Assembly (NCBI GenBank): GCA_963817895.1
Contig: CAWFQB010000004.1
Coordinates: 704,001 to 768,000 of the forward strand
Direction of reading: 5' to 3'
DNA from: an uncultured Chthonomonadaceae bacterium
GTDB taxonomy: Bacteria > Armatimonadota > Chthonomonadetes > Chthonomonadales > Chthonomonadaceae
DNA: 64,000 nt
Shown in pieces: positions 1-64,000 of this stretch. The position numbers and the translations under genes are program-made. Each line of letters opens with the position of its first letter. Within the stretch, counting starts at the first letter, position 1. Under the pieces are notes generated by a model. It worked only from the letters and a program-made list of their open reading frames with translations. It ran no database searches and was not told the origin of the DNA.

Positions 1-2650
1 TGGCCGAGCTTTTCTGGGAAGACAGCGACAAGCCGCTGCAAAGCCTGCGAATGGCGCTTACGTCGCTGCGTCGGCAGCTTGAATTGCCGGGTGTCGGACA
101 GGGGCAGGTGCTGGCGACGGATCGCGGTTATGTCCGGCTGGCGTCAGGCGCGGTAACGACAGATCTGGACGTTTTTTATGCGGCGGTGGCGGAAGCGGAG
201 CGTACCGACGCGATGGGGCTGAAAGGCGGAACGGCTTCAGGCTGGAGTAGAGGCTATTGGCGGGGAACTGCTGCCGGGTTGCTATGTGGACTGGGTTCTG
301 CAGGCGCGTGAAGCTGTCGCGGAGCAAGTGCAGACGGCGCTCAAGGAGCTGATTGCGCTGTTGAGGACTCTGGGTGAGGAGGAGCAAGCGCTGGTCTATG
401 CGCGGCGGTGGATACATCAGGCCTCTCTGAACGAGGAGGCGCATGTCACCGTTATGCAATTGCTTCTCCGGTTGAAGCGTCCAGCCGATGTGTCGCAGCA
501 TTTCGAGCGCCTGACCGCGCTGTTGGAGGAGCAACTTGGCGCTGCGCCCTGTTCGCAAGCGCAGGAGTTGGCTGCTGTGGCGAAGTCTGAACTGAAGCCG
601 ACGGTTCCTCCTGTAAGGTCAAGAGGGGTCAGCGAGTCGCCGCGCCCTGCGCCGAAGGAGGAACGTGTTCCCGCGCCGCTCGTGGTTTCGTCCAGCGTTG
701 CCGGGGGCGCTGGCCCCGTCGTTCGCCTGCCGCTGCCGCTTACTCCCTTCTTTGGCCGGGAAGAGGAGTTGCGGCGATTATACGCGATGCTGAAGCCAGC
801 CACAGGGGGCGCTACATACGGGTTAGATGTTAGCCCCTTGCTTCCGGTCTGGAAATCACGAAATCATAACACTGCTCGGAACCGGGGGGGCGGGAAAGAC
901 GCGCCTTGCTATAGAAGCGGCGCCGACGCCTGCGCTGCTGCGGGAAACCGCTCTGTTTACTTTGTCGGGCTGACAGACGCGGAAACGCCGGAACGGATGC
1001 TTCAGTTGGTTGCGGAAGCGGTCTGCCCGAACGCCCCCATCGAGAGCTTGTCTCTGGATGTTATTACGTCGGCGTTGAGGGCCGTGCCTACTTTGTTGGT
1101 TCTGGATAATATGGAGCAGTTGGGTGAAGCGGGAGCGGAAGTGGCGCATACGCTGCTGGAAGAGCTGCCACATTTGACATTGCTGGTTACGAGCCGGTCA
1201 AGGCTTCATCTGGACGGTGAGCGCGAACTGGCCCTGCTGCCCCTACAGACCCCGGAGAACGCTGATACGCCAGCGTGTCTTTTGGAGTTTGCGAGTGTGC
1301 AATTGTTCGTTGACCGGGCGCAGGCGGCCTGTGCAGACTTTCAATTGACGGCGCGAAATGCGGCGAGTGTCGCGGCCCTGTGCCGTCGGCTGGAAGGATT
1401 GCCGCTGGCGTTGGAATTAGCCGCGAGTTGGGCGCAGACGCTCTCCCCTGCACAGATGCTGGCGCGTCTGAAATCGGCGTTTTGAACTGCTGCGCGCGCG
1501 GCGAAAAGGGATGGCTGTCCGGCATCATGCGCTGGAGACCTGCATCGAGTGGAGTTTTCGGCTGCTGCGCGCGGATGTAAAGCCCTTTTTTTGCCGTTTA
1601 TGTCTGCTGCGCGGCGAGTGGACGCTGGAGATGGCAGAGATACTGACACAGGATAGCCATGCGTTAGACAAATTGCAGCAGTTGAGGGAAACCTCTTTTT
1701 TGTCCGCTCGTGAGGACTCCGACCCGGCTGGGACGATCTGGTATTTCCGTATACTCGAGTCGCTGCGCGAATTCGGAATGGAGCGACTATCTCCCGAAGA
1801 GATTGATATGTGGCAGGCGTGTCTGGCGCATGCCCTTATCGAACTCCCGCACCCGAACCCCCTCTCAGGAATTGACGCAGAAAACTTACGCGTACTTGTG
1901 CAATGGTGTCGAACTTCAGCGGCGGAGGCAAGTTTGGAATTGAAACTGCTCAATGCCCTCAGGTATCTCTGGCTGTCTCGCGGGGGGTGGATCGAGGGGC
2001 GATACTGGCTGCAGGATGCGCTCCGAAGACATGCGGGGGAGGAGACGCGCGCGTATCGCGCCGCGTGGAATATGCTGGGCAGTCTGCACTGGCTGCTGCG
2101 CGAAACGGCGGAGGCGAAACGTTGCTTCAATGAGGCCTTAGCCGTTTCGGAGCAGGCGGGAGATGATGCGCTGGCAGCTCGCGCCCTGAACAATCTGGCG
2201 ATGACGGCGACCCAGGAGGGCGATCTGGCGCTGGCGTGCGCGTTGGGAGAGCAGTCCCTGCGCTTTGCGCAAAGACTGGAAGACGAGCGGCTTGTCGCGG
2301 CGCTGTTGAACAATGTGGGCAGCGCGTACCTGTCTCTCGGACAGTACGAGACGGCGCGCAGTTATCTGGAACAGAGTTTGCATAAAAATCGGGAACAGGG
2401 TGTGCCAGGCATGGTGGCGATGTCTCTGGTGAATCTTGGCGAGATTGCACACCATCTGGGAGACAGGGCCACCGCGCGGCTGAGGTACGAGGAGGGGTTG
2501 GAAATGCTACGCGCCGTTGAAGATCAGGTGAATGTTGTGGAAACCCTGCTGTCTCTGGCTCAGGTGCTGGAAGAGCAGGGAGAAGGCGCGCAGGCGCGTC
2601 TTCTGAGGGAGGAGAGCGCCGCGCTGAGACTTCGCATGGAGGGCAAATAG
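1..2650 (+). CDS. SARP/AfsR-like regulator (BTAD + NB-ARC-like ATPase + TPR), 5'-partial and frameshifted
   Basis: Joined from ORFs 51-311, 286-1485 and 1511-2650. BTAD-like segment (EEAHVTVMQL), 'LPLPLTPFFGREEEL', Walker A broken by an indel near 880-900, Walker B LLVLDNME, GLPLALEL motif, C-terminal TPR-like repeats (LNNLA/LNNVG/LVNLG). Confidence 0.85.
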
Positions 2651-2796
2651 AAGCAGGCTGTCTCAGCAGGATTTTGTGGGACGGAACTCAAGGAATGGAC
2701 AGGCTCGCCCCAACAGATAGTCGGGGTGAGCCTGTCGTTTGGCGCAGTGTGTCCTCTGAACCATATCTTAATTTCCAGAAAAGCCGCGCAGGGCGT

Positions 2797-2833
2797 TTGT
2801 TGTGACGTTGTTGTGACAGTAGGCCGCTATAAT
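2797..2833 (+). promoter_or_regulatory. Putative SARP-type promoter: TTGTTGTGAC direct repeat (11-bp period) plus TATAAT -10 box
   Basis: TTGTTGTGAC at 2797-2806 and 2808-2817; TATAAT at 2828-2833; lies between a BTAD regulator gene and a PEP-CTERM gene. Confidence 0.6.
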
Positions 2834-2969
2834 GGGCGTGTGAGTGGTTCTCCAGGGATGCGGGCGCGCGGAGAAACCGCCGGCAGTATGTTTCTCCGCG
2901 CGTTGCGCGCCTAATTGAAGCACCCCTCACATCAGAAGCAACATTCGTTTGGAAAGGAACCCACCACTC

Positions 2970-3680
2970 ATGTTCACGCGTATCTCTGTTTCTCGCGCCG
3001 CCCTGCGGAACCGGACCGGTCTTCTTCTCGCTGCCGCAGGCGCTCTCTGCGCCGCGCCGCAGGCCCATGCCCAGATATATATTGTCGGCGCCGAGCAGTT
3101 CGCTGCCGATTCGACCGGAGCGACAAGCTCCACTGTTTACCTGTCCAGCACGAACTCTGGAAGCCCTGTGACGGCGCTCAACATCACCATCAATGGTATA
3201 ACCCAAAACCAGGCCATCTCCTTTGCCTTATCTAATGGCAGCAACGCCATCTCCTTTGCCGCGGACAGTTTGCCTCCCTTCTCCAGCTATGGAGGGAGTT
3301 ACGGGGATATTGGCCTGTTCTTCTCCTCCACCAACACCTCGTATGATCCCTCTTCTTCGGGGCGGAATCCTGATCTGCTGATCGCCCGCGCCAGCGACGG
3401 CTCTGCGGCATTCTTCATTCCCACGGCGGGAACCCAGATCAACGGTTATGTCTACGGTGAACAGGGAACTTACAATGGAGCAACCAGCTTTACGGTGGGA
3501 ACCGTTCCCATTACCGTGACACAATATAGCGTTGCGGATAACACGGTCGGGACGCTCACGTTACAACTTGGGCCTGCTCCCGTTCCCGAACCCGGCAGCG
3601 TGGGTCTGCTCGTAGGCTTGGGAGTGAGTGGCGTTGGCTATCTTGGCCGCCGTCGCGCGCAGTCTCGTAAGACAGCCTAG
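2970..3680 (+). CDS. PEP-CTERM sorting domain protein
   Basis: Signal peptide ending AHA-Q; C-terminal VPEPGSVGLLVGLG, TM helix and RRR tail; AAGGA RBS before ATG 2970. Confidence 0.9.
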   Translation: MFTRISVSRAALRNRTGLLLAAAGALCAAPQAHAQIYIVGAEQFAADSTGATSSTVYLSSTNSGSPVTALNITINGITQNQAISFALSNGSNAISFAADSLPPFSSYGGSYGDIGLFFSSTNTSYDPSSSGRNPDLLIARASDGSAAFFIPTAGTQINGYVYGEQGTYNGATSFTVGTVPITVTQYSVADNTVGTLTLQLGPAPVPEPGSVGLLVGLGVSGVGYLGRRRAQSRKTA

Positions 3681-3708
3681 CCGTCAGCGAAAGTTCTGCG
3701 CGAACAAT

Positions 3709-3744
3709 AAATCCGCCAGTCTTAACTATGAGACTGGCGGATTT
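3709..3744. terminator. Intrinsic terminator hairpin between convergent genes
   Basis: Perfect 14-bp inverted repeat AAATCCGCCAGTCT/AGACTGGCGGATTT. Confidence 0.75.
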
Positions 3745-3819
3745 CAGGTCTGGAATTCAAGAAGTTTTTAACCATGCTCGCTTATAGCATTTTCGAGTAG
3801 GCGGCAACCTGGGTCACTG

Positions 3820-4116
3820 TTAATACTCCTCGCCGCCCTCTTCGTTCATGTCTTCAAACTCCGTCTCTTCTTCCTCTTCTTCCATCGGGCCACCCGCGGT
3901 TCCCAGATCTTTGAGTTCGTCAAGATCGGCTCCGGCTGACAGACTGCGGCGTTCCGGCTCCGAATCCAGCAGGCCCATCGGGGTGGGGTGCTTTTGCCGC
4001 GCCTCGTCGCTGACAAACCGAACGTGAATTCCGGCCATCCACAACGGGATTTTTGGCATGGGCTTGCCCGTTTCCGAACACACCACTTCCATTACCGCTT
4101 CATCCGCTTTTCTCAT
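3820..4116 (-). CDS. Hypothetical protein with acidic C-terminus
   Basis: 98-aa ORF, GGAG RBS upstream, Glu-rich tail. Confidence 0.65.
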   Translation of the reverse strand: MRKADEAVMEVVCSETGKPMPKIPLWMAGIHVRFVSDEARQKHPTPMGLLDSEPERRSLSAGADLDELKDLGTAGGPMEEEEEETEFEDMNEEGGEEY

Positions 4117-4181
4117 AATATTTTCACTCCATTTTCCAAACAGTCGTTTCGTTGCGGGTTTGTTCGCAAACCATGCGTCTG

Positions 4182-4463
4182 TTAATGCGCGGCCTGTCCG
4201 CTTGCCTCTTCCACGTTTGCGCTCTCCGAAGTGGGCGCAGGCGTTTTACGCGCAGGCTCGGCGGGCGGAGGCGGGGCGATGCGAATGGACACGATGCCAT
4301 TGATAAGCATCAACACGCCCGCGCCGAGATAGACCAGCGACAGGTGATCTTGAGCCGATTGACCGGGTTCCATCAGGAAGTGGTCGTGTGTGGCAAATCC
4401 GGCAAGGCTGACGCCGATAAGGATCAGCCCGATGATAACAAACATGTTCAGGTAGCGCAACAT
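4182..4463 (-). CDS. Small two-TM membrane protein
   Basis: GAGGAG RBS before ATG 4463; two hydrophobic helices and a Pro/Ala tail. Confidence 0.65.
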   Translation of the reverse strand: MLRYLNMFVIIGLILIGVSLAGFATHDHFLMEPGQSAQDHLSLVYLGAGVLMLINGIVSIRIAPPPPAEPARKTPAPTSESANVEEASGQAAH

Positions 4464-4542
4464 AACCGCTCCTCGCCCACAGGCGCAAATAAGTTCCACC
4501 GTTCCTTTATTTCAAACGATGGTTTGAGTTATTATACCCCAA

Positions 4543-4626
4543 GTTAGGTTGTTAGGGTGTCAGGTTGTTAGTTGTTAGGAGGGCAATCAAAACTCTTTTC
4601 CTGACAACCTAACAACTAACAACCTG
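4543..4626. repeat. Short-tandem-repeat palindrome (GTTGTTA / TAACAAC arms)
   Basis: ggttgttagttgttagg ... cctaacaactaacaacc immediately downstream of the MurF-Alr gene. Confidence 0.7.
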
Positions 4627-4631
4627 TTTTC

Positions 4632-7162
4632 TCATCTTCCAACAAAAATACGCTGTACGCGGGGTCCGAGTCGCGCCAGCAGTTCGTAGACAATGGTTTG
4701 CGCGTGTTCAGCGGCTTCTTCCGGGCGCAGCGTATGGCCCGAGTAGCTGCCGTAAATCAGGGCATCCATGCCGACTTCGGCTTCAGGGATGTGGGTGACA
4801 TCTACGGTCATAGAGTCCATGGAAACCCGTCCGCACAGGGGCGCGTTGTGGCCGTTGATGAGAACGTGACCCCGGTTCGACGCGCTGACCGGGATGCCGT
4901 CATGGTAGCCGATGGGCAGAACCGCTTTGCGAAATCCATCCTGCGGCACGATAAATGTGCCGTTGTAGCCGATGCGGTCGCCCTGTTGGTGGGTTTGAAT
5001 GTTGACGATGCGGCTGACCAGCGCGATAGCGGGAACCAGTTCCAGCGCGCGTTGAACGGTCGGAGAGGGGGCAAGGCCGTATAACCCAAGCCCGATGCGT
5101 ACCATGTCGTAACGCGCTTCGGGAAAGCGGATTGCCCCTGATGTCGCCGCCGCGTGAAGCAGAACAGAGCCATCGCGGGCTACATCGGCTTCTGTAAGCG
5201 CCTGATCAAAACGCGCTATCTGATTGTAAGTAAAATCGTCGGCATCGGGATTATCGGCAACCGCGAAATGGGTCATTATGCCCTCCACGCGGACACGCCC
5301 CGACAGGCGCAACCGGCGCAGCAGTTCGGGCAGATTCTCCGGCGGGATTCCCACGCGCCCCAATCCGGTATCCAGTTCGATATGGGCCGCGCATTGGCGA
5401 TTTTCGCGCTGTAAGACGGTTTCAAGAACTCCGCGAACTCAATAGAATAGAGTACGGGCGTTAAATCATAATGCAGCAGTTTTTCTGCCTCTTCGGGTGC
5501 GCAAAGCATGACCAGAATCGGCAGGCGAACGCCGCATTTGCGCAGACTGCTGCCCTCGTCCACGCTGGAAACACCCAGATAATCCAAGCCCATGTCTTGA
5601 AGTTCCAGCCCTAAACGCGTAGCGTCGCTGCCATACGCGAGAGCTTTTACCATTGCCAGCAGGCGGACGCGCGACCCGACCAAGCGCCGGAAACGGGCGA
5701 CATTCTCTTCCATGCTTTGCACATTGACATAAAACCGATTGGGGGCCATCGCTTCCAGCAGGGTGAGCGCAAGTTGATCCATGGACGCGCCACCCGTCGC
5801 ATTGACGAGCAGGGCATCGCCGGGGCGCAGATGGGCAAGTAGAAACCGGCGTACCGCTTCCAAATCTTCAAAATGCCGGAAGGTTTGTTCCGGCGCGGCC
5901 TGCTGAAACGTTTCGCGGGTTGCGTCCGGTTGTTTGCCGCCCACGAGAAGCAGGAAATTGACGCCTGCCTGCGCCGCCAACTCGCCAACCTGTTTTGGCT
6001 CTATATCTCTTGTGCCGCTTGCCATGTTTTGCTGAAGCGTTTCCATGCCACCGAACACGAAAAAGCGCCTGCCGGACGCGCCCACATCGGCGAGTTCGCG
6101 CAATGCGGATTGCAGGGAAAGCGGTTCGGATGTATACGCATCGTTGATGACGGTTACGCCGTTCGGGGTTTTCCACGTCTGTCGACGGGTGAGGGTGGGC
6201 GCATAGTGGCACAGGGCGGATACGATTGCTACAGAGGAGATACGCAGCAGCCATGCGGCGCAAAGCGCGATGTGAATGTCGAAGATAATTTCCTGTGACT
6301 GCGTGGAAACGGGAATCGTTACTGATGTTTCGTCAGGAAAGCGGACACGCAGCCAGCTTCCCTCCGCTATGGACGTTTGTTCCAGAATTTGCGGCAGGGG
6401 AGAGGAGGGATCGCCGCAGCGGAACAGGGGGCAGCGCAGAGATTGGATCGCGTTTTCAAGCAGCGGTTCACCGGAAGGCATCAGAAGCCAGCCCGATTCG
6501 GAAATGCGCTGAAAAAGGCTTGTTTTTTCAGTGGCGATATTAGCGCGGCTGCCAAGCGTAGCAACGTGCGCCTCGCCGATATTGGTGACAATTCCAAAAT
6601 CGGGACGAATCATCTGTTCCAATGCGGCCATGTCCCCAATTTGAGAAATGCCGGCCTCCTGAATATGAAACGGCGCATCCGTTCGGGCGCGAATCAGCGA
6701 CAGGGCAACGCCAAGCCGACTGTTGAAGCTGCCGGGACTGGCGGAACAGGGATGAACGGAAGAGACAATCCGATACAGGGCGTCTTTGACAATGGTTTTG
6801 CCGTTGCTGCCCGTAACGGCAATCACCTGACCCTGAAATTGATTCCGACACCACGCGGCGAAACGGCAAAGCGCATCAAGAGGATCGTCAACAAGGATAA
6901 TGGGAGCAGTTTCAGAAGCAGTATAATGCAGATGGGTTAGAGAAGCGTTCCGGGACACGAGGGCGGCAGCCGCGCCATTGCGAAACGCATGGGGTACAAA
7001 CGCATGTCCGTCCTCATGTTCGCCCCGCAACGCGACAAACAGCGTTTCCGAACTTATCTGCCTCGAGTCAACGCTGATGTCGGCAATCCACGTATCTGCG
7101 TGTTGCGGTAGAACTTCACCCTCAACAAGCGCGGCAAATTCTCCCAGTGTCAGCCGCCGCAT
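4632..7162 (-). CDS. alr: Bifunctional MurF-like ligase / alanine racemase (frameshift near 5400)
   Basis: Mur ligase motifs (VDSR, DGHAF, AVTGSNGKT, INDAY), then Alr motifs (AMVKALAYG with the PLP Lys, IMTHFA, DMVRIGLGLYG, GRVSMD). Split across ORFs 5276-7162 and 4632-5363. Confidence 0.85.
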
Positions 7163-8309
7163 CTAATTTCCGCTCTCCTGAAAGTTCGGGCGGGGAACCA
7201 CGCCATGCCCGCTTGTTATCGCGCTCAAATCCAATCTTCCGCCGTGATAAATCATGCCGCCTGTCAGCGGGCTGTCGGTCATAAACAGGGGCGTATCCAG
7301 ATCAACGAAGGAAAACCCGCCTAACCCGGACAGCGAAGCAGGCGGATACCGTCATCGCTAAAATGGATTCGACCATGCCGCCGATCATCAATCCAATGTT
7401 ATGCGTTTTGCACAGCGCAGCAATTTCCAATGCCTCCGCAATGCCGCACTTCATCAGTTTGATGTTGACAACATTCGCGGCTTGCGTTTCGATGAGCTTT
7501 TGTACGCCTTCCACATCGGACGCGCTCTCATCGGCGGCGATGGGAACGCCACCCTCCCGCGTAATCCTGCTCATCCCCTCCCAATCGTCTTTTGCGACGG
7601 GCTGTTCCAGCAAAACGGGTTTGATGCCGCGCTGTTGAAGCATGGCAAGCAACTGCAAGGCTGATTGGGCGGTCAATCCCTGATTGCCGTCGAGGAGCAG
7701 GGGCGAATCGGGAGCCTGCGCGTGAACCGCCGCAATCCGCGCCACATCCGTAGCCACATCCTGCGTACCAATCTTGATCTTAATGGCGCGTATGCCCCGG
7801 CTAACGATGTTTCGCGCGGAAACGGCGGCATGAGTTACGGCGTCCTCATTGCTGATACCGGTTTGCGTGGTAATGGTCATGTCGGTTTCAAGAGGGGCGT
7901 TGGCGTTTCCGAAAACCGAAGTCAGGGGTATGTTGTCGTGGCGGGCAAGGGCGTCCAGCAGAGCGGTTTCCAACGCGCAGCGGGCAGAACCGTCACGCGG
8001 AAACACACGTTTCAAGTCGGCGGCAAGTGGCAGCCATCCACGCGCTTCCCTGCCAATCATCACGGGTTGCGCGGATTTAAGCGCATGGCGGGCGCTGGCC
8101 TGTGTTTCGCCATTGAACGGGGGCAGGGGAGCCGCTTCGCCATAGCCTTTTGTGCCGTCCGCCAGTTCAACTGTTACGAGCAGGTTGTTGGCAACCGCCT
8201 GCGCCCCGCCCGCAATGCCGAACGACTCCCACAGTGGTATATCCAGAGTTTGTACTGTGATATTGCGAATAACTGTGCTTTCCGGCAAAACAAAACTCCC
8301 CTGTGACAA
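7163..8309 (-). CDS. Dipeptide epimerase (L-Ala-D/L-Glu epimerase, enolase superfamily), frameshift near 7330
   Basis: GYGEAAP, KIKIG, LDGNQG, EQP, ADES, NIKLMKCG. The shifted frame continues as ...FVDLDTPLF... to a TAG at 7163-7165 abutting the murF-alr ATG. Confidence 0.85.
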
Positions 8310-8327
8310 AAATGCAAAAATGATTTA

Positions 8328-8429
8328 GAGCCTATCCCAATAGGCCGGGTACAAAGAACGTACCCGTCTGAGTGGCCTGCGGCCAAGCGTCCTTCGGACG
8401 CAAATGCAATCGCCTATGGGGAAAGGCTC
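8328..8429. mobile_element. 102-bp MITE, copy 1
   Basis: TIRs GAGCCTATCCCAA...GGCTC flanked by TTA direct repeats; near-identical copies at 11918 and 58458. Confidence 0.85.
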
Positions 8430-8562
8430 TTAGCCGCGAATGAACGCGAATAGACGAACTCAACTCCACACGCTGCAATAATCCTGTTCCATCCTGAAAA
8501 ATCTTGTCAATCCTGTCTATTCTGAATTGCATTCGCGTTTATTCGCGTTCATTCGCGGCTAA
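8430..8562. repeat. Palindromic repeat with 23-bp arms (ATTCGCGTT units)
   Basis: TTAGCCGCGAATGAACGCGAATA at 8430-8452 and its reverse complement at 8540-8562; a lone arm occurs at about 32303-32335. Confidence 0.8.
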
Positions 8563-9761
8563 CCTTTTTCCTGACGATCAAAGTAGCGCAGGACGATATT
8601 GGCGAACATGCGGATGCCGACGGGAACCGCCTCGTCGGCAAAATTGTAGGTGGGCGTGTGCAGGGGCGTCACGTCCATGCCGACGCCGAGCCGGAACATC
8701 GCGCCGGGAGCGTGTTCCAGATACACGGCGAAATCTTCCGCGCCCATAGAAGGCGATTCAAGGTTGACGACGTTTTCCGATCCCAATATTTCCGCGCCTG
8801 TTTCGGCAACCAGCGCGTTGATGCCAAAATCATTGATGGTGACGGGTGTGCCGAAGCGGTAGCCGAACGTGTACTCGGCCCGCATGGCCTGACAGATGCC
8901 CGCCGCAATGCGTTCGACATGCTCTTTCATCTGCGGGCGCAGTTCGCGGGACAGGCAGCGCACCGTTCCTTTGATCTCCGCCGTGCCCGGAATGATGTTG
9001 TAGGCCGTACCCGCATGAAACTGCGCGACGGTTACGACTACGGGCTCCAGCGGCGATACTTCGCGGCTCGAAAGCGTTTGCAGCGCGGTGACGATTTGCG
9101 CGCCGGTGACAATGGGGTCTATGCCGATGTGGGGCATGGCTGCATGCGCGCCCCTGCCCTGAATGGTGATGTCGAACGTATCCGCGGACGCCATCATCGG
9201 GCCGGGACGAACGCCGATTTGTCCCACCGCCATACCCGGCCAGCCGTGCAGCGCGACAATGGCGTCAACCCCGTCCATCACGCCCTCCGCGCACATCTCC
9301 GTCGCGCCGCCAACCGTCTCTTCCGCAGGCTGAAATATAAATTGAATCGTGCCGGGAAGTTTGTCGCGGAGTTGGACAAGGGCGGACGCCGCGCCGAGCA
9401 GGGTGGCGGTGTGTCCATCGTGTCCGCAGGCATGCATCACGCCGGGTTTGCAGGATTTATAGGGCAGGTCGGCCTGTTCCAGAATCGGCAGCGCGTCCAT
9501 ATCGGCGCGAAGGGCAATCATCGGGCCGTTTCCGTTTCCGTTCGCCGTGCCGCGCAACAATCCGACAACGCCGTACCCGCCCACATTGGTACGAACTTCG
9601 TCCAGTCCAATCGCGCGCAGCCGTTGCGCCACCAGTTCGGAAGTGGCCTGTTCCTGATGGCTGAGTTCGGGATTCTGGTGCAGATGGTGGCGCGTCGCGA
9701 TGGCTTCTGGCGTCACCTGCTTGATAAGTGTTTCAAACGTTTCCTGATCCACAACAGGCAT
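8559..9761 (-). CDS. M20D family amidohydrolase
   Basis: HQNPELS, RADMDALP, MHACGHDGH, FQPAEE, GAHAA, MGAEDF, LHTP motifs. Confidence 0.92.
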   Translation of the reverse strand: MPVVDQETFETLIKQVTPEAIATRHHLHQNPELSHQEQATSELVAQRLRAIGLDEVRTNVGGYGVVGLLRGTANGNGNGPMIALRADMDALPILEQADLPYKSCKPGVMHACGHDGHTATLLGAASALVQLRDKLPGTIQFIFQPAEETVGGATEMCAEGVMDGVDAIVALHGWPGMAVGQIGVRPGPMMASADTFDITIQGRGAHAAMPHIGIDPIVTGAQIVTALQTLSSREVSPLEPVVVTVAQFHAGTAYNIIPGTAEIKGTVRCLSRELRPQMKEHVERIAAGICQAMRAEYTFGYRFGTPVTINDFGINALVAETGAEILGSENVVNLESPSMGAEDFAVYLEHAPGAMFRLGVGMDVTPLHTPTYNFADEAVPVGIRMFANIVLRYFDRQEKG

Positions 9762-9811
9762 GAGGGTTCCTTTTTGTACTAGATATAATGTATGTGCGCC
9801 GGTATACCGTA

Positions 9812-9931
9812 AGGGTACGTTGTAGGGGTTCTGCTTGCTGAACCCTCCTCAATCGAGCCGCGCAGAGGGCGCAACGTAGAGGGCGCAGCAAGCAGTCCTT
9901 TTGGGCGCAGCAAGCAGCGCCCCTACCTGAT
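9812..9931. repeat. REP/REPIN-like element (GTAG family)
   Basis: GTAGGGGTTCTGCTTGCTGAACCC ... GGGCGCAGCAAGCAGCGCCCCTAC; homologous to 22732-22870. Confidence 0.75.
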
Positions 9932-9936
9932 AGTTC

Positions 9937-10795
9937 TTATAATCCATACACGCGGGTGGCGTTGTCGTGAAACAGTTTGCGCTTGTCGGCTTCGTTCCAA
10001 TGGATAACGATGGTTTGCAGGGCGACAACCCAATCGTGGAGGGACGCGCCGAGCGTGCAAACGGGCCAATCGCTGGCAAACACTACGCGGTCATGCCCGA
10101 ACGCCTGTACGCAAGTCTGAACAAATGGCGCGAGAATCTGAGCCGCGTTTTCTCCCGGCTTCAATTGCGCGATAATGCCGCTGATTTTGCACACGATATT
10201 CGGCTGCTGCGCCGACGCTTCAATGCCCCGCTTCCAGTGGGATTGTTCAGGCGAATCGGGCGCGGCGTGAATGTTGGGGTTGCCGCAGTGATCCAGAACA
10301 AAGCGCGTATCCGGGCATTGCCGCGCCAGCGCAACGCCGTCTTCCAGTTCGTCCGGCCTCAAGCACAGATCGAACAGCAGTTTTCGGCTGCCGAGCAAAT
10401 GCATAGCGCGGACGAACTCCGGTTTCAGGCAGGTTCCCCGCTCCTGTCCGCCGTGCAGCACCTGCCGAACGCCCTTGAAATGTTTGTCGCCGGAAAACCG
10501 TTCCACATACGCGGCAAATCCGGCATCCAGCGGGTTGCCGCCGATTACCGCGCCCGCAAGGGGAGTATCCTTCTGGCGGCACAAATCGAAAACAAGTTCG
10601 GCTTCCTTTACGCGCTGCGCTGGTTCCACATCCACTTCCATGTACACGGTTTGCGACAATGTCCAGTCCCGCCGCGTCGCGCTGATAATCCGCAAGGACG
10701 TGGCTTGTGGATAATTTGCCGCCTCCTTCCAGCCAGGGCAAATGCAGTTTGCTTAAATCCCAAAGGTGCTGATGCGTATCAATGATGGGAATCAT
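9937..10795 (-). CDS. Amidohydrolase_2 family protein (sugar-lactonase-like), frameshift near 10670
   Basis: IIDTHQHLW N-terminus (ORF 10247-10795) joined to GVRQVLH, VLDHCGNP, CKISG, FASDWPV (ORF 9937-10695). Confidence 0.85.
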
Positions 10796-10850
10796 AGTTG
10801 CCGAAATTCCTTTTTAAGTAGGATTGCGCGAATCTGTTACAACGACAATT

Positions 10851-11606
10851 TCACAGGCCAAAACCCGGATTCAGGCCGTCGCTCTTTTTGGAAACGGCAA
10901 GCGCTGTGGGCAGCAGCCACTTTACATGTCCATCCGCAAAGGCATAGCGCGCGCCGCCATAATGCCGGGTTCCGCCGGGAGGTTGCGAGAGAAAAAATGT
11001 GGCTAAATCCGGGTCTATTGGATGGCGGAAAAACTGTTTCAATCCCTCTGGCGTAAGCGCCGTATCAGGCGTCACTCCTTCTACCATGCCAGCGCGAGCG
11101 TCGTATAGCGTAACTGTCAGCGTGGGATTTGTGACAATTGCCTCCAGACGCCCCTCTTGTATATTGCGTTCTTTTGTGCCATGCCTGCGGCTCAGTCGCC
11201 CGTTGATGATATACCCACAAAAGGAGGAGTGTCGTTTATAATCTTCCTTAACGTCGCTCGTATCGCAAATTGGGCAGGCTGGAACCGTATTGGCATGCAA
11301 GTAGGGGAGCAGCAAATCGCCCCATATGCGGTTATGCTCCTCAACTTCGTGGTTGATAACAATGCCTTCTACGCCCATAGGATACGTGCCATCATTATCG
11401 CCTGTGTACATGGTTAGCGCCTGACTGAGCTGGCGCAGATTTTGTACGCAGGTCGCATCCTGCGCTTTTCCGCGCGAAGACGCGATTACCGGGAACAGTA
11501 TCGCGGCTAAAACCGCCACAATACCAAGCACCACAAGCAACTCCGTGAGTGTAAAGCCAGGCGGACGCGAAGGCGTAGCCATCAGGTTTGAGCGTGTTTG
11601 CGGCAT
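10851..11606 (-). CDS. Prepilin-type N-terminal cleavage / H-X9-DG-CTERM (DUF1559-like) protein
   Basis: [24 protein letters not shown] at the N-terminus; HYGGARYAFADGHVK at the C-terminus. Confidence 0.9.
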   Translation of the reverse strand: MPQTRSNLMATPSRPPGFTLTELLVVLGIVAVLAAILFPVIASSRGKAQDATCVQNLRQLSQALTMYTGDNDGTYPMGVEGIVINHEVEEHNRIWGDLLLPYLHANTVPACPICDTSDVKEDYKRHSSFCGYIINGRLSRRHGTKERNIQEGRLEAIVTNPTLTVTLYDARAGMVEGVTPDTALTPEGLKQFFRHPIDPDLATFFLSQPPGGTRHYGGARYAFADGHVKWLLPTALAVSKKSDGLNPGFGL

Positions 11607-11618
11607 GTGAATGACCTG

Positions 11619-11855
11619 TCAGGCGAGAAGCGCGATGTCGTCGAAACGCAGCATCAGGCGTTTGGGCGTGTGATTGTTGGTTATGGGCGTCACTTCCGCG
11701 CAGGTATAAACGCCGCCCTTTTTATCGCCGGTAAGATACGCTTCCCAATCCGCCGCCAGCCGTTCCATTTCCGCTTCCGTGAAATAGAAGATGCCGATGT
11801 TTTTGGGTTCGCCCTGCGGATTTTTGAGATAAAGATGAACCGCGTTTTCTTTCAT
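11619..11855 (-). CDS. Hypothetical protein (78 aa)
   Basis: ATG ORF co-oriented with and 12 bp upstream of the prepilin gene. Confidence 0.6.
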   Translation of the reverse strand: MKENAVHLYLKNPQGEPKNIGIFYFTEAEMERLAADWEAYLTGDKKGGVYTCAEVTPITNNHTPKRLMLRFDDIALLA

Positions 11856-11917
11856 AAGTTTCCCTGAAATTCTCTAAAGAAATAGGATATAACGGTTGAT
11901 AGCGCGGCATAAGTTTA

Positions 11918-12019
11918 GAGCCTATCCCAACAGGCGATTGCATTTGCGTCCGAAGGACGCCTGGCCGCAGGCCACTCAGACGGATACGTTCTTTGTACCC
12001 GGCCTGTTGGGATAGGCTC
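11918..12019. mobile_element. 102-bp MITE, copy 2
   Basis: Perfect 18-bp TIR GAGCCTATCCCAACAGGC/GCCTGTTGGGATAGGCTC with TTA flanks; the right TTA is the stop codon of the adjacent gene. Confidence 0.88.
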
Positions 12020-12391
12020 TTACCCGCGAACGGCGACAAATGCCAGCAACGCCCAGCCGGACAGGAAGCACAGCCCGCCAAGCGGCGTCACCGCGCCCAG
12101 TATTTTAACCCCGCTGACTGCCAGAACGTACAGGCTGCCGGAAAACAGCACAATGCCAACCGCAAACAGCCAGCCGACCCATTCCAGTTTCTTCGTTTCG
12201 CGCAGCCGGTCGGAAAGGACAGCCAGCAATATAAGCGCAAGCGCGTGTACCAGATGATACTGTACGCCCGTTTTGTACGCTTCCAGCGTTCCGTTCGCCA
12301 CCAGGACGTTTTGCAGGCCATGCGCCCCGAACGCGCCGAGCGCCACGCCGATAAACGCGAACACGCTTCCCAACAGCAGCAATGATTTCAC
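12020..12391 (-). CDS. DUF423 (YgdD/TMEM256) membrane protein
   Basis: GAFGAHGL, YHLVHALA, LFSGSLY, TPLGG motifs; GTG start at 12391 is inferred. Confidence 0.9.
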   Translation of the reverse strand: MKSLLLLGSVFAFIGVALGAFGAHGLQNVLVANGTLEAYKTGVQYHLVHALALILLAVLSDRLRETKKLEWVGWLFAVGIVLFSGSLYVLAVSGVKILGAVTPLGGLCFLSGWALLAFVAVRG

Positions 12392-12632
12392 GGGTATTGT
12401 ACCTTGTCCCTTGACGGTTGTGTATTTGAATCGCGCGTTTGCAGAAACGCGCGGAGTGGAACACGGATGGTAACAGGGCGCGTTTCTCGCGTCTTGAAAA
12501 ATACTCTGCCTTGCAGGAAAATACGTTCCGGCAGCGTATGATGTTGCAGGGACGTTCATGCGAGTTTGCAAGGTCTATCGGGTTTGTCCCGCTACCGGCA
12601 GGTGATTGCCGGAGCCGCGTGGTATACTCTCC

Positions 12633-12680
12633 TTAGAGCCTCTTCCAATCAGTTACGAATTTGCGTCTGAGGGACGCTTG
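12633..12680. mobile_element. Degenerate left end of the same MITE family
   Basis: TTAGAGCCTCTTCCAA...TTTGCGTCTGAGGGACGCTTG resembles the first half of the MITE. Confidence 0.5.
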
Positions 12681-12726
12681 CACTCTCCTGTAGGGGATTT
12701 TCAATATCCGGCCTGGCATTATACGC

Positions 12727-15700
12727 ATGAACAATACAGCAGAAAACGAAACGAACCCGCAGAACGCTTCTTCCACTCTCCATTCTCCCTCTTTTTATCT
12801 GGTGGGACTGGGGGCGTCGGCGGGCGGCATCCAGGCGCTGCAAACCTTCTTTGACGCCATGCCTCCCGACAGCGGCATGGCGTTTGTGGTGATTATGCAC
12901 CTGTCGCCCGATCATGAGAGCAATCTGGCGCAGATCCTGCAGACACCGCACGGCGATGCCGGTCGTGCAGGTGACGGAACCGACACAGGTGCTTCCCGAT
13001 CATGTGTATGTCATCCCGCCCGGCAAGCATCTGTCCCTGCAAGACGGCCACATTCATCTGGTCGAGCCGCAGCAGGCCAGTCGGCAAACGGCTTGCCATA
13101 GACCTGTTTTTTCGCACGCTGGCCGCGACCTATGGGCCGCGCGCGATTGCCGTCGTGCTGTCCGGGATCGGATGGGGATGGCAGCATCGGCATCAAGCAC
13201 GTCAAGGAGCAGGGCGGGCTGACCATTGCGCAGGAGCCGGACGAAGCCGAGTTCGACAGCATGCCCCGCTCGGCGATTGCCACCGGCATGGTGGACTGGG
13301 TCTTGCCGGTCGGCGCAGATGCCCGGCGCAGCTTGATGGAGTTCCTGCGCAACGAAGCGCGCATGCACATCCCGCCCGAAGAGCTGCAAAGCCGAGGACG
13401 GAGCGCGCAGGCCGAAGACCGCAATTCCGGCGGCCCGCCTGCTATCCGCAAGGAGGCCGAGCGCGGCGGATGAAGAGGCGCTGCTTGGAAGTGCTGCGCT
13501 TTCTGCGCGCGCAGACCGGGCATGATTTTGCTCCACTACAAGCGCGCCACCATTCTGCGCCGCGTCGCGCGCCGCCTGCAGGTCAACCTTCTGGAAGACA
13601 TCCCCGCCTATCTCGACTTTCTGCGCAGCCCATCCCGCCGAAGCCACCGCCCTGCTGCACGACCTGCTCATCAGCGTCACCAACTTCTTCCGCGATGCCG
13701 ACGCGTTTGCCGCGCTGGAAAGTCACATTCCCCAGCTCTTTGCCGACAAAGCCGCCAGCGATCAGGTGCGCGTGTGGGTGGCGGCCTGCGCGACCGGGCG
13801 AGGAAGCCTATTCGGTCGCCATGCTGCTCCTCGAACATGCGGCCCGGCTGGAAACGCCCCCGACCATTCAGGTGTTCGCGACCGACCTGGATGAGGACGC
13901 CATCCAGGTCGCGCGGGCGGGGCTGTACCCGGCCACCATTGAAGCGGATGTGTCCCCGGAGCGGCTGCGGCGCTTTTTCCACAAGGAGGAGGGGCGCTAC
14001 CGCGTCAAGAAAGAGCTGCGGGAGCGCGTCCTCTTTTCCGCGCACAATCTGCTCAAAGACTCGCCCTTTTCCCGCCTGGATCTGGTGACCTGCCGCAACC
14101 TGCTCATCTACCTCAAGCGCGAAGCGCAGGAGGCGGTTCTTCGACCTGTTCCATTTTGCCCTGCGTCCGGGCGGGCTGCTGTTTCTGGGCAGCTCGGAAA
14201 GCGTGTCCGACGGCCATGTCGCTGTTTGCCCCGCTGGACAGACAGCATCGGCTGTTTGTGCGCCGCGCCACGCCGCGCGCCGGGCTGGCAACTGCCGGCT
14301 CTGCCCGTCGCCTGTTCCTTCCGGCCTCCGCCCTCTGGCTCCCATTCCGATGCCACTTCAGCTTGCTTCCGCAGCAGCGACCGCGAACGGAACGCCCTCC
14401 ACCGCGCCTGCGCCTGGCCCGCCGGAACGCCGCTCGGCCTCTTTTGGCGATCTGCACCTGAGCCTGCTGGAACAGTTCGCCCCGCCTTCGCTGATCGTCA
14501 ACGCCGACTATGACATCGTGCATCTGTCCGAACATGCCGGTGCGTTTCCTGCAGTTCGCGGGCGAACTTTCGCGCAATCTGCTGAAGGTGGTGCATCCCG
14601 CCCTGCGCATGGAACTGCAAACCGCGCTTTTCCGCGCCTCCCATCAGCGCGTCAGCGTGACCACGGCTCCCATCCCCTTGGAAGAGGGAACCGCGTCGCT
14701 GTCTGTGACCATCCATGCACGCCCCACGCTCTCGTCGGAAGAGGCGGAGTTTCTGCTGGTCGTGTTTGAACACCGCCGACGCCCGCCAGGACGCGCCTGC
14801 GGTCGCTTCCAGACCTGCGGACACGATCACGCTCCATCTGGAGGAGGAAAGCTAGCATCTGCGGGAGCAGCTGAGCGCGACGGTGGAGCAGTACGAAGCC
14901 TCCCTGGAGGAACTCAAAGCCGCCGACGGAAGAGCAGCAGTCCATCAACGAGGAGATGCGCTCGACCGCCGAAGAACTGGAAACCAGCAAGGAAGAGCTG
15001 CAATCCATCAACGAGGAACTCACGACAGTCAATCAGGAACTCAAAAGCAACGTGGACGAACTCGGCCGCGCCAACGGCGACCTGCAGAACCTGATGGCCT
15101 CGACGGAGATCGGCACGATCTTCCTGGACCGGCAACTGCGCATCAAGCGCTTCACGCCCCGCATCCGCGAACTGTTCAACATCATTCCGACCGATATCGG
15201 ACGCCCGCTTTCCGACATCACCCACAAACTCAACCACCATCCCTTTAGCGACGACGCCGAGCGCGTGCTGACGGACTTGAGCCGCAGCGAGCGCGAAGTG
15301 CGCTACAATGGAAACTATTTTCTCGCCCGCATGCTGCCGTATCGCACTCCCGACGATCACATAGATGGCGTCGTCCTGACCTTCATTGACATCACGGAGC
15401 GTAAAAAAGCCGAAGAAGCCCTGCGCGAAGCGGAAATGCGGATGCGCCTGATCGTGGAAAGCGCCCGCGACTACGCCATCTTCACAACGGATTTACAACG
15501 CCGCGTGAGCAGTTGGAACGGGGGCGCGCAGGCGCTGTTCGGGTATACGGAAGCGGAGATTTTGAACAGGCCGGGCGACATGTTGTATACGCCTGAAGAC
15601 CGCGCCGCAGGCGCGCCGCAGGGGGAAGCGGAAAGGGCGCAGACTACGGGACGGGCCGAGAACGAGCGCTGGCATGAGCGTAAGGATGGCTCCCGGTTCT

Positions 15701-18357
15701 ATGGATCGGGCGTGGTGACGCCCCTGCGCGACGATGCGGGCAACCACATCGGCTTTGTCAAAGTGATGCGCGACCTGACCGAGCAGAAGCGGGCGGAAGA
15801 GGCCTTAGCCGCCTCAGAGGAGCAGTTTCGACAGGCAATTGAGGAGGCGCCCGTTCCGATCATCATGCAGGCCGAAGATGGCGAGGTACTTCAGATCAAC
15901 CGTATCTGGACGGAACTGACCGGCTGTAGACAGGCAGACATGCCGACGTTTGATGCCTGGCTCAACATGGCTAACGTGGAGAGCGCCAATGAAGTGCGAG
16001 GGCACATGCGCGACCTGTTCCAGGGGAAACAGACCATCCTGAATGTCGAGTTTTCCATCGTCACCCGGGACGGGGCGCAGCGGCGCTGGAGCTTCAGCGC
16101 GTCTTCGCCGGGTATCCTGCGCGATGGCCGCCGCTTCATCGTGGGCATGGCGATTGACATCACCGACCGCAAACGCGCTGACGAAGCCTTGCAGGTATCG
16201 GAGGAACAGTATCGCGCGCTGTTTACCTCGATGGACGAAGGTTTTTGCACAATTGAGGTTTTGTTCGACGCGCAGGGCAAATCCAGCGATTACCGTTTTC
16301 TCGAAACGAACCCGGCGTTCGCGCGGCAGACAGGTATCGAAAACGCCGTTGGCAAAACCATGCGCGAACTCGCGCCCGAACACGAAGAATTCTGGTACGA
16401 GACATACGGGCGTATTGCCCGCTCGGGAGAAGCGACGCGCTTTGAACACGAAGCCGCCGCGTTTGGAAAGTTCTACGACGTTTAAGCCTTTCGCATCGGC
16501 CAGCCGGGCGAAAACCGCATTGCCGTTATCGTCAGCGACATCTTCGCGCGCAAGCAGGCGGAAGCCGCTCTGCGCGTGTCGGAACAGCGCGCCCGCGCGC
16601 TGATTGAAAACCTGCCGGGCGGAGCCGCCTTTATCGTGGATGGCGACCTGCGCTATCTGCTTGCCGAGGGCGAAGCGCTCACGACGGTCGGGTTTACGTC
16701 GAAAGACTTTGTCGGCAAAACTGTTTTCGAGGCGCTTCCGTCCGCGTTGGCAGCGCAGCACGAGCCGATGTTCCGCCAGGCATTGGCGGGGGAACACTTC
16801 GAGCAGGAACATTTCGCGCATGGACGCTGGTATCTTTCGCGCGGCGCGCCGCTCATGGACGCGAACGGCGATGTCTACGCCGTTCTGGCGCTGTCCTACG
16901 ACATCACGGCGCGCAAGCAGGCCGAAACGGGATTGCGCGAAAGCGAGGAGCGGCTGCGCATCGCCGTCGAGCCCGCCGATATGGGGACGTGGGACTGGAA
17001 CTTGCTGACCAACGAGGTGACATGGAACGCGCGCCACTTTACCCTGCTCGGCATGGAGCCGCAGGAGCATCCTCTGCCGGCGGAAGAGTTCTTCCGCCAC
17101 GTACACCCGGACGACCGCGACCGATTACGGGAACGGCTGGAGCAGACCCTGCGCGACAGGATTGTGTTTGAAGCCGAATACCGCATTGTACGCGAAGACG
17201 GCGAGGTCTGCTGGATGAGCGGCTACGGCAACATTGTGGAAGAAAGGGAGGGCAGGGCCACGCGGATAAGCGGAGGCATGTTGGACATCACCCGGCGCAA
17301 GGACATAGAGGAAGCCCTGCGCCTGGGCGAGGAGCGGTATCGGCTGACGGTCGAGAATATCCGCGATTATGCCATTTTCACGCTGGACACCGAGGGGCAT
17401 GTGACAAGCTGGAGCGAGGGAGCGCGGCGCGTCAAAGGCTATGAACCCCACGAGATCATCGGACGGCATTTCCGCGTGTTCTATATCCCGGAAGATCAGG
17501 CAAGCCGCAAGCCGGAACACGAAATGGAACACGCTGCCGCCACGGGCCGCAATGAGGACGAGAGTTGGCGCGTGCGCAAAAATGGGACGCGCTTCTGGGG
17601 CAACGAGATCAGCACGGCCATACGCGACGAAACCGGAGCCTTGCGCGGCTTCGTCAAGATCAGCCGCGACCTGACCGAGCGCAAGCGCGTCGAAGAGGAG
17701 CGAATCGCGCTGGAACACGAAACCACCCTCCTGACCGAGCGCAACCGCATGGCGCAGGAGTTGCACGACACCCTGGCGCAGGGCTTTACCGGCATTCGGA
17801 TGCAGTTGGAGATGGCGCAAGATGCCCTGCAAGCCGCGCCCCCCGAAGCAGAGGAGAGCTTGCAGCGTGTGGTAAGAGCCAGAGAAATCGCCGCCAACAG
17901 CCATCAGGAAGCCCGCCGTTCCATTCGCGCCCTGCGCTCGCCCCTGCTGGAGAATTCCACCCTGCCCGAAGCCCTGGAACGGCTTGCCGGCGATGTCAGC
18001 GATAGCGTTGTGGTCGGTTTTGCTCTGGAAGGAACGCCTTTTCCCCTGTCGGCCCTGGTGGAAAACGATCTGTACCGCATCAGTCAGGAGGCCGTGACCA
18101 ATGCCGTTCGCCACAGCGAAGCGAAGCGGATCGTCCTGACGCTGACCTACTTTGACGATCAGACGCATCTCAGCATTGTGGATGATGGACGCGGCTTCGA
18201 TCCGAGTACCAGCCGCGCGGGTTTCGGCGTCACGGGCATGCAGGAACGGGCGCGGCGTCTGGGAGCGGAACTGCAAATCTCCAGCCAGCCGGGGCAGGGA
18301 ACGCAGGTCAACCTGGCGTACCCCATTTCTATCGGACAACAGCGCCCTGCCACATAG
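12727..18357 (+). CDS. CheB-CheR-coiled coil-multi-PAS-histidine kinase (HisKA_3) fusion, many frameshifts
   Basis: CheB motifs ([29 protein letters not shown]); CheR motifs ([23 protein letters not shown]); [16 protein letters not shown] coil; several PAS/PAC repeats; [17 protein letters not shown]-box; DDGRGF and GFGVTGM. Confidence 0.85.
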
Positions 18358-18487
18358 AGGGCGGCCTACAACTTAAGAGGGGGTTAAAAGTCTGCCGCAG
18401 GGACGCCAACGCCGCGCTTTCACATTCGTAAGCACAGGAAAGGCAGAGTGCTATGCGCAAATGAGAGCGGGAACAAGATGAGCGAAA

Positions 18488-18856
18488 ATGCGGGCGCGGC
18501 GTATACTGATTGTTGACGACCATGAAGTCGTCCGAGAAGGATTGGTCGGTATTCTGACACGCCAGAAGATGCAGGTCGTGGCCGAAGCCGTCAATGGTCA
18601 GGAAGCCATCGCGTGTTATCGGCAGCACCGGCCCGATATTGTCCTGATGGACTTGCGAATGCCCCTTATGGATGGCCTGACGGCGACGCGCGCGATTGTA
18701 TCCGAGTTCCCCCACGCGCAAATCATTATTCTGACCAACTCCGAAGGCGAGGAGGAGAACAGCCGACAGGCAGGCGCAGCCGCCTTCGTGCAAAAAGACG
18801 CGCCTTCCGAACAATTGCTTCGCGCGATCCATGCGGTTCACAATGCGTCTGCCTGA
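18488..18856 (+). CDS. Single-domain response regulator (receiver only)
   Basis: ILIVDDH, LMDLRMP, FVQKD. Confidence 0.85.
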   Translation: MRARRILIVDDHEVVREGLVGILTRQKMQVVAEAVNGQEAIACYRQHRPDIVLMDLRMPLMDGLTATRAIVSEFPHAQIIILTNSEGEEENSRQAGAAAFVQKDAPSEQLLRAIHAVHNASA

Positions 18857-18861
18857 CCGTT

Positions 18862-18953
18862 GGGCGCGGCAAGCAGGGCGCGGCAAGCAAGCAGGGCGCG
18901 GCAAGCAAGCAGGGCGCGGCAAGCAAGCAGGGCGCGGCAAGCAGCGCCCCTAC
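18862..18953. repeat. Tandemly expanded REP (GGGCGCGGCAAGCA[AGCA])n ending GCGCCCCTAC
   Basis: Five units, three of them 18 bp, ending in the same REP end as 9903-9926. Confidence 0.8.
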
Positions 18954-19030
18954 TGGCATGGAGGGGCGCGTAAAGCCACTTGATGGACAACAAGAGCCTG
19001 CGCGATGGCCCTGCGCTCTGGAGAGATTGT

Positions 19031-19300
19031 ATGAGCAATACAAACGCGATACGAATTCTGATTGCGGACGATCATCCGGTCGTTTGTGAGGGCGTGGCTG
19101 CCCTGCTTTCGCGGCAGGAAGGGTTGTGTGTGATAGCTCAGGCGCACAACGGCAAGGAAGCCACGCAACTCTATCGGCAGCATCTGCCGGATGTGGCGAT
19201 TCTGGACAAAAGAATGCCGCAGATGGACGGTCTGGAAACGCTGCAAGCGATTCGCAAGGAGTTTCCCCAGGCGCGAATCATCCTGCTGTCGAATTCTTAG
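19031..19300 (+). pseudogene. Truncated response regulator receiver domain
   Basis: ILIADDH...ILDKRMP...IILLSNS, then stop before the conserved Lys strand. Confidence 0.6.
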
Positions 19301-19320
19301 TTATCGAAGGAGAATGAACG

Positions 19321-20140
19321 ATGCCTGGCCCGTTTCCCGGCATGGACCCGTATCTGGAAGCCCCGGTATTATGGCCTGATCTGCACCATAGTTTCATTAC
19401 CTTTGCCCGTTCGGCGATACGCGCCGCGCTGCCGCCCGGTTACATTGCCAGAGTGGAAGAGCGCGTCATTATTCTGCCCTCGGAGCGCGGCATCGTGCCT
19501 GACGTGTTTGTTCGCCGTCGCCCTCCCCCGCAATCCTCCTCCGTAACGGGAAACGTCGCGATTGCCGACGCTCAGAACGCCCCGCGATTGATTCGCGTTC
19601 CGCCTGTAGAAACGCGGCGGCAGGGGTATATTGAAATCGTAGACGCCGTTGACCGGGAGCGCGTGATTACGACGATTGAGGTTCTCAGCCCTACCAATAA
19701 AATGGCCGGCAATTCCAGTCGGGCGAGTTACGCTCGTAAGCAGGAAGCCACTCTCCACAGCGAAACGCATTTGCTGGAAATTGATTTGCTGCGGACAGGA
19801 GAACCGACTGTCGCCGCGCCGCTTGCCGCTCTGAACGCGGAGGGCGTTGCATGGAATTATCTGGCCTGTCTGCACCGCGCCAATCAGAATCAGGACGATG
19901 ACCAGACATTCGAGGTCTGGTTCAACCGGTTACGGCAACCCTTGCCGCAGAGTATATGTTCCCCTGAACAAGAGCCAACAGGATATAGAGTTGGATTTAC
20001 AGGCCGTTCTCAATCGTTGCTACGAGGAGGCAGGCTACGGCGACGCGGTTGACTACGCGAACGAAGCCCTGCCGCCGCTTTCCGCCGAAGACGCGGTTTG
20101 GGCAGACGCATTGCTGCGCGAAAAAGGATTGCGACGGTGA
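19321..20140 (+). CDS. DUF4058 family protein (frameshift near 19960)
   Basis: MPGPFPGMDPYLE, IEVLSPTNK, LLEIDLLR; C-terminus in ORF 19847-20140. Confidence 0.88.
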
Positions 20141-20252
20141 AAAATTATCAGTACGCAGAATTCGCGTGAGCAAATCGTTGTGTAAAGCCGTTTTTATCTA
20201 CGGGGAGTGGCAAACAAAAACGTTGCTGAAACCTACCGAAGGAGAATGAACG

Positions 20253-21059
20253 ATGCCCGGCCCGTTTCCCGGCATGGACCCGTATCTGGAAGATCCGTTT
20301 AGGTGGCAGGGAGTTCACAACACCCTGATTACCTATATTGCCGCCGAACTTAACGCCACGCTTCCGCCCGATTACGTTGCGGATACAGGGGTTCGTTGCG
20401 TGGCTGAGTGGCAGTCGGGCAGTATTCTTCCTGATGTGTTCGTTCAGGAAGAACAGGGTATCGCCACGACAGGGCGTAGTGGCAGCGTGAGTGTGCTGGA
20501 GGGAACCCGCGCGATAGATGCGCCTTTGCGCTTGCAGGCTATGGAAGTAGAGGAGCGTCAGGCGTATGTCAATATCATCAACACGCGAAACGAGCAGATT
20601 GTCAGCGTGATTGAACTGCTCAGTCCGACCAACAAAAACAAAAACAACAGCGGATGGGAAGCGTACCGGCACAAACAGCGGGAGTTGTTAGCCAGCCATA
20701 CAAGCCTGATCGAGATAGATTTGCTGCGCGCGGGAATTTATACGGTGGCGGTTCCAATCTCCCTGATACCGCCGCAACGGAAATGGAATTATCTGACCTG
20801 CCTGCATCGGGGCGGGCAAGGTTCCGTGTTTGAGGTATGGCCGCATACGGTACGCGAATGTCTGCCCTGCATTGCCGTGCCGCTGGGCGCAAACATGCCG
20901 GATTTGCCACTGGACTTGCAGCAGCCGTTCAACCGCTGCTACGATGAGGGGCGTTACAACCGCAAAATTCAGTACGCCCACGAGCCAATTCCGCCGCTTT
21001 CCGCCGAAGATGCGGTTTGGGCAGACGCATTGCTGCGCGAAAAAGGATTACGAAGTTGA
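20253..21059 (+). CDS. DUF4058 family protein
   Basis: MPGPFPGMDPYLE, IELLSPTNK, LIEIDLLR. Confidence 0.9.
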   Translation: MPGPFPGMDPYLEDPFRWQGVHNTLITYIAAELNATLPPDYVADTGVRCVAEWQSGSILPDVFVQEEQGIATTGRSGSVSVLEGTRAIDAPLRLQAMEVEERQAYVNIINTRNEQIVSVIELLSPTNKNKNNSGWEAYRHKQRELLASHTSLIEIDLLRAGIYTVAVPISLIPPQRKWNYLTCLHRGGQGSVFEVWPHTVRECLPCIAVPLGANMPDLPLDLQQPFNRCYDEGRYNRKIQYAHEPIPPLSAEDAVWADALLREKGLRS

Positions 21060-21130
21060 GTCAAACCGAACGCCGCAAAAATACAGGAAGGAAAATAGCT
21101 AAAACAGGGTAAAATTAACAGGGATGTAAA

Positions 21131-22675
21131 GTGACACGACGCGCGTCGAGCAGAGCCTTCAAGCTGAACACAACTCTTATGCCGGTGGAGGAACTCATGG
21201 ACGAGTTTGGTGATCTCAACTCCTGCGCGAAACGGCTGCGGTTTCCTGCCATGCTGGAAAACCGGTTTCTGAAGGATTACGACGACAACTCCGTCACGCT
21301 CTGCCGCACCGCCCTCGCCGCTTCCACCCTCATCTACATGCTTTTCGGCGTCCTTGACCCGTATGCCATCCCCTCCGCTCTCCACGACATCTGGTTTATC
21401 CGGTTCGGATTGGTCACGCCCCTCCTCCTTCTCCTCCTTGTCGTCAGTTTCTTCCCCCTCTTCCGTCGCTATATTCAGCCCCTCACCAGCCTGCAACTGA
21501 TACCCTCCGGTATCGGCCTCATTGCCATGACCGCCCGCTCGCGTCCCGGCGAACTCGGCTATGTCTGCTATCCCATCGGCCTCCTCCTCGTCTGCATGGT
21601 CGGCTACTGCTTTCTCCGGCTGCGCTTCGGCTATGCCTCCATTGCCAACCTGATCCTCGTCCTCCTCTATCTGTTCGTCGCCCTCGACGTTCAAAAAATT
21701 CTCACTCTTCCGCAGGGGCGGCCCATTTTTATCAACAACCTCTTCTTCATCCTTGCCGCCAACGTCATCGGATTGGCAACCTGTTACGCCCTCGAACTCT
21801 ACGCCCGTCGCGCCTTTGTCGCCAACTATCTTCTCGAACAGGAGCGCGTCGGCGAACAGCGCAAGCGCGAAAAGACCGAGGCCATGCTGCGAATTCTCGG
21901 TCAGGCTATCGGTGGCGTCGTTCACGATCTGGGCAACCCCTTAGCCACCATGCAAATGGGCGCGCAAACGATGGAAATGTTTCTGGATACGGGTGACGTG
22001 GACAAAGAAACGCTGAAGGAATTTACGGGAATCATCACGACGGGGGCCGAAATGCTCAACCACCTGCGCCTCTCCCTCATGGAACAAACCCGCGTTCTGG
22101 AAGGCAAACCTATTCCTGTTGACCTGAAATCCGTTTCCATTCGGCAACTCGTGGAAGCCGGAATCCACTATCAGAAACCCCGCTTCACGGAAGGCCGGAA
22201 AATCGTACAGAACGGCGACGATGTAGACATTCACGCCGATGAAATGAAACTCACCACCGTGTTCATGAATCTTATCGGCAACGCTCTGAAATACAGCGAC
22301 GGCGAAGTCCACATTGTCTGGCGGGTCGCCCACAACGTTCTGCTTGTCGCCATTGCCGACGAGGGCATGGCGGGGCAGGGCATTTCCCAATCACAGGCCG
22401 ACCAGTTATTTGTCGCCTTTGGCCGACTCGATAGCCATGCGCAGGTGGAAGGAACCGGACTCGGCCTCTTGTCCGCCCGCAAAATCGTCGAAGCGCACGG
22501 CGGCGAAGTGTTTATCGAAGGCCGCGCCGATGGAACGCGAACCTCCGCCCCCTTTGCCACCGCGCAGCAAGCCTATCCCTCTCTTCTCCAAGACAACCAT
22601 TGCACCGCCTTCATCGTCGTCTGCCCCCTTCCGCCACAGTCGAGCAGCGCGCCACCCACGAGCCTACCCCGATAG
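21131..22675 (+). CDS. Multi-TM sensor histidine kinase
   Basis: About 6 TM helices, VHDLGNPL H-box, NLIGNALKY, DEG, GTGLGL; start uncertain (21131 or 21179). Confidence 0.85.
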   Translation: MTRRASSRAFKLNTTLMPVEELMDEFGDLNSCAKRLRFPAMLENRFLKDYDDNSVTLCRTALAASTLIYMLFGVLDPYAIPSALHDIWFIRFGLVTPLLLLLLVVSFFPLFRRYIQPLTSLQLIPSGIGLIAMTARSRPGELGYVCYPIGLLLVCMVGYCFLRLRFGYASIANLILVLLYLFVALDVQKILTLPQGRPIFINNLFFILAANVIGLATCYALELYARRAFVANYLLEQERVGEQRKREKTEAMLRILGQAIGGVVHDLGNPLATMQMGAQTMEMFLDTGDVDKETLKEFTGIITTGAEMLNHLRLSLMEQTRVLEGKPIPVDLKSVSIRQLVEAGIHYQKPRFTEGRKIVQNGDDVDIHADEMKLTTVFMNLIGNALKYSDGEVHIVWRVAHNVLLVAIADEGMAGQGISQSQADQLFVAFGRLDSHAQVEGTGLGLLSARKIVEAHGGEVFIEGRADGTRTSAPFATAQQAYPSLLQDNHCTAFIVVCPLPPQSSSAPPTSLPR

Positions 22676-22731
22676 GTTCCCCTTATTGCAATTTTGGGAG
22701 AAGGGGTCAGTACTCCGTCAATTAGAAGAGT

Positions 22732-22870
22732 AGGGTATGTTGTAGGGGTTCTGCTTGCTGAACCCTCCTAAAGCGCGGGCTGAACCCTCCTCAAACAGAG
22801 CGCAACCGTGTACAAGGCATGGCGCAGCAAGCCGCCCTTTTGGGCGCAGCAAGCAGCGCCCTTACCTGAT
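22732..22870. repeat. REP/REPIN-like element (GTAG family)
   Basis: Homologous to 9812-9931 in both arms and flanks. Confidence 0.75.
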
Positions 22871-22970
22871 TGTTCACCCTTGATGGAGTACCAGGGGTTG
22901 AGGGCCGTTTTGAATAGAAACTGGCAAGTGATGAAGGGAATTGCAGTTGGTTTGGAGGTTGGATAAGGAC

Positions 22971-23564
22971 ATGCCTGCTGAAAGAGAAATACGCGCGGAT
23001 TACAACGCGACTTCTATTGTGGTCTATCAGGCGTACTCGCCCGCCATTGCCGCGCCTGCCCTCGCCGCGCAACGGTTTGTGCCGCCGTTCTCATTTGGGC
23101 GCATGACGTGGATCAAGCCCTCGTTCCTCTGGCTCATGGAGCGCAGTCACTGGGCGCAAAAGACGGGACAGGAGCAAATTCTGGCCGCGCAGATCACGCG
23201 CGCCGGATGGGAGGAAGCCCTGTCGCTTGGCGTTCTTACTGCCGCCGAAACTGGCGTCTACCCAACCTACGCGCTCTGGCAGGAGCAGTTTGCCCATGCG
23301 CAGGCGCATATTCAATGGGACCCGGAACGTTCGCTGCGAGGCGGCAGTTTGCCTTACGGCAGTATTCAAGTTGGATTGAGCCGCCACATCATTCGCCGCT
23401 ATGTGGAAGAGTGGACGGTTTCGATTGAGGATTACACGCCCCGCGTAAAGAAGATCGCCACGCTGCTGCGAACCGGCAAAGAAGCGCAGGCGCGGGCATA
23501 CCTGCCATCCGAGCGCGTATACCCTTTGTCGGCAGAATTAAAGCGCAAAATCGGGGCGAGTTGA
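22971..23564 (+). CDS. DUF4291 domain protein
   Basis: IRADY...[34 protein letters not shown] signature. Confidence 0.9.
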
Positions 23565-23570
23565 ACCCTG

Positions 23571-24029
23571 TTACAACCCGGCGGCCCGCACAAGCTGCTC
23601 ATCCTGTTTGTCCTGTCTCTCCGCGACGGCGCGTACCAAAACGGATTTTTGCGCCTGTATCGGTTCGGAAGAGGGCCGCACAAGACGTTCGGGAGCGGGC
23701 AGGTAACTCGCGGTACATAGCATCAGGGGAACCCCGGTTTCTATGGCGCGAGAGCGGGTCAGACACCATCGGGCAGTCACGGAACAAAGATAAATTAGCA
23801 CCGGGAAGAACAGCAGCAGCCATACCCATTCCGTGGCGACAAGCGCCCGCAGAAGAGGGAGGGGCGCGAAACGCAACACGCCGCAGGCAAAACAAAGCAC
23901 AATGCCCACCCCTGCATAGGCCGCCAGAGTAAAGAACAATCCCTCAACCCACCAGAAAGCGCGACGCGCCTGCGCGCGCAAATACGCTCCCTTGCTTACA
24001 ACCCGCTTACCCAACGTGTTCGATTCCAT
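23571..24029 (-). CDS. Hypothetical membrane protein
   Basis: GGAGG RBS, two TM helices, repeated LVR(P/A) motifs in the tail. Confidence 0.6.
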   Translation of the reverse strand: MESNTLGKRVVSKGAYLRAQARRAFWWVEGLFFTLAAYAGVGIVLCFACGVLRFAPLPLLRALVATEWVWLLLFFPVLIYLCSVTARWCLTRSRAIETGVPLMLCTASYLPAPERLVRPSSEPIQAQKSVLVRAVAERQDKQDEQLVRAAGL

Positions 24030-24156
24030 TGCCGCGCCTCCTGATTCATTCTACGCTTTGCCCTCTTATATTTTACGCCTGATGTCAACTATAGATTCAG
24101 ACACCAATCGCGAAAATCCTGCCGCAAGCGTCAAAACCTTTCCTGCAAGGCGTTGT

Positions 24157-25281
24157 TCAGGGCGCAATATCCAGAGTTCGCAGGTACTCGCGGTCGAAGG
24201 CGGCAGAGATGCTTTCGCGGGGCGAGTAGGGGCCGGGCGTGTAGGCGCGCGAGGCTACCCCGGACTGGCTCAATTCGCAAATATGCCAGTCCTCCCGGTT
24301 CGTCCTGTCCCAGAAATCCACGCCATCATCGGGGTTGAAGCCGGGCTGCCTTGCGGCGTCCGGGTGGAACAGCCATTCACATTCGATGCGCGTCCGGTCG
24401 GGCGATTCGGGCCAGAGCGTGTGAACCATCACGTAATCGGGATGCAGACTGAGCAGCATGTTGGGATAAATCGAATAGTAGTAGACGCGATGCTGTTCTG
24501 CCCCGCGCAGGTCGCCAACCGGCAGAGCGCAGGCGTTGCCGCTCAAGGTCAGGCTGCCATAGTCCGGCTTGACCTCCATATAGCCGCCCAAAAACGCGCC
24601 TGTTACCAGATCATTCGCGCCGCTGTCGGCGGGAGAGAGTTTTACCAGCGTGGGATGCACGGGGGAACAGTGGAAGCACTCCGAATAGTTTTCAAACATC
24701 AGCTTCCAGTTGGCGCGAACATCGTAGTCTATGCGCCGCGTCCTCCGCAACGTCGGCAGATTATACGCGCTGAATTTACCCATGAGCGGCGTATGGGTAG
24801 TTTCAAACGGTTCCGGGTGTTCGGCAAGCGAAAGGAAAATAAACCCTTCCCACAGCGCGACGGACACAGGATGCAGCGGATAATCGGCAGTCGAAAAACC
24901 TTCCCGTTCGTCCATCGAAGGCGCGGCAAGCAGGCGACCGTCAAGCCCAAACGTCCACGCATGGTACGGGCAGCGAATGGCGTTCTTGAAGTGTCCCGCG
25001 TCGGCCTCGCACAAGCGCGTACCCCGATGCCGACACAGGTTATGAAACGCGCGAATGATGCCGTCGCGTCCCCGCGTGATGATAACGCTTTCCGTCCCGA
25101 TTGCCCGAACGAAGTAGTCGCCCGCCTGCAGTATTCGCTCTTCGCGTCCCGCGCATATCCATTGCCGGTAAAAGATGCGCTCCCGCTCCGTATGAAATAT
25201 TTCGGGTGAGGTATAAAAACGCCCCGGCAGCGTCATTGCGTCCCCCGCGCCCACCTCCGCCGCCTTCAAAAACTGCGCCAT
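24157..25281 (-). CDS. Rieske ring-hydroxylating oxygenase alpha subunit (GbcA/choline monooxygenase-like)
   Basis: CRHRG...CPYHAW Rieske motif; NWKLMFENYSECFHCSPVHP mononuclear iron motif. Confidence 0.92.
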   Translation of the reverse strand: MAQFLKAAEVGAGDAMTLPGRFYTSPEIFHTERERIFYRQWICAGREERILQAGDYFVRAIGTESVIITRGRDGIIRAFHNLCRHRGTRLCEADAGHFKNAIRCPYHAWTFGLDGRLLAAPSMDEREGFSTADYPLHPVSVALWEGFIFLSLAEHPEPFETTHTPLMGKFSAYNLPTLRRTRRIDYDVRANWKLMFENYSECFHCSPVHPTLVKLSPADSGANDLVTGAFLGGYMEVKPDYGSLTLSGNACALPVGDLRGAEQHRVYYYSIYPNMLLSLHPDYVMVHTLWPESPDRTRIECEWLFHPDAARQPGFNPDDGVDFWDRTNREDWHICELSQSGVASRAYTPGPYSPRESISAAFDREYLRTLDIAP

Positions 25282-25346
25282 GTCGTCTCCTCGTTACCAA
25301 CCAAACGATGTCTGTTCTACCTTGACGGTGTACTGGAGGCGAATGG

Positions 25347-25829
25347 CTAATGCGTCCGTTGTTTGCGTGTGAGCCGATAGGTTCCCGCCGCGCGGACATT
25401 CACGCCGAATTCAGGATTGCTGCCGCTTTCCGTCAGCGCGACGGCATGACGCGCGAATTTCATTGTCAGGCGATAGTTTTCGTTCCTGTAAACCGCAATG
25501 TGATTGCGCAGCGCGAGGGTTGCCTCAAATTCGCCATTGTGCGGCAAATCCGACAGCGCAGGCCACCATAAGGCCGTCAGATGAACATGAATCTTGCTTC
25601 TGTTAATCTGCTTTACATCCATAGTCGCGCTCTGATGTTCGTTGTTATTGCGCTTGACTCGCGTGTAGGTTCCGGTCAAGCGCGACGATTTCAGCGCGTA
25701 GGTCGCAGGAGGCGCCTGTCCATGACGCGCTTTGCTCTGCCCGAAACCGGGCGCAGCAAGCAGGCAAACTCCTGCCGGTATTATAGCGCGCGCCAAAAAC
25801 ATCTGCCATATGAACTTCTGCATCTGCAT
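25347..25829 (-). CDS. Hypothetical secreted protein
   Basis: Signal-peptide-like N-terminus and beta-rich body. Confidence 0.55.
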
Positions 25830-25998
25830 CGAAACCTCTTTAATCTTGTTCGTTGCTACTGTCATCGTAAAAGCATATTTTGAAAAGCAGGAGAAAGCAA
25901 TTCAGACAAAGAATACTTGCTTGTCCTCTTTCGCGCAACGCGCTGTAGCAAAATGCGCGGCTCATGCTTGCATGAGTTTTCTACCAGAAAGGTGTTCT

Positions 25999-26853
25999 AT
26001 GAAGCACACTCGCAGAGGTTTTACGCTGATTGAATTGCTCGTGGTGATCGCCATTATCGCGATCCTTGCCGCCATTCTGTTCCCGGTCTTCGCGCAGGCG
26101 CGGGAGCGAGCGCGCGCCATCTCCTGCGTGTCCAACATGAAGCAGATCGGGCTGGCGCTTATCATGTACACGCAGGATAATGACGAAACGTATCCCGCCG
26201 CGCAGATACTCACCGCGCCTATCAATGGCGAACCCGTCGGCGGGTTTAACAGCAGCACGCGCTGGCGCACTCCCATTGATACGCAGTTGCAGCCGTACAT
26301 CAAAAACGACGGCGTGTGGGCGTGTCCCTCCGACTCCGGTCCTATTCTGAAGGTGGATACCTCCTTCTTCCACGACGGCAAGTATGACCCGGCTCTGGGC
26401 GGCAAGCTGACCCGGCGCACCTATGCCTACTGCAATACCATCAATACGGCGCAGGTAGGCGCTATTGACCCCAACACCGGCCTTTCCGACCGCAACAGCG
26501 CGACGGGCTACGCGATGGCTTCCGTAGATGCGTCTTCGGATACCGTCGCCTACGTGGAACCGCCGACGGACACAACCGGCGATGTCTCGTGGGAGTTGGG
26601 CGCGTACAATGGCGGCTATTTCACGGGCTGCGATACGTGGAAACTTCCGGGCCGCAAGCCGGGAACCGATACGGTTCCGGGATGCAGCGGAAACTATTCC
26701 CCTGTCAATTACCACCCGTACAAAGGCCATTTCGACAAAGGCAACTACATCTTCGCGGATGGACATGTCAAGTCGCTAAGTTGGAGTCAGGTACGCAACA
26801 ACGACTTTTACCTGTTCAAACGCGCCAAGCCGACCCAAACCTTCTCGCCGTAG
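25999..26853 (+). CDS. Prepilin-type / H-X9-DG-CTERM (DUF1559) protein
   Basis: [45 protein letters not shown]. Confidence 0.93.
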
Positions 26854-26860
26854 TCGCGTC

Positions 26861-26964
26861 TTTGTCTTGAACCATGATTTATGTGATTACAGGATACCCA
26901 TGATGAACGCGCCTCTTAATCATGAATATCATCTAAATCATGTAAAATCATGGTTCAAGACAAA
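26861..26964. repeat. Long inverted repeat between convergent genes (possible bidirectional terminator)
   Basis: 20-bp perfect arms TTTGTCTTGAACCATGATTT/AAATCATGGTTCAAGACAAA with imperfect inward extension. Confidence 0.7.
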
Positions 26965-27899
26965 AACGAGGCAGGCATCAATACCTTCAAAGCGCGTGGT
27001 AAGAGTGTGAACGTAACCGGCGTGGTTCCCAATACTTCGCCGTCAATCAGCAGGGGCAGGGGAGGGTCGCTTTCAATGTGAATGGTTCGGGCGCGCAGCA
27101 TGGTTACTTTGGGATGCGTGATGTGCGTTCCCTTGAAGACGCGGGGAAAGGCTCGGACGAATTCCACTCTTCCGGCCTCGGCAAGCAGGCAAATGTCGAA
27201 CAGGCCGTCATCAATACGGGCATCCGGGGCGACTCTCATGCCGCCGCCATACGAAGTGGCGTTAGCGACGGAACACATCAGAGCGCGAACCTGCCGCGTT
27301 TCGCCATCCAGCGTCAGCGTCAGGTTAGAGGGTTTTAGATGCAACAGGGAATGGGCAATGGCGGCAAGGTACGCGCTCGTGCCGTGTAAAAGGCGAAATC
27401 CGCGATTCACGCGCTCGGCAACAATGGCGTCAAAGCCGCATCCGGCGATATTGATGAACCATCTTCCCTGCGCCTGACCGACATCTACGAAATGCGGATT
27501 GCCGTTAAACAGCGTGTCTGCCGCCAGCTTCAGATCGGTGCCAAGCCCGATGCAGCGCGCGAAATCGTTGCCTGTACCCATCGGCAGTAGCCCAAGCGTT
27601 ACATTCCGCCTGCCCCTCTCCGCTTCCATCAGACCGTTGACGACCTCATTCAATGTGCCGTCGCCGCCCGCCGCCACAACAATCTCCGCGCCATCCTCAA
27701 CCGCCCGCCGCGCCAACGTGCCGCCGTGTCCCTTCGCCTGCGTTTCCACAATGTTCCATCGAGATGAAGGTGAGGCGGCAGCCGTGAGCAGACGTTCCAG
27801 TTCTGCTCGGTTCTGTCCGCCCATACCCCTACCGGATGTAGGATTAAGTATGATTGTAACTTGCGGCATCGGCGCTGTCTCACTCGCTTCTGACCTCAT
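26955..27899 (-). CDS. Diacylglycerol kinase family lipid kinase (YegS/Rv2252-like)
   Basis: NPTSG, GGDGTLNEV, PMGTGNDFA, GCGFDA, YGGGM, IDGE. Confidence 0.92.
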   Translation of the reverse strand: MRSEASETAPMPQVTIILNPTSGRGMGGQNRAELERLLTAAASPSSRWNIVETQAKGHGGTLARRAVEDGAEIVVAAGGDGTLNEVVNGLMEAERGRRNVTLGLLPMGTGNDFARCIGLGTDLKLAADTLFNGNPHFVDVGQAQGRWFINIAGCGFDAIVAERVNRGFRLLHGTSAYLAAIAHSLLHLKPSNLTLTLDGETRQVRALMCSVANATSYGGGMRVAPDARIDDGLFDICLLAEAGRVEFVRAFPRVFKGTHITHPKVTMLRARTIHIESDPPLPLLIDGEVLGTTPVTFTLLPRALKVLMPASFLS

Positions 27900-27914
27900 A
27901 ACCGAGTAACCGCG

Positions 27915-28355
27915 TCACCAGATAATGGGAACCACAGCCGCCGATTGAATAGCATGATCGCTTGTCAGGAGAGGCAAACCAAGCGCGAGAGCCGTCGCCG
28001 TCACAAGGCGATCAGGCATATCAGGCACTCCGTTACGAGGTACGGCTGAAACCTGTAGAAGAACCTGCTTATCCAGAGGAGATAGCGCGTAACTGCCATT
28101 GCGCGTAGCAATCAGCGCCAGTGTTCGTTGCAGCAACGTGGCATCAATGCGTCCCCGCTCAGAGAGGTAGATTAGCTCGACGAGGCAAATGATAGGAATG
28201 TAGATGCGAAGCAATCCCTGATCGGCCTGCGTGAAGCATTGGCTGGCAGCAGGCGTCAAGCGTGGAGAACCCGTCAGATACCAGATGAGGGCATTCGTGT
28301 CCGTTAGGGCATCAGAAGCAACGGGCGGATTTGCATTCAGAACCGCATCGCTCAT
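27915..28355 (-). CDS. PIN-domain (VapC-like) toxin
   Basis: DTNALIW, E, DMPDRL, TSD acidic PIN motifs; ATGA overlap with the upstream gene. Confidence 0.88.
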   Translation of the reverse strand: MSDAVLNANPPVASDALTDTNALIWYLTGSPRLTPAASQCFTQADQGLLRIYIPIICLVELIYLSERGRIDATLLQRTLALIATRNGSYALSPLDKQVLLQVSAVPRNGVPDMPDRLVTATALALGLPLLTSDHAIQSAAVVPIIW

Positions 28356-28573
28356 GCGCTTTCTCCAAAGTTGTTCCACATCTCTGCGCGCATGTCCTTA
28401 ATATCCTCATCGATAATGGAAACGCCCTGCCATAACCCCCCCAATTTCACAGCAACGTATGGAGTGGCATTGGCAGATTCTCTTGACCAAGATTGCGCCT
28501 GTTTCAGCAAATCATCAATAGCTTCTTGCGGCAATGCCTGTACAATCGAAATCAGTTCTTCTACTTTTGTCAG
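28352..28573 (-). CDS. Putative antitoxin
   Basis: Small gene overlapping the PIN gene, with KLGGLWQG...EDIKDMRAEMW tail; start uncertain (CTG 28573 after GGAGG, or TTG 28534). Confidence 0.7.
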   Translation of the reverse strand: MTKVEELISIVQALPQEAIDDLLKQAQSWSRESANATPYVAVKLGGLWQGVSIIDEDIKDMRAEMWNNFGESA

Positions 28574-28709
28574 AGCGCACCTCCAGTCTCATCAGGTAAT
28601 AACCCTCAGAATACGAGGTAATCGGCACAAGGTTTCATTGTTTGCGCTGCATCTTGCGCATTTTCAGGCTATACTCTCCTATCACTCTCATACTGCAAGG
28701 ATTCACGCG

Positions 28710-29501
28710 ATGATTATTAAATCCGATGAAGTTGTTACTGTGGACACGCCTACCGGCCCGATGCAAACTTATGTTTTGCGTCCTGTCGCGCCCGGTTGCT
28801 ATCCGGGGATTTTGCTGTACTCCGAGATTTTTCAGGTGACAGGGCCGATACGCCGAACGGCTGCGATGCTGGCGAGTCACGGGTTTGTCGTGGCCGTGCC
28901 GGAAATCTACCACGAACTGGAACCGGCGGGAACCGTGCTGGCGTATGATGAGGCGGGCGCGGACACGGGCAACCACCATAAAACCGCCAAAGAACTCGCC
29001 GGTTATGACAGCGACGCCCGCGCCGGTCTGGATTGCCTCAAGTCGCATCCGGCCTGCACGGGCAAGTTGGGCGTGATGGGTATCTGTATCGGCGGGCATC
29101 TCGCGTTTCGCGCCGCCATGAACCCGGACGTGATGGCCGCCGCCTGCTTTTACGCGACCGACATTCACAAGCGCAGTCTTGGCAAGGGCATGAACGACAA
29201 TTCTCTGGATCGCATCGGGGAGATTGCGGGGGAACTGCTGATGATCTGGGGGCGGCAGGACCCGCACGTTCCCCGCGAAGGCCGCCAGTTAATTTACAAC
29301 GCCCTGAGCGACGCGAACGCATGTTTCCAATGGCACGAGTTCAACGCAGCCCACGCTTTTATGCGCGATGAAGGCCCGCGCTACGATCCGTCCACCGCAC
29401 GTATCTGCTACGACATGGCGCTGGAACTGTTCAAGCGGCGATTGGGCGAGGGCGATCAAAGCGCTTCCACGAGCGAAGGCGCTACGCAGACGAAACATTA
29501 A
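28710..29501 (+). CDS. Dienelactone hydrolase family protein
   Basis: SEIFQV, GICIGG nucleophile, QDPH, HAFMRD. Confidence 0.9.
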   Translation: MIIKSDEVVTVDTPTGPMQTYVLRPVAPGCYPGILLYSEIFQVTGPIRRTAAMLASHGFVVAVPEIYHELEPAGTVLAYDEAGADTGNHHKTAKELAGYDSDARAGLDCLKSHPACTGKLGVMGICIGGHLAFRAAMNPDVMAAACFYATDIHKRSLGKGMNDNSLDRIGEIAGELLMIWGRQDPHVPREGRQLIYNALSDANACFQWHEFNAAHAFMRDEGPRYDPSTARICYDMALELFKRRLGEGDQSASTSEGATQTKH

Positions 29502-29511
29502 AACACATAAT

Positions 29512-29907
29512 ATGCCAAATCATGAACCGGAACCTTTGCCTTCGCGCCGCCTGCGCATTTCTCGCGGACTGTTGGCCGCGCTGTTTATGTTCGCGGGCAT
29601 TATGCACTTTGTTTTTCCGGCCCGGTTTGCCAGCGTAATTCCGCCATTTTTTCCGGCGCATCTTGCGCTTGTGTATATCAGCGGCGTGTGCGAGTTTATG
29701 GGCGGGCTTGGCGTTGTGGTTCCCCCGGTTCGCAGACAGGCCGGTTACGGCCTGATTGCTCTCCTGCTTGCCGTGTATCCCGCCAACTTTTATATGCTGT
29801 ACCAACAATGGCAGGAACACGGCTGGACAGCCTTTACGTGGCTGCTCGTCGCGCGCCTGCCATTACAGTTCCCGATGATCTACTGGGTGAAGCGGGCTAC
29901 TCTATAG
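29512..29907 (+). CDS. DoxX-like membrane protein
   Basis: AGIMHF, YISGVCE, VYPAN, RLPLQ. Confidence 0.85.
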   Translation: MPNHEPEPLPSRRLRISRGLLAALFMFAGIMHFVFPARFASVIPPFFPAHLALVYISGVCEFMGGLGVVVPPVRRQAGYGLIALLLAVYPANFYMLYQQWQEHGWTAFTWLLVARLPLQFPMIYWVKRATL

Positions 29908-32155
29908 TGCCTAATCCGTCAATGTAAACGCGCAAAGCCCGGTTCGCTTCGTCGGCTTGCGCTTTCAATCGCGCCGCCTCCTGTCGCAGATTTTCCAGTT
30001 TGGTTTCCTGCGTATCCAGTGTCGCCACATAGCGCTTGTACAAAGCGGAGTCTTTGTCCAGCGCGGCCATGTTTTTGCGTATGCGGTCTTGATCGGCGTC
30101 AATGGTCTGTGATTCTGCCGTTCGCGCTGCCGCCTGCGCCTGTAGTTCCTGAACGCGCTGCCGTCGCTTTACGACATCCTCCAAAGTGGCGCGTAGTTTG
30201 GGTGATATGTCCTTGCGCGTGGAATAGTAGGTCAGCGTGTTCAGGTCGCCGTCGAAAATAGCGAATTCCTGCGTCAGAGGCCGCTCCACAACCACTTTCA
30301 GCGTTTGCGATTTTCCGGGTGGAACCGCAACCGCGAACCGGTACAGGGTTGCCGTGCGCTCCGTCGCTTTTTCGGGCGACAGCAGTTTGTACTCGGCGTG
30401 AAACGGATGTTCGATGAGAACCGTTTTCAGTTTGTCCGATTTGGATTTCAGCGTGTATGTGGTTTCTATGTGTTCCCGGCGTGAAACAAGCAGGACACCC
30501 CGCTTTAGATTGAGCGTGGATTCAATCATGTCCGTACTCGGCCCCTGCCGTTCGCCCTCGACGGTTAAATCCACCGCGTAGGTAATCAGTCGGTTATCGC
30601 CGGGGGGAATGTCTTCCATGCGCGCGTCTCCGGCGTAGACGCCCCCATCCAGAAGCGTAACCGGCCCGCCCTTAAGATACAGGGTCGTGGTGTTGTGGAT
30701 ACGAACCGCGTTCATCGGAAATCTTATGCCACTGTCGGCATTGAACAGCAAAGCTCTATCGGCTTCGATTCCTTGCGCGATTACGGGTATCATGGCCGCC
30801 TGCTGTCGGGGAAGCGTGACCGGCGTGTTGATGTTATATTGAAACAACTCGCCCGCTTTTTGTCCCGCCGCCTGCGCTTTCACCGAATCGTAACGCAATA
30901 CGAGCGAGTTGTCTGCGTCCAGCGCGAATATATCCTTTGAGGAGATACCGTCCAAAAAGCCCTGCGCCGCGTTTGACGGGCCGGGTTCTCCCATCGCTCC
31001 GGCATCTCCTCTTGGACCCTGCGGCGCGCGAATTCTTTGCGCCGCGCCGCTACTGCCGGGAAGACCGCCCCGTCCACCTGCCCCGCCGCCTGCCCCGCCA
31101 TTTGCCCCAAAAGCGAGGGCATTCTGTAAATCTCCCTCATGGGTTTGTGGATAGGGCGAGGCCACTATATCCGGGCCGACAACCGGGCGCGGCAGATAAA
31201 GCGGCTGATACAAGTCCTGTATAAATGAAACCGGGCGCCCGGACACGAGCGACAGGCGCACGCTTTGCCAGTCCTCATCAGAAGTGTTTTCCACAACCGC
31301 CCAACCCTGTATGTAGGGTTTGCCATTCGCCTGTTCCTGCCTGCCCTGCGCGTCCGCTTTGGTTCCCAATAGCGGCTTTGGCGGCTTCGGCAGCGTTTTT
31401 AGATTCCCGGCTTTCGGCGGCTGTGCCGGTTTTGGCCCCTCCGCGCCATCCAGCATCAGGCGGTAACTCATTTTCCACAGGGGCGCTTCCGAAACGTAGC
31501 CGACCCGCACTTCGCGCCGCCCGTTGCCCGCGAAATGCAGCATCACCTGTCGTTTGGTATCGTCCGAGTTCGACGCCAGCAGAGTGAGCGCGTCCCGAAA
31601 CTCTTTGTTCAGGCGGGCATCCAGAAACCGCACGGCCTGTTCGCCATCCAGCCGAAGCGATACCAGCCCGCTATCGGTAAACAAGTTCAGGTAGGACGCA
31701 TTGACAGGTTTCGCGTCATCGCCGCCCACCCGCCGCTGCTCCACGCCAATGATCTGCCCCGTAACCGCAGGCTTTCCGAGCGACTGAACGGAAACGGACG
31801 CGCCGTGCAGCCGATTGAGAATGTCTTCCAGCCGAAGCGTACTCGACATATCCACGGCAAACGATTGCAGGGCGCGGCTCACGGAATCGCGAGTGGCATA
31901 CGTGGCGGGCTGCACCTGCCCGGTCGCATCGAGCAGAATCATGGATTTAAGGATGTCGTTGATCTGCGTGGTACGGAACAGCAGCGGCACAGTCGCGTCC
32001 CCGTCCACCATGCCGCCGCGCTCCGTATAAGACACGCCGCTGGTAAACAGCGTTACCCGCTTTACGGGAAGCGAACTCGGCGCAATTTGTGGAGCCTGCG
32101 CCATTGCCGATGTTGTGAGCAGGAATGTAGAAGCAAGAGAGAATATTGTTTTCAT
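29897..32155 (-). CDS. DUF4139-domain secreted protein
   Basis: Signal peptide; LPVKRVTLFTSGV, INDILKS, PLWKMSYRL, VENTSDEDW, LSLVSGRP; C-terminal coiled coil. Confidence 0.8.
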   Translation of the reverse strand: MKTIFSLASTFLLTTSAMAQAPQIAPSSLPVKRVTLFTSGVSYTERGGMVDGDATVPLLFRTTQINDILKSMILLDATGQVQPATYATRDSVSRALQSFAVDMSSTLRLEDILNRLHGASVSVQSLGKPAVTGQIIGVEQRRVGGDDAKPVNASYLNLFTDSGLVSLRLDGEQAVRFLDARLNKEFRDALTLLASNSDDTKRQVMLHFAGNGRREVRVGYVSEAPLWKMSYRLMLDGAEGPKPAQPPKAGNLKTLPKPPKPLLGTKADAQGRQEQANGKPYIQGWAVVENTSDEDWQSVRLSLVSGRPVSFIQDLYQPLYLPRPVVGPDIVASPYPQTHEGDLQNALAFGANGGAGGGAGGRGGLPGSSGAAQRIRAPQGPRGDAGAMGEPGPSNAAQGFLDGISSKDIFALDADNSLVLRYDSVKAQAAGQKAGELFQYNINTPVTLPRQQAAMIPVIAQGIEADRALLFNADSGIRFPMNAVRIHNTTTLYLKGGPVTLLDGGVYAGDARMEDIPPGDNRLITYAVDLTVEGERQGPSTDMIESTLNLKRGVLLVSRREHIETTYTLKSKSDKLKTVLIEHPFHAEYKLLSPEKATERTATLYRFAVAVPPGKSQTLKVVVERPLTQEFAIFDGDLNTLTYYSTRKDISPKLRATLEDVVKRRQRVQELQAQAAARTAESQTIDADQDRIRKNMAALDKDSALYKRYVATLDTQETKLENLRQEAARLKAQADEANRALRVYIDGLGTIE

Positions 32156-32376
32156 AATCCGTTTAGACTTGCCCCGATGGCGAATGGTTACACTGTTGAG
32201 ATTTTCGCGATTAAGAGGAATTACCTACCCGTCCGGCGAACAATCCTAATATAGTACCGACATCGTAGTTGATTCAGCCGCGCCTTCCTATTTCCCTGCA
32301 TCTATTCGCGTTCATTCGCGTTTATTCGCGGCTAAATTCTCCTCATTTTGCGGCTTCATGGCTGGAGTTCCGGTTT

Positions 32377-33708
32377 ATGCGCTATTTTCCGTTCGGCAAG
32401 GCGGCGTTCGCGATGCTGCTGCTGTCCCTCTTCAGCGGGATTTGGCTGGCCCTGCATCCGCCGCCCCGCAAAAAATCCACGCTGACGATGTGGACGTTTG
32501 CTCGCAGCCACTATCTCAACTATTCCAAAGCCGTTGCTGATTTTGAAGCCGCGCATCCCGGCGTCACTGTCAACGTGGAACTGGTATCCAACAACGCGCT
32601 TGCCGCCCGCCTGCAAAGCGCGTTTCAGGCCGAACTCGACGTGCCGGATTTGTGCGAAATTGAAATCAGTTCCGCAGGCACATTCTTTCGCGGGCCGGTA
32701 GACCACATCGGCTTTGCCGACCTGACCGACAAAATTCACCAATCAGGGCTGTGGGACGAAATGGTGCAGTCCCGGTTCGCGCCGTATACCAGTCGGGGAC
32801 ATATCTTCGGCCTGCCGAACGACGTTCACCCCGTCCAGTTCGCGTACCGGCGCGACCTGTTTGAACAGCTTGGCATTGACGCCGACAAACTGCTGACGTG
32901 GGATGATTTCATTGCGGCAGGCCGTAAAATCACGGTTCCCGGCAGCCGCTACATGGCTGAATTCAGCAACTCGGACATCAGCGCGCTGGAAGTATCTCTG
33001 TTTCAGCGCGGCGGCGGGTATTTCGACGCGCAGGGATTTTGTATTCTGGACAACGAAACAGCGGTACAAACGCTGCTGTGGTACGTGCCGCTCGTGTCCG
33101 GCCCCAAGCGTATCGGCAACTCGCTCGGTGGCGGGCAACTGTTGACGCGCTCGATGGAGGACGGCTACCTCCTGTGCTATCTTGCCCCCGATTGGCGCAC
33201 CCTGTATTTCCAGAAGGACACGCCCCGCGTTGGAGGCAAAATGGCGCTTATGCCCCTGCCAGCCATCACTCCGGGCGGCAGGCGAACCAGCACATGGGGC
33301 GGCACGATGCTCGGCATCACCAAACACTGCGAACATTTCGATCTCGCGTGGGAGTTCGCCAAAACTTTATACACGGACAAGCCCAAACTGGCGGAGCGCT
33401 TTGTGGAAAGCAACATTCTGCCCGCCATGAAATCCGCGTGGAATCAGGAAGCGTTCCATCGTCCCAACGCTTATTTCAGCGGCCAGAAGTTCGGCGATAC
33501 ATATGCCCGCCTTGCGCCCGATACGCCCGCGCAATACAGCAGTCCCTTCGCTCAAACCGCAAAAACCAAGTTCGGCGAATGCCTGGTTTCCAGCGTCCAA
33601 TACTACGAAGCGAACGGCAAGCAGGGATTTGAACCGTATGTCCGCCAACAACTCAAGCAGAGCGCCAATCAAGTTCGCGCGCTGATTGCCAGAAACCCGT
33701 ATAATTAG
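32377..33708 (+). CDS. Carbohydrate ABC transporter substrate-binding protein
   Basis: N-terminal anchor, GLPNDVHP, YRRDLF, TWDDF, WGGTMLGI; no permease gene adjacent. Confidence 0.85.
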   Translation: MRYFPFGKAAFAMLLLSLFSGIWLALHPPPRKKSTLTMWTFARSHYLNYSKAVADFEAAHPGVTVNVELVSNNALAARLQSAFQAELDVPDLCEIEISSAGTFFRGPVDHIGFADLTDKIHQSGLWDEMVQSRFAPYTSRGHIFGLPNDVHPVQFAYRRDLFEQLGIDADKLLTWDDFIAAGRKITVPGSRYMAEFSNSDISALEVSLFQRGGGYFDAQGFCILDNETAVQTLLWYVPLVSGPKRIGNSLGGGQLLTRSMEDGYLLCYLAPDWRTLYFQKDTPRVGGKMALMPLPAITPGGRRTSTWGGTMLGITKHCEHFDLAWEFAKTLYTDKPKLAERFVESNILPAMKSAWNQEAFHRPNAYFSGQKFGDTYARLAPDTPAQYSSPFAQTAKTKFGECLVSSVQYYEANGKQGFEPYVRQQLKQSANQVRALIARNPYN

Positions 33709-34001
33709 CATTAAGTAAAGCAAATGGCTGATACCTCCTGCTCTGGTAATGGGGATACAGCGATTTCCTGTGAATACGGCGATTTCACCGGCATTACAGT
33801 GGCAATACAATGAGGCGCAGGAATTGCGCAACGGACTGCCGGGTAAATCTGTAACACCACAGGCTAAAATACATCTTACAAAATAGCCGATCAAGTGGTA
33901 CGATAAACCATGCTTGAAGAGGCCGAACGCGCATCAATGCGAATTTACGCGCGTTCATTGAACAGTTGCAGACGCGCAAATATACAAACAAGGCTGGAAA
34001 T

Positions 34002-35426
34002 ATGAGTCACTATTTACGACAACCCCTGACACGACGCGAAATGCTGACGCAGTGCGGCACGGGCTTTGGCATGACGGCTCTGCTCGGCCTGATGGCCGAA
34101 CAATCGCAGGCCGCAAACGCCATTTCGGGCAAGTCGCTCAATCCCATGTTTCCCCATGCCCCGATGTTCGCGCCGAAAGCCAAACGAGTCATTTATCTGT
34201 TCATGCACGGCGGACCCTCACAGGTGGATACGTTCGACCCCAAACCCCTTCTGACGCGGGATAGCGGCAAACCGTTTCCCGGCGAAAAGCCGCGCGTTCA
34301 GTTCGCGCAAACGGGCAACCTGCTCGGCTCACCGTGGGAATTCAAGAAGTACGGCAAGTCCGGCATTGAAGTGTCCGATCTGTTTCCCAATGTGGCGCAG
34401 CATGTAGATGACCTGTGCGTCGTCCGGTCGCTGTATGGCAGCAATCCGGCGCATGGCGGCGCGCTGCTGGCGATGCACACCGGTTCCGATACCTTCATTC
34501 GCCCCAGCATGGGTTCGTGGATTACCTACGGATTGGGCAGCGAAAACCAGAATTTGCCCGGCTTCATCACCATCTGCCCCACGCTCGGACACGGCGGCGT
34601 ACAGAACTGGTCGAGCGCGTTTCTGCCCGCCGCGTTTCAGGGTACGCCCATCGGCAACGCCAGTATTCCCGCCAAATCCGCCGCCATCAACTACATCCGC
34701 AACAACGAACTGACCGGTGACTTGCAGCGGATGCAGCTGGATATGCTCAAGGATATGAACGAGGATCAACTGAAGCACTTTGGCAGCGACCCGCAGTTGG
34801 AAGGCCGTATTCAGTCGTTTGAACTCGCCTTCCGTATGCAGACCGAAGCGCCGGAACTAATGGACATCTCCCACGAGTCGCAGTCCACGCTGGATATGTA
34901 CGGCATCAACCAGAACCCGACGGATAACTTCGGGCGGCAATGCCTGCTGGCGCGGCGGTTCTGCGAAAAGGGCGTCCGGTTCGTGCAATGCACCCACAGC
35001 TACAAATGGGATCAACACGGCGATCTGAAGAACGGCCATACCAAGAACGCGCTGGAAGTGGACAAGCCCATTGCCGCGCTGCTGCACGATCTGAAACAGC
35101 GCGGATTGCTGGAAGATACCCTGGTATTGTGGGGTGGGGAGTTCGGACGAACCCCGACCGCGCAGGGCAATGATGGGCGCGACCACAACCCGCACGGCTT
35201 CTGCTGCTGGATGGCGGGCGGCGGCGTGAAACCCGGCTTCGTGTATGGCGCGACCGACGATTACGGTTATTACGCCGTCGAAGACAAAATGCACATTCAC
35301 GACCTTCACGCCACGATGCTGCACCTGCTCGGTATTGACCACAAAAAATTGACGTACCGTTACGGAGGCCGCGACTACCGCCTGACCGACGTAGCCGGAG
35401 AAGTGGCAACCAAAATCATCGCTTAA
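34002..35426 (+). CDS. DUF1501 family protein (Tat signal)
   Basis: TRREML, KAKRVIYLFMHGGPSQVDTFDPKP, WGGEFGRTP, GRDHNP. Confidence 0.93.
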   Translation: MSHYLRQPLTRREMLTQCGTGFGMTALLGLMAEQSQAANAISGKSLNPMFPHAPMFAPKAKRVIYLFMHGGPSQVDTFDPKPLLTRDSGKPFPGEKPRVQFAQTGNLLGSPWEFKKYGKSGIEVSDLFPNVAQHVDDLCVVRSLYGSNPAHGGALLAMHTGSDTFIRPSMGSWITYGLGSENQNLPGFITICPTLGHGGVQNWSSAFLPAAFQGTPIGNASIPAKSAAINYIRNNELTGDLQRMQLDMLKDMNEDQLKHFGSDPQLEGRIQSFELAFRMQTEAPELMDISHESQSTLDMYGINQNPTDNFGRQCLLARRFCEKGVRFVQCTHSYKWDQHGDLKNGHTKNALEVDKPIAALLHDLKQRGLLEDTLVLWGGEFGRTPTAQGNDGRDHNPHGFCCWMAGGGVKPGFVYGATDDYGYYAVEDKMHIHDLHATMLHLLGIDHKKLTYRYGGRDYRLTDVAGEVATKIIA

Positions 35427-35556
35427 TCAAGGCTGCTATACGCTTCTGAATACTGCTTTCCACTGTTTTACAATGTCTTCGCGCCTTGACATTCCGCAAA
35501 CCGCCGGAAGTTGATAAGCGTGAAGACACAGGTTGTTTATAAAGTATTCGAGAAAC

Positions 35557-35874
35557 ATGAACGATAAAACCATCAAATTACTGCTTGCCGGAATTGTGTT
35601 GCTGCTATGTGGGATTGCGTGGCAGGTCGGTTTTGGGGCGCGGCCAGCACACGCGCAATCGGCGAATACTGGCGGGGTTCAGCCTGTCATGTCTACGGAC
35701 AAGCAATTTCTCTATATTCTGCGCGGCAATCAGTTATCTGTATACTTTATGGACAATGATATGATTGCGAAAGACCCTTCAAGCGTACTAACAGCTTTGA
35801 GTGGAGCGGGCAGGGAAAAATTGCTAAAAAGCTATAAACTTCGCAAACTTCTGACAACTGACGTGAGCCACTAA
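35557..35874 (+). CDS. Hypothetical secreted protein
   Basis: Hydrophobic N-terminus ending AHA-Q. Confidence 0.6.
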   Translation: MNDKTIKLLLAGIVLLLCGIAWQVGFGARPAHAQSANTGGVQPVMSTDKQFLYILRGNQLSVYFMDNDMIAKDPSSVLTALSGAGREKLLKSYKLRKLLTTDVSH

Positions 35875-36069
35875 ACCTCCCGCGAATATAACTGTCGCCT
35901 CGTATTTCAAGCGTATATGCCCAATAGCTTGAAGCGCGAGGCTATTTTTACAATCATCAAAATTTACAAGAATGGCTTTCCTCCTCTGTCGCGTTGAGGG
36001 TAGTGAAACAGCATAACCGTGAAATGCTGTTCTCACTTCTTAAAAGATGCTGATAGGAGGTAACATTCA

Positions 36070-37341
36070 ATGTCAACTATGGTGAAGGAAGCGCGTTACA
36101 TTCTGACGAGTCTGGAAAACAACAACAACAAGTTCTGGAACATCCGCCTGTTCGACGACCAAAGCTGTGAAACACAGTGGGGGCGCGTGGGCGAAAACGG
36201 GCAGAGCAAATCGTTCGCGGGCGCGAGCGAAACGCTGTTCAACAGCAAGTGCCGCGAAAAAGAGGGCAAGGGCTACAAACCCTCCAAAACGCTGGGCAAC
36301 GGCGCGTCGTCCAAGTCTATGGAAAACGACAAACTGGCCGATGCCGCCAAAGACCAGATTGTCACCAATTCGCCCGAAACGCTCGCGCTTGTCACGTACC
36401 TTGCCAAAACCAACGTTCACAGCATTTTGCAGGCCACGACCATGCAGTACGACACCACGCGGGGAACCTTCTCCACGCCGCTCGGCATCGTGACGGCGGA
36501 CGCGATTACCGAAGCGCGCGGCTTGCTGACCGACATCGGCAACTATGTGTACGCGCAGGATTACGGCAATACGTGCTTTGTGAAATCGCTCAACGATTAC
36601 CTGATGCTCGTGCCGCAGAACATCGGCAGGGGACGCCCCGACCCGAAAGTTCTCTATCCCAATCTGGAAGCGGTACAGGCGCAAAACAACATTCTGGACA
36701 GTCTGGAAGCCAGTCTGCAAACCATCCTGTCCGCGCCGCAGAACGAGGAACAGGCCCCATTGCCCAAAATGTTCGAGGCGACCCTGAACCTTGTCAACGC
36801 GGCAAAAGAGATCGAGCGCATCCGGGCGAAATACAAGGCGACCCTGCAATCCATGCACGCCTGCGCCCATCTGGATGTGAAGCGCGTGTTTTCGGTTGAG
36901 ATTGCCGCCATGCAGCGGGCATTCGTGGAGGGCAGCAAAGTGGGGAATGTGCAGGAACTCTGGCACGGCACGAAAGCCTCCAACCTGCTGTCCATTCTGA
37001 AAACCGGCTTTTACATTCCGCCCGGCAACGCGCCCTTTGTGACCGGCCGGATGTTCGGCCCAGGCTGCTATTTCAGCGACCAGTCCACCAAGTCCTTAAA
37101 TTACGCCTACGGCTACTGGGACGGCAAGCGGCAGGACAACTGTTATATGTTCCTGTGCGATGTGGCAATGGGCGTCTCCTACACGCCGCCCGGTCCCTCG
37201 CAAAGCCTGCCCAAACCCGGAAGCGACAGCACCTTTGCTATCGGCGGCAAGTCCGGCGTCGCCAACAACGAGATGATCGTGTACAACACCAACCAGATCA
37301 ATCCGACATTTTTGATTGAGTTCTCTCCGGCAGGAAAGTAG
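36070..37341 (+). CDS. WGR-domain poly(ADP-ribose) polymerase (WGR + helical regulatory + PARP catalytic)
   Basis: NNNKFW...QWGRVG (WGR); PLG and LNDYLMLVPQ (helical domain); LWHGT, GRMFGPGCYFSD, KSLNY, NNEMIVY (H-Y-E triad); AGGAGG RBS. Confidence 0.92.
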   Translation: MSTMVKEARYILTSLENNNNKFWNIRLFDDQSCETQWGRVGENGQSKSFAGASETLFNSKCREKEGKGYKPSKTLGNGASSKSMENDKLADAAKDQIVTNSPETLALVTYLAKTNVHSILQATTMQYDTTRGTFSTPLGIVTADAITEARGLLTDIGNYVYAQDYGNTCFVKSLNDYLMLVPQNIGRGRPDPKVLYPNLEAVQAQNNILDSLEASLQTILSAPQNEEQAPLPKMFEATLNLVNAAKEIERIRAKYKATLQSMHACAHLDVKRVFSVEIAAMQRAFVEGSKVGNVQELWHGTKASNLLSILKTGFYIPPGNAPFVTGRMFGPGCYFSDQSTKSLNYAYGYWDGKRQDNCYMFLCDVAMGVSYTPPGPSQSLPKPGSDSTFAIGGKSGVANNEMIVYNTNQINPTFLIEFSPAGK

Positions 37342-37406
37342 ACATCAGCCGGGGAATCTACTTGTAGTTCAACGTAATGCAATCCGCCTGAGTAAGGAGG
37401 CTTCCT

Positions 37407-38462
37407 ATGCGAAATGTCTGTAAGATAACGAGAAGACGGTTGGCAGTCATAGTAACGGGAGTGTTTCTGCTCGGTACGGGACACGCAGTTACCGCTGTGC
37501 AGGCACAGGACGAACCGGTGTTTACTCTGCGGGGGCATACCAACGCGGTTACGGCTGCCATGTATTCCCCGGATAACCAGCACATTCTCACCGGCAGTGG
37601 GGATGGTTCCTGCAAAATCTGGAATGCGCAAACCGGACGCGAGACAGAGACGTTTCGCGCCGATGAAGGCGGTGTTCTATGTGCAGTCTACTCTCCGGAT
37701 GGTAAGCATATTGCCACCGGAGGCGGCAGTCACACGGTGCGGATATGGGATGCTCACACCAAGAAGCGACTGCTCACCTTCACGGAACATATCGCGCAAG
37801 TCAATGTGGTGGCGTTCTCGCCGGATGGCAAGCGCATTGCCAGCGGCGCGGGGGGCGAACGGGTAGGAGAGGATGAACGGACGCTGATATGGGATGCCGA
37901 CACCGGCAAACTCCAACTCACCATTCAGGTAGGGGGATTTGGACTGCGCTCCCTCTCCTTCTCTCCCGATGGCAAGCGTCTGGCGATTTCGACGGAAGGA
38001 ATTCAGCCTCCTCATATCTGGGATGCCTACACGGGGCGCAAACTGGTGACGCTCAAGACTGCCAAGGATGATGGCATCCTGTGGATTACGTTCTCTCCCG
38101 ATGGTCGACAAGTGGCGACGGGCAATTGGAATGACACCGCCAACATCTGGAATGCGGTCACAGGTGAGAGGATACGCAACATGAAGGGACATACTGACTG
38201 GGTGATGGATGTGGCGTACTCCCCTGATGGGAAGCGCCTGGTGAGCGGCAGCATGACCCATGATAAAACCGCGCGCATATGGGACGTGGCAACCGGGCGG
38301 GAACTCCAGGTGTTGGTCGGGCATCAGAGTCATGCAGGATCTGTAGCTTTCTCTCCCGATGGCAAGCGCATCATTACAGGCAGCGGGCGAGCAGACAAGA
38401 CTGCGAAAGTGTGGGTAGTGCGCAATGCGCAACAAACTTCCGTGATTGCGCGACGGCCCTGA
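37407..38462 (+). CDS. Secreted WD40-repeat beta-propeller protein
   Basis: Signal peptide and about 7 GH...SPDG...WD repeats. Confidence 0.92.
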   Translation: MRNVCKITRRRLAVIVTGVFLLGTGHAVTAVQAQDEPVFTLRGHTNAVTAAMYSPDNQHILTGSGDGSCKIWNAQTGRETETFRADEGGVLCAVYSPDGKHIATGGGSHTVRIWDAHTKKRLLTFTEHIAQVNVVAFSPDGKRIASGAGGERVGEDERTLIWDADTGKLQLTIQVGGFGLRSLSFSPDGKRLAISTEGIQPPHIWDAYTGRKLVTLKTAKDDGILWITFSPDGRQVATGNWNDTANIWNAVTGERIRNMKGHTDWVMDVAYSPDGKRLVSGSMTHDKTARIWDVATGRELQVLVGHQSHAGSVAFSPDGKRIITGSGRADKTAKVWVVRNAQQTSVIARRP

Positions 38463-38483
38463 TGAACAAAAGCGCCTGCTTGA

Positions 38484-39611
38484 ATGACGCAAACCTTCAA
38501 CAGCGTCAACCAGAACACATTCGGCGGAACCGTTACATTCGACGCCAATGGCAACCCGCAATCGTGGAACGGCGCAGCCCTGACGTATGACGCCAACAAC
38601 AAACTCGTCAGCATTAGCACAGCGTTGACCGCAGGCTTTGGGCGCGACGGTTTGCGAGCATGGAAGCAGAACAGCGCAGGCACACGCGCGTACTTCCTCT
38701 ACGATGGGCTGGTTCCGGTTTGTGAACTCGACGGCAGCGGCAACGTCACCGCCGTCAACACAGTTGGTCCAACGGGAGTGCTGGCTCGGCATACAAATTG
38801 GGTTGGCGGCGGCAGCGTGTTCTACGCCTTTGACCCACAGGGCAGTGTTGCCGTTCGTCTGGATACGAGCGGAAACGTTCTCAGCAGCCATGTCAACGAG
38901 GCATGGGGTACACAGGTCAGCAGCGGAAGTGGGTACACGAGTGATCCTTATGCGGGCTATGGTGGGCAGTGGGGCTACTACCGGGATGTGGAAACCGGAC
39001 TGCATTTGCTCGGACACCGCTACTATGACGTGGCACAGGGAAGGTTTATCAACCGCGATCCTATCGGGTACAGAGGCGGCATTAACCTTTACGCTTACTG
39101 CGACAACAACCCGGTAGATGGGGCCGATCCAAGCGGGTTTTTGGCACCATCAGTGCCGATGCTGTGCCGGTTAGTCGTGTCTGGCGTGGCCGGAGCAGGC
39201 GAAGTGGGTGGGGCGGCAATTATTGGGCCAGGAATGGCTGCTGGCACAGCCGGTTGGTATATCGGTTCTCCCATAGGCAATTGGATTGCCAATAAGTGGT
39301 TTGGGCCGGAAGTGGACACGCCCGAGGCAGAAGAAGCCGATCAACCGACCTTCCCCAGCTATGGGAGCAAGCCCAAGCAGTATAGCCCGGACTGCATTAC
39401 GAATGGTTCTACACAAGATAATCCAACTTCGACGGCTTACAAAAATCTTCATCCAAGATGGAACCAAGACATTGAAAAAACGTGTGATGACCTCCGAGAG
39501 ATGAAAAAGGCTGCCAAGACCCCGGCGGAAAAGAACGAGATTAAGCAAGCGATGAAATTTATGGGCTGTGATGGTAAGGATAGAGGAGCAGGCGATGTCA
39601 GGCCCAAATAA
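38484..39611 (+). CDS. Orphan RHS-core protein with C-terminal putative toxin
   Basis: YD-like repeats; ETGLHLLGHRYYD...GRFINRDPIGYRGGINLYAYCDNNPVDGADPSG core, then about 155 aa of variable C-terminus; starts mid-repeat. Confidence 0.88.
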   Translation: MTQTFNSVNQNTFGGTVTFDANGNPQSWNGAALTYDANNKLVSISTALTAGFGRDGLRAWKQNSAGTRAYFLYDGLVPVCELDGSGNVTAVNTVGPTGVLARHTNWVGGGSVFYAFDPQGSVAVRLDTSGNVLSSHVNEAWGTQVSSGSGYTSDPYAGYGGQWGYYRDVETGLHLLGHRYYDVAQGRFINRDPIGYRGGINLYAYCDNNPVDGADPSGFLAPSVPMLCRLVVSGVAGAGEVGGAAIIGPGMAAGTAGWYIGSPIGNWIANKWFGPEVDTPEAEEADQPTFPSYGSKPKQYSPDCITNGSTQDNPTSTAYKNLHPRWNQDIEKTCDDLREMKKAAKTPAEKNEIKQAMKFMGCDGKDRGAGDVRPK

Positions 39612-39987
39612 TGAGGACATATACTACTGGTATGCAGCACACGTATTGCTGTACGTCGAATTTTTGGATAACATCCAAGACTACTATCTCGTGTGGGAAA
39701 ACATATGTTTGATTAAGGCAAGTTCAGTTGCCCAAGCCTACGAAAAAGCGGATAAATTAGGACTGGAACAAGAAGAATTTGACAAAGATAGCGGACATAC
39801 ATTAAATGGGCGACCTGTACGCTTTCATTTTGCAGGTATACGTAGGCTGGCTGAGTGTATAGATTTTGACGACGGCCCTGAAGACGGCAAAGAAGTTACT
39901 TATCTGGAATATTCCTTCAAAGACAAAGCGACCCTAGATGCGCTATTGGAACGGCGAGAAGCAGTTGTTGTTATGGAGGCAAAGTGA
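39595..39987 (+). CDS. DUF4288-like protein, probable RHS immunity
   Basis: Overlaps the toxin 3' end; acidic; WYAA...WENICLIKA...F.GIRRL...DGKEV pattern. Confidence 0.7.
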   Translation: MSGPNNEDIYYWYAAHVLLYVEFLDNIQDYYLVWENICLIKASSVAQAYEKADKLGLEQEEFDKDSGHTLNGRPVRFHFAGIRRLAECIDFDDGPEDGKEVTYLEYSFKDKATLDALLERREAVVVMEAK

Positions 39988-39993
39988 CCTGAG

Positions 39994-40222
39994 CCATACT
40001 ATGCTTACGATGGCAGAGGCTTGCCGTCGAGCGTGAGCAATCCTTCTGGCGAGACGTTCGGGTGGACGTATCTGGACAACGGCTGGCTATGGCAGCAGCA
40101 ATCCGGCAACGCAGAAACAGCCATATACACCTACAACGCGCTCGGACAGGTGACGGAACTTGCCCACCGGAAGAGCAGCAACAACGCCCTGCTTGCCGAC
40201 TTCGCCAACCTCAGCCATGACG
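39994..40222 (+). pseudogene. Second RHS-repeat fragment
   Basis: Reads YYAYDGRGLPSSVSNPSGETFGWTYLDNGWL...YTYNALGQVT with no core domain. Confidence 0.7.
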
Positions 40223-40241
40223 TCATTACCTTCAGCGCAAA

Positions 40242-41924
40242 TCAGTGCGGGTTCATAGTCATGCTGTACAACGTATCATCTTTGCTGAACAATGCCTGAG
40301 TGCCGTGCTTGAACAGTTTTGCGCCCTGTAGCGCGGCGTCGGTGAGGAGGTTCAGGCCAGTCGCGTGAAGGCGGTTCGAGAAAATTTCCAGTTCCTCGTT
40401 TTCGTTCAAGTGCAGGCAGATGCCGTTGTCCAGCGTGACGAAGTTCAATCCCGTGTATACAATGTCATCCATAATCCGCAGATCGTAAGCCGCATACGTG
40501 GCGTCGAAGCGCAGGATAAACTTGCTGTACGCGCCCCGTTTTTCTCCCACAAGCATTAACACGTTGTTGTCGAACTTGCCGTCCACGATCCGGAAGCCGT
40601 CCAGTTCCTTGATGCGAACCGAATGGCAAATTCCGGCGCGGGGAAACAGCGAAACATAAGTCGCGCCGAGCAGGTTTTGCGCCGCAACGCCCTCGAATAC
40701 CTGCGTCGCGTTGGGCAGAACGTTGGCGACTATTTTCAGGGCGGGCTGCGGGGCGGCAGGCAGTTCCAGAAACTCTACCTCGTATAATCCCATGCCGTTC
40801 TTGATGTACAGCCGATCTCCATACGTCGTAATGGCTTCCGCCGCCAGCGTGTTGAGAAGCGGTTTGTTCTGCATCACGTCGAAAAAGGACACGTTGCCAT
40901 CTTTCAAACTGACGGCAAGCAGCGTGTTCATGCGTGGCGTGAAGACGATACGCGCGTTGCTGTCGGGAACCAGAATTTTGCCGCGCAACGTTACGCCCTC
41001 CGCTGTCACCCCGCACAAACACCCTGCCTGCGGAACAGGCAGAACGAGCGAAGCCGGAAACGTTCCCAAAGCCCGAATTTGCAGTTTGTCGCTGCCCGTT
41101 ACGCGCTGAACGGTTGGCGTCAAAATCAGGGGCGCGTTCAGGTCGAACGGCGGGGCGCAGCGTTTGCCCTGCTCGAACACGGCCCTGTACCAGAACAGAT
41201 ACGCCTGCGGTATCGCGTCAAAAGCGTAGCACACTTTCGGCACGGACACAGCCGGATTCAACGCGCTGATATTCTGCATCATCCGCGCGTCCATATCGGC
41301 CAGCGTTGGATGCTTGCCCTTGTACGGATGGATTCCAATGAACATCTGGAAACTGACGATGCCAAACGAGAACCAATCGGTATCGGGCGTAAACTGATTG
41401 TTGTGGCAATGGCGGTCTCGAACGCTGTCCATCAAGGCAGTGGCTTTGAAACTCGGCGTCTGGTAACTGTCCACGTCAATAAACAAGACTTCGGCCAGTT
41501 TCGTGTCCAGCAGAAAATTCATCTCGTTCAGGTCTACAATCAACATGCCCTTGTCATGCACATGTTGTACGCCCGCTTGAAGTTTGCGCACGAGCGCGAG
41601 CATCGTGTCCGGCGATACGTTATTGCGATCCCGAAAGGCGCGGGTAAACGCCTGGCACAGCGAAACCGGGTCTTTCACGCGGGGCATGGTGTAGCCGATA
41701 GGCGTATTGCCCCTGTCCAGCAGCACGTCGCAGGGGCGTATAATCGTCGGCAGCGACAGCGCGGACAACTCCTGTATTTTGGCGACGGGAATCATTTTGC
41801 CCGCATCGGCATAGATTTTATACGCGGTATCCCCCTTCGCGTACACGGCCCCCTCGCCGCCCTGCGCCACAAAATCCCCCTGCCCAAGCCCGATTTTGCC
41901 TTTGCCCTTGATAAAAACATCCAT
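40242..41924 (-). CDS. Protein kinase-like protein (TerY-P-type) with beta-rich C-terminal region
   Basis: QGGEGAVY Gly loop, AYKIY, IVDLNEMN, FIDVDS, DWFSF...HPYKG; GGAGG RBS before ATG 41924. Confidence 0.88.
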   Translation of the reverse strand: MDVFIKGKGKIGLGQGDFVAQGGEGAVYAKGDTAYKIYADAGKMIPVAKIQELSALSLPTIIRPCDVLLDRGNTPIGYTMPRVKDPVSLCQAFTRAFRDRNNVSPDTMLALVRKLQAGVQHVHDKGMLIVDLNEMNFLLDTKLAEVLFIDVDSYQTPSFKATALMDSVRDRHCHNNQFTPDTDWFSFGIVSFQMFIGIHPYKGKHPTLADMDARMMQNISALNPAVSVPKVCYAFDAIPQAYLFWYRAVFEQGKRCAPPFDLNAPLILTPTVQRVTGSDKLQIRALGTFPASLVLPVPQAGCLCGVTAEGVTLRGKILVPDSNARIVFTPRMNTLLAVSLKDGNVSFFDVMQNKPLLNTLAAEAITTYGDRLYIKNGMGLYEVEFLELPAAPQPALKIVANVLPNATQVFEGVAAQNLLGATYVSLFPRAGICHSVRIKELDGFRIVDGKFDNNVLMLVGEKRGAYSKFILRFDATYAAYDLRIMDDIVYTGLNFVTLDNGICLHLNENEELEIFSNRLHATGLNLLTDAALQGAKLFKHGTQALFSKDDTLYSMTMNPH

Positions 41925-41937
41925 AGTTGCCTCCGGC

Positions 41938-42040
41938 AAAGGATGAAGGATGAAGGATGAAAAGCAACCCTGTTTATCCTCTTTGCTATCTCGGCAAACT
42001 TAGGAATGAACAGGCATTGACTTCATCCTTCATCCTTAAT
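41938..42040. repeat. GGATGAA heptamer palindrome
   Basis: (AGGATGA)n ... (TTCATCC)n across the PP2C-kinase junction. Confidence 0.75.
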
Positions 42041-42930
42041 CCATGCATAATTACTCCCATCGCAACATCGTCATGGTGCTGCCAGCCGCGTGACGCGCAC
42101 TGCTGCTGAAACTTTTGCATCCGGCGCTGCGCGAATTGTCCGCCACTCGTTTTGAAGTTCAGCAGTTCCGGCAGGACGGTTTCAAGCGGCAGAGCGGTAT
42201 TGGCGCGTCCTGCGCCCGGTTCCGTCGTGTAGAAGGAGTGAACGCCGTCGGACAGGATTGCCACCCACCAGTAATCCGCAATACTGCCGGTCACAAACGA
42301 GCAGGGATCGTCTGCCGCGCAAATTTCGCTGTGTTTTGCTGTTACCAAACCCCACGAATTTATACAAAATGTCTCAATCTGTCGCGTACTCTCTGCCTGC
42401 TGTAAGAGAACCTGCCGCCGCGCGTCATCGGCAAGATAGTTGGGGTAAAAGGGATAGCCGCCGGGATAGGATACAACGGTCACTTCCATCTCTCCCGCCC
42501 GATTTTGCGCTGCCACAACGCCATCCCCGAACACGGACGCCAGCCATTGTAATTCGCCTGCAATCAGCGTCAGCAGGGTTGCATCACAGGCCGTATCGGA
42601 CAATTGCAGCGATGCGGCGTAACTTCTGGCGGCGCATATCGCTTGTTGATGGTAGTAAAGCAGGTTGCCCTCAACCCCCGGCCCCTTCTCCCAAAAAAGC
42701 CTGGGAGAAGGGGAGTTCTGAGTGGAAGTTGCGCCTTCCGATTGTGAACTGTTGGCAATGTGTGCTAGCGCGGAACGCGCTAGCAGGCGCGCTCCAATAT
42801 CCGTATTCGGCGAACCGGAACAGCCATCTGCCAGCACGACGCAGGGAAACTCTCCTGTCGCCACCGCCGCATAATCCTGACAGACCAGATGCGTCTTGCC
42901 CATCCGAAACGCGCAATCTACGTGTACCAT
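41986..42930 (-). CDS. PP2C-like protein phosphatase
   Basis: GKTHLVCQDY, LADGCSGS, ILSDGV, HDD; GGAGG RBS before ATG 42930. The ORF track fuses it to the vWA gene through frameshifts. Confidence 0.88.
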   Translation of the reverse strand: MVHVDCAFRMGKTHLVCQDYAAVATGEFPCVVLADGCSGSPNTDIGARLLARSALAHIANSSQSEGATSTQNSPSPRLFWEKGPGVEGNLLYYHQQAICAARSYAASLQLSDTACDATLLTLIAGELQWLASVFGDGVVAAQNRAGEMEVTVVSYPGGYPFYPNYLADDARRQVLLQQAESTRQIETFCINSWGLVTAKHSEICAADDPCSFVTGSIADYWWVAILSDGVHSFYTTEPGAGRANTALPLETVLPELLNFKTSGGQFAQRRMQKFQQQCASRGWQHHDDVAMGVIMHGLRMKDEVNACSFLSLPR

Positions 42931-42943
42931 TACCACACCTCCA

Positions 42944-43078
42944 AAAACGACTAAACCACGGGGGACACGGGGAACACGGGAGAGGAGAAAAGGGAGGAAA
43001 ATATCCGAACACATCATTGTTTGTCTCTTCCCTATCCTGCCCCCGTGTTCCCCGTGTCCCCCGTGGTTTAGTCGTTTT
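42944..43078. repeat. 37-bp perfect inverted repeat between the vWA and PP2C genes
   Basis: AAAACGACTAAACCACGGGGGACACGGGGAACACGGG at 42944-42980 and its reverse complement at 43042-43078. Confidence 0.9.
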
Positions 43079-43079
43079 G

Positions 43080-43824
43080 TCAGAACGTCAGGATTTTCGA
43101 GGAGCCGCCGCTGCCCAGCGCCTTGCTTTGCGCGGAGATGCTGCGCGAAACGAAGTCCGCGAGTTTCGCGAGGGCTTTCGCGTCGGCCTTGTCCAGTTCG
43201 ACGTACTGCGTGAACCGGCCTCGTTCTTGAAGTCCTGCAGGTACGCGCCGATGTTCGGGTCCTGCACGTTGACGCCGATGAGAATGGAAATCGAGCGATT
43301 CCAGCGCTTCGGTTTGAACCGCGCCTGTCAGGGCGTCGCGCACATTGCGAACGGTCAGCTTGGAAGCGTTGTCTTCGCCATCCGTGATGACGAACACGAT
43401 GCCGTTGGTGGCGAAATCCGCCGTCCGTCAGTTGCTTGCCATAGGTGGACACAGCGGAAATGGCGTTTTCCGCCGCGTCGTACAGCGCCGTGCCGCCATA
43501 CGTTTTGATGATCTTCTTGTAGTCGCTCAGATTGCACTGTTCCAGCAGTTTGAAGCCGTGCGCTTCGGTCATGCCCGTCGCAAACGTGACAAGGCGGATC
43601 ATCAGGTTGTCGGCGCGGGGCGAAAACTTACACGCTTTGACGATCTCCACAAGGCAGTTTTCCATCTCTTTGACAAACCCGCTCACGCTTGGCGAAGCGT
43701 CGCAGACAATGGTGACAAGCGTGTATTCGGTTGCGCCCAGATCGTCCAGGCGGGTGGCGGAAAAGCCGTATTGCCCGGAAGGCAGCGCGTGTTGCTGCAA
43801 AGTGGCGTCGTTGAAAATAGGCAT
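43080..43824 (-). CDS. TerY-like vWA domain protein (frameshifted)
   Basis: MIDAS DASPS, GGTALYDA and FVITDGEDNAS spread over shifted frames; ends SGGSSKILTF. Confidence 0.85.
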
Positions 43825-43841
43825 TGGTTTGCTCCTATATA

Positions 43842-43934
43842 GGTGTTCGGGGTTCGGTGTTCGGATAGTAGCCTGCTCACGTTAAAGCTTGCGTGGAACT
43901 CTTGCATTGTTCCGAACACCGAACACCGAACACC
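43842..43934. repeat. CCGAACA heptamer palindrome
   Basis: GGTGTTCGG... and (CCGAACA)3 arms between the nicotinamidase and vWA genes; the same heptamer occurs x4 at 45041-45073. Confidence 0.75.
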
Positions 43935-44737
43935 TATGCCAGAAAGTCTCTCGTATTGCTGATCTGCATGCCCCGCGCTTTCATCTCTTTGATGAAGTCG
44001 GTCTGGAACGGCTCGAAGCCGGGAACGGGACTGGTCGCGTCTTCCAGCAGAACCAGCCGCTTCACGTAGCTGTCATCGCCGAAGTTGTTGGCAACGTCGC
44101 GAACCGTGTTGGCAAGGCAGTGGCTGCCCGCTTCTCCGGCAATGGCAACGATGTCGGCGTCCAGCAGCGTCTTGATGAAGGCCGTATTGATCTGTGTGCC
44201 GGGATCGGACGGGTCGGGCACGTCGGCCACAATCGCGCTGTAGTGTTCCGTCCACGGATTCGAGCCTTTGGTCACGTAATCCACCATCGCGAACCGCTGC
44301 TGTTCCCAGCATTGCAGCGCCTGATGCAGTTCCGGCACGACGCAGTGACCGGGCGAACCGATCAGGCAGTGGGGCGGCCAGATGCACAGCGGGTAGCGGC
44401 CATTGGCTTCCAGCGTCTGCACATACGCCAGCATCCGCTTCATCATGCTGGGCAGCACGGGCGTCCATCTCCCGTTTTCCACATCCTTTGCCGTGATGAT
44501 GGTGAACGGCGCGGGCGCGCGTCCCGTCGAATCCTTCCAGAAAATCGGATGCGCCACATCAATCAGGCGGTGCGAGTCCAGCGTGACGTGAATATCGTCG
44601 AGTTTCGTGGACAGGCGATTCACCATGCGGGCCAGCCGCGTCATATCGGTTTCCGCGCCCTTCACATACAGCGCGCCGCGCGGGTCGCAAAAATCAACCT
44701 GCGGGTCAATCACAACCAGATGTACTGATTTTGCCAT
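43934..44737 (-). CDS. Nicotinamidase-like cysteine hydrolase (isochorismatase family, PncA-like)
   Basis: IDPQVDF (Asp), TLDSH and WPPHC (metal site), VTKG (Lys), GEAGSHCL (Cys); GGAGG RBS. Confidence 0.85.
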   Translation of the reverse strand: MAKSVHLVVIDPQVDFCDPRGALYVKGAETDMTRLARMVNRLSTKLDDIHVTLDSHRLIDVAHPIFWKDSTGRAPAPFTIITAKDVENGRWTPVLPSMMKRMLAYVQTLEANGRYPLCIWPPHCLIGSPGHCVVPELHQALQCWEQQRFAMVDYVTKGSNPWTEHYSAIVADVPDPSDPGTQINTAFIKTLLDADIVAIAGEAGSHCLANTVRDVANNFGDDSYVKRLVLLEDATSPVPGFEPFQTDFIKEMKARGMQISNTRDFLA

Positions 44738-44789
44738 CGTAGCCTCCTCTAATCTATTCGAACCTGCTTCATTAGCGGATTCTGATAAG

Positions 44790-44843
44790 AGTATAGGGAG
44801 GGCGCGTGACGGCTGCGTGACAAAACAGCCCTGTTTGCGTGAA
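44790..44843 (-). promoter_or_regulatory. Putative SARP-type promoter of the nicotinamidase-vWA-PP2C-kinase operon
   Basis: Minus strand reads TGTCACG-cagc-CGTCACG-N9-TATACT; a third imperfect copy lies 22 bp upstream (44837-44843). Confidence 0.6.
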
Positions 44844-45019
44844 CAAGAAAAGGGTACAGACATTCCTGTGCCGGGTGTTGAAAAGCACCCGGCAGGAAAG
44901 TGCAAGCGTCCGGCGGACGCGGCACTTTATTCAAGACTCCCGCGTCCGAAGGACGCTTGTTTTGTCCAGACAGGGATTTTCAATCCCTGGCACCAGGAAG
45001 CGGGTACAATGATACAGCA

Positions 45020-48000
45020 ATGACGAACATCGAATTCTTAACACCGAACACCGAACACCGAACACCGAACACCAAATTTGTCCTGAACCTGTTCGGGGCG
45101 TTCGAGTCGTATGTGGACGGCAAGCCCCTGCCGCCGCTGCGAACGGTGAAGGGCAAACATCTGCTTGGATTGCTGGCATTGCGGGCGGGGCAGGAGGTAT
45201 CGCGTCAGTGGCTTGCAGAAACGCTCTGGCCGGACAGCGAAACGCCCTCGGATAGTCTGCGGCAAAGCCTGTCGGACTTGCGGCAGAAGATGGGCGAACA
45301 GGCATTTCGATTGGAAGCCCCCGCAAAATCAACCCTGCGCCTGAATTGCGAGAACGCGGCTATTGATGTAATCGCGTTTGACAGGGCTATGAAGCGGGGG
45401 ACGCGGAAGAATGGCGCTACGCGATAGGATTGTATCGGGGCGATTTGCTGGAGGGCGTGGGCGAAGTGTGGGTACTGCCGGAGCGGGAAACGCGGCGGCA
45501 GGCGTATCTCAAAGCGTTAGAAACGCTTGCCGCGCAGTCCCATGTTGACGGCGATATGCAGGCTGAAATCGCGTATCTGCGCCGAACGCTCGCGAGCGAT
45601 CCCTGCCGCGAAACCGCCGCCCGCAACGTTATGACTGCGCTGGAAAAAGCGGGCGAACCGCAGGCCGCGCTGGACGTGTACCATCTATTGCGTCAGCGGC
45701 TTCAGGAAGACGGAAACGCCATTCCCAAATCCGAAACGCGGGCTTTGTATCAGCGGATATTGAAACGCGGTAATGGCATAGCGAAGAACGGCAAAGCCGG
45801 TAAACCGCCTGCTTTGAACGCTGCTTCCACGCCCGCGCCGGAATGGTTGATACATTCGTCCTCATTAGCGGATGGCGGCAATATGCCCCTCGCGCTCACT
45901 CCTCTGATCGGGCGCGACATGCTGCTGCGCGAAATTGAAACGCGCGTTCTCACGCATCCGCTTGTAACGCTGGCGGGAACCGGGGGCGTGGGCAAAACGC
46001 GATTGGCGACACAGGCGGCGCAGGAACTGAAGGCCACGTTTGATGAGGGCGTCTGGTTTGTAGATTTATCCGCCGCTGTTCCTCCGGCGCAGGTCGCGCA
46101 GGAAATTGCCCGCGTCTTCGGCATACGGACGGAAACCGGGAACAACGTTGGGGAGGTCATTTCCGGCGCGTTGCGTCCGCGCCATCTGCTGCTCGTGCTG
46201 GACAACTGCGAAACCTGCCTGCAAGCGGCGGCAAGCATGGCGCAGGAGCTGCTTCGCGCCTGCCCGCATTTGCGATTGCTGGCGACAAGCCGCGAGCGAT
46301 TGGGATTGTCGGGTGAATTTGTTGTGAGCGTAAAGCCGCTGGAAATCCCCTCGGTTGTGTCTCAGGAATTGGCTGAAAAGTATTTGCTGAGTTTGCGGAA
46401 TGTGCCTTCGGTTCGTCTGTTTGTGGAGCGGGGGCAGGCCGCGCGGGATGATTTTGCGCTGACAGCAGACAACGCGCCCTTCGTTGCGGAAATTTGTCGG
46501 CGTCTGGATGGCCTGCCGCTCGCGCTGGAACTGGCAGGACCATTGCTGCAACTCCTGACGCCGCAGGAGATCGTCGCAAAACTAAATCAACGCTTTGCTC
46601 TGCTGACGGAGGAGGGGGGATTGCGCCCCACGCGCCACCAGTCCCTTCATGCCGTGATCGCTTCCAGCGTAGACCTGCTGCCCGAACCGGAGCGTATCCT
46701 GCTGCGCCGTCTGAGCGTCTTCGTCGGCGGCTGGACTCTGGACGCGGCAGAAGCGATTGCAAAGGATGAAGGCGGAAGGATGAAGGATGAAGAGAGGGAA
46801 CAGGGAACAGGGAACAGGGAACAGTTCTCCTCAATACCCAATACCCAACACCCAATACCTGTTTCATCCTTCATCCTTCATCCTTCCGCCTTTGCCTCCC
46901 TGCGTAGCCTTGTCGCCAAATCCCTCGTTGTGGCGGAGGAGTGGAACGGGCAGATGCGGTATCGGATGCTGGAATCCATACGGGAATTTGCGGCGAAAAT
47001 GCTGATAGAAGCGGGGGAAACAGCGGCCTTGCGCGTCCGGCATCTGGAGTGGATGCTGCATACGGCGCGGCAGGCGGAACCGGAACTGACCGGAGCGCGT
47101 CAGGCCGTGTGGCTGGAACGGCTGGAAGTGGAAACGGGCAACCTGCGCCACGCGCTGGATTGGGCGGAACACGACCCGCAGAGTCGCGGGCAGGGACTTG
47201 AACTGGCGAACGCATTGGGACGTTACTGGCAGATACGGGGCCATTTCGCGGAGGGGCGGGAGCGGCTTTCAAGATTGCTGGATGCGCCGGAAACACGGAA
47301 ACTAACGGGTCTTCGCGCCAACGCGCTGAACTGGCTTGCGTTGTTGAGCGTGTTTGTGGGCGATCTGGAGGGCGCGGAAACCGCGTGTCGCGCCGGGTTG
47401 ACGCTATGGGAACAGCAGGGTGAGGGCCGGGGCGCGGCGGGTTCGCTGGGTATTTTGGGAATCATTGCCGCCAATCGCGGCGATTATGGGAGCGCGGAAA
47501 AGTGGTATCGGCAGGCGCTGGAGGGCGCGCGGAGTGTGGGGGATCAGCACGGCGAAGCGGGAACCCTCGGCTACCTGGGCATCAACGCCGTAAATCAGGG
47601 GTATTATGAGGAGGCGCGGCAGTGTTATGAGGCCAGTCTGCGATTGCGCCGCGCCTTAAACGACGTGTGGGGTATTGCCGCCTGCCTGAACAATTTAGGA
47701 CAGCTTGCCCGCAAAAATGGCGAATTGCAACGCGCCCGCGAACTGCTTTCCGAATCCCTGATTTTGCGGCGCGAGTTGCGCGACCGCCGCAATGTCGGCA
47801 TAACCCTTAACGTCCTCGCTTTGCTTGCGTGGGAACAGAATAACTTACAGGAAGCCTCCGCCTGCCTGCTGGAAGCGACAGATTTGTTCGACCAACTCGG
47901 CGACCGCCGCAGCCTCGCCTACGCGCTGGAAGCGTGGGCGCGTATCGCCGCGAGGTCAGGCGAGGCCGAACGCGCCAGAGGATTGTACAAAGCGGCGAAA

Positions 48001-48195
48001 CATCTGAGAGAAAAAATAGGTTCGCCCCTTCCCCCTGCCGAACAAACCGAACTGGAACGCTGTTTCCTCCCCGCGCCTTCCGCCGGAAACGTGGATAACG
48101 AAATTCCGCGTAACCATCAGGAACCCTGGACGCTGGAACGCGCGCTTGCCGAAGCAAGAGCAATCGGCATGGAACGCAAATTCGTGTCGCGATAA
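45020..48195 (+). CDS. SARP/AfsR-like regulator (wHTH-BTAD + NB-ARC-like ATPase + TPR), frameshift near 45410
   Basis: LFGAF...SRQWLAETLWPD, YRGDLLEG, GTGGVGKT, LLVLDNCE, GLPLALEL, multiple TPRs. Confidence 0.9.
46761..46893. repeat. Nested heptamer-repeat palindrome inserted in frame in the regulator gene
   Basis: GGATGAA arms enclosing (GGGAACA)4 and (AATACCC)n; translates as KDEGGRMKDEEREQGTGNREQ...SSFILHPSAF. Confidence 0.85.
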
Positions 48196-48233
48196 AACCT
48201 CAAGAGCCAAAAAAATAAATTTCGGGGGGCATA

Positions 48234-49400
48234 ATGCCTGTCATCAATAATCTGCTCGACTCAGATTTGTACAAACTTACAATGCTGCAAGTGGTGTGGC
48301 ATCGTTATCCGCATGTGGATGTGGAGTATCAGTTTCGCTGCCGCAGCAAGAATGTGGATTTGCGGCCCTACGCGGACGAGATACGCGAGGAGATTAACGC
48401 CTTTTGCAAGTTGACGTTTACCGGAGAAGAACTGGCGTACCTGAAAACCATCCGCTATCTCAAACCAGGTTTCGTGGACTCGCTGTTTGAAGTCCGCCTG
48501 AACCCTTCCGACGTGGAGATTACCGCGACGGATGAGTTTCGCCTGACCATTAAAGGCCACTGGGCGCGTACGATATTGTTTGAAGTGCCGGTTCTTGCCA
48601 TCATCAACGAGGTATATTTCCGGCATACGCAGCCCGACGCGCCCGCCACAAACCCCTCCGGCATGGAGCGGCTGTATGAGAAATGCAGGCAGATAAACGA
48701 GTCGGATGTACCCCTGCGCATTTGCGAATTTGGAACACGGCGGCGGTACAGTGGCGAGTGGCAGTTGAAAGTAATCGAGACTTTGAAGGAGCGTATCGGC
48801 GACTCGCTGGTGGGAACAAGCAATGTGGCGGCGGCGCGGAAATTCGGCATCACGCCGTTCGGCACGATGGCGCACGAATTTTTGCAGGCGTTTCAGGCGT
48901 TTACCGCGCTGCCGGATTTCCAGAAAGCCGCTCTGGAAGCGTGGATGCAGGAGTACCGGGGCGATTTGGGTATCGCGCTTTCCGACGTGGTAGGCATGGA
49001 CGCCTTTTTGCGAGATTTCGACCTGCTGTTCAGCAAAGCCTACGACGGCTGCCGCCACGATTCCGGCGACCCGGTAGAGTGGGGCGAGAAACTGCTGACG
49101 CACTACGCCGATAAGAAGATTGATGCCCGAACGAAAACCATCACGTTCAGCGACGCCTTGGACATACCCAAAGCCATAATGTTGGCCCGCCATTTTCAGG
49201 GGCGTATCCGCGTCAACTTCGGCATCGGAACCAACCTGACCAACGATTTCGACTTTGACCCGCTGCAAATCGTCATCAAAATGACGCGCTGCAATGGTCG
49301 CCCCGTCGCCAAACTCAGCGACTCCCCCGGCAAACTGATGTCTAATGATGAAGTGTTTCTGGCGTATTTACGGCAAGTATTTCTAATCCAAATGGACTAA
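48234..49400 (+). CDS. pncB: Nicotinate phosphoribosyltransferase
   Basis: LLDSDLYKLTM, EFGTRRR, GTSNV, GTMAHE, RHDSGDP, FSD, FGIGTNLTND, KLSDSPGK. Confidence 0.96.
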   Translation: MPVINNLLDSDLYKLTMLQVVWHRYPHVDVEYQFRCRSKNVDLRPYADEIREEINAFCKLTFTGEELAYLKTIRYLKPGFVDSLFEVRLNPSDVEITATDEFRLTIKGHWARTILFEVPVLAIINEVYFRHTQPDAPATNPSGMERLYEKCRQINESDVPLRICEFGTRRRYSGEWQLKVIETLKERIGDSLVGTSNVAAARKFGITPFGTMAHEFLQAFQAFTALPDFQKAALEAWMQEYRGDLGIALSDVVGMDAFLRDFDLLFSKAYDGCRHDSGDPVEWGEKLLTHYADKKIDARTKTITFSDALDIPKAIMLARHFQGRIRVNFGIGTNLTNDFDFDPLQIVIKMTRCNGRPVAKLSDSPGKLMSNDEVFLAYLRQVFLIQMD

Positions 49401-50015
49401 ACCGCGCCGGATAGCGGCGGTGACGGCCTGAGTGCGGTCATTTACTTTCATTTTGTCGAGGATGCTGTTGACGTGGGCCTTGACGGTTCCCTCCGCGATA
49501 AACAGCGCGTTCGCGATCTCCTGATTGCTGTTGCCGCCCACCATCAGGCGCAAAACTTCCACTTCGCGAGGCGTAAGCGGCGATTGGCTGATGCGCGACG
49601 CCAGTTTTACGGCGACGGGAGAGGGGATGTGCGTTTGCCCGTTGTGGACGGCGCGGATAGTTTCCAGCAGCTCCTCGCGGGGCGCGTCCTTGAGCAGATA
49701 CCCTTTCGCCCCCGCCTGCAAGCCCCGGTAAATGTCCTCTTCGCCGTCGTAAGTGGTCAGCACGATGATGCGGGCATCCGGCGCTTCCTGCCGAATCTGG
49801 GAAATAGCGGTTACGCCGTCCATCTGCGGCATCCGTAAATCCATCAAAACAATATCGGGGCGATGCTGGCGGAACAAATCAACGGCCTCTACGCCATTGC
49901 CCGCCTGCGCCACTGTCATCATGTCCTCCCGGCGGTCAATGATGGACGCCAGACCTTCGCGCACGACAGGATGATCGTCCGTGATAAGGACTCGGATACT
50001 GGTAGAGGGTTTCAT
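49383..50015 (-). CDS. NarL/LuxR family response regulator
   Basis: Receiver domain plus LTPREVEVL...TVKAHV HTH. Confidence 0.95.
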   Translation of the reverse strand: MKPSTSIRVLITDDHPVVREGLASIIDRREDMMTVAQAGNGVEAVDLFRQHRPDIVLMDLRMPQMDGVTAISQIRQEAPDARIIVLTTYDGEEDIYRGLQAGAKGYLLKDAPREELLETIRAVHNGQTHIPSPVAVKLASRISQSPLTPREVEVLRLMVGGNSNQEIANALFIAEGTVKAHVNSILDKMKVNDRTQAVTAAIRRGLVHLD

Positions 50016-51223
50016 GGCTGTTCATTGATCCTTTCACCCGGTTCAACAGAGGTGTGCAACGCTTCCACAGTAGCGCGATGTTTGTTGTCGTCAGAAATGG
50101 GAAGGGTGACGCGCACCCGCGTTCCCTGTCCCGGCGCGGTATCAATTTCAACTTCGCCGCCCAGTCGCCGCGCCCGCTCTTTGATTCCCATCAATCCAAA
50201 ACCGTGCATGTTTATTTGATGAGGGTCAAAGCCGCGCCCATCGTCGCGTATGGAAAGCTCGATCTGAGTGGGCGCGAACACAAGTTTCAGCGTGACGTGA
50301 TCGGCCTGCGCATGTTTGAGGCAGTTTGTCAGGGCTTCCTGACCGATACGCAGCAGGTCGGTTTCATCTTCGGCTGGCAGAGGAAAGGCAACTCCCTCCA
50401 GAATAAACTCTGCCTGCAAGGTTGTGCCGTGCGTAATCTGATGGGCGCACTGTTCCAGCGCGGCCTGCAAATCGTGGGCATCCAGCGCCTGGGGACGGAG
50501 GGCGCGCACGGAACGCCGCGCTTCCGCAAGGCTTTCATGGGCCAGTTGTTTTGCCCGCGCGATATGATGAATCACCTGTTCCGGGGACGTGTTCAGCGCG
50601 TCCTCGGCGGCCTCCATCTGAATGGCGATACCGGTCAATCCCTGCGCCAGCGTGTCGTGGATTTCGCGCGCGATGCGGTTGCGCTCCTCCAGAATTCCCG
50701 CCTGCCGCTCCTGTTCCATCAGCAGCCGGACATCCTCGTGATGCTGCTGCTCGGCCACTTTGCTGGAGGTCATATCCCGCAGGATTTTTACGAAACCGCG
50801 AAAATGCCCCTCTGTATCGCGCAGGCCGGTCATAATGCCGCTTGCCCAGAAGCGTGTGCCGTCCTTGCGCAGATGCCACCGCTCATCCTGACAATGCCCG
50901 ATCTCCCGCGCCGTTACGCGCTCATGCTCTACTGCCCCGCACGCTATATCTTCGGGAATAAACAGACACATGCAGTCCATGCCGATAGCTTCCGCTTCGG
51001 AATAGCCCATAATGCGTTGCGCGCCCACATTCCAACTGGAAATGCGTCCATCGGGCGCGACGACGAAAATAGCGAAATCCCGCACATTCTCTTCAATCAG
51101 GCGAAGACGCTCTTCGGCATGAATTGAGAGCTGAAGATAGGCTTCGGCATCGGAAGGCGGGCTGCCGGAGGCGGGTAGCGAGTCCAATGGTTGTAGCGTA
51201 CTGGTATGGTGCTGGTCTGTCAT
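50012..51223 (-). CDS. PAS-domain histidine kinase (HisKA_3)
   Basis: PAS/PAC, ERNRIAREIHDTLAQG, DDGRGF, GFGLMG; ATGA overlap with the response regulator gene. Confidence 0.93.
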   Translation of the reverse strand: MTDQHHTSTLQPLDSLPASGSPPSDAEAYLQLSIHAEERLRLIEENVRDFAIFVVAPDGRISSWNVGAQRIMGYSEAEAIGMDCMCLFIPEDIACGAVEHERVTAREIGHCQDERWHLRKDGTRFWASGIMTGLRDTEGHFRGFVKILRDMTSSKVAEQQHHEDVRLLMEQERQAGILEERNRIAREIHDTLAQGLTGIAIQMEAAEDALNTSPEQVIHHIARAKQLAHESLAEARRSVRALRPQALDAHDLQAALEQCAHQITHGTTLQAEFILEGVAFPLPAEDETDLLRIGQEALTNCLKHAQADHVTLKLVFAPTQIELSIRDDGRGFDPHQINMHGFGLMGIKERARRLGGEVEIDTAPGQGTRVRVTLPISDDNKHRATVEALHTSVEPGERINEQP

Positions 51224-51426
51224 AGTTCGCTCTGTTACTGCGCGGCTATAGAAACCCGCGTCGGATAGGTATTCGCAAACGGGACAGTGTAAAGAACGGG
51301 CAACGAATCAAAATCACGGAAGCGAACAATGAAAATAGTCTACGTCCGAAATACGCCGACAGATTAAATACAGTTCCCACTTTAGTCGCAGAACTAAGCG
51401 CGAAACGGCAGGAACTGGCAGTTGTA

Positions 51427-52281
51427 TTAGAGATGGCCGTGCAGATTGGAGCTATGCAGATGGTGTTCCTTCTGCGAATCGTCGGGCATTCCCGTGCTGT
51501 GTGGCTGCGCTTCAAGGCGGGCAGCCGGGTCCTGCTGATAGAAACCGCGCAGGGCTTGATAAAGATAGGGATGCGTCTGCCGCATTGGGAGTGATCTTTC
51601 AAAGAAACATTCCGTCCCGACAGCGAAAAACTCGGCGGGATTGGTAGCTGCGTAATCTCCAAGCAGCGTAGCATGTCCCGCTTCAGTCTGCGCCACCAAC
51701 TCTTGATACTCCCGGCTCATGACAGCGGCCCAATCGTCGTATTGAGCATCGTTTTCCAGGCGCGGAACCCCATCCGCGCTGCCGTCGCGCATATCCAACT
51801 TGTGCGCGAACTCATGGTAAACGACATTCTGGCCGTCATGGTCGTTGGCCCCGCCGCTTTCGACATCCGCCCACGACAACACGACGGGGCCGTTGTCCCA
51901 CGCTTCGCCCAATCGCGCGCTGAATGTCTCTTCCACGATGCCGCCCGGCGCTACAGATTTTTGCGGCACGGCATAGCCGGAGGGGTACAGCAGAATGGAT
52001 TCGACATTCGGGTAAAAATCGTGTTCGCGGTACAGAGTGAGCAAACACGCCTGCGCCGCGACCAGAACCTGCATCGTCTGCGTGAGTTCCAGCCCGCCGC
52101 AACCCTCCCAGTATTTTTCCGCTATAAAAACCTGAATGTCCTGCCGAAGATGCTGTTGCTCGTCCGGCGTTAAAAGGGTAAAATGCGTAAAGTGACGCTG
52201 CAAAATAGCCTCCCACTCTTCGGGAAAAGGCTGTTCGGTAATGGAGCGGCGGTGAAGATCGCGAAACCATGAGAAAACCAT
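51427..52281 (-). CDS. M90 family zinc peptidase (MtfA-like)
   Basis: NVVYHEFAHKLD, YAATNPAEFFAV. Confidence 0.9.
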   Translation of the reverse strand: MVFSWFRDLHRRSITEQPFPEEWEAILQRHFTHFTLLTPDEQQHLRQDIQVFIAEKYWEGCGGLELTQTMQVLVAAQACLLTLYREHDFYPNVESILLYPSGYAVPQKSVAPGGIVEETFSARLGEAWDNGPVVLSWADVESGGANDHDGQNVVYHEFAHKLDMRDGSADGVPRLENDAQYDDWAAVMSREYQELVAQTEAGHATLLGDYAATNPAEFFAVGTECFFERSLPMRQTHPYLYQALRGFYQQDPAARLEAQPHSTGMPDDSQKEHHLHSSNLHGHL

Positions 52282-52477
52282 CGGGAGTAGTTCTCCTTCG
52301 TCTACGTATATTAAATGTATCCATCAGGGATTCTTGACCATAACACGGGAACCTGATGGATAGAAAACCAGTCTTATTCGTTCTAAAAAATGGAACCTCA
52401 ATTCAGGTATTCCGAGCAGACAGGGTAAAATACGATGTTTGTGAAAAAACAACTCGACTTCGGAGCAAAAATTAATA

Positions 52478-53880
52478 ATGGACATCAACGTTGACTCTCC
52501 CGAATGGGTGCGGGATGCAGTATTCTATCACATCTTTCTGGATCGGTTTGCCAATGGCGATAAGACGAACGATCCCGCCAACCGCAAACATGGGGCGCGC
52601 CTCCGACGCTGGAGGGGTATCAGGGCGGCGACCTTGCGGGCGTGATCGAGAAAATGGACTACTTGAGCGATCTGGGCGTGAACGCTTTGTATCTCAGTCC
52701 GGTCTTTCACTCGGGCAGCAATCACGGCTACGATACCATAGATTACCAGATGATTGACCCGCGTTTAGGTTCGCCGGAAACGCTGAAAACCCTTGTAGGG
52801 CGGGCGCATGAGCGCGAATGGCATGTGATTCTGGATGCCGTTCTCAACCACAGCAGCGTGGAATTCGAAGCGTTCCGCGATCTGCGGCAGCATGGGGAAC
52901 AGTCCCGCTTCAAGGACTGGTATTTCCCCGAAGGGTTCCCCATCAACATCGAGCAGGGCAAATCCAATTACCGGTGTTGGTTCGGTGTCGCCTCCCTGCC
53001 ACAGTTCAACACGGACAATCAAGAGATACGGCAATACCTGCTGGATGTGGCGGAGCGCTGGATCAAGAGTTCGGGCATAGACGGCTGGCGTCTGGACGTG
53101 CCGAACGAAATACCGCATCTGTTCTGGAAAGAGTTCCGGCAGATTGCTAAGGCGGCAAAGCGGGACGCTTACATCGTGGGCGAAATTTGGGAAAACGGGC
53201 AGGACTGGCTGCGCGGCGACGAGTTCGATTCCGTAATGAACTATCGCTGGCGGGATGCCGTGTTGGATTTTTTCGCGCTTGACAAAACCTCGCCGCATGA
53301 GTGCGATGACCAGTTGAAGCAAATCCGCGAAGATTACCCGCAATGGGCGACCGACCGGATGTTCAACCTGCTCGGCAGCCACGATACGGAACGATTGCGA
53401 ACGGTTTGCGGCGGCGATGTAAACCGTGAAAAGCAGTGCGTCCTGCTGCAACTGACCTATCCCGGCGCGCCCTGCATCTATTACGGGGACGAGATCGGAT
53501 TGGAGGGCGGCAAAGACCCGGATTGCCGCCGCGCCTTCGAGTGGAATCCGAACAAGCGTGACGAGAACATGCGGCGATTTTACAAGCGTCTGCTGGCCCT
53601 GCGCCGTGACCATATTGCTCTCCGTCGCGGCGATTACCAGACGGTTCAAGTTCACAACGACAAGGGCATTTTCGCCTACATTCGCACTTTCGAGAACGAG
53701 CGCGTTCTAGTCGCGTTCAATCGCAGCCGCGCGGAACAATGCGTCACGCTCGATGCCGAGGCTATGGGCGGCGTAAAATGGAACTCATGGCTGGACAGCG
53801 GCGCGGAACTGCAAGCCGAAGCCACCTGTTTATGCCTGACGCTGCCGCCACAGGGAATGGCGCTGTTTGGCAAAGGATGA
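52478..53880 (+). CDS. GH13 cyclomaltodextrinase/neopullulanase-like glycosidase (frameshift near 52600)
   Basis: PEWVRDAVFYHIFLDRFANGD, NHGYDT, DAVLNH, GWRLDVPNE, GEIW, GSHD, YYGDE. Confidence 0.9.
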
Positions 53881-53963
53881 GGGATGAAGGATGAAGGATG
53901 AATCCTCCCCTTCTCGTATCTCGTATCTCGTATCTCGTATCTTCCCTTCATCCCTCATCCCTT
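53872..53963. repeat. GGATGAA heptamer palindrome enclosing (TCTCGTA)4
   Basis: Lies between convergent stop codons. Confidence 0.8.
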
Positions 53964-54756
53964 ACCCAAACGGTCCCGGCGCGTGAAGACCGAGCAGGCG
54001 TTTACGGCGCGGGTTGGCGCGTTCCAGAATACCGTCGGGAAGGCGGTAGTTGATAAACGGGTAGAAGCGTTGCGCGATGAAGCGTTTGGCGTAGGGGGCC
54101 TGTTGCACCCACCGGATGCGATCCGGGGTTTTGTTCAGGCCGCCCCGATGCCACGTCTGGTCGTTCCACAGCACGGCGGTTCCTGCCGGTCCGGGCGTGC
54201 TGACGGTGGTTCGTCCCTCGTAGGTGGGGTTGCCGTTCGCGTCTTTGTCAGAAGCGACGGGCGGGCGTCCGGCGCGATGGCTGCCGGGAACAAACTCAGT
54301 CGGGCCTAAATCGTCGTCCACGTCGCACAGGTAGTAGTTGAGGTTGATAACGAAGCAGGGCATTTCGATGCGCGGGTCGAGCGGCACATCGGCAGGGCGG
54401 GGAACGCGGACGCACTCGTCTACGTGCCACATAGAAATGGTTTCGTCCGCGCCGGTTCGCAGGGCGCTGTTGGCGATAAGATGGCAGTCCTTGCCCAAGA
54501 TGGCTTCGATGAGATCAATAATGGCGGGATGGTCTACCAGTTGTTCAAAGGCTGCGCCGTGTTCAAACATCAGGGGACGCCAGATTTGCGCGAGATAGGG
54601 GCCGTACACATCGGCAACGGGACTGGGTTTCGCAAAGGCGGCTTCCACGCCTGCGCGTAATTCGGCTACGTCTTCGGCAGGGAGCAATCCGGGCAGAGTT
54701 AAAAAGCCTTCCCGGTGAAACTGTTCGATATTTGCTTGCAGCATTGTAGATTCCAA
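53962..54756 (-). CDS. Phytanoyl-CoA dioxygenase family protein
   Basis: FHREGF, WHVD, GPTEFVPGSH, WHRG. Confidence 0.9.
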   Translation of the reverse strand: MESTMLQANIEQFHREGFLTLPGLLPAEDVAELRAGVEAAFAKPSPVADVYGPYLAQIWRPLMFEHGAAFEQLVDHPAIIDLIEAILGKDCHLIANSALRTGADETISMWHVDECVRVPRPADVPLDPRIEMPCFVINLNYYLCDVDDDLGPTEFVPGSHRAGRPPVASDKDANGNPTYEGRTTVSTPGPAGTAVLWNDQTWHRGGLNKTPDRIRWVQQAPYAKRFIAQRFYPFINYRLPDGILERANPRRKRLLGLHAPGPFG

Positions 54757-54780
54757 GTGTGTTTCCTCCTGTACAAAAAG

Positions 54781-54927
54781 CTATCCCAGCATGGAGAGAA
54801 TAATACCGACTATTTTCTCCACGTTATTAAGGTAGTAGAAGTCGGTGTCAATCGTGGCTTCTATTCCCCTATCTTCTAATTGAAACTCTGCTTGCAACTG
54901 CGCCATTGTAAACTTATTGTAGGCCAT
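54781..54927 (-). pseudogene. Internally deleted 48-aa copy of the 198-aa paralogues at 60-61 kb
   Basis: MAYNKFTMAQLQAEFQLEDR-GIEATIDTDFYYLNNVEKIVGIILSMLG matches both ends of the paralogues; GGAGG RBS kept. Confidence 0.8.
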
Positions 54928-55065
54928 GAGGCGGGTTCCTCCGTGAATGGTGGGGGTAACACAGTATACCTCATGCGCCGAAGGGCATTTTACGGCGCGC
55001 TCTTCCCGCCATAAAATCAGGAACGACGGACACCGCCACTCTAATGCTCATGATTTCGATGGAAT

Positions 55066-55107
55066 ATCAGAAAGCCCTCCCCACTATTGCGGAGAGGGCT
55101 TTCTGAT
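55066..55107. terminator. Intrinsic terminator hairpin
   Basis: ATCAGAAAGCCCTC...GAGGGCTTTCTGAT downstream of the PEP-CTERM gene. Confidence 0.7.
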
Positions 55108-55201
55108 GTTATAACAGGGCTGCAAGAGCAGGCGCGTTAGTAAGGCAAGAGTCTGCCGCAGCGCCACAGGCGAGAACATAACCCTCTCCGGCAACTGGAG
55201 A

Positions 55202-55780
55202 TTACTTGCGGACACGGCGACGCGCGAACACGCCGCCGACAGCGAGAAAACCCACAACCAGCGCTATGCTGCCGGGTTCGGGAACGGCGGCAGGGGTGAT
55301 GGCAATCTTATCCACCCGGTAATCGCTGTCATTGCCGACCTGCGCGTTAAAGCGCAGGACTGCCGAGGCGGACGCGGCAGTAAAGGTGAAGGCAAATGGC
55401 TTCCAGTCGGTGTTGCCCATATCCGTGTTGACGAAATCGGTCGTTCCATCAATCTGCGCTGTGAACGAACCTGTGCCAAAGAACTGGTCGCGCGATCCAT
55501 AGAAGCCACTGATGGTATAGTTCTGGCCGGACGTTAAACCGGTAATAGTCTGCTGCAGGAAAGGCGTAGCGTTAAGAACATCATTGATCCAGGCCGCGCC
55601 GGAAACGTTATCCGGGCCGTTGTCGCCAACCCATATCGTACTCGGCCCCTGGGTTGTCCATCCCGAAAGATCGGTGACGAAATCCCCGTTGGTGATGGAC
55701 TGCGCACGTGCGCGAGGAGTGAGGGAAAGAGCGACCAGTCCGGCGAAGGCAGCAGGCAGAATGGAAAGAGAGAGTTTCAT
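55202..55780 (-). CDS. PEP-CTERM sorting domain protein
   Basis: Signal peptide (ARA-Q), NGDF carbohydrate-binding-like start, VPEPGSIALVVG...RRRVRK. Confidence 0.9.
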   Translation of the reverse strand: MKLSLSILPAAFAGLVALSLTPRARAQSITNGDFVTDLSGWTTQGPSTIWVGDNGPDNVSGAAWINDVLNATPFLQQTITGLTSGQNYTISGFYGSRDQFFGTGSFTAQIDGTTDFVNTDMGNTDWKPFAFTFTAASASAVLRFNAQVGNDSDYRVDKIAITPAAVPEPGSIALVVGFLAVGGVFARRRVRK

Positions 55781-55997
55781 AGAGTGTCCCTTCAAACATT
55801 GGTAGCATGATCTACAGAGCGTAATGGGATTACCGGCACAAATGCCAGCCAATCAAGAAAGGTTATTGCACATTCCATGCCAATCAGGACGATGATGCAG
55901 ATACTATTCCATGACAATTAAAATAATAAGTTCGGAAGGAGTATTCGTATGAACAGAGTAATATAAGGGAGGGGGTAAACGAAAGAGGGAGGTTTGT

Positions 55998-57281
55998 ATG
56001 TATCTTTTGGGGAACGCGTTGCGACAATTGCGAATAAAGCGAGAAATTACCCGGGAACGGTTGGCGACGCAGGCGCAAATTACGCCCCGAACGCTGCGTA
56101 ACTGGGAGGCAAATCAGCAGCAACCTCGTGGAGTCGAACTGGAAAGCGTCTTGATGGCACTGGAAGCGACGCAGGCAGAACGAACGGAAATTTACGCGCT
56201 ATTGCCTGACCGTCGTCGAAATCCTCTCGCGCAGAAAGGCGATGGAACACGGCCTGTTCCGACAAGTTCGCTCGGCCCACTCCCCGGCTCAGGGGACCTG
56301 ATACGGACGATGCGTATGCGGCGCGGCTGGACACAGGAGCAGTTCGCCGTCGAGTTGCGTATCAATCGGTCAACCATATACCGATGGGAGTCCACGCGAA
56401 CAGTTCCTTCCGAAGACGACAGCGCGCGTTTGTGCAGCGCGCTGGGCGCTTTGCCGCATGAGGCGGCTGCCTTGCAGTCCGGGCGTATATCACCTTCATA
56501 CTGGCCGCCGCAATTGACGCTGGAGGAGTGTCGCCAACAATATGAAACCCTGATGCAGATTCGCAAGGGTGAGTTCGCGCTCCTTCCCCTGATGGATTTG
56601 TACGCGCTGGCGTTGAAACTTCAGTTGCGCCCCCTGTTAAGCCATTCTTCCGAGGCTTTGCCGTTGTTAGCGAAAGTGGAGGCGCTGCATGGCTGGTGGC
56701 TGTTTATGCAGGGGCGCGCGGCAGAGGCATGCGCGGGAAACTGGCGCGCGCTCAACCTCACACGAGGCATGACTGCGCCGGACTATTTTTTCGTGGACGC
56801 GCTCAATATCCTCTCCTCACATGCGGTCAGCGGCGCGGGCGGCGCGGAAAAGGGCGTCAAGTTGTTGTATCCCTGGCTGCGCCTGCTTTCGCCTGCGCTG
56901 CACACCTGTCTGTTGTGCGATATGGCCTTATACGCGGGACAGGCGCGCCGCCACGAGGAAGCCGTCACATTCCTTCAGCAGGCGGAGAAGTCTTTGCGCG
57001 GACACAATAACGAAAACAGGATAAATGACGATTATTTCCACATGACGAAGGCGCGCGTTCTTCTGAGTACAGGTAAGCCCGTCGAAGCGCTGCATTGGCT
57101 GCCTCCTGTCGCTTTGGGTGACGGGCATATCCATGAACTGATGATATGGGCTGAAATTTATCTGGCAGCCGGGGAGAAGGACGCTGCCGCGCGCTATCTG
57201 AAAGAATCACAGGCTCTGCTGAATGTGGCTCCCCTGCCTGCCCGCCAGAAGAAACTGGATCAATTGGCGCGGCAACTCTAA
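55998..57281 (+). CDS. Tandem XRE-HTH regulator with helical (TPR-like) C-terminus
   Basis: Two HTH_3 motifs (LRQLRIKREITRERLA...WEAN; IRTMRMRRGWTQEQFA...WES). Confidence 0.8.
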   Translation: MYLLGNALRQLRIKREITRERLATQAQITPRTLRNWEANQQQPRGVELESVLMALEATQAERTEIYALLPDRRRNPLAQKGDGTRPVPTSSLGPLPGSGDLIRTMRMRRGWTQEQFAVELRINRSTIYRWESTRTVPSEDDSARLCSALGALPHEAAALQSGRISPSYWPPQLTLEECRQQYETLMQIRKGEFALLPLMDLYALALKLQLRPLLSHSSEALPLLAKVEALHGWWLFMQGRAAEACAGNWRALNLTRGMTAPDYFFVDALNILSSHAVSGAGGAEKGVKLLYPWLRLLSPALHTCLLCDMALYAGQARRHEEAVTFLQQAEKSLRGHNNENRINDDYFHMTKARVLLSTGKPVEALHWLPPVALGDGHIHELMIWAEIYLAAGEKDAAARYLKESQALLNVAPLPARQKKLDQLARQL

Positions 57282-57326
57282 CGCGCCTCCCTTTGCTTGA
57301 TTTTGGATGAAGGGGATAGGTAATGC

Positions 57327-57506
57327 TTATCGTTCTTCCTTTTTTTCGTCTTTTGCGGCAGAATTGGGGCGCTGGAAATCCTTGCCGGAGTAGTAGTCCG
57401 CTTCGGGTTTATCTTCCTTGCTGTGGCAGCCTGCTGTCGTGACGGCAATCATGCCAACGAACAGAATGGCAAACGCCCGGATAATTGCGCGTCCCTGTTT
57501 TTGCAT
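57327..57506 (-). CDS. Small lipoprotein (59 aa, not in ORF track)
   Basis: MQKQGRAIIRAFAILFVGMIAVTTAG-CHSKEDKPEADYYSGKDF...; lipobox-like TAGC; GAAGGA RBS. Confidence 0.7.
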   Translation of the reverse strand: MQKQGRAIIRAFAILFVGMIAVTTAGCHSKEDKPEADYYSGKDFQRPNSAAKDEKKEER

Positions 57507-57532
57507 AATGATTTTCCTTCCTTTTCGCTTCT

Positions 57533-58336
57533 TTACTCATCTGCTGAGAAGTACTCCTCGTACCAGCATCCCATGTTGTCCTGCAAGATATGGCGCTCGG
57601 CATTCTTCGAGATAAATTTGGAATGTCCATCCAGGAAACTGTAGTTCCCCCCGCCGTCCCTGTGACTGAATTGTCCGTCGCAGCCGAAGCCGACGGATTC
57701 GCGCAAACCACCCGGACTTGCGCTCGAATGAAAAATCAGGGTGTACGCATCGCCAATGGTGGCGGTGCGAGCCGGCGATACAACTGCGGCAAGCAATTCC
57801 TGATAATTGAAACTCGAACCGGGATAATAGGCATGTGGGCTGTTTTGAGTGCAGCTTCCCCCCACATAGCGTAAGGCAACGCCATAATTCGCCAGGAAGC
57901 CGTCATGTTTCGGCCCATAAGTCGTGAGCGGTGGAATCCGGCCTGCGCTGAAACTGCCCGGTGTCCCATTTCCCTGACAATCTGCCGCATCCAGCGCCCT
58001 CGCTGTGTTGGAAGCATTGTAGGAGGGGCAAAACAGAACCTGAACGCTTTTGATATAGGGTTGGATGGTTGTTGTCCAGAGACCCTCGATCTGGGCATAA
58101 ACGGGAGCCGCGTTGCGGTCAACGATCACACTCGCTATCAGGATTTCGTCATAATCCTGCGCGTACATCAGTTGTCCAATAGCGAGTTGTTTGGTGTTGG
58201 ACAGGCAACTGGTTATGCGCGCCAACTCGCGGGCCTGCGCAAAGACGGGAAAGAGAATCGCCGCCAGTATCGCAATAATGGCGATAACTACGAGCAACTC
58301 AATCAAAGTAAACCCTCGTCGCGTGATTCGATACAT
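57533..58336 (-). CDS. Prepilin-type / H-X9-DG-CTERM (DUF1559) protein
   Basis: [46 protein letters not shown]. Confidence 0.92.
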
Positions 58337-58457
58337 TGTTGTTCCTCCGACAAAATGACCAACGGGTACAATGAGCGGCATGAACTGCCGCCCGCATCCT
58401 ACTTTCTTAACTATGCTTCTGCCTCCTTACAGGCGAGTAGGTCCGTGTTGATTCTTA

Positions 58458-58559
58458 GCGCCTATCCCAATAGGCGCAGGCATTTGCGTCCGAAGGACGC
58501 TTGGCCGCAGGCCATTCAGACGGGTACGTTCTCTGTACCCGGCCTGATGGGAGAGGCTC
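58458..58559. mobile_element. 102-bp MITE, copy 3
   Basis: Same length and internal sequence as the other copies, TTA flanks, slightly degenerate TIRs. Confidence 0.85.
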
Positions 58560-58568
58560 TTATCGCGT

Positions 58569-59843
58569 TCAGGCAGGCATACTCTCGCCATCTCGCCAGA
58601 TCGTCAGGGATCGCGGCAGGAACGGAACTGCCAGGAAAACTAAAGCGGTCGTGCCGGCGTTCAGCCAGATAAGCAGCGTGAAATTATGATGATAGCGGTC
58701 GAACAGCCATGAACCAACCACGTCGGAGAGCGCAACGGACGCATATCCCAAACTGAACATCAGAGCATAGCCGAATGCCTCACAATGTTTCGGCGTTGCG
58801 CGGGCCAGCAAATCGAGGAGTGGGAGTGTTGCCAAACCGTATCCGAGGCCCTCTGCCCCTTCGAGAACAATGGCTGAATTGCGCGAACGATAAGCAAGGT
58901 ACAGTAGCGCTGAAATTGTGTTGATGCACAGGCCTATCACTAACAACGGTTGAAGGCGCAGACGTTTACAGGCAAACGCATAAAAGAACGCGCCGGCTAA
59001 ATCTAAAGCGCCGTTGACAACTCCAAGCGCGCCGATAAACTCAGGCGTGAACTTAAGTTTTTCTGTTTGATAATAAAACAGAGGCGTATGCGAGGCCGGA
59101 TTGAAACACACCAGGCAATATAATCCTGTGGAAACCCACATGGCGCGGGATTGAAACAGAAGCCCAAACTGTTTACGAACACTGTTCCAGGCTCCCTTAT
59201 AATTTTTGTCACAGGGCGCTTCCCTGAACCAAAAAAAGAATATCAGAGCCAGTAGAGCGGTGAGAGAGCCGTTTACAAACGCGCAAAGAATAAAGGCTTG
59301 TGTTGCGAGAAAGCCTCCAATAGGACCTCGCGCCAAAATTGTAAGCGCTGCCGCGCCTTCTCGTAACGAGGCCAGCCGCCCCGGTATGCCATGCTCTCTT
59401 CCGATTTCAACAGCCAGTCCGCCAAGTGTCGTCTGAGCCACCGTCCAGCATACAGTCAAAGCAATTGTAGTACAAAGCAGGGCAGGATAAGTTTTGGGAA
59501 CCAGGCCAAGAACAAGCCATAAGATAGCAACGCCTACGGTACTGAAAAGAAAGTAATGCCGATGCCTGGTTCCGAACAGCAAAACGCTGTCTGTGAAAAT
59601 TCCGGCTAAGGGTTTGAGGTAAAGCGCAAACGTGCCTGCCGCGAGGAATAAAGCCATGTCTTTCGCATTGACATGAAGTTGATTTTTAAGAAGAAAACGG
59701 AGAGGCAGAAGCCGCAACCCGGATTTAGGGCTGCTTAGAATCAAACCTAAATAACCTGTAAAAACGAGCATGAAATAACGCCGGATCGTTTTAGGATCGC
59801 GCGCGGGATTTACTGCATTAGTTTCGACGAGTTCAATTGGCAT
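58569..59843 (-). CDS. MFS transporter (BT1/folate-biopterin-like)
   Basis: About 12 TM helices; LKPLAGIFTDSV..FGTRHRHY motif. Confidence 0.8.
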   Translation of the reverse strand: MPIELVETNAVNPARDPKTIRRYFMLVFTGYLGLILSSPKSGLRLLPLRFLLKNQLHVNAKDMALFLAAGTFALYLKPLAGIFTDSVLLFGTRHRHYFLFSTVGVAILWLVLGLVPKTYPALLCTTIALTVCWTVAQTTLGGLAVEIGREHGIPGRLASLREGAAALTILARGPIGGFLATQAFILCAFVNGSLTALLALIFFFWFREAPCDKNYKGAWNSVRKQFGLLFQSRAMWVSTGLYCLVCFNPASHTPLFYYQTEKLKFTPEFIGALGVVNGALDLAGAFFYAFACKRLRLQPLLVIGLCINTISALLYLAYRSRNSAIVLEGAEGLGYGLATLPLLDLLARATPKHCEAFGYALMFSLGYASVALSDVVGSWLFDRYHHNFTLLIWLNAGTTALVFLAVPFLPRSLTIWRDGESMPA

Positions 59844-60073
59844 GAATTCAAACTGCTAATCTTAAGTTGTTACCTTGTTACAAGCTTTAGAATCTTTCTT
59901 GTGACGAAGGGAACAATAAATCTCACCAAAGATATAACACATTTCACGCCATTTGAAGCAATGTTGCAGGTAAATTTCCGGCTATTACCAAAAATCAGAG
60001 GCAGGAGGCGGATACGCGTAAAATGAGCGTCCGGCGCGAACCGGGTTTGCCCACCTGTTCGAGCATTTCAGGT

Positions 60074-60670
60074 TCAGCGCAGCATGGAAAGAACGACGCC
60101 GACAATCTTTTCCTGCTCGTTGAGAAAATAGTTGTCCGTATCAATTGTAGCGGCGGTTCCCTGGAGGCGCAGGAATTTCCAGATTTCACCTGTCGTGACA
60201 ATGCCATAAAGCGTAGCAATGTTACGCTCTTCTGCCGCGTTGAATATCTGCGCGGCGACAAGTTCGGCAAAACACTGCGGTATCCCCATATTAATGTCCT
60301 CTTTTTTGGCTTCGACAATGGCAAGTACCGGCGCGTGTATCTCCCGATGAAGCGGCGAGAGGCTGAACAGAAAATCACAAACGCCGGACAACCCCCGCTG
60401 CTCGTCTACATCGAATTTTACGCCGGAAAACAGATTCACGCGCTCCTGCATTTGCTCATAAACCTCTAAAAGAAGCGGCATAATGATCAGTTCGGAACGG
60501 GCCTTTTCCGAACCGCTGCGCAGGGCAACGACCGTTTGCTTCCGCAATCTGTCGCGCAGCCAATCGGGAATAACGGCAGGCGTCGCGGCGGCAAAAAGCG
60601 CGGCTTCTTCCGTAAATTCAAGGTGGTACTCTTCCTGCAATTGCGCCATTGTAAACTGACTGTAGGCCAC
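60074..60670 (-). CDS. Hypothetical protein, PD-(D/E)XK-like (HsdR-N-like)
   Basis: SEKARSE, G..DF, VEAKK, QC.AEL, YGIVTTG..WKF. Confidence 0.75.
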   Translation of the reverse strand: MAYSQFTMAQLQEEYHLEFTEEAALFAAATPAVIPDWLRDRLRKQTVVALRSGSEKARSELIIMPLLLEVYEQMQERVNLFSGVKFDVDEQRGLSGVCDFLFSLSPLHREIHAPVLAIVEAKKEDINMGIPQCFAELVAAQIFNAAEERNIATLYGIVTTGEIWKFLRLQGTAATIDTDNYFLNEQEKIVGVVLSMLR

Positions 60671-60705
60671 GAGACGGGTTCCTCCATTTTAAGGATAATA
60701 TTGAG

Positions 60706-61302
60706 TTAGCGCAACATGGAGAGAATGATGCCGACAATCTTTTCCGGTTGATTGAGGAAGTAGTCGTCGGTGTCAATCGTGGCGTTCGTTCCCTGAAGGC
60801 GCAAGAATTTCCACTCCGTGCCGGTTGTAACAATGCCATAGAGCGTTGTTATATTTCGCTCTTCCGCCGCGTTGAATATCTGCGCGGCGATGAGCTCGGC
60901 AAAACATTGTGGTATCCCTGAAGGGATATCTTCCTTTTTGGCTTCGACGACGGAGATAATCGGGGCTTGCACCGTTATTTTGCGTGGGGCGAGGGTAAAC
61001 AGAAAATCGCAGAAACCAGCCAGCCCGCGCTTCTTGTCTACGTTGAATTCGATACCGGAGAAGAAATTGGCATGGTTTCGGGACTGCTCGAAAACCTCTA
61101 CAAGAATAGGCGTGATAAGAAGTTCGGAACGAGCCTTCTCCGAACCGCTTTGCAGCGCAGTGTCGGTTTGTTTCGCCAGCGTTTGACGGAGCCAGTCGGA
61201 AAGTTGAGCAGGCGGCGCGTCGGCAAAAAGCGCGGCCTGCGCCGTATCTTCTAACTGATACTCTTTACGTAACTGCGCCATTGTAAACTTGTTGTAGGCC
61301 AT
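60706..61302 (-). CDS. Tandem paralogue of 60074-60670
   Basis: Same 198-aa length and motifs. Confidence 0.75.
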   Translation of the reverse strand: MAYNKFTMAQLRKEYQLEDTAQAALFADAPPAQLSDWLRQTLAKQTDTALQSGSEKARSELLITPILVEVFEQSRNHANFFSGIEFNVDKKRGLAGFCDFLFTLAPRKITVQAPIISVVEAKKEDIPSGIPQCFAELIAAQIFNAAEERNITTLYGIVTTGTEWKFLRLQGTNATIDTDDYFLNQPEKIVGIILSMLR

Positions 61303-61553
61303 GAGATAATTTCTCCATACAGTGTTTGTTGGAATGGTTCAGTATACCCCACGTATAGAAGGACGGTTAGGACTGGCGCTGGCTCGTGCTAATCCTTTGA
61401 AAGGCCCTGATACGTTTGCTTGCGCGCGATAGGACAATCAACCCATACCGGACTATCTGAGGAACTCGCGTTAGCAAAAGGGGCATGACTGGCGATATAG
61501 AAGAGGTAATCCTGAACATAATCGTCTGCTCGCGTGAATTATAAGGAAGCATT

Positions 61554-62105
61554 ATGCGTTACGTCATAGTAGATTTGGAAGCGACATGTTGGGAAACGGG
61601 GCAAACGCCGAGCCGTATGGAGATCATAGAAATCGGCGCGGTGATGATGGAGTCGAGCGGCAGCCCGGTTAGCCGTGAGTTCGCGGCGTTCATCAAGCCT
61701 GTCGCCTCGCCGCAGTTAAGCGAGTTCTGTACGCGCCTGACTTCCATTCGGCAGGAAGACATAGATCAAGCGGAATACTTCTGGACAGTATTTCCGCAGT
61801 TCGTCAACTGGATTGGCGAGGAACCGTTTCGGCTGTGTTCGTGGGGAGCCTACGACCTGAATCAGTTCCGTACCGACTGCGCCCGCCACAATATGGAACT
61901 GCCGTCTACCTTTGAGAACCACATCAACCTGAAGAAAGAGTTTTCGCGCCAGAAGAGTGTCAAACCGACAGGAATGAAGAGCGCGTTGGCAATGCTGAAT
62001 ATTCCGCTGGAAGGAACACACCACAGGGGCATAGACGACGCCCGCAATATCGCCAAAATAGCCACGCATTTGCTGAAGCAGGTTGAGAACGATTCTGTGT
62101 TATAA
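61554..62105 (+). CDS. DEDDh 3'-5' exonuclease (ERI-1/KapD-like)
   Basis: VDLEATC, EIIEIGAV, WGAYD, HHRGIDDA. Confidence 0.92.
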   Translation: MRYVIVDLEATCWETGQTPSRMEIIEIGAVMMESSGSPVSREFAAFIKPVASPQLSEFCTRLTSIRQEDIDQAEYFWTVFPQFVNWIGEEPFRLCSWGAYDLNQFRTDCARHNMELPSTFENHINLKKEFSRQKSVKPTGMKSALAMLNIPLEGTHHRGIDDARNIAKIATHLLKQVENDSVL

Positions 62106-63247
62106 CTCACCTTACGCAGGCGCACTCATGCCTTTGAGCAGTTGTAGTTCGCGGTAGGCGCTGGCAAGGGCCGCTTTGTAGAGCCTGCCTTTCATCGCAA
62201 AATGGTTCAAGCGCGTCTGCAAACGCAGACTTTCCAACTTCACATACGCCCATAAACAGGCGAAGATATGGTTGCTCTGGGTCCGAATAGTTTTGGTCGG
62301 CGACTTGGCGAAACTCGCATTGCTCTTGACCGATTTGTGATACTCTTCCACTTTCCACCGTTTTTGGTAGATCGTCTGGATGTCGCAACCGCTTAACGTC
62401 GTGTCACTCGTCACGAGATAGAGAACGCCCTGGCTGCCGTCCTTGTTTGTAAAGACCTGCTTACACAGCAGAAGGGGGAAGTTTACCCCCTCCAGCCAGA
62501 TGTTCAATACGGCGTCCGCTTCGCAGCAAAGCGAGGATACGGGCATATAGCGGCCTGCCAACTTGTCTTCCTGGGACAAAGCCACCTTGCGGTTGGCCTT
62601 AATCGGGAAGATAAAGTCGGTTTTGCCTTCGTTTTTGAGGTGCATCATCGTTTCTGCCGCGCTGAACCAAGCGTCGGCCAGGACATAGCGAAAAGGCAAT
62701 TGGTTCTTCTGACATTGCGCCACCATCTCGCGCAGGTATTCGTTCTTGGTCTTGGGACACACTCGCTTGGGTTTGCCCGTCTTCTTATGCGTTTCCCAAG
62801 CCGACTTTTGGATCAACTCGAAGGCAACGGGCAGAGCGGCAGTGGGCGCGCGATACAAACAGGTCAGAATGTTGATGCCCTTCACGTTGCGGTTGAAGCA
62901 ATGATCCCAATGCCAGCAAATGAGTTCGCTTTCATCCGTATAGAGTTTTTCTTCGATGCTGTCATCGAAGACCAGAACTGCGTCTTCACATTGTACCTGC
63001 CGTACCAAGGGTTTGACCAGATGCCACAGGTCCGAAGAAGTGAAGTCACGTCCTGACAAGAACCGCGTGATCTTGTCGTGGCTAATCGCGCCGTCGAGCA
63101 GGGTGGAAAGGCCCGTCGCGGTAGTCAGGCCGAACGAACAAAGGAGATAGTCTGAGTAAAGGTCCAGAAGTTGTTTGTCCATGACACTATTCTACCGTCA
63201 ACAACAGCAAATCTGTGACTACAAACTGCTCGCCTGCGTAAGGTGAG
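62106..63247 (-). mobile_element. Complete IS701-like insertion sequence
   Basis: 17-bp TIR CTCACCTTACGCAGGCG (62106-62122 and 63231-63247), TTATAA on both flanks, one transposase ORF. Confidence 0.88.
62112..63182 (-). CDS. DDE transposase (IS701/IS4-like)
   Basis: SHDKITRFL, FDDSIEEK, LADAWF, YQKRWKVEEYHK. Confidence 0.92.
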   Translation of the reverse strand: MDKQLLDLYSDYLLCSFGLTTATGLSTLLDGAISHDKITRFLSGRDFTSSDLWHLVKPLVRQVQCEDAVLVFDDSIEEKLYTDESELICWHWDHCFNRNVKGINILTCLYRAPTAALPVAFELIQKSAWETHKKTGKPKRVCPKTKNEYLREMVAQCQKNQLPFRYVLADAWFSAAETMMHLKNEGKTDFIFPIKANRKVALSQEDKLAGRYMPVSSLCCEADAVLNIWLEGVNFPLLLCKQVFTNKDGSQGVLYLVTSDTTLSGCDIQTIYQKRWKVEEYHKSVKSNASFAKSPTKTIRTQSNHIFACLWAYVKLESLRLQTRLNHFAMKGRLYKAALASAYRELQLLKGMSAPA

Positions 63248-63272
63248 TTATAATATGCCGGGAGGAAGACTA

Positions 63273-63497
63273 ATGGCAGACATAACTTCGCAACACGTAA
63301 TGCCGACATTGGATGCGGAAACGGAAATCATTCTTGATCAGGCGCTTGCCGAAATAGAGCGGCTAAATGGATTGATGCAGCAGGATCAGAACGTAATTGA
63401 GCGTCTTAAAGCGGAATCAAAGATAATCACGGACCATACCGATGCGGCACTGTCCAATCTGCGTATCCATCTCGACGCATTGCGGAGGTCGGCGTAA
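63273..63497 (+). CDS. Small coiled-coil hypothetical protein
   Basis: GGAGG RBS and heptad pattern. Confidence 0.6.
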   Translation: MADITSQHVMPTLDAETEIILDQALAEIERLNGLMQQDQNVIERLKAESKIITDHTDAALSNLRIHLDALRRSA

Positions 63498-63500
63498 CGC

Positions 63501-63788
63501 ATATTAAAGCAAATTGTCGAGTTCAGCAAGAAGCTTGTTGCGCTCACGCGAGACGTGCAGCAAAATAAAGCCGACATCAAAGAATTACGTCATCACGAGA
63601 GGGAACAAGATCAGCGCATAGATAGATTGGTGGAAGCCGTTCAGGAACTCACTTTTGCGCTACAGCACGACCGGGATATGTCCGCTCGTGACCGCGAGAA
63701 CCTGCTGCTGAGATTGGAAAATGCGCTGTTGCGATTTGAACGGCGTCTGCCTTCGGGCAGTTCCGACAAGAAAGAGGATACTGAGTAG
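63501..63788 (+). CDS. Small coiled-coil hypothetical protein
   Basis: Open frame from ATA 63501 (ORF track starts at GTG 63555); heptad pattern. Confidence 0.6.
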   Translation: MLKQIVEFSKKLVALTRDVQQNKADIKELRHHEREQDQRIDRLVEAVQELTFALQHDRDMSARDRENLLLRLENALLRFERRLPSGSSDKKEDTE

Positions 63789-64000
63789 TTTCTGGTTTTA
63801 TTGAGGCCTTGTTCTCTCGTTTTCACTTCCTCTTACTTAAAATCCAGCGTGTTTGTGCTAACCTTATCTATATACTATCGTCTGTCACTCTGGAACACCG
63901 TCGTTACCTCTTTTCCATCCTCTTTATCCTGTTTACTCTGGAAGTGAAACCATGACTCTCTCATCCCGTTTGCTGCTGTTTGGGGCGTTGTTTGGTGTTG

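Follow-up and report, generated by a model that had tools for sequence, protein, structure and literature searches.

Close together in a 64,000-nucleotide stretch of DNA from an uncultured Chthonomonadaceae bacterium (contig CAWFQB010000004.1; hereafter the window) lie genes predicted to consume NAD+, genes predicted to salvage it, and genes for a vWA protein, a phosphatase, a kinase and a large regulator. The question is which of these belong together, and whether they form an anti-phage or DNA-damage defense, as a first-pass annotation proposed for all six parts, or a means of controlling how NAD+ is rebuilt.

Gene organization of the locus

The locus begins with a WGR-PARP_reg-PARP gene on the plus strand (36070-37341), a separate transcription unit convergent with a four-gene cassette on the minus strand. 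The first gene of the cassette encodes a long, PncA-like nicotinamidase of 267 aa (43934-44737), followed by a TerY-like vWA protein (43080-43824; 247 aa in a congener), a PP2C-type phosphatase (41986-42930; PF13672 above cut-off), and a YegI-type Ser/Thr kinase of 560 aa (40242-41924; PF00069). Divergent from the cassette is a large SARP-type regulator on the plus strand (45020-48195) in which Pfam and NCBIfam find the order OmpR-type wHTH, BTAD, NB-ARC and TPR, and 38 bp after it comes pncB, for nicotinate phosphoribosyltransferase (48234-49400, plus strand; TIGR01514 and PRK05321 above cut-off), which is probably co-transcribed with the regulator. Domain and family searches found every gene that the first-pass annotation had named, in the order and orientation given there, and the same order is kept in both congeners. 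A response regulator pair is encoded just past pncB.

Between the PARP and kinase genes, all on the plus strand, are a WD40 protein with a signal-peptide-like start (37407-38462) and an RHS core with a C-terminal extension (38484-39611), both from family searches, a DUF4288 gene of low GC content, 0.43 (39598-39987), and an RHS fragment overlapping the end of the kinase gene (40021-40299). This block (37407-40299) is a recent insertion outside the system, as had been suspected: neither congener has it, their PARP and kinase genes being 55 bp apart in one and about 1.2 kb in the other. The flanks of the locus in the genus are conserved ordinary genes, and the locus is stably inherited. An Rfam search over 35000-50500 with E up to 1 gave nothing at gathering score, the matches being hairpin repeats. 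A high-depth stretch at 44880-44990 that resembled a conserved RNA is a dispersed palindromic repeat with up to about 70 overlapping matches on contig C4 alone; it is not in the spacers of the congeners, and the RNA reading was dropped.

The present assembly breaks the vWA frame by three single-base indels (near 43422, 43293, and 43214) and the regulator frame by one (near 45397). These look like assembly errors. Compared with the two congeners, the reading frame is altered in 34 of 143 orthologues of this genome (0.30 per kb). Between the vWA gene and its congener, 55 mismatches fall at third codon positions against 20 at the other two. The regulator frame and a vWA-length frame are intact in both congeners, and at 43214, 43293, and 43423 contigs from related organisms have indels in the opposite sense. 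Three breaks in 0.74 kb exceed what the average rate predicts (Poisson p = 0.0015), which counts against assembly error, although other genes among the 143 also reach three. A search of sequencing runs found no read set from this strain and no RNA run, only distant relatives (best share 0.08). Estimated completeness is 81% for this genome (G000), 97% for G001, and 91% for G002.

A TerY-P-like triad tied to a nicotinamidase

The nearest described relative of the cassette is TerY-P, as in Escherichia coli YegL-PphC-YegI, which likewise joins a MIDAS-bearing vWA protein, a PP2C phosphatase and a YegI-type kinase in one operon, and in profile comparisons the cassette matches a canonical vWA-kinase pair that this genome also encodes. 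The vWA protein has its MIDAS as Asp42-x-Ser-x-Ser46, Thr112, and Asp148, with a conserved Ser-rich C-terminus, and hhalign pairs it with the canonical Pfam VWA/TerY-type protein of the same genome at 96.5% (E = 8.4e-10). The alignments retain all catalytic residues of the cassette. Kinase residues Lys36, Asp131, Asn136, and Asp150 are 99-100% conserved in 141 sequences, as are the metal-binding aspartates of the PP2C (Asp19, Asp35, Asp228, and Asp287/288) in 112. The kinase has D-x-D-S replacing DFG, like the DSD motif given for YegI in the available part of bioRxiv 10.1101/819920.

Several features set the cassette apart. Its kinase is soluble and ends in an all-beta half, whereas YegI has membrane spans. 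According to the available part of PMC11090510, the TerY-P kinase C-terminus is a Zn ribbon in the CoCoNuT form or an OB fold in the anti-phage form; the modeled cassette kinase may have neither. Its model (pLDDT 89.8, pTM 0.61) has LRRK2/LRRK1 kinase-WD40 chains as top Foldseek rows, and the roughly 290 all-beta residues of this full-length model, which have no conserved cysteine set, are probably a beta-propeller. A wide fold search limited to residues 1-264 found kinase-domain matches alone (best Z = 17.9, rmsd 3.9, 237 aligned). The cassette also has a fixed nicotinamidase partner, and its neighbors are NAD salvage genes rather than tellurite or restriction genes; no ter genes, restriction or DNA-processing systems were found among 54 neighbor-cluster representatives scanned from 160 loci. 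PP2C is absent from several cassettes, and in five loci (L024, L025, L034, L035, and L271) an intact-looking ADP-ribosylglycohydrolase occupies its slot, a replacement that a simple on/off switch leaves unexplained.

The eleven best Foldseek rows for the 267-aa protein are all nicotinamidases (best E = 1.7e-15). On its isochorismatase fold, Asp11, Lys157, and Cys207, which from PncA chemistry and the alignment we take to be the catalytic triad, and Asp54, His56, and His123, presumably the metal site, are 99-100% conserved in 94 sequences. Because of insertions, the protein scores under the curated cut-offs of PF00857 and PRK11609. Two residues past the catalytic lysine, Ser159 is a candidate phosphosite, suggested by its conservation pattern. 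Of the 69 positions at least 90% conserved in cassette enzymes, it is the least conserved in nicotinamidases without the vWA-PP2C-kinase triad, being kept in 45% and replaced by Glu in 7 of 29, where two of the 29 rows still have a vWA or kinase match nearby. The changes fall mostly within one old clade of such enzymes, more recent triad-less copies retain Ser, and three full cassettes carry Val or Asp at this position.

Distribution of the cassette and its link to NAD+ salvage

Among kinase-anchored loci of at least 15 kb, near-duplicates excluded, the full cassette is present in 29/38 cellular and 55/58 viral loci (44/80 and 59/65 at all lengths), and its constant element is the nicotinamidase-vWA pair (36/38 and 55/58). 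NAD-salvage genes or NrtR lie within 10 kb in 27/38 cellular and 38/58 viral loci. Around phage nicotinamidase loci, filtered for length and near-duplicates in the same way, PncB is near 21 of 63 versus 4 of 118 controls (p = 7e-8) and NadE near 17 of 63 versus 5 of 118 (p = 2e-5), the controls being Thg1 and RNA-ligase loci and the p values treating kin as independent. Hence the coupling of the triad to NAD+ salvage that the first-pass annotation proposed is borne out well beyond this locus; the full six-part combination was seen in this genus alone, and the conserved unit is the four-gene cassette. A metagenome scan with a single kinase query yielded just 3 loci.

In a set of 401 Armatimonadota genomes, the kinase occurs in 25, of which 24 also have this nicotinamidase, and the nicotinamidase in 56, of which 32 are without the kinase. 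Judged by gene content, the triad is an optional add-on to the long nicotinamidase, and copies without it adjoin pncB in 17 of 20 loci. That pncB might be the sole housekeeping copy holds in that it is single in this genome; it is patchy, being present in 9 of 41 genomes of the order, and the genome encodes NadA of the de novo route, so it does not belong to the core genes. No NadE turned up in this genome, which is 81% complete, and both congeners have one. A search of the literature outside the original TerY-P paper (Anantharaman 2012) found no description of a nicotinamidase-vWA-PP2C-kinase cassette.

Promoter repeats and the SARP-STAND regulator

Upstream of the nicotinamidase gene there is a predicted SARP-type promoter (44790-44843, minus strand) with three direct repeats of the heptamer GTCACGC at 44837-44843, 44815-44821, and 44804-44810, separated by 15 and 4 bp; 8 bp after the third comes a TATACT -10 box (44790-44795). 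The available parts of PMC10972967 and PMC11301090 describe for large SARPs heptamer repeats spaced by 4 and 15 bp, the last of them 8-9 bp upstream of the -10 box, and AfsR, PolY, and RslR3 share the DBD-BTAD-NB-ARC-TPR layout of the regulator here. The predicted arrangement has the 11-bp period of large-SARP sites over the -35 region. It differs in its Armatimonadota host, its heptamer, and its target, which is NAD salvage rather than antibiotic synthesis. The layout is the same in loci L020, L021, L022, and L033 and degenerate in L023. The box is common to the six nearest cassettes with no match in 122 others, and of 128 nicotinamidase genes, five have the 11-bp double repeat upstream; all five belong to the kinase clade of the window, whose sixth member has a degenerate form.

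In other lineages the pathway has a different regulator. The NrtR-controlled pncA-pncB(-nadD-nadE) regulons (Rodionov 2008, PMC2330246) serve the same pathway, and the available part of that paper names no vWA protein, phosphatase or protein kinase in them; NrtR-like genes adjoin the cassette in 18/38 cellular loci. NrtR (PF21906, Nudix plus wHTH) was not found in G000, G001, or G002. Since the genus has no detected NrtR and the SARP-type triple repeat is specific to the nearest cassettes, activation probably falls to the divergent SARP-STAND gene, in agreement with the first-pass idea that this regulator switches on the operon. We consider it a good bet, on these sequence patterns, that SARP-STAND has here taken the place of NrtR, an ADP-ribose-sensing repressor, and turns on the four genes by binding the repeats across the -35 region.

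Genome-wide there are 7 repeat-plus-minus-10 sites, against none in 1.5 Mb of simulated sequence, and 3 of the 7 are within 1.5 kb of a SARP start, a zone making up 1.2% of the genome. In a quick NB-ARC tree of 56 rows, four cassette-adjacent copies fall inside one 5-row clade (SH-aLRT 98), the four-row clade itself having a support of only 80. The repeat is absent upstream of all 20 other SARP DNA-binding-domain matches from relatives. The same repeat also adjoins three other SARP genes of this genome, and one of these paralogues could be what acts on the cassette promoter. Genomes G129 and G011 have the box with no SARP found alongside; G117 has the box, a SARP and NrtR, and the gene there that best matches this regulator is not the one next to the cassette. 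In G011 a gene with a TIR domain is oriented divergently from the cassette.

Proposed mechanism

We favor, at a probability of roughly 55%, the reading of the locus as a unit for inducible nicotinamide salvage that carries a phosphorylation switch of its own. As predicted from sequence, fold and context, the long PncA would convert nicotinamide to nicotinate, PncB would make nicotinate mononucleotide, and housekeeping NadD and NadE would complete the route. Some signal read by the TPR/NB-ARC part of the SARP-STAND protein would lead to binding of the repeats and switch the operon on. Tentatively, and at less than even odds, the kinase may phosphorylate the nicotinamidase at candidate Ser159 or the Ser-rich vWA tail, with PP2C reversing this and the vWA protein as adaptor, so setting the salvage flux while NAD+ is consumed, with PARP as one likely consumer.

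In huge phages the cassette probably keeps NAD+ up during infection. "NAD-jumbo phages" with Preiss-Handler sets of pncA, pncB, nadE, and PARP have been reported from sequence (PMC11662467, PMC13464706); the words "kinase" and "von Willebrand" are absent from PMC11662467, so the triad is not described there. As far as the available sources go, the NARP1-3 pathways are amidated routes and NARP3 is the pair PnuC-NadR; the route encoded in the window is a deamidating one through PncA and PncB. The pairs of NARP1 and NARP2 are Adps-Namat and Nampt-Nmnat. A bolder version is speculative and unlikely: the NLR-like STAND activator, in a host outside the actinobacteria, would sense infection or DNA damage and induce an NAD+-rescue operon, the kinase would gate the nicotinamidase beside its catalytic lysine to buffer NAD+ spent by PARP, and in huge phages the cassette would be a fourth, deamidating NAD+ reconstitution pathway against NADase defenses.

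The PARP gene and alternative readings

The PARP has a WGR domain, a regulatory helix domain (PARP_reg below cut-off) and the H-Y-E triad as His299-Tyr334-Glu401, the same three domains and triad as in the proteins of Herpetosiphon and Clostridium difficile CD160 (PMC5966428). Its clade is common in Armatimonadota and large phages, and polymer synthesis and DNA dependence are putative. It was proposed as a member of the system, and this has weak support: it is catalytically intact and adjacent to the cassette in all three genus members and in a few phages, but it is convergent, outside the operon, has no SARP-type repeat upstream, and lies next to the cassette in just 3 of the 12 Armatimonadota genomes that have both genes. 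Phage nicotinamidase loci have a PARP in 5/63 versus 2/118 controls, a borderline difference (p = 0.05). We rely on that count because the PARP-anchored test (4/21 phage loci with the triad, including relatives of the query-building sequences) is circular, its query having held cassette-linked PARPs. Microbial PARG was not found in G000 or G001, and the phage gene following PARP had no usable Atlas match. It is conceivable, somewhat short of likely, that PARP is functionally coupled to the cassette as an NAD+ consumer though no fixed part of it.

A six-part anti-phage or DNA-damage defense, in which the STAND sensor triggers PARP and the phospho-toggle, draws on that intact, adjacent PARP, on the TIR-domain gene of G011, and on the homology of the triad to TerY-P, some forms of which are anti-phage (available part of PMC11090510, citing Gao 2020). 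We judge it very unlikely. PADLOC-DB 2.0 (2023), a library that newer systems postdate, gave only generic kinase, TPR and WD40 matches; PARP is unlinked in 9 of the 12 genomes with both, its co-occurrence with the cassette within families is near expectation (4 vs 2.3 and 5 vs 4.5), the PARP-anchored phage loci include relatives of the query, and very large phages often carry the cassette in their own genomes, while in the host it is stably inherited among ordinary genes. A role in ADP-ribosylation stress, with the triad co-regulated with salvage and acting on another target (an ADP-ribosylated protein, or an ADP-ribose writer or eraser) while PncA clears nicotinamide, an inhibitor of PARPs and sirtuins, is rather unlikely too. 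It would account for the ADP-ribosylglycohydrolases in the PP2C slot, for PARG, NADAR, ARG, PARP or Macro/OGFr-like genes within 10 kb of 12/38 cellular and 16/58 viral loci, and for PARP adjacency in two separate parts of the kinase tree. Such enzymes are nevertheless rarer neighbors than salvage genes and differ from locus to locus, the nicotinamidase-vWA pair is constant, and Ser159 relaxes on triad loss.

That the cassette is mainly a phage counter-defense, a deamidating NAD+ reconstitution alongside NARP1-3 with bacterial copies as captured relics, is quite unlikely, even with 101 viral stretches of similar pattern versus 137 among 185,579 species genomes, 299 viral nicotinamidase stretches, phage records of 462-595 kb carrying the cassette (LR745208.1, LR756500.1, and LR756511.1), and viral rows spread across most of the kinase tree. 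In that tree, which has no true root, the kinase of the window belongs to a cellular clade of 43 rows, from Armatimonadota and Acidobacteriota, whose regulation is of host type, and the cassette is at just 6 of 44 phage PncB loci, most being without it. Another reading concerns the promoter alone: a PhoB/PhoP-type response regulator would recognize the repeats as Pho boxes, and the SARP gene would be next door by chance. Pho boxes also have an 11-bp period, a response regulator pair is at hand, the genome has about 30 SARP starts, and AfsR and PhoP share sites in Streptomyces (available part of PMC10972967). It is a long shot: the six other genomic sites precede genes that by eye are of prepilin-motif or secreted type, with no evident phosphate gene, five of the six have a SARP/STAND gene no more than about 7 kb away, and all four SARP-proximal repeats point away from the SARP gene. 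A PstS search for comparison found no match.

Significance

The salvage-unit reading suggests that the rebuilding of NAD+ is controlled at a point not described before, rather than that the locus is a proven anti-phage weapon. What is probably new in this lineage, as the promoter sequences suggest, is the cassette without NrtR, under a SARP-type triple direct repeat with the SARP-STAND gene as activator, a swap by inference from NrtR to a sensor-type activator; the predicted site would offer a first concrete target for the large, uncharacterized SARP-STAND family of Armatimonadota. The physiological substrate of YegI is stated as open in the available part of bioRxiv 10.1101/819920, and the substrate question for TerY-P becomes testable here, where the triad is nearly always tied to one assayable enzyme, with four proteins and a named serine. 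Through the cassette, NAD+ salvage in bacteria is further linked with that in huge phages, where NAD+ is a central battleground.

The cassette and its distribution

A 31-row alignment used as the kinase query matches 137 stretches in species genomes and 101 in viral contigs, of which 80 cellular and 80 viral loci were fetched with 10 kb flanks; leaving out duplicates and loci under 15 kb, the counts below refer to 38 cellular and 58 viral loci. In these kinase-anchored loci, the long PncA-like nicotinamidase, TerY-like vWA protein, PP2C phosphatase and YegI-type kinase occur all together in 29/38 cellular and 55/58 viral cases, and the nicotinamidase and vWA pair in 36/38 and 55/58. A gene for PncB, NadD, NadE, Prs or an NrtR-like protein is nearby in 27/38 cellular and 38/58 viral loci, a count in which the NrtR profile may also pick up plain Nudix genes. 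The link of such operons to pncB, proposed in the first-pass annotation, holds up when neighborhoods are anchored on the phage nicotinamidase: PncB is found in 21/63 loci and NadE in 17/63, versus 4/118 and 5/118 in a control set of phage loci with Thg1 or RNA ligase as the anchor, although relatedness of the loci inflates the p values of this comparison.

Among 401 Armatimonadota genomes, the nicotinamidase is present in 24 of the 25 that have the kinase, and the kinase is missing from 32 of the 56 that have the nicotinamidase; pncB lies beside the gene in 17 of 20 triad-less loci fetched. Because the nicotinamidase is often found without the kinase, and triad-less copies also have pncB beside them, the vWA-PP2C-kinase triad is, as judged from this distribution, an optional addition to a salvage enzyme.

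The cassette surroundings vary. In many Acidobacteriota cassettes, a 740-aa gene with a methyltransferase domain follows the kinase (13/80 cellular loci), an arrangement seen in L042, L045, L048, L050-L055, L061, and L062. Four loci filed as cellular (L047, L069, L070, and L073) have kinases grouping with viral rows or neighbors that are phage-like, and are possibly misbinned large-phage contigs. In genome G011, the gene divergent from the cassette encodes a TIR domain (L023:1-989), and two inserted genes, one of them for an SPFH protein, separate vWA from PP2C (L023:3054-4960).

Gene order and reading frames

The ORF list and family scans recover every gene of the first-pass annotation in the order it gave. 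What that annotation did not include is that the vWA gene has three single-base indels and the regulator gene one. Both genes are treated as intact in the organism because the assembly is prone to indels (frame changes in 34/143 orthologues, 0.30 per kb), because the vWA differs from its congener at 55 third codon positions and 20 others, and because the opposite indels are present in contigs of related organisms; the three breaks within 0.74 kb of vWA do exceed the average assembly rate (p = 0.0015), and none of the sequencing runs searched contained reads of this strain.

Both congeners keep the gene order, with PARP convergent on the kinase, PP2C, vWA and nicotinamidase genes, then the divergent SARP-STAND regulator and pncB, and they keep the flanking DUF1501 and response-regulator genes as well. 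The WD40/RHS/DUF4288 block is missing from both, which bears out the earlier suggestion of a later insertion and, by this comparison of gene order, makes the block a recent one. Across 41 genomes of the order, this nicotinamidase is found in 8, pncB in 9, and PARP in 6. NadA of the de novo route, NadD, and Prs are encoded in the genome; NadE is found in both congeners and was not found in this 81%-complete assembly. Five places in the window (44880-44990, 42944-43078, 43845-43933, 45030-45075, and 46760-46900) have the dispersed palindromic or short-tandem repeats that are characteristic of this genome, some of them inside the PP2C and regulator reading frames.

The encoded proteins

The nicotinamidase model (pLDDT 95.6) has solved nicotinamidases as its first structural matches, and the catalytic and metal residues are conserved in all five enzymes. 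Nicotinamidase Ser159 is 97% conserved in the presence of the triad and 45% in its absence, with Glu in 7/29 triad-less enzymes; none of the other 69 conserved positions compared loses as much. The changes are mostly in one old triad-less clade, recent triad-less copies retain Ser, and in three enzymes from cassettes the residue is Val or Asp, so that Ser159 is offered only as a lead, a candidate phosphosite.

A canonical TerY-type pair encoded at another locus of this genome (L618, C13:37907-41502) is homologous to the cassette's vWA and kinase. There the vWA gene adjoins one for a kinase-WD40-FKBP fusion, and no PP2C gene was seen alongside. The cassette kinase bears a D-x-D-S motif resembling that of YegI (bioRxiv 10.1101/819920), and its C-terminal half is all-beta and probably folds as a propeller.

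The PARP gene

The WGR-PARP in the window is intact and belongs to a clade that is common among Armatimonadota (38/401 genomes, counting a paralogue type). Twelve Armatimonadota genomes have both PARP and kinase, which are adjacent only in the three congeners; two of the others are closed, with separations of 0.18 and 2.0 Mb, and seven have the genes on different contigs. Two distinct regions of the kinase tree include loci with an adjacent PARP, and PARP is within 10 kb in 5/63 phage nicotinamidase loci versus 2/118 controls (p = 0.05). A nicotinamidase is somewhere in 11/32 PARP-bearing viral records, a count made without a control set. The earlier claim of PARP as a system member is weakly supported; these neighborhoods mark it as a recurring but optional neighbor.

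Three further features concern PARP. A distant second WGR-PARP paralogue (28% identical) is at C6:73089-74474 and in both congeners. The PARP leader has an inverted repeat (window 36000-36045) that is conserved in congener locus L020 and not in the other congener. In 16/21 distinct phage loci (L144:2114-2737 and relatives), the gene after WGR-PARP encodes a protein of ~208 aa; it has no Pfam or Atlas assignment, was not found in the window's genome, and is a possible PARP partner.

Promoter repeats and regulator

Upstream of the nicotinamidase, at 44843-44790, is a predicted SARP-type promoter, with three GTCACGC-like heptamers that have 15 and 4 bp between them; the last is 8 bp (9 bp in relatives) from a TATACT. 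Such a layout is attributed to SARP activators in PMC10972967 and PMC11301090. The 11-bp double repeat is upstream of 5/128 nicotinamidase genes and in degenerate form upstream of one more, and these six make up every member of the window's seven-row kinase clade for which there is upstream DNA. In the genome as a whole, the bare double repeat is not enriched over chance (48 vs 45); the full repeat-plus-minus-10 pattern has seven sites, three of them no more than 1.5 kb from the start of a SARP gene, and does not occur in simulated sequence.

The cassette-adjacent regulators of four genomes and one G011 copy form a single clade (SH-aLRT 98, quick tree), the repeat is missing upstream of 20 other SARP hits from relatives, and searches of the genus gave no NrtR. 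Against this, three regulator paralogues have the same box, and the best match of the regulator in cassette-bearing genome G117 is another copy, in a genome that also has NrtR. We infer from these sequence patterns that the divergent SARP-STAND regulator activates the cassette, and the new element here would be a lineage-specific swap of regulator with a predicted binding site. The six other sites (C5:511089, C5:517364, C10:71130, C10:73257, C5:863222, and C1:1629438), several of which precede genes of prepilin-motif or secreted type, are a possible SARP regulon class.

Proposed function and alternatives

The genes, residues, folds, co-occurrence and promoter pattern of the cassette are best read, with a probability of about 0.55, as inducible salvage. 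A signal would activate the SARP-STAND protein, which would switch on the nicotinamidase operon; the kinase and phosphatase that the operon itself encodes would set salvage flux, the vWA serving as adaptor, and PncB with housekeeping enzymes would rebuild NAD+. The kinase target, the inducing signal and any coupling to PARP are parts of this reading that we infer.

That the triad acts on ADP-ribosylation is a less likely account, for which the argument is that a glycohydrolase takes the place of PP2C in five loci. In those loci (L024, L025, L034, L035, and L271), the ADP-ribosylglycohydrolase is between vWA and kinase with intact-looking DD motifs, and in L024 and L025 a NADAR gene lies ahead of it. 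Kinase and nicotinamidase are both present in phage records of 462-595 kb, and an origin of the cassette as phage counter-defence is unlikely in our estimate. The six-part defence system of the first-pass annotation is not supported, and a defence system is less likely again. Most improbable is control through Pho boxes.

Phage Preiss-Handler genes and PARP were reported previously in PMC11662467 and PMC13464706. The supplements examined of PMC9503650 and PMC11662467 gave no match to vWA, PP2C, or TerY, and no description of the cassette came up in the literature searched. The cassette is a real and widespread variant of TerY-P, apparently undescribed, that is tied to NAD+ salvage.
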